A stretch of 54,714 nt of DNA from an uncultured virus (IMG/VR IMGVR_UViG_3300029309_000002). Its lineage: Duplodnaviria > Heunggongvirae > Uroviricota > Caudoviricetes. A program made the position numbers and the translations under genes. Positions 1-54,714 of this stretch are shown one piece after another (positions within the stretch are counted from its first letter, which is position 1; each line of letters opens with the position of its first letter). The notes under the pieces are model-generated. The model saw only the letters and a list, made by a program, of their open reading frames with translations. It did not search any database and was not told where the DNA came from. Where the stretch lies: IMG/VR virus record IMGVR_UViG_3300029309_000002; one strand, 5' to 3'.

Positions 1-2
1 GT

Positions 3-803
3 AATCCACAGCTTGCTGATGTATTTATTTCAAATAACCATTCTGTATTTCATGTACATGACCAATCACTATCATTACAATCATATATGTTTTATATCCA
101 AAATGGTTATTCAGTTACAGAGTTTGAAGATACCAGACGTGGTAACTATATAAATGATTGGATGGCAAGACAACATGTAGAACATGTGCTATGGGATAAT
201 AATAGAGCAGATGTGCTTGATATGAATATAGGTTGTTGTGAGTATGACTCTCTCCCTTATGATACTTATGTTTACACCGGCATCAGTTTAGAGATCTTAG
301 ATAGGATCTATAACCATGGTGCTACTGTTATTTCTGAGAGAAGAGTTATGGAAGAATCTCCTAATCAACAGGTATTGACTTCTAGCCTTCTTAATACTAT
401 CAAGAGCATGTATGATGCTGGTGGTGATGACAGATCAATGTTAGAAAAACTTTTACCAACTATTAGGACTGATGTTAATAGACACTTATTATGGCAACTT
501 GCTGGTTCAATTAGTAGATATAATTTTAATAGTAGAAGTAAAGATCTAGACTATTGGTGGAGTAAGGCTAAGTTAGACTGGATGGGTAGACAATCTGCAG
601 AAAGTTTCTTGCTTAGTGAGCATGAGGATGATAAACTGACTAATGAAGGTTTTAAGTACTTAGAGCCTATGGTTAGACAAGAGATCAGTATTAGTAATAG
701 AGAGTTATATGTGTTTAAGGTTCAGGTGAAGCCTGAATTAGCTAATAAATATTTAAAAATTAAAAAAAATGAATCTAAGAAAATATTGGAGAATAAAACT
801 TGA
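3..803 (+). CDS. Hypothetical phage protein, 5'-truncated by the window edge
   Basis: The frame of ORF 87..803 stays open back to position 3 (NPQLADVFISNNHSVF...), so the real start probably lies upstream of the window. No recognisable motif. Confidence 0.8.
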   Translation, partial: NPQLADVFISNNHSVFHVHDQSLSLQSYMFYIQNGYSVTEFEDTRRGNYINDWMARQHVEHVLWDNNRADVLDMNIGCCEYDSLPYDTYVYTGISLEILDRIYNHGATVISERRVMEESPNQQVLTSSLLNTIKSMYDAGGDDRSMLEKLLPTIRTDVNRHLLWQLAGSISRYNFNSRSKDLDYWWSKAKLDWMGRQSAESFLLSEHEDDKLTNEGFKYLEPMVRQEISISNRELYVFKVQVKPELANKYLKIKKNESKKILENKT

Positions 804-1968
804 CGGAGACAAAAAATATATAAATAGTTTTGCTGATATAATGCTTCATGAGTCAAAAGATTTTACTGTAGAATTAGAATCTACTGATAGATATAGTATG
901 AAAGACTTTTTGAAGGCTGCAGAAGCAAACTTATCATCTGGTCAAATAAAAGATCTAAAGGGTATAAACCTTCTATATAGATATCCTGGAATTAGTTTAT
1001 CTAGAGACAGGGTTGGTTTATATTGTGAGAAAACAGGTCTTAAAATGGTTAGAGATAAGAATCTAGCAGATGCAAGAGTTGTATCTACAAAAATAATTGA
1101 GAAATGTGTTACATCTGGTTATTATGATAATAAGTTTATAACAGGTCAACAATTAATAAATGCTGTAAAACAAAATAATACTGCTTTTGCTAATGCTGAA
1201 TCTAAACAAAATGTTATTTTGGGACTGGAAAAATTCTTTGCTGATAAACTAGATGCTTTAGTTGCTGTTCCTGATCGTTATTATTATAATACTCAATGGG
1301 ATAATACCGTTGAAGTATTTTGTAAAGCATTAAATGGCTTGCCAAGTATTAAGAATTATGCTTATAAAGTTGCTACTAAAAATGAGAACTGGTTTTATGA
1401 AATCATGGGTGGTAAGTTTAAGTGGATACTTGATGATGATTGCAACCAGGCTATGTCAGATATATCTGTACCAATTGAAGATAAGATGTTCTTACAACTT
1501 AAACAAATGTTAAAAGGTGGAGCATCTGATGACGTTGCTGTAGCAATGACTATGATGGCAAATGCAAAGATAGAAGGTTCTGAGACATACCTTGGTATGA
1601 TATTCTTTCACTTTGGTGAGAGAATGAAGGGTACTAAAGTGTGGAATCAGGTTGGTTTCAAGTCTTTGAGACAAAAGTTTCAAAAGTATTATGATAACAC
1701 AAACTATCAGCATGGAACTTCTCATAGATATGAAAGATTAATTGACTTATTAATTCAAGATGATGCTTTAACTGTGCCAGCAATGGAACATGTGCTTGAT
1801 TTGTTATTTGAAAAAGTTATACAACAAGCTACAGGTTTACATACTTCTAAGGCATTTAAGTTAGAAAGATCATCTATATCATTAACACCAGATTTTAGAG
1901 CTAAGGTTAGAGCAAAATCTTTATCTGAAGCAATAAAGTCTGAGCCTGAAAATGATTTACCATTTTAA
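769..1968 (+). CDS. Hypothetical protein with SSB-like acidic C-terminal tail (...ENDLPF)
   Basis: 399-aa ORF, A-rich upstream context; C-terminus EPENDLPF resembles the bacterial SSB C-terminal DD(I/L)PF motif. Confidence 0.8.
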   Translation: MNLRKYWRIKLDGDKKYINSFADIMLHESKDFTVELESTDRYSMKDFLKAAEANLSSGQIKDLKGINLLYRYPGISLSRDRVGLYCEKTGLKMVRDKNLADARVVSTKIIEKCVTSGYYDNKFITGQQLINAVKQNNTAFANAESKQNVILGLEKFFADKLDALVAVPDRYYYNTQWDNTVEVFCKALNGLPSIKNYAYKVATKNENWFYEIMGGKFKWILDDDCNQAMSDISVPIEDKMFLQLKQMLKGGASDDVAVAMTMMANAKIEGSETYLGMIFFHFGERMKGTKVWNQVGFKSLRQKFQKYYDNTNYQHGTSHRYERLIDLLIQDDALTVPAMEHVLDLLFEKVIQQATGLHTSKAFKLERSSISLTPDFRAKVRAKSLSEAIKSEPENDLPF

Positions 1969-1970
1969 TT

Positions 1971-2969
1971 ATGAAAAAGAATCAAGAACTAGAAAACATT
2001 TTTAAATCTAAATGTGATAATGGTAATTTTGAATTCTCTTATTCAAGTTTAAATAGGCTTAAGTTTTCACCATCTCTTTTCTACAAGGATTATATCCTTA
2101 AGGAGAGAGAGGTGAGAACAGATAAGCATTTGATTGAGGGTAAGTTAATTCATTTACTATTGTTACAACCTGAAGAATTTGATAATAACTTTGCATTAGT
2201 GCCTGGTAAGATACCATCAGATGCTGTACGTAGAGTTCTTAATGAAATTAAAGATACTGCTGATAAAGAAGATCTAGAAGACTTAGAGCCTAATATAATT
2301 ACCGCTTTAAAACATCAGAACTTATATCAGTCTATTAAGGATGACTCAAAGAGATTATCTAAGATATTGACTGATGATAATAAGGAGTATTTTAAATTTC
2401 TTTTGAACTCTAATGGCAAAGACATTATAGATCAGGATATATATAAAAAGTGCAATGACTCTGTTGAGTTAATTAAAGAGAACAAGTCTGTTATGGAAGC
2501 ATTAGCTTCTAATGAAACTGACTTTGAACTTGATGACACAGAATCATTTGTAGAGAAAGCACTGAGTTGTAAACTACAAAACTATGACTTTGGCCTAAAG
2601 GGTATAATAGATAAATATATAATAGATCATAAGAATAAGACAATAAGAATAATAGATTTTAAAACCACGGGTAAGAGTGTCACAGAGTTTGCTGAAACAG
2701 TTGAATTCTATAATTATTGGTTACAAGCGGCTATTTATTCAGTACTAGCATTAAAAAATGCTGGTAATAAGGGTAAAGATTACAAAATAAACTTTACCTT
2801 TATAGTAATAGATAAGTATAATCAAATTTATAGTTTTCCTGTGAGGCCTAATACTATGGATTCATGGTATGCAGGGCTAGAGCAGGCACTTGATGTAGCA
2901 AAATATCATATTGATAATATGAATTTTGATTTACCATATGAATTTTTAGTCAATGAGGTAACATTATAA
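1971..2969 (+). CDS. PD-(D/E)XK exonuclease (RecE/Cas4/DUF3799-like)
   Basis: Motifs FSYSSL, GKLIH, LKGIIDK...IIDFKTTG and YWLQAAIY match the PD-(D/E)XK_1 pattern. Confidence 0.85.
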   Translation: MKKNQELENIFKSKCDNGNFEFSYSSLNRLKFSPSLFYKDYILKEREVRTDKHLIEGKLIHLLLLQPEEFDNNFALVPGKIPSDAVRRVLNEIKDTADKEDLEDLEPNIITALKHQNLYQSIKDDSKRLSKILTDDNKEYFKFLLNSNGKDIIDQDIYKKCNDSVELIKENKSVMEALASNETDFELDDTESFVEKALSCKLQNYDFGLKGIIDKYIIDHKNKTIRIIDFKTTGKSVTEFAETVEFYNYWLQAAIYSVLALKNAGNKGKDYKINFTFIVIDKYNQIYSFPVRPNTMDSWYAGLEQALDVAKYHIDNMNFDLPYEFLVNEVTL

Positions 2970-3544
2970 TGCACAGTAAATATTTCCAAAAAAGTAAAGT
3001 GTTTTTGTATCCATTGCTTGGGATACGCAGGGGTGTAGATTATACTCCTGTAGAGACATATTTATCGTGGAAAGATTACTATAGTGTTACTGATAGAAAA
3101 TTTATATGTTTATATAAACAAAGGAAGACTAATGCTTGGGCAAAGTTTGAGACATTATATCTTTTGCAGAACTCTAAATTTGAAGACTATTTTCAAGTGA
3201 GTCCTACAAAACATGTATATGTCTTTGACATGTCTGGCATTGGTCATGACTTTAACCACATAGTACGTGGTAGATATTCAAAAATAAGTGAGCCAATAAA
3301 AACAAATATTACAGATTTCTTTGGAGATAAAGGAACTATTGCTATATATGTTGATTCATATTTACATCCTGAGTTTTATCATGATGAGTATGCTGAAGAA
3401 CTAGCAGTAGATCCGGAGTTGTTATATAAAGTCTTTGAACTTTGTGACAAACCCAATTTGAATAAAGAAGAACTTACAATGAAAAAGAGTGATGATTTGG
3501 ATATTTTTAATAAAAAATTACTATCTTTGCTGAGAGTAAAATAA
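2969..3544 (+). CDS. Hypothetical phage protein
   Basis: 191-aa ORF coupled to the nuclease gene by a TAATG overlap. Confidence 0.8.
   Translation: MHSKYFQKSKVFLYPLLGIRRGVDYTPVETYLSWKDYYSVTDRKFICLYKQRKTNAWAKFETLYLLQNSKFEDYFQVSPTKHVYVFDMSGIGHDFNHIVRGRYSKISEPIKTNITDFFGDKGTIAIYVDSYLHPEFYHDEYAEELAVDPELLYKVFELCDKPNLNKEELTMKKSDDLDIFNKKLLSLLRVK
3496..3529 (+). promoter_or_regulatory. Putative Bacteroidota primary-sigma promoter (TTTG-N22-TATCTTTG)
   Basis: TAnnTTTG (-7 element) at 3522-3529 and TTTG (-33 element) at 3496-3499, just upstream of the ATG at 3564. Confidence 0.55.
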
Positions 3545-3563
3545 TTAAAAACTATATAAAATT

Positions 3564-4019
3564 ATGGCAAAAAAATCAATAAGTTTTGGTGGTAACATGA
3601 TTCTTACCACATCAAACTGGGGTCCATATAAGACCTTTAAACTAATGCCTGCAACAAATGATTGTCCTTATGTAGAGGCAATATTTGATCCAGGAAGTAA
3701 AATTCTTGCAGTTATATCTAAGACCTACAAAGGTTCTTATCACATGGTCCCTAAGTTGGATGACAATGGAGATGAGGTTAAACTAAGAGTAGGTAAAAGA
3801 ACTAACGGTAAAGAAATTAAAGAGCAGAGAGTTATGATGGATACTCATGCAGAGTATTATATAACAGATGCTGAAGAAATCAAAGGCTTTGTTGAAACTT
3901 TTGGTATCAATATAAGCAAAAATAAATATGACATAGAAGGATTTTTAACAAAAGATCCTGAGCCTTATAACAAGAATATGAGTTCTGCAAAGGCAACTAA
4001 TCTTAACATAGTTTCTTAA
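3564..4019 (+). CDS. Hypothetical phage protein
   Basis: 151-aa ORF with AAATT-ATG start context, flanked by a putative promoter and a terminator. Confidence 0.8.
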   Translation: MAKKSISFGGNMILTTSNWGPYKTFKLMPATNDCPYVEAIFDPGSKILAVISKTYKGSYHMVPKLDDNGDEVKLRVGKRTNGKEIKEQRVMMDTHAEYYITDAEEIKGFVETFGINISKNKYDIEGFLTKDPEPYNKNMSSAKATNLNIVS

Positions 4020-4043
4020 CTATTTTATTTGTGTGAATGCAAT

Positions 4044-4071
4044 GAGAGGGGACTTCGGTCCCCTTTCTTTT
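4044..4071 (+). terminator. Rho-independent terminator
   Basis: GAGAGGGGAC-TTCG-GTCCCCTTTC stem with a cUUCGg tetraloop followed by TTTT, 24 nt after the stop at 4019. Confidence 0.85.
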
Positions 4072-4088
4072 GCTAAAAATTTTAAATT

Positions 4089-4244
4089 ATGGTAGCATTA
4101 ACTACAATACTGGTTTTATATTTTATATTTAGATTGATTAAAATATGCGTTAGACAAGCTAATCAAATAGAAAACCAAAAAAAACTTATAGAAAATATGA
4201 CTAGGTGGGAAGAAAAATATAGGGGGGATAAAAATGAAAAATAA
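4089..4244 (+). CDS. Small protein with N-terminal hydrophobic segment (51 aa, not in ORF track)
   Basis: Translated by hand: MVALTTILVLYFIFRLIKICVRQANQIENQKKLIENMTRWEEKYRGDKNEK; fills the intergenic gap. Confidence 0.6.
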   Translation: MVALTTILVLYFIFRLIKICVRQANQIENQKKLIENMTRWEEKYRGDKNEK

Positions 4245-4326
4245 TTATGATGATGCTATGTTGGGATTTACCATAGGCTTTATCGGTATATTAGTTACAT
4301 TAGTATTAACACTTATATTTTATTAA
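4234..4326 (+). CDS. Small single-TM peptide (30 aa, not in ORF track)
   Basis: MKNNYDDAMLGFTIGFIGILVTLVLTLIFY; stops 1 nt before the polymerase ATG. Confidence 0.55.
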   Translation: MKNNYDDAMLGFTIGFIGILVTLVLTLIFY

Positions 4327-4327
4327 T

Positions 4328-6316
4328 ATGAATCACTGGGTCATGGATTATGAAACACTATGCAATTGCTTTGTTGCAGTGTTCAAACATTATAAAAGCA
4401 ATGATACAAGGGTTTTTGTTATTCATGAGCTGAGAGATGATTCTGATTCTTTTATAGATTTCTTAAGAGAAAATGTAGAAGAAAGATCTTTTCACATATC
4501 CTTTAATGGATTAGCTTTTGATGGACAAGTAACCAACCATATAATGGAGAACCATAAACAGTGGGGTAAAGGTGAGGTGTTTGCAAGGAAGATTTATGAC
4601 TTTGCACAAAAAACTATTGACTTAATTAATAATAGAAACTTTCCGCCCTATGCACCATGGGATTTAAAGATACCTCATATTGATGTATACAAGCTTAATC
4701 ATTGGGACAATATGGCCAAGCGGTCTAGTCTTAAGTGGATTGAGTATACAATGGATTGGAATAATATTCTTGATATGCCTATTGAGCATGACACAGAGAT
4801 AACTACTCAAGAAGAGATTGATATGATCATTGAGTATTGTATTAATGATGTGGAGGCAACAGAGGAGATATATAATAAATCAAAAAGTTTGATTGCACTA
4901 AGATTGGATTTATCTAAACGTTATGGTATTAATCTACTAAATGCATCAGAGCCAAGAATATCTAAAGAGTTATTTAGTTACTATCTTAGTAAGGAGCTTA
5001 ATATACCCAAGCGGGACCTTAAGCAATTAAGAACTTTTAGGCGTGTTATTAAACTTGAAGATATTATATTACCTTATATTAAGTTTGAGACAGCAGAGTT
5101 TAATAGTCTTCTTGATAGATTTAGGACTGTTGAGCTTGATCCGTTGAGCATCAAAGGTGCTTTTAAGTATAGTGTAAAATACCGGGGTGTTAAAACAGAC
5201 TTTGGCTTAGGTGGTGTACATGGTGCAACAAGAGCGGGGGTGTTTGAAGAGACAGAAGATATGGTTATAATGTCTTCAGATGTTACAAGCTTCTATCCTA
5301 ACTTGGCTATTAAGAATAAGTGGTCACCAGGACACTTTCCAGCACAACAGTTTTGTGATCAGTATGAATGGTTCTTTAATGAAAGAAAAAAGATTCCTAA
5401 GAGTAATCCTATGAACTATGTATATAAAATTATACTTAATAGTACATACGGTCTATCTAATGATAAGAATTCATTTCTATATGATCCTGAGTTTACTATG
5501 CGTATTACAATTAATGGTCAATTAACTTTGATGATGCTTTATGAGATGATCATGGAAGCAATACCAGAGGCCATTGCTATTATGCAGAATACAGATGGTA
5601 TAGAAACTATGATTCCTAAAACTGCTGTTGAAACTTATATGAAGGTGTGTAAGAAATGGGAAGAGATAACTATGTTGCAACTTGAGCATGATCAGTATCA
5701 AAAAATTGTATTTGGTGATGTCAATAACTATATTGGTATCTTTAAATATATTGAGACAGATCTAACAAAGTTTAGAGAACTTAAGAAGAAGAATCCTCAT
5801 TATCTATTTAAAACAGATAAAGATAAATTCTACTATGCTCCTGTTAAATGTAAAGGTAGGTTTGAGTTTACAGATCTAGCTATGCATAAGAACAAGTCTA
5901 AACTAGTTATTCCAAAAGGTATCTATGAATATTTTGTAAACGGTGTTTTACCACAAGTTTATTTACAACAGAATCAAAACATTCTGGATTATTGTATAGG
6001 TAGTAAAACTAACAGTGGTTGGCAGGTAACATCACAATACCTCAAAGATAACAATCTTACTGTTGACAATCTACAAAAGATAAATAGATATTATATCTCT
6101 AATAGAGGTAGTAAGCTTATTAAGGTAAACAAAAATGATGGACGTATGATTCAGCTTGAGTCAGGTCCATGGTTAGCTACAGTCTATAATAAGATGACTC
6201 TAAACCCTAAGTGGGATACCTATGATATTAACTATAAATATTATCAGCAAGCTATTGAAAAAGAGATAGATAATATCTTAGGAATAAGCTGTGGACAGCT
6301 TGATTTATTTAAATAA
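4328..6316 (+). CDS. Family B DNA polymerase (crAss-like PolB) with 3'-5' exonuclease domain
   Basis: Exo motifs MDYE, FNGLAFD and YCINDV; polymerase motifs DVTSFYPN, KIILNSTYG and NTDG; C-terminal QLDLF. Confidence 0.93.
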   Translation: MNHWVMDYETLCNCFVAVFKHYKSNDTRVFVIHELRDDSDSFIDFLRENVEERSFHISFNGLAFDGQVTNHIMENHKQWGKGEVFARKIYDFAQKTIDLINNRNFPPYAPWDLKIPHIDVYKLNHWDNMAKRSSLKWIEYTMDWNNILDMPIEHDTEITTQEEIDMIIEYCINDVEATEEIYNKSKSLIALRLDLSKRYGINLLNASEPRISKELFSYYLSKELNIPKRDLKQLRTFRRVIKLEDIILPYIKFETAEFNSLLDRFRTVELDPLSIKGAFKYSVKYRGVKTDFGLGGVHGATRAGVFEETEDMVIMSSDVTSFYPNLAIKNKWSPGHFPAQQFCDQYEWFFNERKKIPKSNPMNYVYKIILNSTYGLSNDKNSFLYDPEFTMRITINGQLTLMMLYEMIMEAIPEAIAIMQNTDGIETMIPKTAVETYMKVCKKWEEITMLQLEHDQYQKIVFGDVNNYIGIFKYIETDLTKFRELKKKNPHYLFKTDKDKFYYAPVKCKGRFEFTDLAMHKNKSKLVIPKGIYEYFVNGVLPQVYLQQNQNILDYCIGSKTNSGWQVTSQYLKDNNLTVDNLQKINRYYISNRGSKLIKVNKNDGRMIQLESGPWLATVYNKMTLNPKWDTYDINYKYYQQAIEKEIDNILGISCGQLDLFK

Positions 6317-6330
6317 TTTTATTAACTTTG
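6300..6330 (+). promoter_or_regulatory. Putative Bacteroidota primary-sigma promoter (TTG-N20-TAACTTTG)
   Basis: TAnnTTTG at 6323-6330 and TTG at 6300-6302, directly upstream of the ATG at 6342. Confidence 0.55.
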
Positions 6331-6341
6331 AAAGAAAAAAT

Positions 6342-7181
6342 ATGGGACATTCAAAACCAACTCAAGTCTCTAAGACTTATCTAGAAACTGCCCCATTACC
6401 AAGCCATGGAAAGACATATACCGTTGTCTCTCACAAGGAAGTAATGGATCATACAAAGAAGCTACTAGATCAGCACAACCTGAAGATAACCAAAAGTGTC
6501 TTCAGGTCTAACCTGAATGCTAATGTAGCGCAAGGTATATATCATATTAATACAAATAGCTCTGACTCAGAGTTAGGTATGATGTTTGCCTGGACTAATT
6601 CATATGACAAAAGCACAAGGTTCCAATGCGGGATAGGTGCTTATGTGTTTGTTTGCAATAATGGAATGATTAAGGGAGACATGGCCAACTACGGTCGTAA
6701 ACACACTGGAACTGCTAATGCAGACATTGCTCTTACTATTGCTAGACAACTGGGTCAAGCTAAACATAGCTATGCTCAACTGATACAGGATAAAGATGAA
6801 ATGAAAAATGTTTCTTTATCTACCAAGGAGCAAGCTGAGTTTGCTGGACGTTTGTTTATTGATGAGAAACTTATTGACTCACAACAACTAAGTATTGTAA
6901 AGGCTGAGATGTCTGATCCTTCATATAACTATGGAGTAGATCCAGATACCGCATGGATGTTTTACAATCATGTTACTCATGCATTTAAGGTTAATCATCC
7001 TAGAACGTGGATGGAAAAGCAATCTAAGTTTCATGAGTTTATGGTTGCAGAGCTACTAAGTAACTCTCAATTACAAAACAGGGATCAAGTTAAAGAACCA
7101 GAGGATGATGTAGATATTCCTCAAGAAATAGAATTAGATGAAAGCACGTTTGATCAAGCTGCTAATATATTTGATCTGTAA
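6342..7181 (+). CDS. DUF932/DUF945-family phage/plasmid protein
   Basis: NSYDKST...G.YVFVCNNGM...HTG motif. Start moved from 6291 to the ATG at 6342 (A-rich context, no overlap with the polymerase gene). Confidence 0.75.
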   Translation: MGHSKPTQVSKTYLETAPLPSHGKTYTVVSHKEVMDHTKKLLDQHNLKITKSVFRSNLNANVAQGIYHINTNSSDSELGMMFAWTNSYDKSTRFQCGIGAYVFVCNNGMIKGDMANYGRKHTGTANADIALTIARQLGQAKHSYAQLIQDKDEMKNVSLSTKEQAEFAGRLFIDEKLIDSQQLSIVKAEMSDPSYNYGVDPDTAWMFYNHVTHAFKVNHPRTWMEKQSKFHEFMVAELLSNSQLQNRDQVKEPEDDVDIPQEIELDESTFDQAANIFDL

Positions 7182-7620
7182 ACTAACAGGTAAAAATAAA
7201 CATTACTGGGATATGGACAGAGTCTGTAATAACTACGGTTATTCTGTCACTGATCATGAAAAACCAATAGATTTTGAAGTAACAATGAGTTGTCCTCCAG
7301 GGTTTGAATTCAATAAAAGCTACACCTTTGAGGAGTTTAATAAAATAAATAAAGAACAAATGGAAAAAGAAAAAGTAGATTACTCAGAAAAAAAGATTCC
7401 TAACTATTATATAGGAAAAACTTACGGTTATGAAGCACGTAAAGTGTGTGAAGACTTTGACCTGTCCTATAATGTTGGTAATTCTGTTACATATCTTTTG
7501 CGTTGTGGTAAAAAATATGAGCAAGGTATGGAGGATCTTGATAAGCATATAGAAGATATAGTAAAAGCCAAGAATCATCTTGACTTTGAACTAGATAGAT
7601 TGAAAAATCTTAAAAAGTAA
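7138..7620 (+). CDS. Protein with C-terminal DUF3310/SaV-like (T7 gp1.7-like) domain
   Basis: PNYY...GNSVTYLLRCGKK...EDIVKAKNHL matches the DUF3310 pattern; alternative in-frame start at 7360. Confidence 0.7.
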   Translation: MKARLIKLLIYLICKLTGKNKHYWDMDRVCNNYGYSVTDHEKPIDFEVTMSCPPGFEFNKSYTFEEFNKINKEQMEKEKVDYSEKKIPNYYIGKTYGYEARKVCEDFDLSYNVGNSVTYLLRCGKKYEQGMEDLDKHIEDIVKAKNHLDFELDRLKNLKK

Positions 7621-7676
7621 AGTGTTGTTGTTTGGGGGCCTGGCGTCTTTGTAATTTTCTTAGCTGGGCCCTTTAT

Positions 7677-7750
7677 GCACCCATAGCTCAATTGGATAGA
7701 GCAACAGCCTTCTAAGCTGTAGGTTGTAGGTTCAAGTCCTACTGGGTGTA
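7677..7750 (+). tRNA. tRNA-Arg (anticodon TCT)
   Basis: Acceptor stem GCACCCA/TGGGTGT, D-arm GCTC...GAGC, anticodon arm ACAGC-CTTCTAA-GCTGT, T-arm GTAGG-TTCAAGT-CCTAC; CCA not encoded. Confidence 0.95.
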
Positions 7751-7764
7751 CTAAAATTAAGCAT

Positions 7765-7902
7765 ATGAATAAAGATAAAGTTATAAGATGTAAACATTGT
7801 AAAGTATATAATATACAACCGCAAGGAGAAGAGTATGATGATTGTCTTTGCTGTGGAAAACCTTTAATTAAAAAACAAAAATTATGGAAACAATATACAT
7901 AA
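7765..7902 (+). CDS. Small Zn-ribbon protein (45 aa, not in ORF track)
   Basis: MNKDKVIRCKHCKVYNIQPQGEEYDDCLCCGKPLIKKQKLWKQYT; two CxxC pairs. Confidence 0.65.
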   Translation: MNKDKVIRCKHCKVYNIQPQGEEYDDCLCCGKPLIKKQKLWKQYT

Positions 7903-8012
7903 CAACTCACATATTTGTATTAGCAGCTGGAATACTTGCCGGCATATATATAGCTTCTCAGATAGAGAAGGGTATTGATAAAAATATTAATAGAGATAAA
8001 GATGGACGTTAA
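7884..8012 (+). CDS. Small single-TM protein (42 aa, not in ORF track)
   Basis: METIYITTHIFVLAAGILAGIYIASQIEKGIDKNINRDKDGR; short overlaps with both neighbours. Confidence 0.55.
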   Translation: METIYITTHIFVLAAGILAGIYIASQIEKGIDKNINRDKDGR

Positions 8013-8712
8013 AGAAATTCAAGAGAAATTTATGAACAAGCTCTCAGATGCTGCTGAGAGTCCATATGAAGGTTGGGTAGAGGCGCTTTGGAATACAGTA
8101 AATTCTAAAGCATTCTCTGATCCACTACTAGCGTTAGCTAAGGAAGTTGATAATGGTAAAAAGTTTACACCTAAATTTCCTGATTTACTTAAAGCATATG
8201 AGATGTGCCCATATAAAGATCTTAAAGTTGTTATTATTGGACAAGATCCATACCCTCAAGAAGGAGTTGCTGACGGAATAGCATTTAGTTGTTCAAAGAC
8301 TAACAAAGAACAACCATCATTAAGATATATATTTGATGAACTACAAACACAGTATCCAGATGCAACCAGAGACTGTGATTTAAGTAGATGGTCTAAGCAA
8401 GGCGTGCTTATGTTAAACACCGCACTTACATGTGAAGTAGATAACATTGGAGCTCATGTTAATATATGGAAGCATTGGAGCCAATGTATATTTGCTCATA
8501 TTTTAACTGATCATCCTAACAATCTTCAGTTTGTGTTTATGGGTGCTAAAGCAAAACCATTTGCTAAATCTATTTCTAATGATCATCACAAACACTTTGT
8601 AGTTCATCCAGCTGCGGCTGCATATAGAGGAGGTAAATGGGATTCAGGTAATCTATTTATAAATATTAATAAAAATCTAAGAGAGTTAGGTTATAAAGAA
8701 ATTGAATGGTAA
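8002..8712 (+). CDS. ung: Uracil-DNA glycosylase, family 1
   Basis: KVVIIGQDPY, GIAFS, QGVLMLNTALT and HPAA motifs; the ATG at 8002 is more likely than the TTG at 7975. Confidence 0.92.
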   Translation: MDVKEIQEKFMNKLSDAAESPYEGWVEALWNTVNSKAFSDPLLALAKEVDNGKKFTPKFPDLLKAYEMCPYKDLKVVIIGQDPYPQEGVADGIAFSCSKTNKEQPSLRYIFDELQTQYPDATRDCDLSRWSKQGVLMLNTALTCEVDNIGAHVNIWKHWSQCIFAHILTDHPNNLQFVFMGAKAKPFAKSISNDHHKHFVVHPAAAAYRGGKWDSGNLFININKNLRELGYKEIEW

Positions 8713-9020
8713 TGAATTGGAATAAAGATGAAATTGCAAACGTTGATGATTTAGAATATTATATTACAGAACATGTTCTAAAAGTAAATGAATATAATCA
8801 ATACTCTCCTAGTATAAGGTACAACCAGCAGGAAGATAACCTTACTATGAAGTTTAGATATGGCCGTGGTATTGTACCTGGTAAAGTTTGGAAAAAAGTA
8901 ACAGATTATTTAAAAGAGGATTATGAAATCCTAGAAGAAAGTAATCATTATGAAAGTAATTATGATCCAGGAGAACCACCAGAGTGGGTTCCTACAATAG
9001 TTTTTAAAGTAAAAGAATGA
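8706..9020 (+). CDS. Hypothetical phage protein
   Basis: 104-aa ORF overlapping the ung stop. Confidence 0.7.
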   Translation: MVMNWNKDEIANVDDLEYYITEHVLKVNEYNQYSPSIRYNQQEDNLTMKFRYGRGIVPGKVWKKVTDYLKEDYEILEESNHYESNYDPGEPPEWVPTIVFKVKE

Positions 9021-9142
9021 CTATTGGTCATATAATTTTTTTTATAATTCTTATTGTTGCTTTTAATATAATAAGTAAAGAGATAGATAATGGCAGTCAA
9101 ATACCAAAAGACAAAGACTCTCGTTACAAAGACCAACAATAA
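9017..9142 (+). CDS. Small single-TM peptide (41 aa, not in ORF track)
   Basis: ATGA overlap with the previous stop; MTIGHIIFFIILIVAFNIISKEIDNG...; overlaps the next gene by 53 nt, which weakens the call. Confidence 0.4.
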   Translation: MTIGHIIFFIILIVAFNIISKEIDNGSQIPKDKDSRYKDQQ

Positions 9143-9926
9143 TAGTTCTGATTGCATAGCCCCTAATATAATCTACGGATGTATGGGGGGCTGTGTGAAC
9201 ACCTATTGTTATATGGCAAGATATAATGGTAAAAGAGTTTTTGTAAACCAAAACGTTAATGACATATTTAAGTCTGTGCTTGACTGGGAAGCCGGGTATA
9301 CTAAAGTACCTAACCAGCAAGATCCAGTATATACAATGGTAGACATAGCTTGTAACTCAGATTTAGTTCTGATGCAAAAGTTTATGCCTGAACCTTTACA
9401 TGATTACCTTAAGCGCTTTGATGATCATCCCCGCTTGAATAGTACTATGGCTACTAAGTATCCAGGATTACTTAAACTTGATGTGAATCATTTCAAAAAA
9501 CCACCAAGAGTAAGGGTAAGCTTGATGCCTCAGAAGTATTCAGATGTTCTTGAACCTAAAATGCAAAAGATCCACTCTAGAATAAAAGATGTAGATAGGC
9601 TTAAGATGCTAGGATGGGAAGTACACTTAAACTACAGTCCCCTGGTGTTTTATCCTGGTTGGAGAGAAGAGTATAATGATCTATTCTCTGAAGTTAATGC
9701 ATATGCAGGAGAGAACAAGTGTGAAGTTATTGCACTTACTAATCATGTTAACCAAATGATAAAAGCTAGTGATGAGGCACGTGAGATCATGAAGTATTCT
9801 AGAGAAGCAAAGAATGCATCAGGAGTAATGCGCTATCCTCTGGCACATAAGAAGAGATTACTTGGAGATTTCAAAAAGATATACTCCACGTATTTTAATA
9901 TAAACACTATAAGATATATATTTTAA
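9090..9926 (+). CDS. Spore photoproduct lyase-like radical SAM protein
   Basis: GCMGGCVNTYCY Cys triad, DIACNSD, ATK, RVRVSLMP...LEP and HLNYSP, as in SplB-like proteins. Confidence 0.8.
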   Translation: MAVKYQKTKTLVTKTNNNSSDCIAPNIIYGCMGGCVNTYCYMARYNGKRVFVNQNVNDIFKSVLDWEAGYTKVPNQQDPVYTMVDIACNSDLVLMQKFMPEPLHDYLKRFDDHPRLNSTMATKYPGLLKLDVNHFKKPPRVRVSLMPQKYSDVLEPKMQKIHSRIKDVDRLKMLGWEVHLNYSPLVFYPGWREEYNDLFSEVNAYAGENKCEVIALTNHVNQMIKASDEAREIMKYSREAKNASGVMRYPLAHKKRLLGDFKKIYSTYFNINTIRYIF

Positions 9927-10157
9927 ATGGAAAAAGAAGACATATTATATTTATTAGAAAATAAGATCTGGGTGTCTTGTCACCCTGTAAAAAAGAAAAT
10001 CAATGTTTATAACAAACAAAAATGGGAAATGGCTATCTATGAAAAGCAAGGAGCCAGATGGTTGAAAAGAAAAAGAAAACTATTCAACCACCCAGCTTCC
10101 GCATATGAATGGGCTCAACAATATTTAATAAAGAATATTTTAGCTTTTAGTGAATAA
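9927..10157 (+). CDS. Hypothetical phage protein, last gene of the + strand block
   Basis: 76-aa ORF directly abutting the SPL-like gene; overlaps the convergent gene by 18 nt. Confidence 0.65.
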   Translation: MEKEDILYLLENKIWVSCHPVKKKINVYNKQKWEMAIYEKQGARWLKRKRKLFNHPASAYEWAQQYLIKNILAFSE

Positions 10158-10502
10158 AGCGTATTCAAGTACTACTGCAGAACTTGATGCTTCAGCTTGT
10201 AATCCTTTAGTAGCTTTTACAGGAATAAATGCAAATTCACCTGGACCTAAATCTATTGTAGCGTTACCTGCACCGTCTGAAAATACAGCAGTATTAGTAT
10301 TGTCTGTATTTTTAGCATAGATGTAAGTCACATCTGCTGCTGTTGTATCTACAAGTGCAATTTTTGTAGCTGCAACAGATATTCTTGCTATACCTATAGT
10401 TGGTTCTTTAGTTCCTAGTGTTTTATTTACTACTATGCTCAAGCTATCACTTGTTGCGTTAGCTGAACTAATGGTTAGTTGTGTTGTTACTGATGATGCC
10501 AT
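10140..10502 (-). CDS. Ala/Thr-rich beta-type protein, possible virion component
   Basis: 120 aa; YIYAKNTD and LGPGEFAFIP motifs are suggestive of small phage structural proteins. Confidence 0.7.
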   Translation of the reverse strand: MASSVTTQLTISSANATSDSLSIVVNKTLGTKEPTIGIARISVAATKIALVDTTAADVTYIYAKNTDNTNTAVFSDGAGNATIDLGPGEFAFIPVKATKGLQAEASSSAVVLEYALFTKS

Positions 10503-10520
10503 TTTTTTTATTTTTAATTG

Positions 10521-10796
10521 TTAAACCCTTTTTTTTCTAGTTTTAGGGTAGTTTCTTTTACTACCCTTAACTCTACTCTTTTCTTTTTTACCACGGTTCT
10601 TAGAAGATGACATTACAACCGTCTTCTTTGAGCGTGGACCATTTGGGTGATGAAGATCTTTTCCATCTCCCCTACGTACTTTACCAACTTTAAGACCCTG
10701 TCTACGGGCTTTGTTCCTAGCCGCTCTATCTTTCTTTGCTTTAGTAGAGGACTGGAACTTCTTATATTCCCTTTTATAGTTTCTCTTTGCTGGCAT
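10521..10796 (-). CDS. Small basic HNH-like protein
   Basis: RAARNKARR...GDGKDLHH...SKNR pattern; very Lys/Arg-rich. Confidence 0.7.
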   Translation of the reverse strand: MPAKRNYKREYKKFQSSTKAKKDRAARNKARRQGLKVGKVRRGDGKDLHHPNGPRSKKTVVMSSSKNRGKKEKSRVKGSKRNYPKTRKKRV

Positions 10797-10800
10797 ACAT

Positions 10801-10817
10801 TATAATATACTAAAATT
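10801..10817 (-). promoter_or_regulatory. Putative phage late promoter (AATTTTAGTATATTATA on - strand)
   Basis: One of four near-identical copies upstream of - strand genes. Confidence 0.6.
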
Positions 10818-10968
10818 ATAGCTCAAATCCTAGATTACAGATCATAAATCTGAACCTCTTTGATTCCCACTTTAATTCTAATACAGTAAAAGTACCCAAT
10901 CTAAACTCTAGATAGTACTTCTCTTTTTTGTTACCGGCTGCAAAGCCGTTTATCCAATCTATTTTCAT
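10816..10968 (-). CDS. Hypothetical 50-aa protein (not in ORF track)
   Basis: MKIDWINGFAAGNKKEKYYLEFRLGTFTVLELKWESKRFRFMICNLGFEL; fills the gap exactly. Confidence 0.65.
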   Translation of the reverse strand: MKIDWINGFAAGNKKEKYYLEFRLGTFTVLELKWESKRFRFMICNLGFEL

Positions 10969-10969
10969 T

Positions 10970-11341
10970 CTATTTTCTTTTGCCACCGTGGTATGCTACA
11001 GCATGTCCCTCAGTGATTAGTAATTGATTTACATTTTTTAGAGTTAAGCAGTCTTTACCATCTAACACATCTACGTGTAGTTCACCTAGACATCTACCAT
11101 ACTTACCTACACCAAAGGAATTTAGTTGTATTGATTTGGCCCCTTCTAGTATAGCTTTAAGTCTATCTTTGGCTGCTAACCCTCTTGCTTTTTCTTCAAG
11201 GTCTCTTGTTCTTGACTCAGGAGTATTAATACCATGTAGTCTTATACGTTTTTTAACTTTAACACTGAAGCCTAGATCTATATAAGCATCTACGGTGTCT
11301 CCATCTACACAACGTATTAATTCAATATTATAGGTATACAT
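10970..11341 (-). CDS. Thermonuclease (staphylococcal nuclease-like)
   Basis: VDGDT, RIRLHGINTPE, GKYGRCL and LITEGHA..Y motifs. Confidence 0.88.
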   Translation of the reverse strand: MYTYNIELIRCVDGDTVDAYIDLGFSVKVKKRIRLHGINTPESRTRDLEEKARGLAAKDRLKAILEGAKSIQLNSFGVGKYGRCLGELHVDVLDGKDCLTLKNVNQLLITEGHAVAYHGGKRK

Positions 11342-11736
11342 TACTTCTTCTTTACCTTTTCTATTGATCTTCCTCCAAAGTATGCACCAATAACTGTTAT
11401 CAAAACAAGTTGTAACAGGTCAGTCCATTTCTCCTCTACTTCAAAGCTTATTGCACCTGCGTCAATAAATATTAACAACATTGTGCAAACAATAAGAAAT
11501 ATAAGCACCATAGGTCTTACATTCTTAGATAACCAACTGTCTGAGTTCATGTCTGCAGTCCAGCGGTTAGTTATTTGTTTCTCCATCTCAGCCTCATGGC
11601 TCAAGATGAGTTCCTTTAGTTTTCTTTTGGCTTCTAGCTTTTCCTCTTTACTAGTGGTTAGATTATCTAATACACCACCAACAGATTCAACTAGATCACC
11701 TCCAGCGGAACTAAAGATCTTCTTTAAAATACTCAT
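11341..11736 (-). CDS. Holin-like membrane protein (GTA_holin_3TM-like)
   Basis: TSKEEKLEAK, SDSWLSKNVRP followed by TM segments and YFGGRS.EK. Confidence 0.75.
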   Translation of the reverse strand: MSILKKIFSSAGGDLVESVGGVLDNLTTSKEEKLEAKRKLKELILSHEAEMEKQITNRWTADMNSDSWLSKNVRPMVLIFLIVCTMLLIFIDAGAISFEVEEKWTDLLQLVLITVIGAYFGGRSIEKVKKK

Positions 11737-11739
11737 ATA

Positions 11740-11904
11740 TTAACGTGTTTGTCCTCCGCAACCACATCCACCTGCTTTTTTTACCGGTCTAGATGGCATA
11801 GACAGCTTTGTTAGTAGACTTGCTTGTCCACCGTTACCTGCCTTTGGAAGGAGTTTTCCTTTTGCAGCTGGTCTTGTGCTTCTTCTTGATCCTTTAAATC
11901 CCAT
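11740..11904 (-). CDS. Small basic Gly-rich protein (54 aa, not in ORF track)
   Basis: MGFKGSRRSTRPAAKGKLLPKAGNGGQASLLTKLSMPSRPVKKAGGCGCGGQTR; start overlaps the upstream stop. Confidence 0.65.
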   Translation of the reverse strand: MGFKGSRRSTRPAAKGKLLPKAGNGGQASLLTKLSMPSRPVKKAGGCGCGGQTR

Positions 11905-12194
11905 TACTTAACTTTTTTACCTAGCTTTTTAGCTAGAGCATTAAATAACTTCATAGCACCTTTCATCTGCTTACCTTGTTGAGCACGGACCATATTCATA
12001 ACATCATTAGGCATAGACATACCTGTGCCCATACGTGCTCTTCTCATATAAGCTCCACCTCCACCATACATAGTTTTTGAACCTGCTGTTCCACCTTCTT
12101 GTCTGTAGCTTCTTCTTTTTTTACTTTTCATTTTTTTCTTAGAGCCTCCTCCTGTTCCGTAGGACATACCTGCTCTTCTCATATTTGCTGGCAT
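11904..12194 (-). CDS. Small basic Gly/Met/Lys-rich protein
   Basis: 96-aa low-complexity ORF with repeated xxGG motifs. Confidence 0.7.
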   Translation of the reverse strand: MPANMRRAGMSYGTGGGSKKKMKSKKRRSYRQEGGTAGSKTMYGGGGAYMRRARMGTGMSMPNDVMNMVRAQQGKQMKGAMKLFNALAKKLGKKVK

Positions 12195-12198
12195 AATT

Positions 12199-12315
12199 TT
12201 AATCTTTTTTAGTTAAACAATCATCATTTTTTCCACAACATTTGTCTGCGCACCACTTAAGTGATACAGTGTTAAACGTTATCAAACACACTGCTTTACA
12301 TATGAATTCTTTCAT
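12199..12315 (-). CDS. Small Cys-rich protein (38 aa, not in ORF track)
   Basis: MKEFICKAVCLITFNTVSLKWCADKCCGKNDDCLTKKD; ATGA overlap with the upstream gene. Confidence 0.55.
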   Translation of the reverse strand: MKEFICKAVCLITFNTVSLKWCADKCCGKNDDCLTKKD

Positions 12316-12527
12316 TTGTTTTTAATTTTTTCTAATGAGCTAATTCCAAAACTCCCTAGGGTTACTATTACAAAACTATTATATATAACATCATTTATTA
12401 CAAGTTCCATCCCAGATAGGCCAGTAATAAGATCAGCAATAGCAAATAATACCATTAATATAAAAGAGGCAAAACCTACTATTGCTTTCTCATTGATGTC
12501 ATTTTTATCTTTAAATATACTCCACAT
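12312..12527 (-). CDS. Small two-TM membrane protein (holin-like)
   Basis: Two hydrophobic helices; C-terminal GSFGISSLEK. Confidence 0.7.
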   Translation of the reverse strand: MWSIFKDKNDINEKAIVGFASFILMVLFAIADLITGLSGMELVINDVIYNSFVIVTLGSFGISSLEKIKNK

Positions 12528-12554
12528 AGTTAATCACTATCATCATTATAATTA

Positions 12555-13001
12555 CTATGATGCAGACTCATCAGCAACACTCCAAGTTATAGCTGCTCTT
12601 GCTGGACTTACATTGGCTAATGGATATGGAAAACCTAATGTATCTACATGATAAAGTCTTGTATTTGACTCTAATGCATTTTGCCATTCAGTTAAAAAAT
12701 ATTTACCGTTTTCTGCTAACTTTACCTCGTTGTCAGATCCAGGAGCTGAAAAAGACCAAGCAGCAACTTTTAATGTATCTGGTTTTAGTGCAGTACCTAC
12801 ATCTAAAGCTGTTAAAGTCTTAACATAAAATGTAGTAAAGTCAGAACTCTTACCTATAGTTCTTACTGAAAAGTCTACATCTTTTATATCTGCTAAAGGG
12901 ATCATCATGGCACTACCTTTCTGCCCATCTCCTATCATTAAAAATTTTTCCTCAATAGGGATTCTGGTTTGATGTTGCTTAGTTGAATTTATTAAACCCA
13001 T
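12555..13001 (-). CDS. Hypothetical late protein
   Basis: 148-aa ORF preceded by the late-promoter-like motif. Confidence 0.75.
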   Translation of the reverse strand: MGLINSTKQHQTRIPIEEKFLMIGDGQKGSAMMIPLADIKDVDFSVRTIGKSSDFTTFYVKTLTALDVGTALKPDTLKVAAWSFSAPGSDNEVKLAENGKYFLTEWQNALESNTRLYHVDTLGFPYPLANVSPARAAITWSVADESAS

Positions 13002-13032
13002 TTTTTTATCTTTTATTAATTAATACTTATAT

Positions 13033-13048
13033 TATAATATACAAAATT
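13033..13048 (-). promoter_or_regulatory. Putative phage late promoter (AATTTTGTATATTATA on - strand)
   Basis: Copy of the repeated motif, 31 nt upstream of the ATG at 13001. Confidence 0.6.
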
Positions 13049-13490
13049 ATTTTGTAATATGCACATCTATACCAGGATTTGTGTTACGCACATTACACCC
13101 CGCACCCTCAGCTGGTATATCTACTCTAAATGCTATTTGTAAATCTTCTTCTTCAATGGTTGTAGCAGACTTACCAATTACATATGAAAATGCTCTATCA
13201 AAGTAATGTCTATCTATTGTTAGTGTCTCACCCTTAGCTAAAGGTTTTTGATAATATATATAGAATCCATCATTAATAGGGATTAATGCTGTTGAACCAT
13301 TTAATGAACCTTTTATAAAGGCTACAGTAAGTAATAGCCCCTGCGCACAACTATTGACATTACATATAGTAATCTTATTTACCTTAGTTCCATCTTCATG
13401 ATCTGCTGTAGGTCCTGCATTACCAACAACCTGTAATGATCCATTAGTATCTATTCTATGAAATATTGTTTTTATTTCTCCAGATCTCAT
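13047..13490 (-). CDS. Hypothetical beta-rich protein, possible virion component
   Basis: 147-aa ORF; KITICNV...LAKGETL pattern. Confidence 0.7.
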   Translation of the reverse strand: MRSGEIKTIFHRIDTNGSLQVVGNAGPTADHEDGTKVNKITICNVNSCAQGLLLTVAFIKGSLNGSTALIPINDGFYIYYQKPLAKGETLTIDRHYFDRAFSYVIGKSATTIEEEDLQIAFRVDIPAEGAGCNVRNTNPGIDVHITK

Positions 13491-13669
13491 TTCTTCTTAC
13501 GTTTTTTAGCAATTTTTTTAAGTGTCTTAGCAAATCTACATCTATAACCGGCCTTTTTACTAGGTGGGTTCTTGCAGTATTGTGCTATAGTCATACCTTT
13601 ACGCTTGGCAGCAGCAGTTAGTGAGCCAGGCTTTTTTATAGCTTTCTTTATGTCAAGTTTCTTTGCCAT
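13487..13669 (-). CDS. Small basic protein (KKAIKKPGSL...RCRFAKTL)
   Basis: Start more likely at 13669 (TAATG overlap), giving a 60-aa Lys-rich protein. Confidence 0.7.
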   Translation of the reverse strand: MAKKLDIKKAIKKPGSLTAAAKRKGMTIAQYCKNPPSKKAGYRCRFAKTLKKIAKKRKKK

Positions 13670-13935
13670 TAACACTTCCACCTTTTTCTTGCTAGACAAG
13701 CTCTTTTCTTAGGAGTCTTTCTGCAATCTATTCTAAACTTTTTAATCTGACCTAGGTTTCTTGCACAAAAAGATCTTTTACGTGGTCCACCTCCAGGTTG
13801 TGGTGCTTTAAGTTTAGACCCGGTTTTTCTATTGATCATCTTACGGCCCTTAGCAGTAAGACCACCTGACTTGCTTTTACAACCATTCTTGATTGTACAG
13901 CCTGACATTCCTCCTTTTTTACTTCTTTTAGGCAT
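13669..13935 (-). CDS. Small basic protein, DUF6321-like
   Basis: GGLTAKGRK...GSKLKAP...RKRSFCAR...ARKRWKC pattern recalled from phage DUF6321 proteins. Confidence 0.7.
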   Translation of the reverse strand: MPKRSKKGGMSGCTIKNGCKSKSGGLTAKGRKMINRKTGSKLKAPQPGGGPRKRSFCARNLGQIKKFRIDCRKTPKKRACLARKRWKC

Positions 13936-14159
13936 TATTTTCCAACTTTTTTCTGTGCCATTTTATGAGAAGCTCCAAATGATGCACCATTTTTCATAGC
14001 ATTAACCATCATTGCTATATGCTTTTTTGAATGATGCACAGAATGTTTTTCAAGTGTTTTTTGTTGTCTCATTGTTAAAGCGCATACGTCAACACCTTTT
14101 ACTTTACCTATACATGCAGTCTTTTTTTGACCACCTTTTTTATAATATCTTTTATTCAT
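13935..14159 (-). CDS. Small basic His-rich protein
   Basis: LTMRQQKTLEKHSVHHSKKH...SHKMAQKKVGK; TAATG coupling to the next gene. Confidence 0.7.
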   Translation of the reverse strand: MNKRYYKKGGQKKTACIGKVKGVDVCALTMRQQKTLEKHSVHHSKKHIAMMVNAMKNGASFGASHKMAQKKVGK

Positions 14160-14164
14160 TATTT

Positions 14165-14386
14165 CTACTTTTTTTTAGTTTTACGTTTTTTCCAGCTGAT
14201 TCTCTTTGGACCAGTTTTTTTTCTAGCTGCAGAAGTACACTGTGCTTTAGTTGGTCTACAAGCAGGATAAGCTCTCTTAGATCCGCCCTTTGCAGACTTT
14301 CTTCCACAAGGTTTACCGGTCTTGCAGTCTATCCAACCTTTACCGTTATTTCTACTAAACCATTTATGTAAGCTTTCTTTAGCCAT
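14165..14386 (-). CDS. Small basic Cys-containing protein
   Basis: SLHKWF...WIDCKTGKPCGR...YPACRP. Confidence 0.72.
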   Translation of the reverse strand: MAKESLHKWFSRNNGKGWIDCKTGKPCGRKSAKGGSKRAYPACRPTKAQCTSAARKKTGPKRISWKKRKTKKK

Positions 14387-14547
14387 TATTTTTTCTTTTT
14401 AGACTTATTGCCCCAGTTAGCAGCACCAACTTTTCTACATCTTACCAATGCACCGGATGCATAAGCTGAAGGCCATACACTATATCTTGCTCTTACTTTA
14501 TTGTAACAAGCATCTCTTTTAGCTTTTTTCTTTTTTTTCTTTGCCAT
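14386..14547 (-). CDS. Small basic protein (53 aa, not in ORF track)
   Basis: MAKKKKKKAKRDACYNKVRARYSVWPSAYASGALVRCRKVGAANWGNKSKKKK; TAATG overlap with the next gene. Confidence 0.75.
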   Translation of the reverse strand: MAKKKKKKAKRDACYNKVRARYSVWPSAYASGALVRCRKVGAANWGNKSKKKK

Positions 14548-14550
14548 AAT

Positions 14551-15606
14551 TTATCTTATTAAATAGTTAACACCTACTTTAAAATCGTACCACTTCCTGT
14601 CCCAGTACTTATTATATACTCCCTCAACAAAGGTCCCTAGGTTCTTTGTTATCTTGTATCCAAAGATGATTCCAGTAGAATAATCCAACCATTGTTCACC
14701 ATCATTGAAGTTATGGTAAGAATACTGACCACCATCATTATAGTGATAAGGAAGCAAGTTACCCCAGGAATGTAACCAGAAGTCTTTCTTATAAGTATAA
14801 TAATCAAATCCAATAATCAGAGAGTGCACCCATTGCCTGTCAAGCTTATCTTTCTCATTTCTAGTATAGTCTGAGATAACACCGGGGATCACAACTTCTT
14901 CCCAAACCTCTGGGGATGTTGCTACTAACTTACCACTTGGATCGTAATACTCACTGTTGTACACATCTACAGAGTATCCTTCCTGTATTGCTAGATAAGT
15001 ATAGTGAATGCCACCATTGTCTAGCAACCAAATAGACAAAGGATCAAACCCATATGGTTGTGAAATTCTCTGACATGCCCCTATGTTAAAAGAGAGCTTT
15101 TTATCTGATCTTAACCTAAGTCTTTGTGATGCTTGGAAATACTCTATGTCTGCAAATCCATCTTGTATATACTGCACCTTCGTCATCCACTTGTTAGCTA
15201 CATATCTAATGAAGTGTTGTTGGTCTATATACTTAACTCCTTGTTGTCGCCTTATGTCTATTTCAGATAAATACTCAAACTTACCCTTAAGTCTCCCTAA
15301 TGTAGCTGCATCGTTATATGAAGTCTCTGTTCCATCCTTAAATGGTGTAGCTGGTTCATACTGAAATCTTTGTATCTTTCGTACTCCAAACGTTGCTGAG
15401 TAATCAAACGGTGTCTTTACAACATCTTCTGTTAGTAGCCCAGTTGTAACGGAAAAAACACTCTGATCTGAAATAGAGTTACCCCCATTAACTGCTGTAT
15501 AAAAAGTAGAATACTTAAAAAACCCATCAAACGGATTCTGAGCACAACACTTTTTTGGCGCTACACATGATGCTAGAAATAATATGACTATTAATATAAT
15601 TCTCAT
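14551..15606 (-). CDS. Exported putative outer-membrane beta-barrel protein
   Basis: N-terminal signal (LASC lipobox or CCA|Q cleavage), amphipathic aromatic-rich strands and C-terminal DFKVGVNYL resembling a beta-signal. Confidence 0.6.
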   Translation of the reverse strand: MRIILIVILFLASCVAPKKCCAQNPFDGFFKYSTFYTAVNGGNSISDQSVFSVTTGLLTEDVVKTPFDYSATFGVRKIQRFQYEPATPFKDGTETSYNDAATLGRLKGKFEYLSEIDIRRQQGVKYIDQQHFIRYVANKWMTKVQYIQDGFADIEYFQASQRLRLRSDKKLSFNIGACQRISQPYGFDPLSIWLLDNGGIHYTYLAIQEGYSVDVYNSEYYDPSGKLVATSPEVWEEVVIPGVISDYTRNEKDKLDRQWVHSLIIGFDYYTYKKDFWLHSWGNLLPYHYNDGGQYSYHNFNDGEQWLDYSTGIIFGYKITKNLGTFVEGVYNKYWDRKWYDFKVGVNYLIR

Positions 15607-15616
15607 AATTTTATTT

Positions 15617-16003
15617 TTATGCTGCCTTTACTCTAGTTCCAGCTTTTGCATAAGCTACTAAATAACTTCCTGTTTTAGGATCTATCCTTTTAAATTTTCC
15701 AAGTATTTCATCTTGAGCACTAAGTCTTATATTAGTAGGATATGCTCCCATACCTGTAGAAGTTGGACCTGATGCACCTGTTACTCCTAGGACTTCCCAA
15801 CTATCTGATGGAGTCATACCAGGTGCGGGATTTACAACTAACTCTGAAGTTCCAAGTGCTACTATTTTATAGAAGAAGCCATTTTCAGCTACTACACCTT
15901 TATCTCCTACTAATACTGTAATACCAGGTAAAACTACTTCTGCAGTATTGTCTTCTGTTTTTGCAGCGTAACGCTCCATAGGTTGTCTATTTGTTGTTGC
16001 CAT
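15617..16003 (-). CDS. Hypothetical protein
   Basis: 128-aa ORF between the T9SS-CTD and beta-barrel-like genes; no signal peptide. Confidence 0.72.
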   Translation of the reverse strand: MATTNRQPMERYAAKTEDNTAEVVLPGITVLVGDKGVVAENGFFYKIVALGTSELVVNPAPGMTPSDSWEVLGVTGASGPTSTGMGAYPTNIRLSAQDEILGKFKRIDPKTGSYLVAYAKAGTRVKAA

Positions 16004-16007
16004 AATT

Positions 16008-18932
16008 TTAATTTTTAATAATTTTTTTAATAATTGTTTTATCGTTTAATGTTATATGTAAATGATATATACCATCTGCATAGTTAGAAAGATCTAATGT
16101 TGATGCATTTGTCTCAGTTATAATTAATTTACCTAGATGGTTATATACTTTTATATTTACGCTTTTTCCTGCTATATTAACTATACCCGGTGTTGGATTT
16201 GGATATAATATAATTGCATCTATTCCTATTCTTGCTGGTGGCTCTGGTCCAGTCCATGTTGTACCACAATAATCATATGTTAATTGACATGTTTCATCCC
16301 ATTCTTGATTACAACAATAATCATCTACACTGATAACCCATGCATAGCATTCATCATTTAACCAATATGGTTCTCCTGGATTACCAACACATCCGGCATC
16401 ATATAAACAAGATAGAGAGTCATTAACATTTGCTAACGGTTCATAATTCCACGCATCTTGGTCCATACACCCTGTAACCACTTCAATACAAGAGCCGTTC
16501 TCAGTATTAGCCAACGGATCATAATTAAGAGCAGAACTATCAGTACAGCCATAGATGTAAGCAATACAACTAAAATCTTCCGTATTGGCTTGTACGTTAT
16601 AATTGAGCATAGAAGGGTCAGTACAACCATAAATAATAGGTATACAAGAATTATCAGTAACATTGGCTAAAGGATTAAAATTAAACATAGTAGAATCCAT
16701 ACAGCCAAAGACAAAAGGTTCACAAGAACCATTATCTACATTAGCTAGTGGATCATAATTAAACATAGAAGCATCCATACATCCGTATATAAATGGAATG
16801 CAGGTGCCATCATCCACATTGGCTTGAGGATCATAGTTAAACATTGTAGGATCAGTGCATCCATATGATGGATATATACAACCATTATTTACAGTTGCGG
16901 TTGAATCATAGTTAAGTGCTGTTGAGTCAGTACAACCTACATAATAACAACTCCCATCATCAGTATTAGCATTAGAGTTATAATTATCAGCGTTAGCATC
17001 TGTACATCCGTTAATTATTGGTATACAATTACCATCATCTATATTTGCTAGTGAATCATAATTTAAGGCAAATTCATTTGTGCAACCATAGATAAATGGA
17101 ATACATGTATTATCATCAACATTTGCATTTGGATCATAATTAAAAGAATTTGAATCCATACAGCCTAATACTGTTGGTATACAAGTTGTACCACAGAAAG
17201 GTATGTCAATATATTTTGTCCAAAATGGTGACTCAAATGATTGAAGTGCACCTTGACCGTTATTAGCAAAAGGGTTTTGTCCTTCATGCAACAATACAAC
17301 ACCATTTGCATTTGTCAACTTAAATGAGTTATGCCAAGTTTGAAACTGTACTTCTTGTGGTGGTTGTTGTGGACCTCCAACTTCAAAGTAATAAACCTCT
17401 ACTGGTACTCCAGGATCTAATATAATGTTCCATGAGTCATCATAGTTACCAGGTCCCATTGTATATGTTCCTAAGTTAATACCATTTTGATAAACACCAA
17501 TATATGAATTACCCCAACCATCACCAGCTGCATCAAATATTTCTAATAGATAATTACAATCTGGTATTAGGTCCATCATGGTTGCATTAGAGTCATAATT
17601 AAACGCATTAGGGTTTGTGCACCCATATACATGTAATGTAGAACATGAGCCATCATCTATTGTAGCTTGTGGATCAAACTCTACATAATCATCATCCATA
17701 CAACCAGGAGTTGGTGGTATAATTGGGCATGGGGTAGCAAGTTGTTGTCCTGAATATAGTACGTTTCCAAATCCAGGGTTGTCCATATACCATATAGTAT
17801 CACCATCACAGTTATAAATAACAATCATACCATCCATAGAACCACCTGAAGTAGATCCTGCCATACCATCACCATAGGTATCATTAACTACTAACTCAAA
17901 ACCTGCATTCTGATCTACACAGAAAGTATAAGTATATGTTTGTCCTATATCATTAAAATCATATGCTCCCGGTTGCTCTTCTCCTATTACACCTGCACTA
18001 TTCATTAACCAAGATGTTTCTCCAGGCCAATTGTCTAATGTAATCTCCATTGTTATTTGATACTGAAAAGTAGTATCACATGTTGTTCCTGAACATGATC
18101 CATCATCATACGTTGCCCAAGGGTTGTATGATATTTGAGTTGGGTCTGTACATCCTGCTATACAAGGAGTGGGGGTATAAAATATAGTATCAGACAAACT
18201 ACCATCTGCAAACTCTACTTGACCATAATGTTCTACTTCCCAGTTAGGGGGCATTTGACCATTACCTGCATACACAGCAAAATCAAGTGCTCCTGGTCCA
18301 AGACCATATTGAAAAGGGCCTACACCTTCCTCATTTGAATACCAGAATTTTACAGGCTCACAACTAACATTATTATCTAAAGTCCAATTAAAAAATACAA
18401 GAGTTTGTCCGCCAGGTAAGCATGTTTGTGATGCAGTAGAACTAAGAAAACCGTCACAAGGCAGATAAGTACAAGAACCATCATCTTGAGTAGCGGTTGA
18501 ATCATAATTTGTTGCATTTGTGTCTATACATCCAGGAATTACAACAGGGGGAGCACATGGTGCTATTGTTAATGTATCTATATAATCAAAACCAAAGTCC
18601 CCTGCTACATACAATATTGTATCTTGACAATCATTTTGTATTAAAAGCCATCCTTCAGGTGAACCATTAAAACCACCTAAACCATCTCCATATTGATCAA
18701 ATAGAGAAAAAATGATATCTCCTCCAACAGCAACTGTATCTGAATACAAAGTCTGATCAGTCATTAAAGAATCAGATTGTGCAATAATTGGTGAACCACC
18801 TGGAGGTGTTATAGTCCATGAAGTTTCTTCAGGATAATCATCTGTTAACAATTGTATGTTAACCCAACTATTTTGTGATAAAATTATATTAGGTAAAACT
18901 AATAATAATAATATGTATATTATTTTTCTCAT
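16008..18932 (-). CDS. Secreted Cys-repeat protein with T9SS (Por) C-terminal sorting domain
   Basis: Sec signal peptide MRKIIYILLLLVLPNIILS|Q; 14 GC(T/M/I)(D/N)...N(Y/F)...A...DDGSC-type repeats; C-terminal LYPNPT...IKVYNHLGKLI...LDLSNYADGIYHL...KKIIKN, a type A CTD pattern. Confidence 0.85.
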   Translation of the reverse strand: MRKIIYILLLLVLPNIILSQNSWVNIQLLTDDYPEETSWTITPPGGSPIIAQSDSLMTDQTLYSDTVAVGGDIIFSLFDQYGDGLGGFNGSPEGWLLIQNDCQDTILYVAGDFGFDYIDTLTIAPCAPPVVIPGCIDTNATNYDSTATQDDGSCTYLPCDGFLSSTASQTCLPGGQTLVFFNWTLDNNVSCEPVKFWYSNEEGVGPFQYGLGPGALDFAVYAGNGQMPPNWEVEHYGQVEFADGSLSDTIFYTPTPCIAGCTDPTQISYNPWATYDDGSCSGTTCDTTFQYQITMEITLDNWPGETSWLMNSAGVIGEEQPGAYDFNDIGQTYTYTFCVDQNAGFELVVNDTYGDGMAGSTSGGSMDGMIVIYNCDGDTIWYMDNPGFGNVLYSGQQLATPCPIIPPTPGCMDDDYVEFDPQATIDDGSCSTLHVYGCTNPNAFNYDSNATMMDLIPDCNYLLEIFDAAGDGWGNSYIGVYQNGINLGTYTMGPGNYDDSWNIILDPGVPVEVYYFEVGGPQQPPQEVQFQTWHNSFKLTNANGVVLLHEGQNPFANNGQGALQSFESPFWTKYIDIPFCGTTCIPTVLGCMDSNSFNYDPNANVDDNTCIPFIYGCTNEFALNYDSLANIDDGNCIPIINGCTDANADNYNSNANTDDGSCYYVGCTDSTALNYDSTATVNNGCIYPSYGCTDPTMFNYDPQANVDDGTCIPFIYGCMDASMFNYDPLANVDNGSCEPFVFGCMDSTMFNFNPLANVTDNSCIPIIYGCTDPSMLNYNVQANTEDFSCIAYIYGCTDSSALNYDPLANTENGSCIEVVTGCMDQDAWNYEPLANVNDSLSCLYDAGCVGNPGEPYWLNDECYAWVISVDDYCCNQEWDETCQLTYDYCGTTWTGPEPPARIGIDAIILYPNPTPGIVNIAGKSVNIKVYNHLGKLIITETNASTLDLSNYADGIYHLHITLNDKTIIKKIIKN
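16407..17169 (-). repeat. Ten tandem ~26-codon intragenic repeats (GCxD...ANxDDGxC)
   Basis: Visible in the translation from LGCMDSNS to ANVNDSLSC; four more dispersed copies lie further 5' in the gene. Confidence 0.85.
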
Positions 18933-18941
18933 GTTTATATT

Positions 18942-19292
18942 TTAAAAGTCACTCATTATTAAATCATCTATTGCTTCTTGTACTTCCTCTCTAGTTCCTA
19001 CCATTTTAAATGATAAATCTGCTTGGAACCTTGCTACCTCTTCTCCATCTTTAAATATAATAATAGTAGGTACAGATGCTATTTTATATTTTTTCTGTAT
19101 ACCTTCTTTATCTATAGAAAGCTTTTTCTTTTGACATTCTTTTAACTTACTAAACCAAGTTACACTATTTGCTTCATTCCAACCAGCATTAAAATGTATT
19201 GCTGTAATCTGTGAATAAGCATCTGATGAGGCAAACAATAAAAATAATGCAAATAAATAAGTCAAAAATATTTTCCATACTTGGTCTCTCAT
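18942..19292 (-). CDS. Exported thioredoxin-fold protein lacking CxxC
   Basis: Signal peptide ending AYS|Q; HFNAGWNEAN in place of DFWAxWCxxC; YKIASVPTIIIFKDGEEVAR cis-Pro loop retained. Confidence 0.8.
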   Translation of the reverse strand: MRDQVWKIFLTYLFALFLLFASSDAYSQITAIHFNAGWNEANSVTWFSKLKECQKKKLSIDKEGIQKKYKIASVPTIIIFKDGEEVARFQADLSFKMVGTREEVQEAIDDLIMSDF

Positions 19293-19303
19293 AATCTTAT
19301 AAT

Positions 19304-19435
19304 TTAACGGCCTTGGCCTCTATATTTCTTTTTCCTTCTGCTTTGACCTTTAGATGCATTTTTACTATGCACTCCTGGTCTTTTCTTTCTTTTCTTAGAA
19401 ATATAGGTTAATAATTTTTTCTGTCTTTTTGCCAT
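19304..19435 (-). CDS. Small basic protein ending KKYRGQGR (43 aa, not in ORF track)
   Basis: MAKRQKKLLTYISKKRKKRPGVHSKNASKGQSRRKKKYRGQGR; TAATG overlap. Confidence 0.72.
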   Translation of the reverse strand: MAKRQKKLLTYISKKRKKRPGVHSKNASKGQSRRKKKYRGQGR

Positions 19436-19719
19436 TACTTTAGTTTATCTATTTTTTCTTCTATTCTTTTTATGTCCTCTTTAATCTCTTTAACATCATC
19501 TTGTGTATTCATAATGGTTCCACGGATCATTTGGTCTTTCATATCAAACTCCATCCTTGTAACATCTGGTGGTGGTGGTACTGGAAGTTCTTTAGCTTCT
19601 TCTATATCTGCTTGTAAAGCAAACCACATCCCCACTACAGTTGCTATTGCAAATGCAATACCAATAAGTGTTTTTACACTTACTTTAAAGCTAGTATCTT
19701 CATTTAATTCTTTAGCCAT
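19435..19719 (-). CDS. Single-TM protein with Pro-rich linker and coiled coil
   Basis: N-terminal TM (LIGIAFAIATVVGMWFAL), PVPPPP, then heptad-like VKEIKEDIKRIEEKIDKL. Confidence 0.78.
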   Translation of the reverse strand: MAKELNEDTSFKVSVKTLIGIAFAIATVVGMWFALQADIEEAKELPVPPPPDVTRMEFDMKDQMIRGTIMNTQDDVKEIKEDIKRIEEKIDKLK

Positions 19720-19723
19720 AGTA

Positions 19724-20203
19724 TTAATATAATTTTATATTATGTTTATTTACTTGCAAGTTACAATTAATCAAAAATCCTGATGTTTTTGATGAATAAT
19801 ACTCTAGTGTATGATCATACTGTAAATATTCAAAACCACTAAAGTCAAAAACTTTACAGCTTTTTTTATCCAATCCTTGTATTATATCTACATCACTCAT
19901 TCTTTCTTCTTGTGATGTAACATAATCCTCATATACTAACATAAACTCATCTCCCACAGCTCCAGTTAATTTATTTACTACTCTAATTCCAAACTTAATG
20001 GGCTCCCCTGTTGTAGTATGATGAAAACTCATATATCCTAAACACTTTTTATTCATTGCATGATAATTAGAAGTCAAATCAGCAGGTGCAGTTTGTTGTG
20101 GAATAAGTGTTGTCCAAGCATCTGCAGTAGAACAACTTGTTTGCTGAAAGAATCTTGTATTAACAGAACCTGATGCTGTATGTTGGGGAGTTGGAGCAGC
20201 CAT
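19724..20203 (-). CDS. Hypothetical protein
   Basis: 159-aa ORF, TAATG coupled. Confidence 0.72.
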   Translation of the reverse strand: MAAPTPQHTASGSVNTRFFQQTSCSTADAWTTLIPQQTAPADLTSNYHAMNKKCLGYMSFHHTTTGEPIKFGIRVVNKLTGAVGDEFMLVYEDYVTSQEERMSDVDIIQGLDKKSCKVFDFSGFEYLQYDHTLEYYSSKTSGFLINCNLQVNKHNIKLY

Positions 20204-20514
20204 TATGTAAAAAATATTAACTTAATTATCACACCAACAATAGCAGTAAACAGTATCCATAGTGCTTTTGAAACATTATCTTTCCACTTCTTTACATCAT
20301 TAAAGTCTTCAATCATTTCATCTAAGTAAGGCATTTCTTCTTCTCTTAGTTTTCTAAATGCGGTATTTTTATTCACTCTTGTAACAAACCCATTGTCTGG
20401 ATCTAATAATTTTTTAGTTAAAGCATCTAATTTCCCATCTATTTCTTCTAGCTTTTTTTCCATATTATCCATTCTTAGTGACATAAGTTCCATATTTGTA
20501 GTATTATCAGCCAT
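20203..20514 (-). CDS. Coiled-coil protein with C-terminal TM helix (XhlA/holin-like topology)
   Basis: RMDNMEKKLEEIDGKLD...ALWILFTAIVGVIIKLIFFT. Confidence 0.75.
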   Translation of the reverse strand: MADNTTNMELMSLRMDNMEKKLEEIDGKLDALTKKLLDPDNGFVTRVNKNTAFRKLREEEMPYLDEMIEDFNDVKKWKDNVSKALWILFTAIVGVIIKLIFFT

Positions 20515-20559
20515 TACTTAGAAACAATTCTTATATTTGTAAACTATTTTATATACATA

Positions 20560-20574
20560 TATAATATACAAAAA
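20560..20574 (-). promoter_or_regulatory. Putative phage late promoter (TTTTTGTATATTATA on - strand)
   Basis: Copy of the repeated motif at the head of the 10140-20514 gene block. Confidence 0.62.
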
Positions 20575-20695
20575 TGATTTAAGAAAAGAAAGTTCTTATT
20601 CTATAAATTTATCTCTGATATTATATAGAAATAAAATTTATTTTGAGTATCTTATAAGTCCCTACTTAATATTAACCTAATAAAAAAATAATAAA

Positions 20696-22555
20696 ATGAA
20701 CAGAAGTAACAAAATCCTTAGTGACATAACAGTACATATGAAGTATGCAAAATATATCCCAGAACTTAACAGAAGAGAAAGTTGGGAAGAACTAGTAACA
20801 AGAAACAAAAGCATGCATTTGAAAAAATTTCCTGATCTTAAAGAAGAGATAGAAGAAGTGTACAAGTTTGTTTATGATAAAAAGGTTTTGCCTTCTATGA
20901 GATCTATGCAGTTTGGTGGTAAACCAATTGAGATTTCACCCAATAGAATATATAATTGTGCATACCTTCCTGTTGACTCTGTTGAATCATTTAGTGAAAT
21001 AATGTTTTTATTACTTGGTGGTACAGGTGTTGGTTATTCTGTTCAAAAACACCATATAGAAAAGTTACCACAGATAAATAAACCATATGCAAAAAGAACT
21101 AAAAGATATTTAATTGGTGACTCTATTGAAGGCTGGGCTGATGCAGTTAAAGTACTTGTAAAGTCTTACATGAATGGTAGATCATCTAAAGTTATCTTTG
21201 ATTATTCTGATATAAGACCTAAAGGTGCAAGGCTAGTTACATCAGGTGGTAAAGCTCCAGGACCACAACCACTTAAAGAATGTTTACTTAAACTTGAAGG
21301 ATTATTAAGTGCAAAAGAAAATGGTGATCAGCTAACTACACTTGAGGTGCATGATATGGTATGTCATATTGCTGATGCTGTACTTGCTGGTGGTATTAGA
21401 CGTGCTGCTCTTATTAGTTTATTTAGTGCAGATGATGACCAAATGATTGGTGCTAAGTCAGGAGCATGGTGGGAACATAATCCACAACGTGGTAGAGCTA
21501 ATAACTCAGCTGTATTAATGAGACATAAAATAACTAAAGAGTTTTTTATGGATCTATGGAAGCGTGTTGAGTTATCTGGTGCAGGTGAGCCTGGTATATA
21601 CTTAAATAATGACAAAGACTGGGGTACTAACCCGTGTTGTGAAATAGCATTACGTCCTTATCAATTCTGTAACTTATGTGAAGTAAACGTGTCAAATGTG
21701 GTGTCTCAAGAAGATTTGAATGAAAGGGTAAAAGCTGCAACATTTATTGGAACACTTCAAGCAAGTTACACTAACTTCCACTACCTCAGACAGATATGGA
21801 AAGAAACTACAGAAAAAGATGCACTTATTGGTATATCTATGACTGGTATTGGAAGTGGTAAAGTCTTAAATCTTAATGCTTCTGAGTCAGCACTTATAGT
21901 AAAAAAGGAGAATGCAAGAGTTGCAAAGCTTCTAGATATAAGATCTTCTGCAAGATGTACTACTGTAAAGCCTGCGGGTACTACATCACTAACTCTAGGA
22001 ACTTCATCTGGTATACATGCTTGGCATAATGATTACTATGTAAGAAGAATACGTGTAGGAAAGAATGAGGCTATCTATACATACTTGCTTACAAATCATC
22101 CAGAACTTATTGAAGACTGTTTCTTTAGACCTGCTGATACTGCTATTATTAGTATACCTCAAATGGCTCCTGAAGGATCTATACTTAGAACAGAGTCTCC
22201 ATTTGACTTACTTGAAAGAGTAAAAAAGATATCACAAGAATGGATTGCTCCTGGGCATAGAAGGGGTTCTAACTCTCACAATGTATCCGCTACAGTATCA
22301 CTTAAAGAAGAAGAGTGGGAAAAAGCAGGTAACTGGATGTGGGATAATAGAGAGCACTACAATGGATTATCTGTATTGCCTTATGATGGTGGTACATATA
22401 CTCAAGCTCCATTTGAAGACATTACAAAAGAGAAATATGAGGAATTACTAGAAACTCTAAAATCTGTTGATCTATCTAAAGTTGTAGAACTTGCAGATAA
22501 TACAGATCTTAAAGGTGAACTAGCTTGTGCTGGTGGTGCTTGTGAGGTTATATAA
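20696..22555 (+). CDS. nrdJ: Class II (adenosylcobalamin-dependent) ribonucleotide reductase, monomeric RTPR type
   Basis: YNCA, GTGVG, RRAALI, TNPCCEI, TVKPAGT and C-terminal ACAGGACE motifs; no small-subunit gene adjacent. Confidence 0.9.
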   Translation: MNRSNKILSDITVHMKYAKYIPELNRRESWEELVTRNKSMHLKKFPDLKEEIEEVYKFVYDKKVLPSMRSMQFGGKPIEISPNRIYNCAYLPVDSVESFSEIMFLLLGGTGVGYSVQKHHIEKLPQINKPYAKRTKRYLIGDSIEGWADAVKVLVKSYMNGRSSKVIFDYSDIRPKGARLVTSGGKAPGPQPLKECLLKLEGLLSAKENGDQLTTLEVHDMVCHIADAVLAGGIRRAALISLFSADDDQMIGAKSGAWWEHNPQRGRANNSAVLMRHKITKEFFMDLWKRVELSGAGEPGIYLNNDKDWGTNPCCEIALRPYQFCNLCEVNVSNVVSQEDLNERVKAATFIGTLQASYTNFHYLRQIWKETTEKDALIGISMTGIGSGKVLNLNASESALIVKKENARVAKLLDIRSSARCTTVKPAGTTSLTLGTSSGIHAWHNDYYVRRIRVGKNEAIYTYLLTNHPELIEDCFFRPADTAIISIPQMAPEGSILRTESPFDLLERVKKISQEWIAPGHRRGSNSHNVSATVSLKEEEWEKAGNWMWDNREHYNGLSVLPYDGGTYTQAPFEDITKEKYEELLETLKSVDLSKVVELADNTDLKGELACAGGACEVI

Positions 22556-22625
22556 AAGTACCTATCACAAACATAACAACCATTACTACTATATAAATTG
22601 CTGGAGTTATATCTATCCTCTTCAT
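22548..22625 (-). CDS. 25-aa hydrophobic peptide (not in ORF track)
   Basis: MKRIDITPAIYIVVMVVMFVIGTFI; a variant late-promoter motif lies immediately upstream; stop overlaps the nrdJ end. Confidence 0.45.
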   Translation of the reverse strand: MKRIDITPAIYIVVMVVMFVIGTFI

Positions 22626-22676
22626 ATTATAATATAAGAAGTAGATATTAATTATATGTTAAGGGAAGGTTAATTC

Positions 22677-25600
22677 TTATTTAATAAAGAAATCTTTTGC
22701 ATTATCGTAAGACTTCCATCTATTTATAGTATAGAGAATTGGAAGGGCATCACCCCATTCTTTTTTAAGTTTAAGTTGTCCTTTCCTCTTTCCTCTTTCA
22801 TAAAAGAAATCTGATTCTTTAAAGCTGTCTGAGTCCATATATACGTAAGCAAGACCAGTACCAACAGTCATCTCTAATGCTTGACCAAGTTCACCCAGTG
22901 TTCTTGTTGAAGCAAGAGGAGACTTCCACATTTGATACATTTGTTGTAGACCCCCTCCATAGACAGGTACACCTACTAAAGGAGAGAATAATATAAGTTC
23001 TTTATGTAGTCTGCTTGCTTGATATAATAGTGCATTTTCTAATCTAGATCTTGTTACACCCTTTTGTGTTCTAGGGCCTACTGCTTTTGCATATGCATTT
23101 CTGTCATCATCATCATCATTACCTAACGCATTTGAAAGTAAAGTTTTAATTATAAATACAGTCATAATAATTGCCATTTCTCCTATAACTCTATTAACAT
23201 TTTGCAGTTTCATCATACCCTTTTCACCATTAAACTCCTTGTAATTAGATGCAATAGATCCTATATGACCTATATTCTTAAAAGCATACTTCATAAAATT
23301 AAAGAATGTAAGGTATCTGCCTTCTAACCATCCTAGGTTCTCATCAAAGTACTCAGAACGGAATCTAGCTTTGTATGCAGGTATAACCCACTTATGGAAC
23401 TGTGCTGCTAGTTGACCTAGTGCATGTGATTGAATAACCATTCTATCTTCATGTGCATAGTTACCATGGATCTGCTTGTTTACCTCACGTATATAATTTC
23501 TTAATTCTATTCTTACATCATCAAAGGTCTGGAATCTATGTCCCTTCTCACCTATCTTAAATTCTTTGTTATGTAACTTAGGTGTTCCAGGATTATAAAA
23601 TATTACAGTGTCAAAACCATCTTTTAGCTTGAGTTCTAGTTTTGTATTGTCCCATGAGAAAGCATCATATAAAGAAAGAGTTTCTCCTGTCTTACTATTC
23701 TTCATAGTAGTAGACTCAACAACTGCTTGTCCAACTTTAGTTTGTACATTAAACTCACCCGCATCCTGAAGAACATATCCAATCTCATGAAATCTATCAA
23801 AAGCAGCTTTACTAAATCTAATTACATTATCAGCGTTCATATCTGAAAACATATCTTTAGCAGTCCCACGTACTGAAGAAGAATCAGCCTCTATATTAGA
23901 TTCACGGATATCTTTCTTATCATCCATCATTCTTAATAACTGAACTACTGCTAAATACTTTCCTCTATTGTTTCCATCTTTCCACTTTCTATCTCCATCC
24001 ATGTTATTAGCTAACCCACTCATAATATCTCTAGGTAGTCTGCTATTAAACCTTGCAGTAGCTCTTGTCATTGCGCTTCTCTTAAAAAATCTTTCTCCAG
24101 CTGTTTCTATAGCATTGTTTACACGTGCCATAACATAGTTGTTAATGTTACCAAAAACGTTAAATCCTACATATGCAAGTGATGTGGTTGTAATTAAACC
24201 TTTTGAAAATTTATCAAACCAGGTCTTAGTATCATTATCATTATTATAATATACCATCTTCATCCACTTAAGAGCTCTTTGATATATTCTTGAGTTTTGA
24301 CCTCTACCTTTACCAGTTCCAACTTCTTGACCCTCATCATTAATTTTTACATTACCTTTTGAGTCAGTGTAATCTCTATCTTTTATGATCTGTAGAAAAG
24401 CTTTATAAGTATCTTCAGCTTGGGCTTTAACTTCATAACTCTCAGCCATTGCTGCAAATGAAATTAATGACTCAGAAAGATTTGTATTTAAGTTTTCTAC
24501 TGAAGGTTTATTTTTTAAGTTATCTAATAAACTTTTTTGTTTAGTTAGCTCTTTACCAATCTTTCTCTTCTTAACAAAAGAATCTGCAGCTTGATATTCT
24601 TGTGTTAATGTATCAATAAGTGCTTCAGTCTTTTCTATAGTTTCTTGTCTAGCTAATGTACCTGTGTAATAAATTGGTAAAGAATCTGTAATAATATTAC
24701 CAAACTCATCAGTCATAGCTTTCTTTACAGTGGTAGTTGTTGTAAACAGTTCTTTCATTCCTGTCTTCATTCTTGTATATAGTTTACCAACTACATTAGA
24801 TTTTTTATCAAGGTCTTCTGTAACACGCCCCATGATCCTAGGCATCTTACCTACCATCATTACATTTTCTGGTAAAAGATTTAATAATTCATTTTCATAT
24901 ATATCAGTAAACATTGCATAGTATTCAGCCTGTGCTTCTTCTAATGCATTAGTAGGATTCATAAGTTTTTTATACTTAGGATCTATAAAGTCAACACCAT
25001 CTCTAGACTCTTCTCTTATTTCTTGATACTCTTTTTTTACAAACGTACCATTGTCTAGAATATATGTTTGTCCTGTAAAGTTACCATCTCCATCTTTTAT
25101 TGCTATATGAATCTGATCTTCTGCTGTAACATGATTAAAGTATGTGTGTAAGTATTCATTATACTGTGTATCAGATACTGACTCTCTTTTTGTCCAATAA
25201 CCACCTGTTGTGGTTTTTACAAAAATTTCATTTTGTCTTCTTGCTCTTTTAAACTCATCTGTATACTTAAAGTTATCTCCATCTCTATAACCATTCTCAT
25301 CTATGATCTCAGGTCTTTTAAAGTTTCTAACAGCTGTTTTATCTGCATACAGTTCTTTATTATAGTTTATTTGCTCTTCAGTAGCATCAGCAAGATCATC
25401 TATTTCTATATACTGTTTCCATCCTCCTTTATCATCATATAGTTTTTGATTTAATTCATTAAGTTGTTGGTAAAATATACTTCCTATTTTTTTCACATAC
25501 CTACCAGTCATTTTACCATCAATCATTTGGATCATAAAATCAAACGCATTCTTGTCTAATCTACCACCATTAGCTTGTTTTAACTTTAGTGTTGCTGCTT

Positions 25601-28295
25601 GAATTCTTGGTATCCGTGCTTCAATTCTATCTTTAATAACTTGCTGATCATACTTATACTTCTTAGCCATAAGTGCAAGTAAAGTATCTTTTGATCCATC
25701 TAAATCATATAAATTTTGTTCTCCCCAACCTATATCTTTTGCAGTATTTAATAGTTCTTCAAGATCTTCATTATCAAAATCTTGATTTGAATTATCACGT
25801 ACAAATTGTTTTATATAATTTCTTATTGCCAAGTCAAATTGTCCTGACTCAACAATAGTACCATCAGTTCTTCTTACACCAACTAAGCTGTTTAGTTCTT
25901 TAATAAGCTCAATAATCTTAGACTTTTGATTTGAGCTTAATCCTTCTGACTCAGCAATATTAGCCAACCCTCTATAGCTCTCAACAAATTTTTGCCATGA
26001 TAATACTCTTGTTATGTACTCTGGTTTGTTAAAGTTATCAGGGTCACCTATATATTCTTTAAACTCTTGAATTTGTTTTATACTATCATTTACTATTTCA
26101 AAGTATACTCTGGTAATTTCTTCTGGATCATTAATATTTTGTTCTATTAATGTTCTAGTCATACCCACTTCCTTTAGCATTTGAGCCCTAGACTTATCCA
26201 TTTGTAACACATTCCTTGCATTTGTCAAAGCCTGTTCTCTAGATATTAAACCTTTTCTAAAGTCTGTAAGAGCACGTACAAGGGCATCAAACATATCAGC
26301 ACCAATCTCTGGTGCATCTTCTACCTCAAAATCATCAAAAGTAACATCAATCTCAGGGTTTCTATCTATATTTAATATCTGATCAATAACAGCAGCATTC
26401 TCTTCATCAACATTTTCTGGCATTACCTGATCAATTAGATATTCATTCTCAGATAACATATGTAATGTGGTGTCTTCTATTATATAGTTGTTACCTTTCT
26501 TTTGTACGTGGAATGTAGTACCAGCATCAGATAAGACATAACCTAAGTTTTCAAACATTCTTCTTTGCACTCCTAATCTAAGGTTGTCTTGCATCTTTGG
26601 TGTTAGAACAAACTCAGCACCTTCTTCAAAGAATAAACTAGTATTTGATACAGCTTCTGTTCTATCTCTATATATTTTTGACTTTTTACTTACTTTACCA
26701 ATTCTTAAATTTATTGGTGTAAATTGTCCATATCTGTCCACTTTGAGGATATGTACAGTATCAGCTATCTTATTTGTATGATCTGCTATGATTACTTCTG
26801 GTATAAATACAGACTTATCTAAATCTTTCATGGTATCAATCCTTGTAACAAGATCGTTATACATTGCTTCAACTTCTTGATTGCCCCTGCTTATTTTAGT
26901 AAAACCTTTCTCAATTGTTTCATATGATGTTCCTAATACAGCACCATATAATACTTTACTAAGATCTTCACCAAAAACTTCTTCTACATCAAAGCTACTA
27001 TCAAACTGATCACCCATTAGAGCTTCACGTGCTGATCTATATTCTTCTCCAGTTTCTACATTCTCATACTTACCATCTACAAATACAACCTGCGCTGCAG
27101 CTAAATCATTAAATCTATCTTTAGCAGAAGCAACACCATGAAATAAATTTTCAATTAGCATTTTCTGAACAGGAAAACTATGCTGTTTTATTATATTATC
27201 AAGCACAGTTTTCTTTTGTGGAGATAATGCATATCTCACCTTTTCTGGTTGTAATGCTTTTGGATTTAATACAAACTGTAAATCTTCTGTATTAAGTTTT
27301 CTTGCAAGATCAGATAAGTTCATTGAAGAATTTATAACTGAGTCAGATAAATTAAGAGTTTTACCTGATAGTTTTTTATATAATGATCTAATTACATCAG
27401 CAAACCATTTAAGAAAATCATTCATAATCTGAATGAAAGATCTAGATGTAGCAGGTCTTTCACCACTAAAGTGTTGGCTTAATGCTTTAGTAACCATCTC
27501 TAGCTGCCTTTCTTTCTCAGTAAAACCTCTCTGAGCAGAATATCTTTCTTCTACTTCTTCTTTTATTTCTGGTGATACCTCTTCTACAAATCTATTAAAC
27601 AGCTCTATATCATCTAAGTAGAAAGATTCAACCACAGGGTGTAATACTTCCTCAAGTGCTACAGCATTATTTACTCTTCCTTTTATAAGTATAGCAGTGC
27701 CATCATAGAAAAAAGACTTTACTTCTGAAAATGGAACATCTTGTTTTACCTCATTTGGTAACATCTTATATAAAGCACCTGCAGTAGCTGAATCCATTAC
27801 AGCATATTTAAGACCTTGAACTTTCTTAGTTAATTCATCTAATACTTTTACAGTGTGTGTTCTATCTTGATCTATGTTTATATTAGTTATAATATCACCA
27901 TAGTTTATTGAGTCATTAACAACAGCTTCCATTATATTAGCTCCTTTTCTTACTTGTAAAGTAGATTTAGGAAATCCTGCTGTCTCAAGATATTTAGCAG
28001 CAATTTTAGCAACTTGTATACTATTATTAGTTACATAATACTTATTACCTCTTTGATAGACATAACCTTTAGATACTAAGTTTGCATAAATAGTTGATAC
28101 AGCTTTTCTTGTAGTTATCTTATTAATAGATTTTTGATCATTAACAACCTCAAGAGCCTCTTCAACAGTGGGAATATTATCATTCTTATTTATAATTTGA
28201 TAATCTCTTATTATTGAATCTACAATAAAAGGACTTTTAAACTCTGTCTTTAGAGCTTTGTATTCTTCTGTATTTCTATTGTAACAAACTGCCAT
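22677..28295 (-). CDS. Large internal virion (ejected cargo) protein, crAss-like
   Basis: 1872 aa, downstream of the vRNAP gene; zincin-like EEVLH motif; C-terminal region with hydrophobic helices. Function inferred from context. Confidence 0.7.
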   Translation of the reverse strand: MAVCYNRNTEEYKALKTEFKSPFIVDSIIRDYQIINKNDNIPTVEEALEVVNDQKSINKITTRKAVSTIYANLVSKGYVYQRGNKYYVTNNSIQVAKIAAKYLETAGFPKSTLQVRKGANIMEAVVNDSINYGDIITNINIDQDRTHTVKVLDELTKKVQGLKYAVMDSATAGALYKMLPNEVKQDVPFSEVKSFFYDGTAILIKGRVNNAVALEEVLHPVVESFYLDDIELFNRFVEEVSPEIKEEVEERYSAQRGFTEKERQLEMVTKALSQHFSGERPATSRSFIQIMNDFLKWFADVIRSLYKKLSGKTLNLSDSVINSSMNLSDLARKLNTEDLQFVLNPKALQPEKVRYALSPQKKTVLDNIIKQHSFPVQKMLIENLFHGVASAKDRFNDLAAAQVVFVDGKYENVETGEEYRSAREALMGDQFDSSFDVEEVFGEDLSKVLYGAVLGTSYETIEKGFTKISRGNQEVEAMYNDLVTRIDTMKDLDKSVFIPEVIIADHTNKIADTVHILKVDRYGQFTPINLRIGKVSKKSKIYRDRTEAVSNTSLFFEEGAEFVLTPKMQDNLRLGVQRRMFENLGYVLSDAGTTFHVQKKGNNYIIEDTTLHMLSENEYLIDQVMPENVDEENAAVIDQILNIDRNPEIDVTFDDFEVEDAPEIGADMFDALVRALTDFRKGLISREQALTNARNVLQMDKSRAQMLKEVGMTRTLIEQNINDPEEITRVYFEIVNDSIKQIQEFKEYIGDPDNFNKPEYITRVLSWQKFVESYRGLANIAESEGLSSNQKSKIIELIKELNSLVGVRRTDGTIVESGQFDLAIRNYIKQFVRDNSNQDFDNEDLEELLNTAKDIGWGEQNLYDLDGSKDTLLALMAKKYKYDQQVIKDRIEARIPRIQAATLKLKQANGGRLDKNAFDFMIQMIDGKMTGRYVKKIGSIFYQQLNELNQKLYDDKGGWKQYIEIDDLADATEEQINYNKELYADKTAVRNFKRPEIIDENGYRDGDNFKYTDEFKRARRQNEIFVKTTTGGYWTKRESVSDTQYNEYLHTYFNHVTAEDQIHIAIKDGDGNFTGQTYILDNGTFVKKEYQEIREESRDGVDFIDPKYKKLMNPTNALEEAQAEYYAMFTDIYENELLNLLPENVMMVGKMPRIMGRVTEDLDKKSNVVGKLYTRMKTGMKELFTTTTTVKKAMTDEFGNIITDSLPIYYTGTLARQETIEKTEALIDTLTQEYQAADSFVKKRKIGKELTKQKSLLDNLKNKPSVENLNTNLSESLISFAAMAESYEVKAQAEDTYKAFLQIIKDRDYTDSKGNVKINDEGQEVGTGKGRGQNSRIYQRALKWMKMVYYNNDNDTKTWFDKFSKGLITTTSLAYVGFNVFGNINNYVMARVNNAIETAGERFFKRSAMTRATARFNSRLPRDIMSGLANNMDGDRKWKDGNNRGKYLAVVQLLRMMDDKKDIRESNIEADSSSVRGTAKDMFSDMNADNVIRFSKAAFDRFHEIGYVLQDAGEFNVQTKVGQAVVESTTMKNSKTGETLSLYDAFSWDNTKLELKLKDGFDTVIFYNPGTPKLHNKEFKIGEKGHRFQTFDDVRIELRNYIREVNKQIHGNYAHEDRMVIQSHALGQLAAQFHKWVIPAYKARFRSEYFDENLGWLEGRYLTFFNFMKYAFKNIGHIGSIASNYKEFNGEKGMMKLQNVNRVIGEMAIIMTVFIIKTLLSNALGNDDDDDRNAYAKAVGPRTQKGVTRSRLENALLYQASRLHKELILFSPLVGVPVYGGGLQQMYQMWKSPLASTRTLGELGQALEMTVGTGLAYVYMDSDSFKESDFFYERGKRKGQLKLKKEWGDALPILYTINRWKSYDNAKDFFIK

Positions 28296-28301
28296 GGTTT
28301 T

Positions 28302-31300
28302 TTATTTTAAATAACATTTTTTAATATTCTCTATAAATTCTTCTGCATCTATTGGATATGATAAATAAGCTTCCATTATTTGATCCTTGGTTCCTACTTT
28401 TTCTTTTTGCTCTTCTGTTAAGTTATCATAAAATGCTTCAACTAATCTATCTTTTGTAAGTTCTAATTGTTCTTCTAATGATTCTGTACCAGGATCAACA
28501 TCTTCAGCTTCTGCTTCTGTTGTTGCTTCTTCTGCTACTCCCAATGCAGAGAATAGTTCAGCTACCTGATCTTCTCCTTCTCTAGCATCTTCTTCTGTAG
28601 TAAAGTCTTCCTCTTGCGCTTCAAAATCATCTGAAACATCTTCTACATCCATTGCAAATTTAGCTAAATTAAGTTGATCTATCTGCTGTTCATTAGGACT
28701 TTCTCCAAATACAAAACCAACTACATTCTGTGATCTTGAACCTTTTGGTGGACCTATGTTCTCATAACGTAAATAGTTTCCAAATACTTTTGTTTCATTT
28801 GTAGGTAACAATAGATCTAATTTATCTTCCGCTTTATAATCTCCATCTCTCTGTACTTCAACAAGCTTATAAACTTCATCCACACCATCTCTATTACTTC
28901 TTAAAAACTCTAAAGGTGCATCAACCTCTAGTCTAACAAACGTTTTACCCTGTACTTTTATTTCTCTCAATTTAGTAACAAAACCAGCTTTTCTTATTTC
29001 ATTAGCATTATCTTTTAATTTTTGGATACCTGTAGCATCTCCTTTTTTAACCTTTAGTCTTCTTATTTTCTTTACAGTTTTATCAAAGAATGTAGGTAAC
29101 CCTTTATATAGATCAACAATAAACTCACCTTTAACAGTATCGTCATATACAGGACTCTTAAGCGCATCTTTAGAAGCCTTTTCTCTTTCAGTTATTTTTT
29201 CTGTAGATATATATTTTAAATCTTCAACACCATTTTGATCTTTAACTGTCTCAAATCTTAACTGAGATCTAGCTTGTGAAATACCCTGTCTAATGGCATC
29301 AGCATCAGCTTTTGTTTCACCAACAAAATCAAACTGTGAGTTATAAACAACTTGTTGAGCTAATGGTACACCATTCTCAGTTTCCATATTAGCATTCTGT
29401 AAGATAGAAATTCTAGTTAATTGTGTAAGTAAAGCTGCGTTATCCTTACCTTTTCTTTTACTCTTAAGTTTACCTGTACCTCTTTTACCTGGTATAGAAT
29501 CTATTGCATCTTCTTTACCAGCTCTCCACTTCTTATCTAAACTAGCATCAAAACTTCCACTTAACATAACCTGATATGCATGTTCCACACTATAGAAAGT
29601 TTTGCCAGCATATGTAAAAGATCTCTTACCATATCTAGAAAGCATATTAGATGAAGTTTCTGACTCAGTAACATCAGCATCTATAATTATTCTACCATCT
29701 TCATAATCTATCTCTTCATACTCACCTAAATATGAAGTAGCTATAGCATCATTATTTTTTCTTTTTAAGAAAAATTTATTGCTTGTTCTTTGTAGATATT
29801 CAAATACTATATACTCTTTAAGATCAGAGTATGTTTTACCAAATACTCTTTTGTATGCCTCATCTCCTGCTTTTTCTGTAAGGAATAACTTTTGTACCTT
29901 ATCTATTGAGTTTAATATATCTCTTGTTAGATCAATTGGTAAAACAGATATAAATGAATTCTTTGCACGCATAAACCCATCTTTAACAAGAAGATAATTT
30001 ACTAAATGAAGAGTATCTTTATATGTCCTACGGTTACTATATAAAGATAATATATCATTTTGAATGTTAGTTAGATTAGCATCTGATAGTCTTGTAAAGT
30101 TATTTGTTATAACTTGTGTTAAACCCTCATAGTTATGCTCGCTATCAACTTCACGTAAAGATATAAACTCATCTATAAAGTAATTGTAATCACTATTTTC
30201 TCTTAATCTTGTAACAACACCTACTATATCCAAATTCTCTGTTATACCTGCAGCTTTTTGTTCTGCTGTTAGTGGTTTGCCATACTTAGCATTTGGATAA
30301 ATAAACGCATTATTTAAACTTGCAAGTTGTGTGCCATTGTATTGTGAATCATTTCTAAGTGATTCCATATATGCCATTGTATTTAATATAGCAATAACAT
30401 TATTAGTTAGAGCAACAAAGTCTGCTTTATCTCTTATCGTTGTACTACCCAATATAGTATTCTCAATCTCTTTGAATGGATCTGTTAACTCTATAAAGAG
30501 CTTAGGTAATAAATCTGTTCTTAACTCTTCAAATGCGTTAAAATAAAATGCATGGAATGAATTTTCTCCTTTAAATATTGGTCTAACATCAAACGGTAAA
30601 TTGCTCTCTGCAAACTCTTTGTTGCTCATATACAAGCCAAGTTTCTCAGCAGCTTTAGATATCTCATTAAAGTCATATAAATCTCTTGTGAAACCTGTTT
30701 GTAATTGTAGCAAAACTGACATATTGTACATAAAGTCAGCTTGTCCTAGCGCTATAGTAAACTGTTCTAAAAATGTATACTCAAATACTAGGTCATTAAT
30801 TGGTGTTTTAGGGTCAATCTCATCTGATGCTAACTCAGGATTTATTGGAGTTCTTCTCACACTATCTATTAAGTTTTCCCTATTAAATTTAAATTTAATT
30901 TTATCTCTATCAACTTCATTATCAGCAAAATAATCTTCAAGAGCTAACATCCTTAGACCTAATAATTTAGCAAAACCAGGATCAAACATATTCTCTTTAT
31001 TTGTAGCTTCAAACAATGCTTTTTTAATTGTAGGATGTTGTAACATTAGAACAGTGTCTTTTATATTAAGACCCATTGCAGTCATTTGAGTTACCATACC
31101 AAGTGTTTGTTTCTTTAATCCTAACTTAGCAGCTAATCTTTCTTTAGCATTATCTGTCATTGCTGTCACAAGAGCAGATATAATAAACTGTGTTCTAAAT
31201 AATTTTGGATCTGCTACACCTTCATCATTAATAACATAGTCAACAAATTTGGTGTATTCTACATCATTATATGTAAATCTTTTTATTTGTTCAACATCAT

Positions 31301-34300
31301 CTATTATTCTTGATCTTACTTCAGTATCAAACTCTTTTGCAATATTCACCACAATGTTAGGTAAAACAACTGTACCAATAGATCTTGCACCCTCTTTATT
31401 AGACTCATATGCTAACAATTGTCCATTGAAGTTATCTACATCTATATCAATATCATTAATAAACTCTGCAAGTTCTGGCATCTCTTCAAGTATAAACTCA
31501 AGAGCTCCCATCTTATTTAAGTCATCTTTAAGTGGTACTAAGTTTGCAGGCTCTTTAGCTATACCAAGAGGTCTACCATTCTTACCTTCACTCATACCAG
31601 GGTGACCAAGTAATGCAAACTTATAATCTAATATCTTATTATCTATAGGAGCATTGTATGGCTCACGTCTATTCTCTTCTTTAAACTTTGTATACTGCTC
31701 AAAAGAAACAGGAAGTCCTAAAGAAGTCAAAGCTTCAGGTACCCCATATACAGTTTTAAAAAATAAATCAGCCTCTATATCTAATGCAGGATCTAGATTT
31801 AATATCTCGGCAGCAATTTTAAAATTACCTTGTGTAATTCTATTCCTCTCTTCTCTTGTCAATGTATCATATTCTTCATTTTTTATAACATCAACAATAC
31901 CTTCTTCAACTACTGAACCTTGTTCAACCCAAGCATCTACAGCTTGTCTATATATAGATGTAGGATTCTTTACTTCTCTTTTAATAAACTCTACATACTC
32001 CTCATACTTATCTATCTCTGATTGTGCTGATCCAAACTCTTTAAACTGTCCATTTGCATAGTAAAAGTCTTTGATCTGCATATACAACTTATCAATATCA
32101 AAGTCAGCTCCAGATAATTCTACAAGTTCTCTTGCAAATATTGCAGATGATCCATAATATACAGGCAACCAATCTACTACTTTTAAGTTTGCAGCAGAGT
32201 GTTTATCTTGTGATGGTATCCTTACACCAAAATACTTTGCAATAGCATTTGGTAGATCTTCATACATATCTAACTGATCTAGATTATCAAGTATTGATTT
32301 AAAGTGTGGTGGTATAACCATCTCCATATAATCATTACCATCTTTATCCTTTGCCATTCTAAGACGGTCTAAGTAAAATTGATCTTTTGATAATCCTTCA
32401 TGTATTTCATTTTCAGGATCAGAGTATTTTTTAATTAAAGTATTATCAGCTTTTATTGACTCCCAATCCTTCTGTCTTATAACTCTCCACTCAGTAGGTG
32501 TACCTTTTTCGTCTGTAGCTATAACTTGTTTTACAACTTGGAACTGATCATCAGACACAAGTGCGGCAGATATACCAGGTTGTCTGGCTGATATAGTACC
32601 TTTACTTATAAAGGACAAGAATAACTCTTGAAACTTTCTTGCTGTTAGTTGATTGTTTAAGTTAAAATCAGGATCTCCAGTACCGCTCTCTTCCATAGAA
32701 AAGTAAGATAGCATTTGAGTCTTAGCTTGAGAAGCACGTAAACCAGCCTGTGCAAACTGTAAAAATGCTGTAAGTCTAGGTGTAACTTCTTGAGTTTGTT
32801 TGAAGTCTAAGAAGTCATTTAGTATACCTTTAAAATCAAATACTAAGTTTCTTTTACTAAAGTATGCATTTGCTTGCTTATCTTCTCTAGCTTGATGATA
32901 AAGATCAATAACATCTCCTACTGGTAACTCAACACCATCTAGCATAACCTTATCTGTTCTATTCTGTTCACCAGTAATTAGATTCAGAATCTGACGTGCA
33001 TCAACTTGTTCAGTCTTATTAGATGGATTAATTACTTGTTGACGCATAAACGCTGCATCTATTGTAGATGTATTAGTTTCATCTAAAGGTGCTGTACTAA
33101 ATGCATCTCTTTCAGTAATTACATTTCTTTTGTACATCTTAGAAGCTGACTCAGGAACTGCTATACCTACAGTATTATTATCTGATTCATACTTCTCTAA
33201 TTTTTCTCTAAGATTGTGTAAACCTTCTCTACCATCTATAGCTACCCAGTTTCCTGATGCATCTTTAACAGACGTAAAGTTTTTAGTAAGTATAAAAGCA
33301 GACATCTTTAAGTATGTCTGACCATCACCATATACAAGCTTTTGTGAATTTACAATTGCATCCAGTTTTTTATAACTAGCAAAATCTCTTGTTCCAAAAA
33401 ATTCTCTTTCTACAGTTTCTAAGTCACCTTCATCAATAAGATCTAGTATTCTTGCTTGTGCTTTAGTTAAAGTTCCAAAACCAAACATAAAGTGTCTTAT
33501 AGCCTTAAGTGTAATAAGCATTTGACCATCACCTCTTTCGCCAGGTTTTAGATCAGGTTTTTGCTCTTGTAGAACTTGTGTAAATAATTTCTTATATCTA
33601 GAGTCATTATATGTTACTTGAGCTATACTTTCTAAAGAATGATTAATACCTAAAGCAGGAGCAGTAATATCATGAGCAGCAGATTTACCTGCAGCATTTT
33701 GCATCTTAGCTCTTTTGATTGCTGTAATAGCATCACCTAAAGTTATTGACTGATCTCCTAGGATTAGATCATTAAATGTTTTTGTGTTTAAATAATTATT
33801 TAAAAAGATCTGTACAAGATTATAATCTAATGAATCATCTTTTAAGTTGTATAGTTCACTTATCTTTTGAGTATCATCAGTTCTATCATAACTAACAGTT
33901 CCTTTATCATTAGAAACCATTTTACCTAAACCAATAGATATTTCACTTGAAATTTTATTATAAGCTTTAAAATCTTTTAGTAATTCAATAAACTCTGTTG
34001 CTTCATTTATTAATCTAGTAGTCATCACTTCTTCAGCCCCTGATGAATTCCATGCTGTTTCAAATGTTACATCTGGATCTTTAGCAAATGTTTCTAAAAC
34101 TTCTACAACAGACATATCAACATCAGCTGCTTCTACAGATCCATCTTCATTTAAGACTAATTCTGCTTGCTCTGCACTTACATTAAAGTTAAATAAAGTT
34201 AATTCTCTTCCGTTCTCATAGTTTCTAGACTGGAAGAACTGTGCAATAGTAGGACTATAAGTATAATAGGTAGTTTCTCCTATACTAAAAGTATATATTC

Positions 34301-37300
34301 TTTTACCTTCTTTTGTCTTACCTATATATGATCCAAAGTCTTTTATCAACTGTGTAACTTGTTCATCAGAAAGATCTTTAGCATTTACCTTACCTTGATT
34401 AGACATTGTAATATCAACATTAGGATCAATCTCCTCAAACATTATTCTACCTTGCTGATTAGCACTTAGGTTTGAGAAACTAGCTGAGGTAGTGTTAGAT
34501 AACATAACCTTTTGATTGCCTGATATAATAGCTTCTTTTACATCCGCACCTAAGTTAGGATCTCTATATGATACTCTTAATCTATTTCTCTTCTTTATAA
34601 TTTTAAGAAGTTCTTTTGTATTTGTAAATGTTAACTTCTTTTCAAAGTTCTCTTCATTATTAACATTGCCTTCTTGACTTGCTTGTCTAATCCTGTTAAA
34701 TTCTTGCTTGATTGCTTCTTTAAATCCTTCTATACCTTCTTTAGTTAATTGTATACCATCTCCACTATCCTCTATCATTTTTCTAACTGGTAATGTAACA
34801 AAATCTCCTGTATCAGAAGCTTCAATAACTCTAATAAAGTTTGGTGACATAGCAAACTTAACTGGCCCATCCTTACCTTCATAAGAACCTAACTTTGTTT
34901 TATCAGGTGATACCCTATTATAGTTATATAAGTATGCATCTATAACAGATAGTATAAACTGTTGTGGTGTTAATGATCCAAACTTAGTTCCTTTTTCATT
35001 TCTATCATAACTTTTTGCAGCCTTAATCTTACCAGCAGGTGAAACAGCTAATCTACCTTCTTTATAACCACCTATTCTCATTGATCTTACTTGACCATTC
35101 ATAACCATAGATTGGAAAGCTGGATCATTAATTAAAAAGTTATCAGACATATATGCTGACTCACCCTTTTTTAAATCAATAAAGTCAGCATTATCCATTT
35201 CAGCTATTTTTTCTAAATGGAAAGTACCTTGTTGATGTGAGTATATTCTATTGTTTTCTGCATCAAAGAATGTAGAAGAACCAATAGACTCATCAAAGTA
35301 TGCATTGTTTAAGGCAATTGATCTTAATCTACCCTGTGCACCTGCTTCATACTGTTCAGGTTCTGTCTCTGTATCTTGTTCTTGTTCTGTTTGTTTCTCT
35401 TCATTATTAGACTGATCTCTTTCATCAAACTGATTATCTAAAAATATATTTTCATTTCTTTGAATAGACTTTGTAATCTCTTGAACATCTTCAAAAACTA
35501 TAGGTTCTGCATAATCAAAAGCCTCAAATAATAATTCTTGTTTATAGTCTAGTTCTATATTTTGATCTATAAGTCTTTGATATAAACTAAATAATAAATA
35601 GTTAGCAGATACCTTAATTCCTGTTCTGTTATAAAGATCTGTAGAAATTCTTTTTGCTTCCTCAAGAAGGTTTATATCTTCAGGTACTTGTCTATATGTA
35701 ATAAACTCAGCCAAATCTTCTAATGCATCTATTGCTAATTGTTTTTCTTCAGAGCCTTCAATCTTAAGTTTTGAATATTTAGTATTAAAACTATCTGCCA
35801 TCTGTATTAAAGAGTGATGTGCATCATCAGACTTAGTTGCAGAATATAAATGAACAATGCCTGTACCTTTATCTCTATGGACAATCATATAATCCTGTCT
35901 AAAGTTTTTAAAGGTGTTAGTAAACATCTGATATAAAGATTCTTGTACACCCTTTTCAGAATTAATCTTTGGCATAGGTTGTGTAGGATCAAACAACTCA
36001 CCAGATCTTGCAAATTCTATAATACCCATTTGCTTATACATCTCATCAACAGCAGCTTTTGTTTGAGGATTACCATCTGCATATACCCAAATCTTTTCTA
36101 ACATTTTTCTTGTGTTAGTTTCTCCAGCTGCTATTTTTAACAATGATTCATATACCATGTTGTAGTCAATACTAACTAAAACAGGTTCTTCATTATTCTC
36201 GTCTACAAACTTATTGCCAAACATGTCTTGTTCAGCTATTGTAGTTCCTGCCAAAAGTCTTCTTACTAACCTAGGAGCTGATCCATAACCACCTATTTCA
36301 TTAACTTGTCTATCCCACTGCTCACTTGTAATATCTCCAAAGTCTGATTCTGCTTCATCTCTTTCAATAGTCTTTTGATCTACTTGATAATTAAAATCTG
36401 CTAGTCTATCTAAGACAGCTTCTTTTAGTTTATCTGCTTGATTTAGCAATGATGTATAATATAAATCAATCTTTTGTGCATTCTCTATATACCAGTCTTC
36501 TTGTTTAGCATAAAACTCTCTGTCAGGATTATATAACTCTATAAAATCAAAAATAGCCTCATCTAATATAGTTTCAGGATTAGGATAATCAGACTTCATT
36601 TCTCGCATAATAAATAAGTTAGTTATACCAGAAATAATAGTATGCTGATCATCAGCAGGCATATAGTTATTAATTCTTTTTTTAATGTAACTAGTCTTAT
36701 CAGCATTAAACTTTTTTATAGTCTTAGTACCTAACTTTATAGATACCTTAAGAGCTACACTTGGTGTTGTGTCAAACTCATTAAGAAATGGGCTTGTAAA
36801 TCTATTTTGTGCAACACCTGCATTTTTATACTTACCAGAATCAATATTTTTATATAATCTAGTTAGTGTGTTAGTTTGGAATCTACCTAAGATAGATAAA
36901 ATTAAATCTATAATTCTTTGGAATAAACTCTTAGTTTCTGCATCAACATTAGTAGACTTTTGATCCATCTTAAATTTATCAAACTCATCAGCCATAAACT
37001 CTTCATACAATCTATCAGTAAGAGTTGCTTTATCCATTTGTGTATACATAGGATGTTCCATACGCATTTCTTCTAATGCCTGATCTAAAGTTTTACCTTC
37101 TGCTTTTAACTTAGCATTTACTTTAACAGCAGCTAAAGATAAATATTTACTAATCTCAGCATCAGTTAAAAATGTTCTAAATACTGCATGGAATGCCTCA
37201 TGATATTTAAATGGTGTATTAGTTCCAACCTTTATTGTAGTAGTTAAGCCAGGTGTACCATCAGCAATCCTTTGGAAACTCATTATAACTTTACCAACTA

Positions 37301-40300
37301 TTGTCTTATCATTTATCATTTTGTCTACAACTAAACCTGGATCTAGTTGAACATAGTCAGTATTTACATTTTCTTGTAACCATCTACCAAATGTATCCAC
37401 GTCTTCTATATCATTTCCATCAAACTCATCTGTTATCTTATAGGCATTAGAATCATCTTCTAATTGATTAATAGTATTTATCAACCTTCTGTAGTCTAGG
37501 TATAAAGGATTTGCAGGATTTGATTTGAAGTCTTTAATCTCTTTATTTATCAATCTATTCTTGTCAGCTTGTTTAATTGTATTACCAAGCTCTTCAAGCC
37601 TTGTTCTTCTATAATCTTTAATAAAATCATCAAGAGCTTTTTCTGCAATCTCTAAAGCATCTAATGCAGTTTGATTAGCTGCTCCAGATTCAGTTATAAC
37701 ACCTTCATTATTTTCAGATATAACTTCTAATTTAAGACCGTCAATAACATCACTATTTTGTTCTAATATATTGTTATCAAACTCATTTAAAACCTCTCCA
37801 TTAACTAGTTTTCTAGCAATACTTTTTAACTTTTCTCTTGATACTGCTTTGTAATCAGACTTCACAATATCTCTTTTATCTTGTTGAGATAACTCTAAAG
37901 GATCTTCTTCAACTTGATTATCATCAATAGGATCTTCAGTTTTAAATCGTGATAATAAATTAGATTGATATTTTTCTAATGAGACTTCAACTGGATCTAC
38001 TTTTAATTGTAAACTAAAGTTAGATTTGATTTCTGGCATATGTCTTGTTAACATTAAACCAATAATATCAATACCTTCTCCTTCTTTATTTACAGAATAC
38101 TTAAATGATTCAGGTTTTATATCTATACCAGATGCATCTTTTATAATACTATTTAACTGCTTTGCAAAATCAACTTGATCTCTTACCTTTTGCAAATTGT
38201 CATTACTCATAAAACCTTTACCTTTTCTTTTTTTAGAATTCTTTTTAGCATTAAGGTTTACATAATCTATAGCAAGTCCACTTGCAGGAGAGTATGATAA
38301 AGTAATATATTCACCTTTTTTATCTGTTGCAATAAATAATTCTTCATTTAACTTCTTAGACAGTTCGTCATTGTTCTTATAGTTAAGTTTCTTTGCTACT
38401 CTTGCACCTGCTTTATTCTCTTCTGTGTTATTATCATAAGTATCCTGTGATACTTTTTTCATATCAGCTAACATCTTATTAAAATCAGCATCTGACATCT
38501 CAGCAGGACTGAGATCAACAAAAGATCCAGCTCCATTTTCTAATTCTACATATGCAAAATATCTACCTAGTTTATTTTTAATATCAGATTTCTGAAAGTC
38601 TTTTACTTTTTCTCTAATACGTGCACGTAACTCAGTGTTTGATTTTATATTTGTTATAGGTAGTGCTGTAATCTTATCATCTCCACGTCTTTCATAATCT
38701 CTTTGGAAATCTAAAATATAATATGGTTTGTTACCATCAGTAGTATCAGTAGTATCACCTAAAACAAACTGAGTTTCTAAAGTGTTAAAAGGTATTCTAT
38801 CATTATTTGGATTTAATGATTGCTGTCCAGGACTTAGTGCCGCACTTAAAAAAGGTAAACTAGATAGTTTTACTTGCATTTTACCCTCTGTTGTACCCTC
38901 AAACATCTTATCTATCTGATCATAGATATAAAACCCTGCAGTATAATTTTCATGTATCTGTTTTACAACGTCTTGTATATTTTGATTTGGGTATACAATA
39001 AAGTATTCTCTAACATTACTTTCATCAATTTGGAAAGGAGATAATTGTTTACCATTTTTTCCACTTTGTGTTACAAACAATGCTGTCTCAGGCCCTTGAA
39101 AATACCCAAGCACATCATTTGTTTTAGTTTTTGAATTATATACTGATAACTTAATACTATACCTTTGTGAATTTATTTTAATTTTATCATTAGTTTCTTT
39201 ATCACCAAATCTAAAACTACGTCTATTTCTAATATCAATATCTCCCTGCTCTTGGTTTTTTATAATCTCTACATCTATAGATTCTATTTGTGAAGGAGTT
39301 AAGTTTCTAAAAAACTCTTGCTGTTGTTCTACAGCTTTAGCTACTCTTTCTGTATAGTTTTCTATATTATTATCTCTTGCAGGAAATATTGTTAATGGCT
39401 CTCTTACTGGAAGTTTACTTACTGTATTAATAAAGTTTATTTCATCATTAGTAACAACTGTATAATCTTTCTGGAATGTAGCAACTTTTATATTTTTCTT
39501 ATCTTTCTTTCTTGGATTTTTTACATTGTATTTATGTAATGTTATTTTACCGCCCTCAACTTGTTTCTTATCAGACTGTACTGTCCACCAGTTACCATTT
39601 TTATCTTGAACTATTTCACCTTTAGATATTTGTTCTTTACCTATAGTATAAATTTCTTCTTGTGTCTCTGCCTTAGCAATAGCATTCCTAGCTGTAGTAG
39701 CTTCTCTTGCTGTACTATAGACATTATCATTTATAGGATCTTTGTTATTATCTACAATAATATATTCAGTAACTTCTTCTCCTTCCTTAGTTCTCATACT
39801 TCTCTTCTGTATATTTAATCCAGAACTATGAGGAGTTGTTTTTCTTTTCTTTGTATTTTCATTACTTGTATCAACACTCTTTGGTAAAGCTGCAGAAGAT
39901 ATTTGTCCTATAGTTAAATTATACAATCTTAAAATATCTCTAACACGTCTATCATTTCTTTTCTCAGATAAAAACTCGTAAAAAGGTTTTGTTGTTTCAC
40001 CAGATACAATTGCAGGTGTATATACATTTTGTACTATATCATTTATAGCTTTAGCTCTCTTTCTTACAGTACGTGAATTATCACTCTTTAACCAAGCTGT
40101 ATAATCTAAATAGTTTTGATCTTTACTAGATCTAAGTTTTACATACTTTCTCCACTGTTCTTTTAGATAGTCCTTAGCAATCTTTTTATCTTCTACCTTT
40201 TCTTCATCTACCTCTATATTATCTGGATCAACCTCTGGCTCAGGATCTATATCTTCAAAGTTTTCTTCATAGTTAAAGTTATCATCTACATTAGTCTCAT

Positions 40301-43300
40301 CCTTCTCTGTTGTTTCCTGTGATTTAGGTTTATCTTTTTTACTTCTTATACCTTCATACTTTTTTATAGCATCTTGTAAGATTGTCCATGGTTGTCCACT
40401 TGTCTCATCTATAACACCATTATAGTTACCATAGATTGTTGGCATTGTACCATCCTTAAGAAACTTAGCAACCTGCTCATCCCTTGGAAAAATACCTGCT
40501 TTTGCTAGTGTAGATAAAAACTCATTTCTTTCTACTATACCTACATAGTTTCTTATTCTTTCTTCAACCTTACCTTTATTTTCAAAATATACTTTCTTAA
40601 ATCTTGGAGCAATTTTTTCAGCTAATGATGCTAAATTCTCAGGACTTAGTATATTTCTCATAGCAAAGTCTACATCTTCTGATCTACCTTTTACTGTTTT
40701 ATAGTCAATTATTTTTTGTACTATTTCTGTTATATCTGCAGGTAATGATGATACATCAGCATTTTCTGTATTTATAAGTAAAAACTCTAAATATGGTCTA
40801 ATAACTGCAGTTAACTCTTCAATATTCTCTGTTTTAAACTCACCAAAAGGATCTGATACAGATGCAGCTAGTTTTCTAATAAGATCAGGATCTGTCTTTA
40901 ATGCTTCATCAGACAAGATTCTTGCTCTCATTGTTTCTAAAGACTTTTCATAGATCTGTTGTTCTGTTGCTTTTTGTTGTTCTGTTTGCTCTTCCTCCTC
41001 ATCTTGTTTAGGCACAACACTTACAAAAGGACCTCTATTAACAAAAGCAGGATTAGATAGTACTTTGAATATATTTTGTAATAAAACTAATCTTTCTTTT
41101 TTCTTTTCAATTAGAATCTTTTCATCATCTGATAATTCTTTCTTTTGTTCTACAGCTTCTCCTTCTTCATTAAGAACTATTTCAGGTTTGTTAGATAACT
41201 CAATCTCTACCTTTAAAAGATCAATCTCAGATATAAGCTTTTTAATATCTAATAGATTATCAACATCATTAGTAGCAAACTCACCACTAATTTCAGATAT
41301 ATCATTATACATTGAATTAGCTCTTTCTACTGCCCTCTCAAATGTATCATTAGCAAAAATTGAAATCATCTTAGCATGATGAAATGCAGCCTGATTTATT
41401 TTTTCATTTAAGTGCTCTTGTGTTCCTTCTTTATATAAAGCAGGATCAAATGGATTTACAATTTGATCATTAAGTTTTTTATAAGCTTTATCAATCTTAT
41501 CTAAACGGGTTTCCATTTGTGTTAATCTTGCTCTCAGTTTACCAGACTTAACATCTTCTTCAGTAGCTTGTGGGAATGCTTCTAATAATGCTTTATCATC
41601 AAGCTTTTGAAAAGCTTTTATATCTTGTCTAAAGTCATGTAATTTACCAGATTCTGCTAAAGTATATAAATGATGAAATATTCCTGAATCTTTAGCGTCA
41701 TATCCATTTAATGCACTACCTGCATATGATGCAGCAAAGAAATCTTCATTAGATAATTTTTGTTGAAGAGCATTTAATTTAGTTTCATTAAAATAAAAAT
41801 CAGGATCATTATAAACCTCATTAGAAACTTTAACTACATTTTTAATATAGTCTTCTCTTGATTTATCATATGCAGCAAACTTATCTTTATTAAACTTAGA
41901 TTGAAATAGTTCAGGTAAAGTATTAAAAACTAACTTTTGTGGTCCTTGTACTAAACCACCCATTAAGAATCCAGACATAAATACTTCAAAACCATGAGAA
42001 GTCATCTGAGATCCTATACCATGATAGATAGAGGCCATCTGAGCATCTATCCCACCCATAGATGGATCATTGTAAAGATTTGTATAGTAATCTTCTGCAC
42101 CAACAGCAATAGCCTCTTGTCCAATTTCTTGCATACCTTCAACATAATTTGTTGTAAAGTATCTTAGACCACCCCACTTAAGTAAATTAAGATTACCTCT
42201 TATACCTCTTTTAAATGTTCTTCTTATACCAAAACCTGATACTGTTTTGCCTAAATCTACATATGCTTCTACACTACCTTTAGTTCCTTTTTTAGCAGTT
42301 TCTTTTGCTAACTGACCTTTTGTTTTTCTAACTACTCTTTTACCTGCTTCTGTACTTACATCAGCCATACCTCTTGCAATGCCTCTAAATCCTCTCAATG
42401 CTGTGTCAAAAACAATAGCATTTGAAAAATAGATTAATGGAAAATTCCATAATGTTGCTGTAAATGCAGCTTCTGCTCCACTCATTCTCATATCTTCAAG
42501 AGCTTTACCAGTTGGTGGAGCTCCAAAGTCTGCCAAATGTTGAGAGTATAAGTTATTAAATGTTGAGTTCTCTACAAAACCAGCCTCTAATTTTGATTCA
42601 GACATAGCTAAATTTACAGCTCTTACATCTCTATATAAACCACCAACAGTACTTGAGACTTTTGCTAATCCAGATAGTTGACGTGCTGTGTTATTTGTAG
42701 TATAAATATTTTGAATAGCTTTGTATGTATTAGGTGTAACTGCATTACCTAAAAATCTACCACCAGCATTCCAAACATCTCTAGTAAAATCAAAGTTTTT
42801 CATTTTTTGTAACAAAGACTTACTAGCTGCAGCTGTTTGTTTTACTTTTGGAGCACCTCTTAATGCTTTACCACCTCTTACCAGATTGTATGCTGTTCTA
42901 CTAGCTACAACAGGAGTAGCACCTCCAAATGTTACAGCTTCTAAACCAGCTAGTGCAAGTTCTTCTACAGCTATATTTGCAAGAATACCAAAAGTGTATC
43001 CTGAATTTAATGCCAAGTTATTAAAGAAAGCACCTGTACCACCCTTAGAAGAATTACCAATACGCATAGCATCTTCAAAAACATCTGATCCACTCACATC
43101 TGGTGCTAAATAATCACCCCTAAACGCATCACCAATTGCTCTATAAGTACTCATAAAACCAGTACTAAAAATATTTCCCCATTGGCTACGCATTCTTGCA
43201 TTCTCATCCCACCATGAAGAGTTAGCATTATAATAAGATTCATTATCTACATAAGGATGAAATCCTATATCATTAAATAATTGTTCAAAACCTGGTGCAT

Positions 43301-43817
43301 CATATCTATCATAGTTTGTTGCTTTTATACCAAATCTTAATGGTTGTTCTGCTGTAACAGGATCAGGCATATTTGTATTCTGTCCAAACATTTGTATTTC
43401 TTTTTGCAGATCTGTTAATTGTAATTTGGGTGTTGGTTGTTGTTGATAGATAGGTGAGTTAGGATCAAGTACACCAGGATAATTCATTTCTACCGGATTA
43501 TACTTTAACATGTTTTGAAGCACGTTTGCATTCTCAACAATCGTAGGATCAAGAGGACCAACAGGTAATGGAGATGGTATTAAAACATCTCTTACCTCAA
43601 GATCAAGCATACCAGGTGCAGGATTGGGTACAACTTGTCCTAAATTATTTTGATGGGTTATACCAACCTGTGTAGGACCTTGATTAAAAGTTGCAGGGTC
43701 TATAGCAGTTTGAACAATAGTATTGGGTGGTGTTAATCTATTTTCATCTGCATTTTCTGGAACAGGTGTTGTAGTCTCTTGTGCACTACTAAATGTATTT
43801 AAATTTTCTAAAGCCAT
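28302..43817 (-). CDS. Giant virion RNA polymerase polyprotein (crAss-like two-barrel RNAP with zincin and NADAR-like segments)
   Basis: 5171 aa; GVRIPSQDKHS (~32200-32228) and SGADFDIDKL (DFDID at 32091-32105); HEAFH at 37188-37202; FYSVEHAYQ near 29571-29600. Confidence 0.88.
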   Translation of the reverse strand: MALENLNTFSSAQETTTPVPENADENRLTPPNTIVQTAIDPATFNQGPTQVGITHQNNLGQVVPNPAPGMLDLEVRDVLIPSPLPVGPLDPTIVENANVLQNMLKYNPVEMNYPGVLDPNSPIYQQQPTPKLQLTDLQKEIQMFGQNTNMPDPVTAEQPLRFGIKATNYDRYDAPGFEQLFNDIGFHPYVDNESYYNANSSWWDENARMRSQWGNIFSTGFMSTYRAIGDAFRGDYLAPDVSGSDVFEDAMRIGNSSKGGTGAFFNNLALNSGYTFGILANIAVEELALAGLEAVTFGGATPVVASRTAYNLVRGGKALRGAPKVKQTAAASKSLLQKMKNFDFTRDVWNAGGRFLGNAVTPNTYKAIQNIYTTNNTARQLSGLAKVSSTVGGLYRDVRAVNLAMSESKLEAGFVENSTFNNLYSQHLADFGAPPTGKALEDMRMSGAEAAFTATLWNFPLIYFSNAIVFDTALRGFRGIARGMADVSTEAGKRVVRKTKGQLAKETAKKGTKGSVEAYVDLGKTVSGFGIRRTFKRGIRGNLNLLKWGGLRYFTTNYVEGMQEIGQEAIAVGAEDYYTNLYNDPSMGGIDAQMASIYHGIGSQMTSHGFEVFMSGFLMGGLVQGPQKLVFNTLPELFQSKFNKDKFAAYDKSREDYIKNVVKVSNEVYNDPDFYFNETKLNALQQKLSNEDFFAASYAGSALNGYDAKDSGIFHHLYTLAESGKLHDFRQDIKAFQKLDDKALLEAFPQATEEDVKSGKLRARLTQMETRLDKIDKAYKKLNDQIVNPFDPALYKEGTQEHLNEKINQAAFHHAKMISIFANDTFERAVERANSMYNDISEISGEFATNDVDNLLDIKKLISEIDLLKVEIELSNKPEIVLNEEGEAVEQKKELSDDEKILIEKKKERLVLLQNIFKVLSNPAFVNRGPFVSVVPKQDEEEEQTEQQKATEQQIYEKSLETMRARILSDEALKTDPDLIRKLAASVSDPFGEFKTENIEELTAVIRPYLEFLLINTENADVSSLPADITEIVQKIIDYKTVKGRSEDVDFAMRNILSPENLASLAEKIAPRFKKVYFENKGKVEERIRNYVGIVERNEFLSTLAKAGIFPRDEQVAKFLKDGTMPTIYGNYNGVIDETSGQPWTILQDAIKKYEGIRSKKDKPKSQETTEKDETNVDDNFNYEENFEDIDPEPEVDPDNIEVDEEKVEDKKIAKDYLKEQWRKYVKLRSSKDQNYLDYTAWLKSDNSRTVRKRAKAINDIVQNVYTPAIVSGETTKPFYEFLSEKRNDRRVRDILRLYNLTIGQISSAALPKSVDTSNENTKKRKTTPHSSGLNIQKRSMRTKEGEEVTEYIIVDNNKDPINDNVYSTAREATTARNAIAKAETQEEIYTIGKEQISKGEIVQDKNGNWWTVQSDKKQVEGGKITLHKYNVKNPRKKDKKNIKVATFQKDYTVVTNDEINFINTVSKLPVREPLTIFPARDNNIENYTERVAKAVEQQQEFFRNLTPSQIESIDVEIIKNQEQGDIDIRNRRSFRFGDKETNDKIKINSQRYSIKLSVYNSKTKTNDVLGYFQGPETALFVTQSGKNGKQLSPFQIDESNVREYFIVYPNQNIQDVVKQIHENYTAGFYIYDQIDKMFEGTTEGKMQVKLSSLPFLSAALSPGQQSLNPNNDRIPFNTLETQFVLGDTTDTTDGNKPYYILDFQRDYERRGDDKITALPITNIKSNTELRARIREKVKDFQKSDIKNKLGRYFAYVELENGAGSFVDLSPAEMSDADFNKMLADMKKVSQDTYDNNTEENKAGARVAKKLNYKNNDELSKKLNEELFIATDKKGEYITLSYSPASGLAIDYVNLNAKKNSKKRKGKGFMSNDNLQKVRDQVDFAKQLNSIIKDASGIDIKPESFKYSVNKEGEGIDIIGLMLTRHMPEIKSNFSLQLKVDPVEVSLEKYQSNLLSRFKTEDPIDDNQVEEDPLELSQQDKRDIVKSDYKAVSREKLKSIARKLVNGEVLNEFDNNILEQNSDVIDGLKLEVISENNEGVITESGAANQTALDALEIAEKALDDFIKDYRRTRLEELGNTIKQADKNRLINKEIKDFKSNPANPLYLDYRRLINTINQLEDDSNAYKITDEFDGNDIEDVDTFGRWLQENVNTDYVQLDPGLVVDKMINDKTIVGKVIMSFQRIADGTPGLTTTIKVGTNTPFKYHEAFHAVFRTFLTDAEISKYLSLAAVKVNAKLKAEGKTLDQALEEMRMEHPMYTQMDKATLTDRLYEEFMADEFDKFKMDQKSTNVDAETKSLFQRIIDLILSILGRFQTNTLTRLYKNIDSGKYKNAGVAQNRFTSPFLNEFDTTPSVALKVSIKLGTKTIKKFNADKTSYIKKRINNYMPADDQHTIISGITNLFIMREMKSDYPNPETILDEAIFDFIELYNPDREFYAKQEDWYIENAQKIDLYYTSLLNQADKLKEAVLDRLADFNYQVDQKTIERDEAESDFGDITSEQWDRQVNEIGGYGSAPRLVRRLLAGTTIAEQDMFGNKFVDENNEEPVLVSIDYNMVYESLLKIAAGETNTRKMLEKIWVYADGNPQTKAAVDEMYKQMGIIEFARSGELFDPTQPMPKINSEKGVQESLYQMFTNTFKNFRQDYMIVHRDKGTGIVHLYSATKSDDAHHSLIQMADSFNTKYSKLKIEGSEEKQLAIDALEDLAEFITYRQVPEDINLLEEAKRISTDLYNRTGIKVSANYLLFSLYQRLIDQNIELDYKQELLFEAFDYAEPIVFEDVQEITKSIQRNENIFLDNQFDERDQSNNEEKQTEQEQDTETEPEQYEAGAQGRLRSIALNNAYFDESIGSSTFFDAENNRIYSHQQGTFHLEKIAEMDNADFIDLKKGESAYMSDNFLINDPAFQSMVMNGQVRSMRIGGYKEGRLAVSPAGKIKAAKSYDRNEKGTKFGSLTPQQFILSVIDAYLYNYNRVSPDKTKLGSYEGKDGPVKFAMSPNFIRVIEASDTGDFVTLPVRKMIEDSGDGIQLTKEGIEGFKEAIKQEFNRIRQASQEGNVNNEENFEKKLTFTNTKELLKIIKKRNRLRVSYRDPNLGADVKEAIISGNQKVMLSNTTSASFSNLSANQQGRIMFEEIDPNVDITMSNQGKVNAKDLSDEQVTQLIKDFGSYIGKTKEGKRIYTFSIGETTYYTYSPTIAQFFQSRNYENGRELTLFNFNVSAEQAELVLNEDGSVEAADVDMSVVEVLETFAKDPDVTFETAWNSSGAEEVMTTRLINEATEFIELLKDFKAYNKISSEISIGLGKMVSNDKGTVSYDRTDDTQKISELYNLKDDSLDYNLVQIFLNNYLNTKTFNDLILGDQSITLGDAITAIKRAKMQNAAGKSAAHDITAPALGINHSLESIAQVTYNDSRYKKLFTQVLQEQKPDLKPGERGDGQMLITLKAIRHFMFGFGTLTKAQARILDLIDEGDLETVEREFFGTRDFASYKKLDAIVNSQKLVYGDGQTYLKMSAFILTKNFTSVKDASGNWVAIDGREGLHNLREKLEKYESDNNTVGIAVPESASKMYKRNVITERDAFSTAPLDETNTSTIDAAFMRQQVINPSNKTEQVDARQILNLITGEQNRTDKVMLDGVELPVGDVIDLYHQAREDKQANAYFSKRNLVFDFKGILNDFLDFKQTQEVTPRLTAFLQFAQAGLRASQAKTQMLSYFSMEESGTGDPDFNLNNQLTARKFQELFLSFISKGTISARQPGISAALVSDDQFQVVKQVIATDEKGTPTEWRVIRQKDWESIKADNTLIKKYSDPENEIHEGLSKDQFYLDRLRMAKDKDGNDYMEMVIPPHFKSILDNLDQLDMYEDLPNAIAKYFGVRIPSQDKHSAANLKVVDWLPVYYGSSAIFARELVELSGADFDIDKLYMQIKDFYYANGQFKEFGSAQSEIDKYEEYVEFIKREVKNPTSIYRQAVDAWVEQGSVVEEGIVDVIKNEEYDTLTREERNRITQGNFKIAAEILNLDPALDIEADLFFKTVYGVPEALTSLGLPVSFEQYTKFKEENRREPYNAPIDNKILDYKFALLGHPGMSEGKNGRPLGIAKEPANLVPLKDDLNKMGALEFILEEMPELAEFINDIDIDVDNFNGQLLAYESNKEGARSIGTVVLPNIVVNIAKEFDTEVRSRIIDDVEQIKRFTYNDVEYTKFVDYVINDEGVADPKLFRTQFIISALVTAMTDNAKERLAAKLGLKKQTLGMVTQMTAMGLNIKDTVLMLQHPTIKKALFEATNKENMFDPGFAKLLGLRMLALEDYFADNEVDRDKIKFKFNRENLIDSVRRTPINPELASDEIDPKTPINDLVFEYTFLEQFTIALGQADFMYNMSVLLQLQTGFTRDLYDFNEISKAAEKLGLYMSNKEFAESNLPFDVRPIFKGENSFHAFYFNAFEELRTDLLPKLFIELTDPFKEIENTILGSTTIRDKADFVALTNNVIAILNTMAYMESLRNDSQYNGTQLASLNNAFIYPNAKYGKPLTAEQKAAGITENLDIVGVVTRLRENSDYNYFIDEFISLREVDSEHNYEGLTQVITNNFTRLSDANLTNIQNDILSLYSNRRTYKDTLHLVNYLLVKDGFMRAKNSFISVLPIDLTRDILNSIDKVQKLFLTEKAGDEAYKRVFGKTYSDLKEYIVFEYLQRTSNKFFLKRKNNDAIATSYLGEYEEIDYEDGRIIIDADVTESETSSNMLSRYGKRSFTYAGKTFYSVEHAYQVMLSGSFDASLDKKWRAGKEDAIDSIPGKRGTGKLKSKRKGKDNAALLTQLTRISILQNANMETENGVPLAQQVVYNSQFDFVGETKADADAIRQGISQARSQLRFETVKDQNGVEDLKYISTEKITEREKASKDALKSPVYDDTVKGEFIVDLYKGLPTFFDKTVKKIRRLKVKKGDATGIQKLKDNANEIRKAGFVTKLREIKVQGKTFVRLEVDAPLEFLRSNRDGVDEVYKLVEVQRDGDYKAEDKLDLLLPTNETKVFGNYLRYENIGPPKGSRSQNVVGFVFGESPNEQQIDQLNLAKFAMDVEDVSDDFEAQEEDFTTEEDAREGEDQVAELFSALGVAEEATTEAEAEDVDPGTESLEEQLELTKDRLVEAFYDNLTEEQKEKVGTKDQIMEAYLSYPIDAEEFIENIKKCYLK

Positions 43818-43822
43818 TTATT

Positions 43823-46800
43823 TTATTCATTAATACTGTTATCATTGGTTTTACTTTGCTTACTCTTATTAGAATATTGTAAATTACTTTGTGCAGTTTG
43901 CACCATCTGTTGGTGTTTATACTTATAATACATATCAACCTCTTTTTCACTAAAAGGTTCACCATTTTGTTTAACTAAAGGTGTAGGAGAAGTAAATGAT
44001 CCTAAATTATAATTTGTTCCATCATAAGTGTATTTTGCTTCCTTTGCATAATATACACCATTTCTTTTTTCAAATATAACTTTACCACCTCTATCTATAT
44101 TTATAATATCTTGACCATTAGCTCCTGGAGCACCAATTCTAAATCCTACACCAGAAACATACTGATAAGCAGGATCTTGTGGATCATCATACAATTCTCT
44201 ATTAGCAAATATAGTAATAGTATTGTTAGGAATCTTAAATTTAGTATCTGAAGTAGATAATACTTCTTCTAATGTCCTTGCATAACTTTCATCTAAGATT
44301 ATCTTTTTTACTAACTGAGTACCCTCAGCGCCTTTACCACCACCGTATGGAAAACTCTCTATTCTAAATGAAGGTGACTTACCTTGACCAAATGACTTAG
44401 GACCTCTTTCATAAAGTTGAGCAAGATCTAATTTAACTTGTTTTAAAACTTCTGAGCCTTTTAAAGCTACTTCACCACTAGGTACCTCTACATTATAATT
44501 TTCCATCCACCAAGCTGCAGATTCATTCTTAAGTTTGGTTGGTAAATCTGGACTATATGCATTACCAAAATCACCAACAAGACTTATTTGACCTGTACCA
44601 TATGGTAATTTTTCTACTATATCAAATATCTTTAATGATTCATTTACACCTGCTGGATCAAAGTTAGAATCCACTCTATACTCACGTCCACTAGCTATTG
44701 CTCCGTCACCTGCATCATCTCTACCATAAAATCTTGAATCAAAGTTAAATGCAGTTTGACCAGCTATAGCATTTATACTAGACATCTCTTTATTAATCAT
44801 ACCATGCATTTGACCAACAACTTTTTGTAATTGATCAAATGGTCCAACTAATTCTCTATTTAAAGTACCTTCAGCTTGATCTCTTCTAGTGTACTCAGAC
44901 ATATTATCTCCTCTTTGAGATGGTACATAGTATGTTGCAGCTAATTGCATAGGACTATTTGTTCTAGGATCTACACCAACACTAGCTAAATATTCTGCTA
45001 ATGGTTTTAATTCATTTGCAACATAATAAGATTGCATACCAAATGCAGGCGTACTTCTCCACTGTGCATCAATAACATCATCAGTTATTCTATCTGCACC
45101 GTATCTATCATTTAATACATCTACAAAACTCATAGGTACATTATATATTTCACCAGTTTGTCTATTTCTTGTCTGGTAACTGTTGTTAAGTTGACCACTT
45201 AGACTAAGCTCTATACTTTCCTCAAGACTAGGTATTGTACGTGGTAGTAATGGTAATATTTGACCCAGTACTAAGTTCTTTCTTTCTTCTACAATTTCAT
45301 CTATTGTTCTAATATTACCTCTTCCATCCATAAAATCTACAGGATCACCTTCAAAATTAAATCCTTGTAAACTTTTTTGACTATTTAAACCTAACTTATC
45401 TATAACATTAGCATATACATTTTTCATTTCTTCTTGAGTAATGTCATATCTAGTTTGTATGTTTTCACGCATTACAGTAACCTCTTGCATCTTACCCATA
45501 AAATCACTCATATCATCTTTTTGTATAGAAGGAAATACTTTAGCATAATTATTCATACCATTTTGTACATACTCATAATGTCTTCTAATAAAGTCAGGAT
45601 TAGTTTCTAACAACTTAGGTGTCTCATCCCATGAGTAAAAATCTAACTTACCACTATTATAGTTTGGTACAAATATACCAGCGGTAGATACCTCACCTAA
45701 TTCATCATTTGCAGATGTCAAGGTTAAACTATTCATATTTGCTGTATTTATATCAGAGTTTAACTCGTCTGCAAAATTAGTATAAAACTCTTTTATATAG
45801 TATAAATCAAACTCATCTAATGCTTCTAATGCATTCTTTTGACTTTCTCTATTTGCTCCAATAAAATCTGAATTACCATTTTCATCTACAGGCATAAATA
45901 TCATATTCTCATTTGCATCTCCTGGAAGAGGACCTCCACTGTTAGGAGCAAAAGGATTAAAATTAAATGAGGTTTGATTTTTATTCTTCTCAGCTTGACT
46001 TTTTAATCTTGCTTTTAATCTTGCTAATTCCTCTCTTCTATCTGCTTTATATTTTTCTAATGCAAATTGATTTTCATCTATCTCTCTTATAGATGTTAAA
46101 TCAGCATAATTTTGTGCAGCTTTAAATATTTCTCCTTGTATAGAGTTGTATACATAAGCTGTCATAGCTTTATTAAATTTACCATCTACATCCGGTGTTT
46201 CAGAATTAACAAATTGTACATTTGATTCAGCTTCTTCAAGTCCTTTTTCTAAAGCTCCTCTTGAAGCTATAGTTTGTAGCCAACTTTTATATTCATCTGA
46301 CATCTCAACAAGAGGTGTGTTTTTTACATATGAATCCCAGCTATTAGCTGTTTTATTTAATTTGTCTAATTCTTGTTTACCTTTTTTAATATTTGCTGAT
46401 TCTTCTGTAGTATACTGTGCAATTATCATGTCTGACCAAGCCTCTTTAGCAGCATCCATGTTACCACCATAGTTACCTTTATTAGCTTCCATCCAATCAC
46501 GTGCAGCTACATAACCTTGAACTTGCATACCTTGTTGTATAATAGGATCTCTTCCTAATGCAAACCTAATATGTGATCCAGCTGGATTATATGTCTCAGG
46601 TATTTGTTTTGGATTACTTGTGCTTTCTTTTTTATCAGGATCAAAATTAGGATTATCTATCATTGCTCCAGTTGGTCTAGATAATAATTCTATACCATTT
46701 TCTTGTTCTACAATAAAATTACCAGTTGAATCAAGATACATATTCTTTACTTTAAAACCTTTACCATCTGGTCCACCGGTAGTTAACACCTCCATTGCTC

Positions 46801-47329
46801 TATTATAAAGATCAGGATTTTGAAAGTATTGTGGTAATGCTTTAGTCATAGACTTTTCTCTTGTAGCATTAACAAAGTCATCCATTTGATAACCCATATA
46901 CTTTACACCATCTCCCCAGTACTTAGAATTAGCTTCCTTATCAGAACTATTTTTGTAAGCCTCAGCTTTTTTCATCTCATTTTTGTACTGTTTAGTAAAA
47001 ACAAGATCTCTTACTATATGTTGATCATCATAAAATGGTTTAAATAATGCTTGCGCAGCATCAACATTTTGCGCTAAAGAAAAATCTAAACCCGTAACTT
47101 GTTGTATTTTAGGAGCTAATTCTTTAGTATATTGGTCTCTTACACTTTTATTATCTTCTCTAGATAAATCAGCATAAACAACTTGACCATAAAGATTATT
47201 TAATTGAGCTAAATTCTTATCATATCTATCCTGTCTATTTGCTAAAGCATCAGAAATAAATTTAAAGTCAGGAGTATAAGGCTCACTCTTTGGTATATAA
47301 TCTTTTACGTTTGGTATATATGTTGCCAT
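43823..47329 (-). CDS. Large putative internal virion protein
   Basis: 1168 aa, directly upstream of the vRNAP gene; helical, Asn/Gln-rich. Confidence 0.72.
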   Translation of the reverse strand: MATYIPNVKDYIPKSEPYTPDFKFISDALANRQDRYDKNLAQLNNLYGQVVYADLSREDNKSVRDQYTKELAPKIQQVTGLDFSLAQNVDAAQALFKPFYDDQHIVRDLVFTKQYKNEMKKAEAYKNSSDKEANSKYWGDGVKYMGYQMDDFVNATREKSMTKALPQYFQNPDLYNRAMEVLTTGGPDGKGFKVKNMYLDSTGNFIVEQENGIELLSRPTGAMIDNPNFDPDKKESTSNPKQIPETYNPAGSHIRFALGRDPIIQQGMQVQGYVAARDWMEANKGNYGGNMDAAKEAWSDMIIAQYTTEESANIKKGKQELDKLNKTANSWDSYVKNTPLVEMSDEYKSWLQTIASRGALEKGLEEAESNVQFVNSETPDVDGKFNKAMTAYVYNSIQGEIFKAAQNYADLTSIREIDENQFALEKYKADRREELARLKARLKSQAEKNKNQTSFNFNPFAPNSGGPLPGDANENMIFMPVDENGNSDFIGANRESQKNALEALDEFDLYYIKEFYTNFADELNSDINTANMNSLTLTSANDELGEVSTAGIFVPNYNSGKLDFYSWDETPKLLETNPDFIRRHYEYVQNGMNNYAKVFPSIQKDDMSDFMGKMQEVTVMRENIQTRYDITQEEMKNVYANVIDKLGLNSQKSLQGFNFEGDPVDFMDGRGNIRTIDEIVEERKNLVLGQILPLLPRTIPSLEESIELSLSGQLNNSYQTRNRQTGEIYNVPMSFVDVLNDRYGADRITDDVIDAQWRSTPAFGMQSYYVANELKPLAEYLASVGVDPRTNSPMQLAATYYVPSQRGDNMSEYTRRDQAEGTLNRELVGPFDQLQKVVGQMHGMINKEMSSINAIAGQTAFNFDSRFYGRDDAGDGAIASGREYRVDSNFDPAGVNESLKIFDIVEKLPYGTGQISLVGDFGNAYSPDLPTKLKNESAAWWMENYNVEVPSGEVALKGSEVLKQVKLDLAQLYERGPKSFGQGKSPSFRIESFPYGGGKGAEGTQLVKKIILDESYARTLEEVLSTSDTKFKIPNNTITIFANRELYDDPQDPAYQYVSGVGFRIGAPGANGQDIINIDRGGKVIFEKRNGVYYAKEAKYTYDGTNYNLGSFTSPTPLVKQNGEPFSEKEVDMYYKYKHQQMVQTAQSNLQYSNKSKQSKTNDNSINE

Positions 47330-47346
47330 TTTACAAAATTAATAAT

Positions 47347-50300
47347 TTATGAAATACCCAGAAGGAAATTTCTCATTTTTATTTTACTTTCATTTAGTCT
47401 ACGTTGCTTAGTGCTACCACCACGTTTATACTGTCCTCCAAATCTACTAGTTTCAGTATCATTATTATTTTGATTATTAGTTCTAATATCTGTAGCAAAT
47501 GTATTATTCATACCCTGACCACCTTGTGATTCATACATTTGTTTTGCTAATAATCTTTTTTCTTCTGCAGACATAGCAGGATAATTTGTTTCAACTTCTG
47601 CATATATTTCACTAAATGATTTTTGTGTACCACCTGGATTTTGCAATGCTTGTAGACCATCCTTATTATAGAATTCATATGTACTAAGCTGTGGATTGTA
47701 AAAATAATTAGGATTCTGCATATTAAGCTCTAGTAATTTATCTGCATTATCTCTCCTTGTTATCTCAGCATCTTTTAGATTTTCAAGATCTTGTAACCTA
47801 GTATTATCATATTCCTGTAATGCAGTATTAACTTCATCAGTATAAACATTATTAAATGCAGCATTTTTTTGTGCAGCTTCATTTAATGTAGCTATATTAT
47901 AAGCTTGTGTATTGTCAAATATTTTAGTATTTGTTTGTGCTGATTTATTAATTGCTCTTTCTATAGCTTCTTGAGCTTTACCTTCAGCAAATAATGAATC
48001 ATCACCCATATCAGCTTGAGCATTTACAGCTGCTGTTATTGCTGCTATTTCTTGTCTAGGTCCAACATATCCAGGATCTCTTAGATATGGTATATACTGC
48101 TCTCTATCCGGTAAATACAATTCTCTATTATTTACAGTTTGAGCTGCAAATAACATTTCTTGATCATCACCAGGGAATGTTAAATATGGTGGAACCTTAC
48201 CAGGTACTGGATCTGGTGGTCTTTCCATACAACTACATGTAGCTCTGTTAAAAATCTTACCAGCTTCCTGACATTCTTTCATCAGTCTTTCTTGTTTTTC
48301 TTGAGGACAATCATTTTCAACTGTAGTTGTGTCAACTGGATCTTTTATACTAACAAACTGTCCTTCAGATGTAGATCCTAAGAAACCATCAGCATCTGAT
48401 TGTGGTTCACCTGTACTAGACTGATGTGTTGTTCCTCTATCTAATCCTCTAAGCTCTGTACTAACATTACTAAATAAATCTTTATATTCTGGTAATTTTT
48501 TAGTCTCATTAAGAGAAGCATACATACCTTGCCAAGCTTTTATTTCTTCCTTAGTCATTTCACGCAGACCATACTTCTTAGCAAGTGCTTTATAATTTTC
48601 ACCACTATTACCTAGTGCTTCATCTGCTTGATCAAAAATTAAAAGTTGTGAATTAAGCTCATTAAATATAGAAAGTAACTCATCATTACTATATTTCTCA
48701 GGATAAGATATATCATGACCAGCACTATTCTTTTTACCTCTAAAATTTTCAATACCATCTCTATAAGATCTAAACCATTCCTCTCTCATAGGTGCAAAGT
48801 TATCTTGACCAATCAAAGCTTGCCAATCCATACTCTTACCCATACCTGGATTATTATATTGTGCATTTGGATCATCCGTATCTACTCTATAATCTCTTGA
48901 CTCAATTGGATAAGAACCATCTTGATTATAGTCAGCATTAGCAGGTAAATTTCCACTTATTGTATATTTTACTTCTGTACCTTCTTCAGCCATAGGCATT
49001 TCAGTAGGAAAACCTTGTGGTTGTTGTTGTTGCTCCATACCTGGGATAAAATCAGATAATGATAAAGTAGTTTGTCTCAATAGTTCTTTATCTTCAAACT
49101 CTTTTAATTTTACTTGTAAAGATCCTATCTCACCATCAATCAGTTGTAATTGCATAGCTAGATTTTCTTGATCTTGTCTATTTTGAAATGCATCAGGATT
49201 AGTTTTATAAGCATTCATTAAAGCTTCTCTTCTCATAGCTAATTCTCGTATGCCCATCATTAGCATTTGCATTTCTGACTGATCTACTGATTGATTCATT
49301 GGTTGGCCACCCATTTGTGCAGGAGATATACTCTGTCCCTTAGTAGTATTCCCTAGCTTACCATCAGGATTAGGTTGAGTACCTATTGTCTGTGCATTGG
49401 TTGTGTTACCTAATTCTAAATCAGGATTTCCACCATCTTGCATACTCATCAAACCTTTTACATATCCAAAAGCATCTTTCATACCTTGCATAGGATCATC
49501 TATTATATAATCAAATTGTTCTCCAGGTATAAACTCTTTTAACATATTACCAAATCCTGCTTGTTGTGTATTTATAGGAGCAGTTGGCATCATGTTTTCA
49601 TGATCTGGCATTATTTCAGAACTAATCTCAGGAGCTCTCATTTGATCTATAGCTTTTGTCTTGTAGCTCTCATACATAAATCTTGTTTGTTGATTATCTT
49701 TCATTCTGTATTGTTTTGCCCATTGCTCAAAACTACAGATTGTTGTTTTACAATCAACTACTGATTCTTCTACTGATCTTAGTATTCTTTGCTTATAAGT
49801 TTCTGCACCACCGTCACCACCGTTTTGCATTCTAGGTGGCATTTTAGGAACCTTTAATTCTAAACCCATTGCTCCCATTGGTGCACCAAAATTTTCATCT
49901 ACATCTCCATAAGGTGTGCGTACACCTTCAGATCCTGCAGCAGCAGTAGCATCAGTACTTCCTAAATTATCTGCCATATTACCTCCTAAATTTGCCATAG
50001 GTTGTTGTGGCATACCTTGACTTTGCTGCATAGCCATAGCCATTTGTTGCATTTGTTCTGGTGATGGTTGTCCTTGATTTGGAGCTGGAGCTTGTGGTGT
50101 TTGTTGTTGTGACGCTTGTGCTTTTGATTTTTCAATTTGCTGCTCTACCATTCTAGGATCAATACCATTCTCTAATAGATAAGGATACGCTGCAATAGGT
50201 AAACCTTCTTCAAAGTTCTTTTTTCTTTCTTGTATAAATGCTAACTGTGATAATTTAACTTTATTCTTTTTTATCATTGCTTCAGCAGTAGATATTGCAA

Positions 50301-50745
50301 GCTCATCAGATCCTTCATCAGTAAGAATATCCATAAATTCTTTTATTGCAAACTTCTTAGATGCTTTAGCTGGTGTAATTCTTTTCTTCCCTTTTATACC
50401 TAACTCTGCCATTTCATCTTTTGTTAATAGCATTTTTCTTGTGTCAGAGTAAATAAAAGATTGCTCAGGTAAATTTAATGGAGTGCCACCTTGTGAATGA
50501 CGCTTACCTCCTATATTATACATTTGATAAGTCCCATCACCTCCAATATCAGTTAAAACTGTCTCACCCTTTTCTGCTTCTATATTAGCCTCATCTCTTG
50601 GAACAGGTTGTAATGTTGTAGCAATAGATTGTTTATCATCATAATTAGAACCCATAGATTGTCCTCCATAGCTAGCTTCTTTAACAACCTTGCCGTTTTT
50701 TAAAGTGTATCCTTTTGGTAACTTATTTATTTTAATTTTTGCCAT
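47347..50745 (-). CDS. Large putative internal virion protein
   Basis: 1132 aa; N-terminal NIEAEKGE...GKRHSQGG domain, Gln/Met/Pro-rich linkers, repeated MQxGG-type motifs. Confidence 0.72.
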   Translation of the reverse strand: MAKIKINKLPKGYTLKNGKVVKEASYGGQSMGSNYDDKQSIATTLQPVPRDEANIEAEKGETVLTDIGGDGTYQMYNIGGKRHSQGGTPLNLPEQSFIYSDTRKMLLTKDEMAELGIKGKKRITPAKASKKFAIKEFMDILTDEGSDELAISTAEAMIKKNKVKLSQLAFIQERKKNFEEGLPIAAYPYLLENGIDPRMVEQQIEKSKAQASQQQTPQAPAPNQGQPSPEQMQQMAMAMQQSQGMPQQPMANLGGNMADNLGSTDATAAAGSEGVRTPYGDVDENFGAPMGAMGLELKVPKMPPRMQNGGDGGAETYKQRILRSVEESVVDCKTTICSFEQWAKQYRMKDNQQTRFMYESYKTKAIDQMRAPEISSEIMPDHENMMPTAPINTQQAGFGNMLKEFIPGEQFDYIIDDPMQGMKDAFGYVKGLMSMQDGGNPDLELGNTTNAQTIGTQPNPDGKLGNTTKGQSISPAQMGGQPMNQSVDQSEMQMLMMGIRELAMRREALMNAYKTNPDAFQNRQDQENLAMQLQLIDGEIGSLQVKLKEFEDKELLRQTTLSLSDFIPGMEQQQQPQGFPTEMPMAEEGTEVKYTISGNLPANADYNQDGSYPIESRDYRVDTDDPNAQYNNPGMGKSMDWQALIGQDNFAPMREEWFRSYRDGIENFRGKKNSAGHDISYPEKYSNDELLSIFNELNSQLLIFDQADEALGNSGENYKALAKKYGLREMTKEEIKAWQGMYASLNETKKLPEYKDLFSNVSTELRGLDRGTTHQSSTGEPQSDADGFLGSTSEGQFVSIKDPVDTTTVENDCPQEKQERLMKECQEAGKIFNRATCSCMERPPDPVPGKVPPYLTFPGDDQEMLFAAQTVNNRELYLPDREQYIPYLRDPGYVGPRQEIAAITAAVNAQADMGDDSLFAEGKAQEAIERAINKSAQTNTKIFDNTQAYNIATLNEAAQKNAAFNNVYTDEVNTALQEYDNTRLQDLENLKDAEITRRDNADKLLELNMQNPNYFYNPQLSTYEFYNKDGLQALQNPGGTQKSFSEIYAEVETNYPAMSAEEKRLLAKQMYESQGGQGMNNTFATDIRTNNQNNNDTETSRFGGQYKRGGSTKQRRLNESKIKMRNFLLGIS

Positions 50746-50747
50746 AA

Positions 50748-53351
50748 TTATAATATTTCAATATCTGCTCCTGCAGCCATTAGTTCTTTTAAAGTATCAA
50801 TATCAACATCTACTACTTGTCCTCCATCTTGCATTTGTTTTTGTAAATATATCTCATCAAACCTCATTGTAGTAGGAGTGGGTATATATTGTAATAACAT
50901 AGAATAATCAGGACCTTGTTGTGGACTTACTGGTTGTCCTCCTAATTGTGATGCTCCATATATCTCTTCTTGTGTTTCAGACGTAGGACGGAAAGTTCCA
51001 GTCCTAAACTCTCTATCACCTTTAGAAGCTCTTGATGCTTCTATTGTAGGTAAAATCTCCATTACCTCATCACCTTTATTTTCTGCTTCCTGACGTTGTA
51101 CTCTTTCATCAAATGTATTTTTTAATCCTTGGAAAAAGTCTATAGCTCTTTCCCCTAACTGTCCTACTTCAGATGCAACATTAGCAAACTTACTAGTCTT
51201 TAAAAATTTATTAAATCTATTTCCAATATTACCTTTATCAATTTCTATTCCTAAATCATCAGTATCTGTTTCTTCATCACCTTCTGTTACTGGATCAGAA
51301 CTTGGTTGATTAATAGGACCTATAAATGGTTGATCATCAAGTTGAGGATTACCTTGAGGTGATTGAACAAGATCAGGAATAAGATTACCATCTTGATCAA
51401 ATTGTTGAAATGGACCCATTTGTAAAGACATATCCATATAATCAGGCATCCCATCATTATTATTATCTATCTGTGTAAAATTTTGATCTACAGGTGTACC
51501 ATCTTGAGCTCTACGTAAAAATGTTCTTAGTGCACTACCACCATCTTTAAATCTTATTGTACCTCCAAATCTTTCTTCCTCTTGTTCATCTTTAAATTGA
51601 TCATTTATATCTTCTTGAACATTAGTAGTTACAGTATGATCTCTATAATTTTTTGTTGGATCATATGCTTCTGATACTAATTGTCCATCTTTATATCTTG
51701 AAAAAGTTATATTATCTGCATCAAAGTTTCCTTCTTCATCTGAAGCAAAAGCGTAAAGATTATAATCACCTAAGTTTTGTTCTGCTTTATCAAAGGCAGT
51801 CCCATGCTTTTCTATATCAAATTTTTCAACTATTGTAGGACCATATTGAGGATCTCCTGTTGTTTCAAATAATTCTGCATCATAATTTGGATTAGGTACA
51901 GTAACATCATCATATGAAATATTACCACTCAAGTCCATACTTAAATTAGAAAACATATCTGGAAAAGTTTCTGATCTTTCACCAGCTACTTTATTAAAAT
52001 AGTCCATTCTAACTTTATTTGGATCTTGCCATAAATCTTCTTGTTTTATATTTTTTCTATCTTCTTCATTTCCATCAATATATGTTTGAAGTAAATCTTT
52101 ATTTAATATTCTATTTTCTCCAGTTGGATTTGTTACAGTAATAGATTCAAAATTAGATTTTTTATATGGTTGCCCTGTAGCAGGATTAATCATGTTAGGA
52201 AATCCTGCTTTTGCAGCACCGGCAAAATTCTTTATACCTGAGAATAAATTAAATGCATTCATCAAGTTAGTGTTTGCAAAACCTGGAGCAGGAGAACCTA
52301 ATGCTAAATCTACTGATTTCCTTTGAGCCTCCATTATTTCTTTCTGTTTAGCAAGAAAATCTTCTTGATTTTCATCTTCATTTGTTTCAGTACCATCCTG
52401 AGCTATTTGTGATTGAGGAGTATATGCATCTTTAAACATCTCAGCTCTCCTCAGTTTTCTTAATTCTTCTTTAGATAGTTCCTTTTGCTGATCTTCACTT
52501 GTTCTCACTATAGAAGTATCATTATTAACAGGAATGTTTTGTATTGTTCTTCTAGGTATAGTTATAGTATTTTCTTGAGGTACAGCATTTATATTTTCAT
52601 CTTCTTCTATTTTTTCAGGTATCTCAGTAAGTGTTATATTTCCTAAATTAGGCTCATCTATTTTTAAATCATTAGCAGTAAAAACTTGATTTTCAGATGG
52701 TAAATTAGGATATACTGCAGGTGTATTTAATTGATTTGAAAGAGCTATCAATTGTTCTATTTGTGCTTGATTTAAATTACCTTGAAAAGCAGGACTCATT
52801 GGTCCCTTACCAGGCATATTATAAGTATAGCCTCCAGGCATAGAATAGTCAGTTTTATAATCTACAAATACATTTTTTCCTGGTTTCATACCACTTAACA
52901 TACTACTAAAATCAGATGCATTTGATTGAGTATTAATTAAGTTACGTAAATCTTCATCTACAATAACTCTGCTAAAACCTTCATTTGGACCTTGATAATA
53001 AGTAGGCATACTAGAAAATGCATAGTTAGTTCCATATGTAGTTGGATTATCTTGTCTAAATTGCATAGCTGTATTATATTGATCTGAAAATTCAGCTAAT
53101 CCAGGAATCATTTGTGTTTGTGGAATATACTCATCATTTTGTATATTCATATACTGATTTAATAATTGATTTTGTTCATCAGGACTTAGCTCATTAAAAC
53201 CAGGATAGTTGTTTTTAAAATATTCTAAACCCATACTGTTACCTCCACCATTCTGTGCTTTTGGTAAATATGAACTATTTATACCATAGTCAGCCAAAAA
53301 TGGATAAACATTAAAAGTTTGTAAATTTTTATTTTTTTTCTTTCTTGCCAT
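50748..53351 (-). CDS. Putative internal virion protein
   Basis: 867 aa, acidic and low-complexity, repeated AQxG/MQDGG/FKDGG motifs. Confidence 0.72.
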   Translation of the reverse strand: MARKKKNKNLQTFNVYPFLADYGINSSYLPKAQNGGGNSMGLEYFKNNYPGFNELSPDEQNQLLNQYMNIQNDEYIPQTQMIPGLAEFSDQYNTAMQFRQDNPTTYGTNYAFSSMPTYYQGPNEGFSRVIVDEDLRNLINTQSNASDFSSMLSGMKPGKNVFVDYKTDYSMPGGYTYNMPGKGPMSPAFQGNLNQAQIEQLIALSNQLNTPAVYPNLPSENQVFTANDLKIDEPNLGNITLTEIPEKIEEDENINAVPQENTITIPRRTIQNIPVNNDTSIVRTSEDQQKELSKEELRKLRRAEMFKDAYTPQSQIAQDGTETNEDENQEDFLAKQKEIMEAQRKSVDLALGSPAPGFANTNLMNAFNLFSGIKNFAGAAKAGFPNMINPATGQPYKKSNFESITVTNPTGENRILNKDLLQTYIDGNEEDRKNIKQEDLWQDPNKVRMDYFNKVAGERSETFPDMFSNLSMDLSGNISYDDVTVPNPNYDAELFETTGDPQYGPTIVEKFDIEKHGTAFDKAEQNLGDYNLYAFASDEEGNFDADNITFSRYKDGQLVSEAYDPTKNYRDHTVTTNVQEDINDQFKDEQEEERFGGTIRFKDGGSALRTFLRRAQDGTPVDQNFTQIDNNNDGMPDYMDMSLQMGPFQQFDQDGNLIPDLVQSPQGNPQLDDQPFIGPINQPSSDPVTEGDEETDTDDLGIEIDKGNIGNRFNKFLKTSKFANVASEVGQLGERAIDFFQGLKNTFDERVQRQEAENKGDEVMEILPTIEASRASKGDREFRTGTFRPTSETQEEIYGASQLGGQPVSPQQGPDYSMLLQYIPTPTTMRFDEIYLQKQMQDGGQVVDVDIDTLKELMAAGADIEIL

Positions 53352-53378
53352 AATTTTGACTGTAATTTGTACTACATT

Positions 53379-53394
53379 AATAATATACTAAAAA
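53379..53394 (-). promoter_or_regulatory. Putative phage late promoter (TTTTTAGTATATTATT on - strand)
   Basis: Copy of the repeated motif 27 nt upstream of the ATG at 53351, heading the cargo/vRNAP gene run. Confidence 0.6.
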
Positions 53395-53413
53395 AAGACA
53401 ACATAAACTAATT

Positions 53414-54714
53414 TTAGTCTAATAACCCTAAAGAGTTTAAAGCATCTATTTCTACTCCAGATAAGTCTTTTCCTGATTCATATTTTTCAATAATAGTTTT
53501 AATTCTATTATGTTTTCTTTTTTTTCTTAATTCTAAAGTTGTTACATCTACTATTTCATTTGTTGTATCATCATAATATACTCTACCTTCTACATCCGGA
53601 TCACCTGAATATTGAATATAAGGAAGCTTTCTTTTATTATCAAACATCTTTTCTAAAGTAAATTCATCAGCTGTTACAACTCCTCCCATTTTAAATTCAG
53701 GTGTAAATATTTCTGTCTTTGTCATTTCTATAATAAGATCAGCCGGATTAGATATAACAAACTTACCATCCTTAAAAGGAGATCTTTCATATCTATATAC
53801 TTCACCACCCATCATTGCCATATTATTTGAAGAAGTATTTTGTACTACATCACCTATATTTTTTTTCTGAGTATTAGTATCTACTATTGTATCAACAGCG
53901 TCTTGTACTCCAGATTTAATACCTGATTTAGCACCATATTTTGCTGCTGTATTAATACCAGTTTTTACTACTGCTTCTCCTGCTGTCTTAGCTGCACCTT
54001 TAACTAACTTTGCACCAGGTATCATACCTAATGCAAAACCTGTAGTTCCTTTAGCAAATTCTTTTTTTGCTGTATCAATGTCACCTTGTGCATATGCCAT
54101 AGCTGCATCACCATAATCAATACCAGTACTAACCACATTAGCAGCTTGAGATATGCCAGGAATACCTGATGCTGCAACTACATCTGCACCTTTCTGAATA
54201 GCATCTTTATTTTCCATATAGGTATCTGTAGTGCTCTTTCCTCTAAAGTCTGGTATTAAACCTTGCTCTCCTTTAAAATAACCTTTAAGATCAAACATAG
54301 GTTTTTTCTCTTCTCCACCTTCTTGTTTAAATCTTTTGTATGGTTTATCTAAAATATTAAAAATTGTTCCTTGATACTCATCAAACTTAAACGGTTCTCC
54401 TTGTTTTAGCATAGGATTATTTCTAAGTCTAGTATATAGATCTAACGTACCAGCATTAGGGTTTGTCCAATTTTGTATATTTGTAATTGTTTTTGCGTCA
54501 GGTATAACTAGCTCATTAAATCCTTTATTTTTTAAAAAATTAAGACTTTCATTCTGTAAAGTTGTATAAGGACTTTTCATTATTCTACTTGCCTGTAAAG
54601 GATTTGTAATAGATTTAAATCTTTCAGTAACTTGGTTTATATTCCCTTCTCCAATTTTTTTATTTAATTCACGTATCCTATTTTGAATAAAAGATATTTC
54701 ATTTTCAAGTGTAG
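53414..54714 (-). CDS. Putative internal virion protein, 5'-truncated by the window edge
   Basis: The frame of ORF 53414..54580 stays open to the end of the window; contains KQEGG, AMMGG, FKMGG and a PT-TG-like Ala/Gly segment. Confidence 0.75.
   Translation of the reverse strand, partial: TLENEISFIQNRIRELNKKIGEGNINQVTERFKSITNPLQASRIMKSPYTTLQNESLNFLKNKGFNELVIPDAKTITNIQNWTNPNAGTLDLYTRLRNNPMLKQGEPFKFDEYQGTIFNILDKPYKRFKQEGGEEKKPMFDLKGYFKGEQGLIPDFRGKSTTDTYMENKDAIQKGADVVAASGIPGISQAANVVSTGIDYGDAAMAYAQGDIDTAKKEFAKGTTGFALGMIPGAKLVKGAAKTAGEAVVKTGINTAAKYGAKSGIKSGVQDAVDTIVDTNTQKKNIGDVVQNTSSNNMAMMGGEVYRYERSPFKDGKFVISNPADLIIEMTKTEIFTPEFKMGGVVTADEFTLEKMFDNKRKLPYIQYSGDPDVEGRVYYDDTTNEIVDVTTLELRKKRKHNRIKTIIEKYESGKDLSGVEIDALNSLGLLD

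Follow-up and report, generated by a model that had tools for sequence, protein, structure and literature searches.

A putative type IX secretion cargo of a marine crAss-like phage, with head and sorting tag of apparently different phage origin

The window, by which we mean the whole 54,714-nt stretch of uncultured virus DNA analysed here (IMG/VR record IMGVR_UViG_3300029309_000002), encodes PolB, a ribonucleotide reductase and a holin, as well as five proteins with lengths between 867 and 5171 aa. The holin gene (11341..11736, minus strand; PF11351 27.3 bits, phrog_3427) lies on the same strand as, and ~2.8 kb downstream of, a gene for a predicted outer-membrane barrel described below. The 5171-aa ORF contains DFDID, which we take to be the motif of giant virion RNA polymerases, and the part of it that was searched had no sequence match in the PDB. 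A 115-kb sister record (G001), with 91-93% nucleotide identity to the window over the two longest flanking matches, carries two crassvirus markers in genes outside the window, for the major capsid protein and the ring protein (PF23898, 106 bits; PF25702, 70.7 bits). From these two proteins the window is taken to be DNA of a crAss-like phage, and a marine one: six sequencing runs contain at least half of the region, and each is a marine metagenome. The capsid and ring proteins also bear out the proposal of the first-pass annotation that the protein considered here belongs to a phage. A promoter scan was uninformative (56 sites vs 57.4 expected).

The gene of interest, P0001 (16008..18932, minus strand), encodes 974 aa laid out as a signal peptide, four head domains, a stalk of cysteine repeats, a small domain D and a type A C-terminal sorting domain (CTD) of the T9SS (type IX secretion system). 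The CTD occupies aa 905-974 (16011..16220, minus strand). TIGR04183 is matched over model positions 1-72/72 by aa 909-974 (window 16011-16208), at 43.5 bits (E 2.3e-11; cut-off 23 bits), and PF18962 is matched by aa 909-972 at 48.5 bits (cut-off 27 bits). The terminal strands of type A CTDs are marked by YxxxG, GxY and KxxK (PMC5445135, PMC11969387), and the extreme C-terminus of P0001 carries YNHLG, GIY and KKIIK in addition to YPNP. An HMM made from the CTDs of 40 relatives, with P0001 and its sister left out, scored the real tail at 75.7 bits, against 10.4 bits for the top of 1000 shuffles. Within the CTD, the P-N-P, two Gly and a Tyr are invariant across 22 relatives, and the domain is basic (pI 9.0). 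Its closest sequence match in the PDB, a full-length match to a 75-aa chain, is 8GLK chain D (E 2.1e-5), which, going by PMC10994853, is presumably the CTD of NucA, caught inside the SprA-PorV translocon. The CTD is under purifying selection, with a dN/dS of 0.11-0.55 in 8/8 pairs, one of which has 3 changes only. The sorting tag on P0001 is real. The first-pass annotation had read a type A CTD at the end of this ORF and had named TIGR04183 as the profile to check it with; this reading holds with both curated HMMs, the motifs stand at the extreme C-terminus, and the residues it quoted are the end of the 974-aa ORF. That annotation spanned the tag alone; the signal peptide, head and stalk of the same gene fall outside it. 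G001 has one gene matching TIGR04183.

At the other end of the protein, aa 1-19 (18876..18932, minus strand) read as a Sec/SPI-type signal peptide with two basic residues, an h-region of KD 3.42 and cleavage before Q20, so that the mature protein would start with Gln. The test was a heuristic (charge, h-region, cleavage before Gln) applied in place of SignalP, and 40/44 complete cargos passed it, P0001 counted. Again by heuristic, no internal membrane helix was found in P0001 (maximum KD19 1.43). In bacteria that use the T9SS, cargo follows a route of Sec export, periplasmic folding, PorV/SprA passage, PorU cleavage and LPS anchoring or release (PMC5445135, PMC10994853). With a signal peptide at one end and a CTD at the other, P0001 is very probably exported by the T9SS of its host, which would point to a T9SS-positive Bacteroidota host for this phage.

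Between these signals, the body of P0001 is acidic (118 D+E vs 4 K+R in residues 20-904), and the whole protein contains 46 Cys and 14 two-cysteine repeats; complete relatives have about 9-31 such repeats each. The head (17175..18875, minus strand) is predicted by AlphaFold to consist of beta-sandwich domains A1 (aa 20-126), B (158-258), A2 (286-404) and C (458-586), separated by single two-cysteine repeats. A model of aa 20-587 from 30 sequences was made up of all-beta domains, with pLDDT 77.5 and pTM 0.48. A1 and A2 are homologous (34% identity). The fold comparison, which covered domain B only, indicated that B is FN3-like (Z 9.1, rmsd 2.7, 90 aligned), a predicted fold the sharing of which shows no function. 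The whole head searched against the PDB with Foldseek returned only multi-domain beta-sandwich noise (TM <=0.16), the head profile against the PDB gave only short, Cys-driven matches, and the leads for domain A in the ESM Atlas were all under 0.8. Some relatives have a MAM domain at the N-terminus. The stalk (16389..17165, minus strand) is formed by 10 tandem two-cysteine repeats of ~26 aa. Just N-terminal of the tail lies the small cysteine-rich domain D (aa 849-900; 16233..16388, minus strand), the best conserved part of the family (mean identity 0.78, 51 sequences). Profile searches matched no catalytic family in P0001, and by this measure the protein is not an enzyme.

P0001 is accompanied by three genes on the same strand, the products of which are predicted to belong to the cell envelope. 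The barrel gene (14551..15606) encodes 351 aa with a signal peptide and a predicted 12-strand outer-membrane beta-barrel (AlphaFold pLDDT 72). PorV and PorP barrels are 14-stranded, and neither a PorV nor a PorP chain was among the fold matches listed for the model, the closest of which was NanC (Z 10.7, rmsd 4.4, 161 aligned), with FadL at Z 7.1. On the other side of the cargo, 18942..19292 encodes a putative exported thioredoxin-fold protein of 116 aa, recognized by weak thioredoxin matches below cut-off and devoid of CxxC, as are all of its homologues (0/44). The third gene (19435..19719) encodes a 94-aa protein that has a single transmembrane helix and ends in a coiled coil at the C-terminus; its mean column identity is 72% over 24 homologues, and the maximum KD19 is about 2.0-2.3 across the 12 listed of 42. 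A 128-aa ORF between cargo and barrel (15617..16003, minus strand) matched no family in profile searches and has a relative only in the sister locus (L027, 44%) among the 53 loci described below. L027 lies in a record as long as G001, and the coordinates of the two agree.

Cargo relatives were found at 53 IMG/VR loci, as against one distant, repeat-rich match among GTDB genomes (36%, in the repeats). The barrel is present in 46/53 of these loci, the remaining 7 being cut by the locus end on one side, and the order of the barrel, coil and thioredoxin genes around the cargo varies. The barrel gene is present on at least 546 stretches of IMG/VR. In a cargo-blind sample, the best 80 of these at least 546 matches, not dereplicated, 47 had domain D with a type A CTD and 15 domain D with a short tail; in 8 the cargo was cut by the contig end, and the 10 without cargo were each cut on one side. 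Where both flanks were complete, the cargo was present in 30/30 loci. On one contig the same four genes adjoin an amidase, and this contig reads as a T4-like phage from its genes. The occurrence of the four genes in crAss-like and T4-like phages suggests that the module crosses phage groups.

The converse dependence does not hold. One clade of more distant barrels keeps the trio of barrel, coil and thioredoxin and had an A-domain match in 0/80 loci; among its full-flank loci, 28/31 were without any CTD match and the other 3/31 had an unrelated CTD protein of ~245 aa, the one scanned being cohesin plus CTD. The trio thus does not need the cargo, and the idea that the cargo is obligatory for it was ruled out. 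The trio also could not be called strictly phage-only, since in 1/401 Flavobacteriales genomes (G061) a distant barrel stands alone among ordinary chromosomal genes. A correlation between barrel and CTD (rho 0.34) does not demonstrate co-evolution, as linkage and shared descent account for it.

Could P0001 be a captured or mis-assembled host gene with no role in the phage? Repeats and CTDs of this kind do occur together in large proteins of marine Flavobacteriales, for example in the UBA6772 MAG, the genome of which has 35 CTD matches. However, a profile of domain D plus CTD matched 55/301 Flavobacteriales genomes in the CTD region, at 30-48% identity, with one exception, and domain D was unmatched in 300/301; the exception, and the only match in full, lies on a phage contig within a MAG. 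The contrast of 53 viral loci with one distant genome match, the fixed linkage to the trio, the purifying selection and a phage-like GC3 also speak against a host gene, and this explanation is largely refuted and most improbable. Members of the family appear to be nearly confined to phage DNA. In BFVD, one relative already bears the name 'Secretion system C-terminal sorting domain-containing protein [uncultured virus]', and 1162 protein clusters have domain D and CTD in common. Among 50,697 records of cultured phages, 7 had short partial matches to the cargo and none carried the barrel or the coiled-coil gene. Together with the dN/dS of the CTD and the GC3 of P0001 (0.17, as compared with 0.11-0.19 in the large late genes), this distribution identifies the cargo as a long-resident phage gene under selection and not a fresh capture.

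The C-terminal slot of the family is not always filled by the same kind of tail. From these comparisons it appears to take a full type A CTD, a short tail of ~41 aa of a type found in hosts, or a Prevotella-like short tail on a mini-cargo of ~175 aa, a variety that is new here. The window's own tail is of the full form. Of the 53 C-termini, 43 were scanned after 6 near-duplicates and 4 cut genes had been left out; 35/43 passed TIGR04183 and the remaining 8 end in a short tail. The 41-aa tail shows motifs B and E, without GxY, and was matched by no NCBIfam model and no Pfam T9SS model. Against the full CTD, hhalign gave E-values of 7e-4 and 0.03 for the short tails, the 41-aa tail (E 7e-4, probability 27) aligning weakly with motif B and the two final strands. 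Of 301 Flavobacteriales genomes, 101 contain the same 41-aa tail, often in at least 20 copies, and all but one of the 101 are of 0.8-2.3 Mb. It terminates its protein in 6/6 inspected loci, and among the genomes using it that were tested, PorU was present in 5/5 and SprA in 3/5. The presence of this tail in such genomes points to streamlined marine Flavobacteriales as hosts for part of these phages. The interchange of full and short tails after domain D lends independent support to the slot being a T9SS signal.

The mini-cargo was found in a second clade of distant barrels that was cargo-less by HMM, directly after the thioredoxin gene in 25/31 loci; the notion that, outside the long-fibre clade, the trio goes without cargo was thereby partly rejected. 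Complete copies measure 169-196 aa: behind a signal peptide come a single A domain (hhalign 90%, E 1.4e-6) and a short tail in which motif B, GxY and a basic end are present and which no NCBIfam model matched. Its profile had no matches in the PDB, and in the ESM Atlas it falls into virus-only unnamed clusters.

The gene itself appears to be composite. Compared with L027, the flanks are 94-95% identical, 14374-17063 is 84% identical and 17063-18939 does not align. With L001, a locus the barrel of which is only 65% identical, the window shares 89.7% identity across 2294 nt (16266-18559). In bins of 40 codons, aa 126-720 are 80-97% identical in nucleotides to L001 and 45-75% to L027, while aa 881-974 are 90-98% identical to L027 and 54-64% to L001; the CTD shares 64/70 aa with L027 and 29/70 aa with L001, the head donor type. 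The crossover zone probably lies at aa ~720-880, in the stalk region. Trees of domain C and of domain D plus CTD, each made from 27-28 dereplicated loci, disagree accordingly: the window groups with L001, L005 and L023 by domain C (98/93) and with L027 by D plus CTD (100/100). Grouping the window with L001 was rejected in the D plus CTD tree (p-AU 9e-5), and a second pair, L014 and L023, forms one clade by tail (100/99) that was rejected by head (p-AU 2.3e-5), both p-values being optimistic since the pairs were picked after the identities had been seen. Proteins P0002-P0004 place three further heads on the tail of the window's lineage. By these alignments and trees the cargo gene is a mosaic, its head matching that of a distant phage and its CTD that of the sister phage, which is new here.

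An assembly chimera would leave the CTD and signal peptide real and make the combination of head and tail a product of two co-occurring phages. The junction is seen in assembled contigs, and the three mates of the window in its 90% cluster have a near-identical head with a donor-type tail. Against this, the window's combination, though seen in this exact sequence only, is present as the exact protein on 4 contigs from two sources, and three runs from two samples, one of which may be the source, contain 92-95% of the words of 13000-22600. The signal peptide of P0001 is unlike that of either parent type (4-10 of 19 residues), and the same conflict of head and tail is seen in other phages (L014 with L023; P0002-P0004). 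A chimera is therefore very unlikely.

Taken together, the best explanation overall, which we hold with moderate confidence, is that the cargo is a binding protein made late and displayed on the infected cell. The gene is presumably expressed. Sec would export the product to the periplasm, where it would fold and its 46 cysteines could pair; PorV would catch the CTD in the host SprA pore as the cargo crosses the outer membrane, and PorU would cut off the CTD, leaving the cargo tied to LPS or released. Display on the surface of infected cells is likely. The mature cargo would be a non-enzymatic, acidic rod in which the cysteine-repeat stalk holds four beta-sandwich domains off the cell. Its tag end remains tied to the lineage of the phage, whereas heads pass from one phage to another in the manner of a receptor-binding fibre, and the head may recognise a variable partner outside, such as competing phages, or cells and particles. 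The cargo may act with the phage envelope module that is kept near the lysis genes. Since related viruses swap the outer end and keep the secretion tag, infected cells probably display a variable binding protein. A base bound to the lineage and an exchanged but conserved tip favour a surface-displayed binding fibre that acts when phages meet other phages or hosts, in conjunction with the report that T9SS genes are where resistance of flavobacteria to dsDNA phages is typically mapped (PMC12781566). For the binding role taken by itself, the chances are about even. Several results count against the explanation: the barrel and coiled-coil genes are absent from the cultured-phage records, the trio stands without an A-domain cargo in one clade, and the window's own combination of head and tail is seen in one exact sequence only. 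The late position of the gene near the lysis genes would also be a poor fit to superinfection exclusion.

The same features could also describe a part of the virion, with the T9SS serving as its folding and export line: the disulfide-rich fibre would mature beyond the cytoplasm, and progeny would collect it when the cell lyses and carry it as a decoration or an accessory fibre for adsorption. P0001 has the strand and codon use of late genes, its conserved base and variable tip resemble a tail fibre, and among the short cargo matches are proteins of Synechococcus phages that carry the annotation 'virion structural protein'. A 1937-aa protein in the structural region of the sister has similar two-cysteine repeats, without a signal peptide, and such repeats thus do not prove a cell-surface role. 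However, the gene accompanies envelope and lysis genes and not capsid or tail genes, it is found in crAss-like and T4-like phages, the virions of which differ, and one clade has the ~175-aa form only. A virion part is accordingly unlikely.

Alternatively, the cargo might jam the T9SS by occupying SprA, PorV and PorU, such that fewer host receptors for other phages are displayed and the head is of secondary importance. T9SS mutations in flavobacteria give phage resistance (PMC12781566), the same slot is filled by three different tail forms, and superinfection exclusion has been put forward for the Cryophage cargo by Bellas et al. (PMC7468147). A plug, however, has no need of a head under strong purifying selection (dN/dS 0.095 vs L001) that is exchanged as a unit, and we regard jamming as improbable. 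A more elaborate possibility, to which we give only a small chance, is that barrel, dead thioredoxin, coil and cargo form a phage-built, envelope-spanning sensor for the timing of lysis. The surface head would detect phages or host cells outside, the barrel would hold or read the cargo, and the periplasmic and inner-membrane parts would relay the signal, either to the holin or into rupture of the outer membrane. Such a device would be built by means of the host's type IX machine and would have spread among marine Bacteroidota phages, both crAss-like and T4-like.

If the displayed binding protein is secreted as proposed, lytic phages would remodel the surface of the infected cell by means of a host nanomachine. 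The 1162 protein clusters and at least 546 barrel-encoding stretches make this a common family in viral DNA of the ocean. That full and short tails replace one another naturally in one gene slot is further support for a short T9SS signal, missed by standard HMMs, in streamlined marine Flavobacteriales.

Several known systems offer a comparison. In the type B system, with its PorP/SprF shuttle barrels (PMC12618676), the cargo likewise adjoins an outer-membrane barrel gene; here, in contrast, the tail is type A, and the barrel is modelled with 12 strands and is also found without cargo. Bacterial type A cargo, as described by Lauber et al. 2024 (PMC10994853), shares with P0001 the Sec signal and a CTD of ~70 aa with motifs B, D and E, whereas P0001, a putative cargo, is phage-encoded and has its closest relatives in viral contigs. 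Short, three-strand CTDs are proven in Prevotella intermedia (PMC11969387). According to that report they retain motif B and the last two strands, the parts matched by the 41-aa tail, and the 40-45-aa tails of the relatives similarly retain an element resembling motif B, along with basic residues at the end; unlike the Prevotella CTDs, the marine short tail is without GxY. Our literature search found no phage-encoded T9SS cargo with an experimental test and, in titles and abstract openings, no paper on this fibre family or on the trio. Phage T9SS cargo as such is already known, as reported by Bellas et al. 2020 (Nat Commun, PMC7468147) for Cryophage, where a Bacteroidetes phage also encodes putative type A cargos and these vary between near-identical genomes. 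That phage, of 76 kb and from cryoconite, has an endoglucanase, a GH39 and a PA14 protein as its cargos (PMC7468147). Here, by contrast, a single, apparently non-enzymatic cysteine-repeat rod is found in marine crAss-like and T4-like phages, where it is tied to a module of barrel, coil and thioredoxin and its head is exchanged inside the gene.

The cargo gene of the module has a shorter form elsewhere. Among the loci of the distant-barrel clade in which no long cargo was detected by HMM (L240-L270), the thioredoxin gene is followed directly by a mini-cargo gene in L248 (9971-10480) and in 24 other loci. The mini-cargo consists of a signal peptide, one A domain and a short tail resembling the three-strand CTDs of Prevotella. 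In the comparison with NCBIfam models, 0 of 13 matched, and the mini-cargo falls in an Atlas cluster of 465 members, all of which are viral. There is another ending as well: in 15 of the 80 phage loci that represent the best 80 of at least 546 barrel matches, a C-terminal tail of ~41 aa stands where a type A CTD would otherwise be. This tail (L138-L143) was also found in 101 of 301 Flavobacteriales genomes and is multi-copy within small genomes of marine Flavobacteriales; neither NCBIfam nor Pfam provided a match.

A distant homologue of the phage barrel (L145:8380-9594, in G061:C35) stands alone with chromosomal genes around it; it was found in one of the 17 genomes in the family of this bacterium, and a second copy is broken. 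The whole four-gene module is present in L144 (G194:C32), a phage contig within a bacterial genome bin, where it adjoins genes read by eye as amidase and queuosine-pathway-like. Next to another distant barrel lies a phage operon of exported proteins (L171:4504-7972, plus strand), encoding a cohesin protein with a type A CTD and several unnamed proteins with signal peptides. Repeats of the cargo stalk type, four in number, occur in a 1937-aa protein without a signal peptide in the structural region of the sister phage G001 (L151:7646-13459, plus strand).

Between the barrel and holin genes of the window is a run of short minus-strand ORFs (10521-14547; 53-96 aa), very basic and rich in Lys and Gly, which differ from one sister phage to another and some of which are matched by unnamed PHROGs. 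Five small minus-strand ORFs (10140-10502, 12555-13001, 13047-13490, 15617-16003 and 19724-20203) are 44-76% identical to the sister or absent from it, compared with 93-100% for their neighbours, and thus diverge faster; relatives of the 120-aa ORF among them are often found in tandem close to the module.

In the replication arm, a spore photoproduct lyase-like gene (PF20903; 9090-9926, plus strand) is close to a uracil-DNA glycosylase family gene (7975-8712). The searched part of the 5171-aa ORF (28302-43817, minus strand) had no match among PDB sequences. This ORF carries DFDID, a motif of the crAss-type virion RNA polymerase, and probably encodes such an enzyme.
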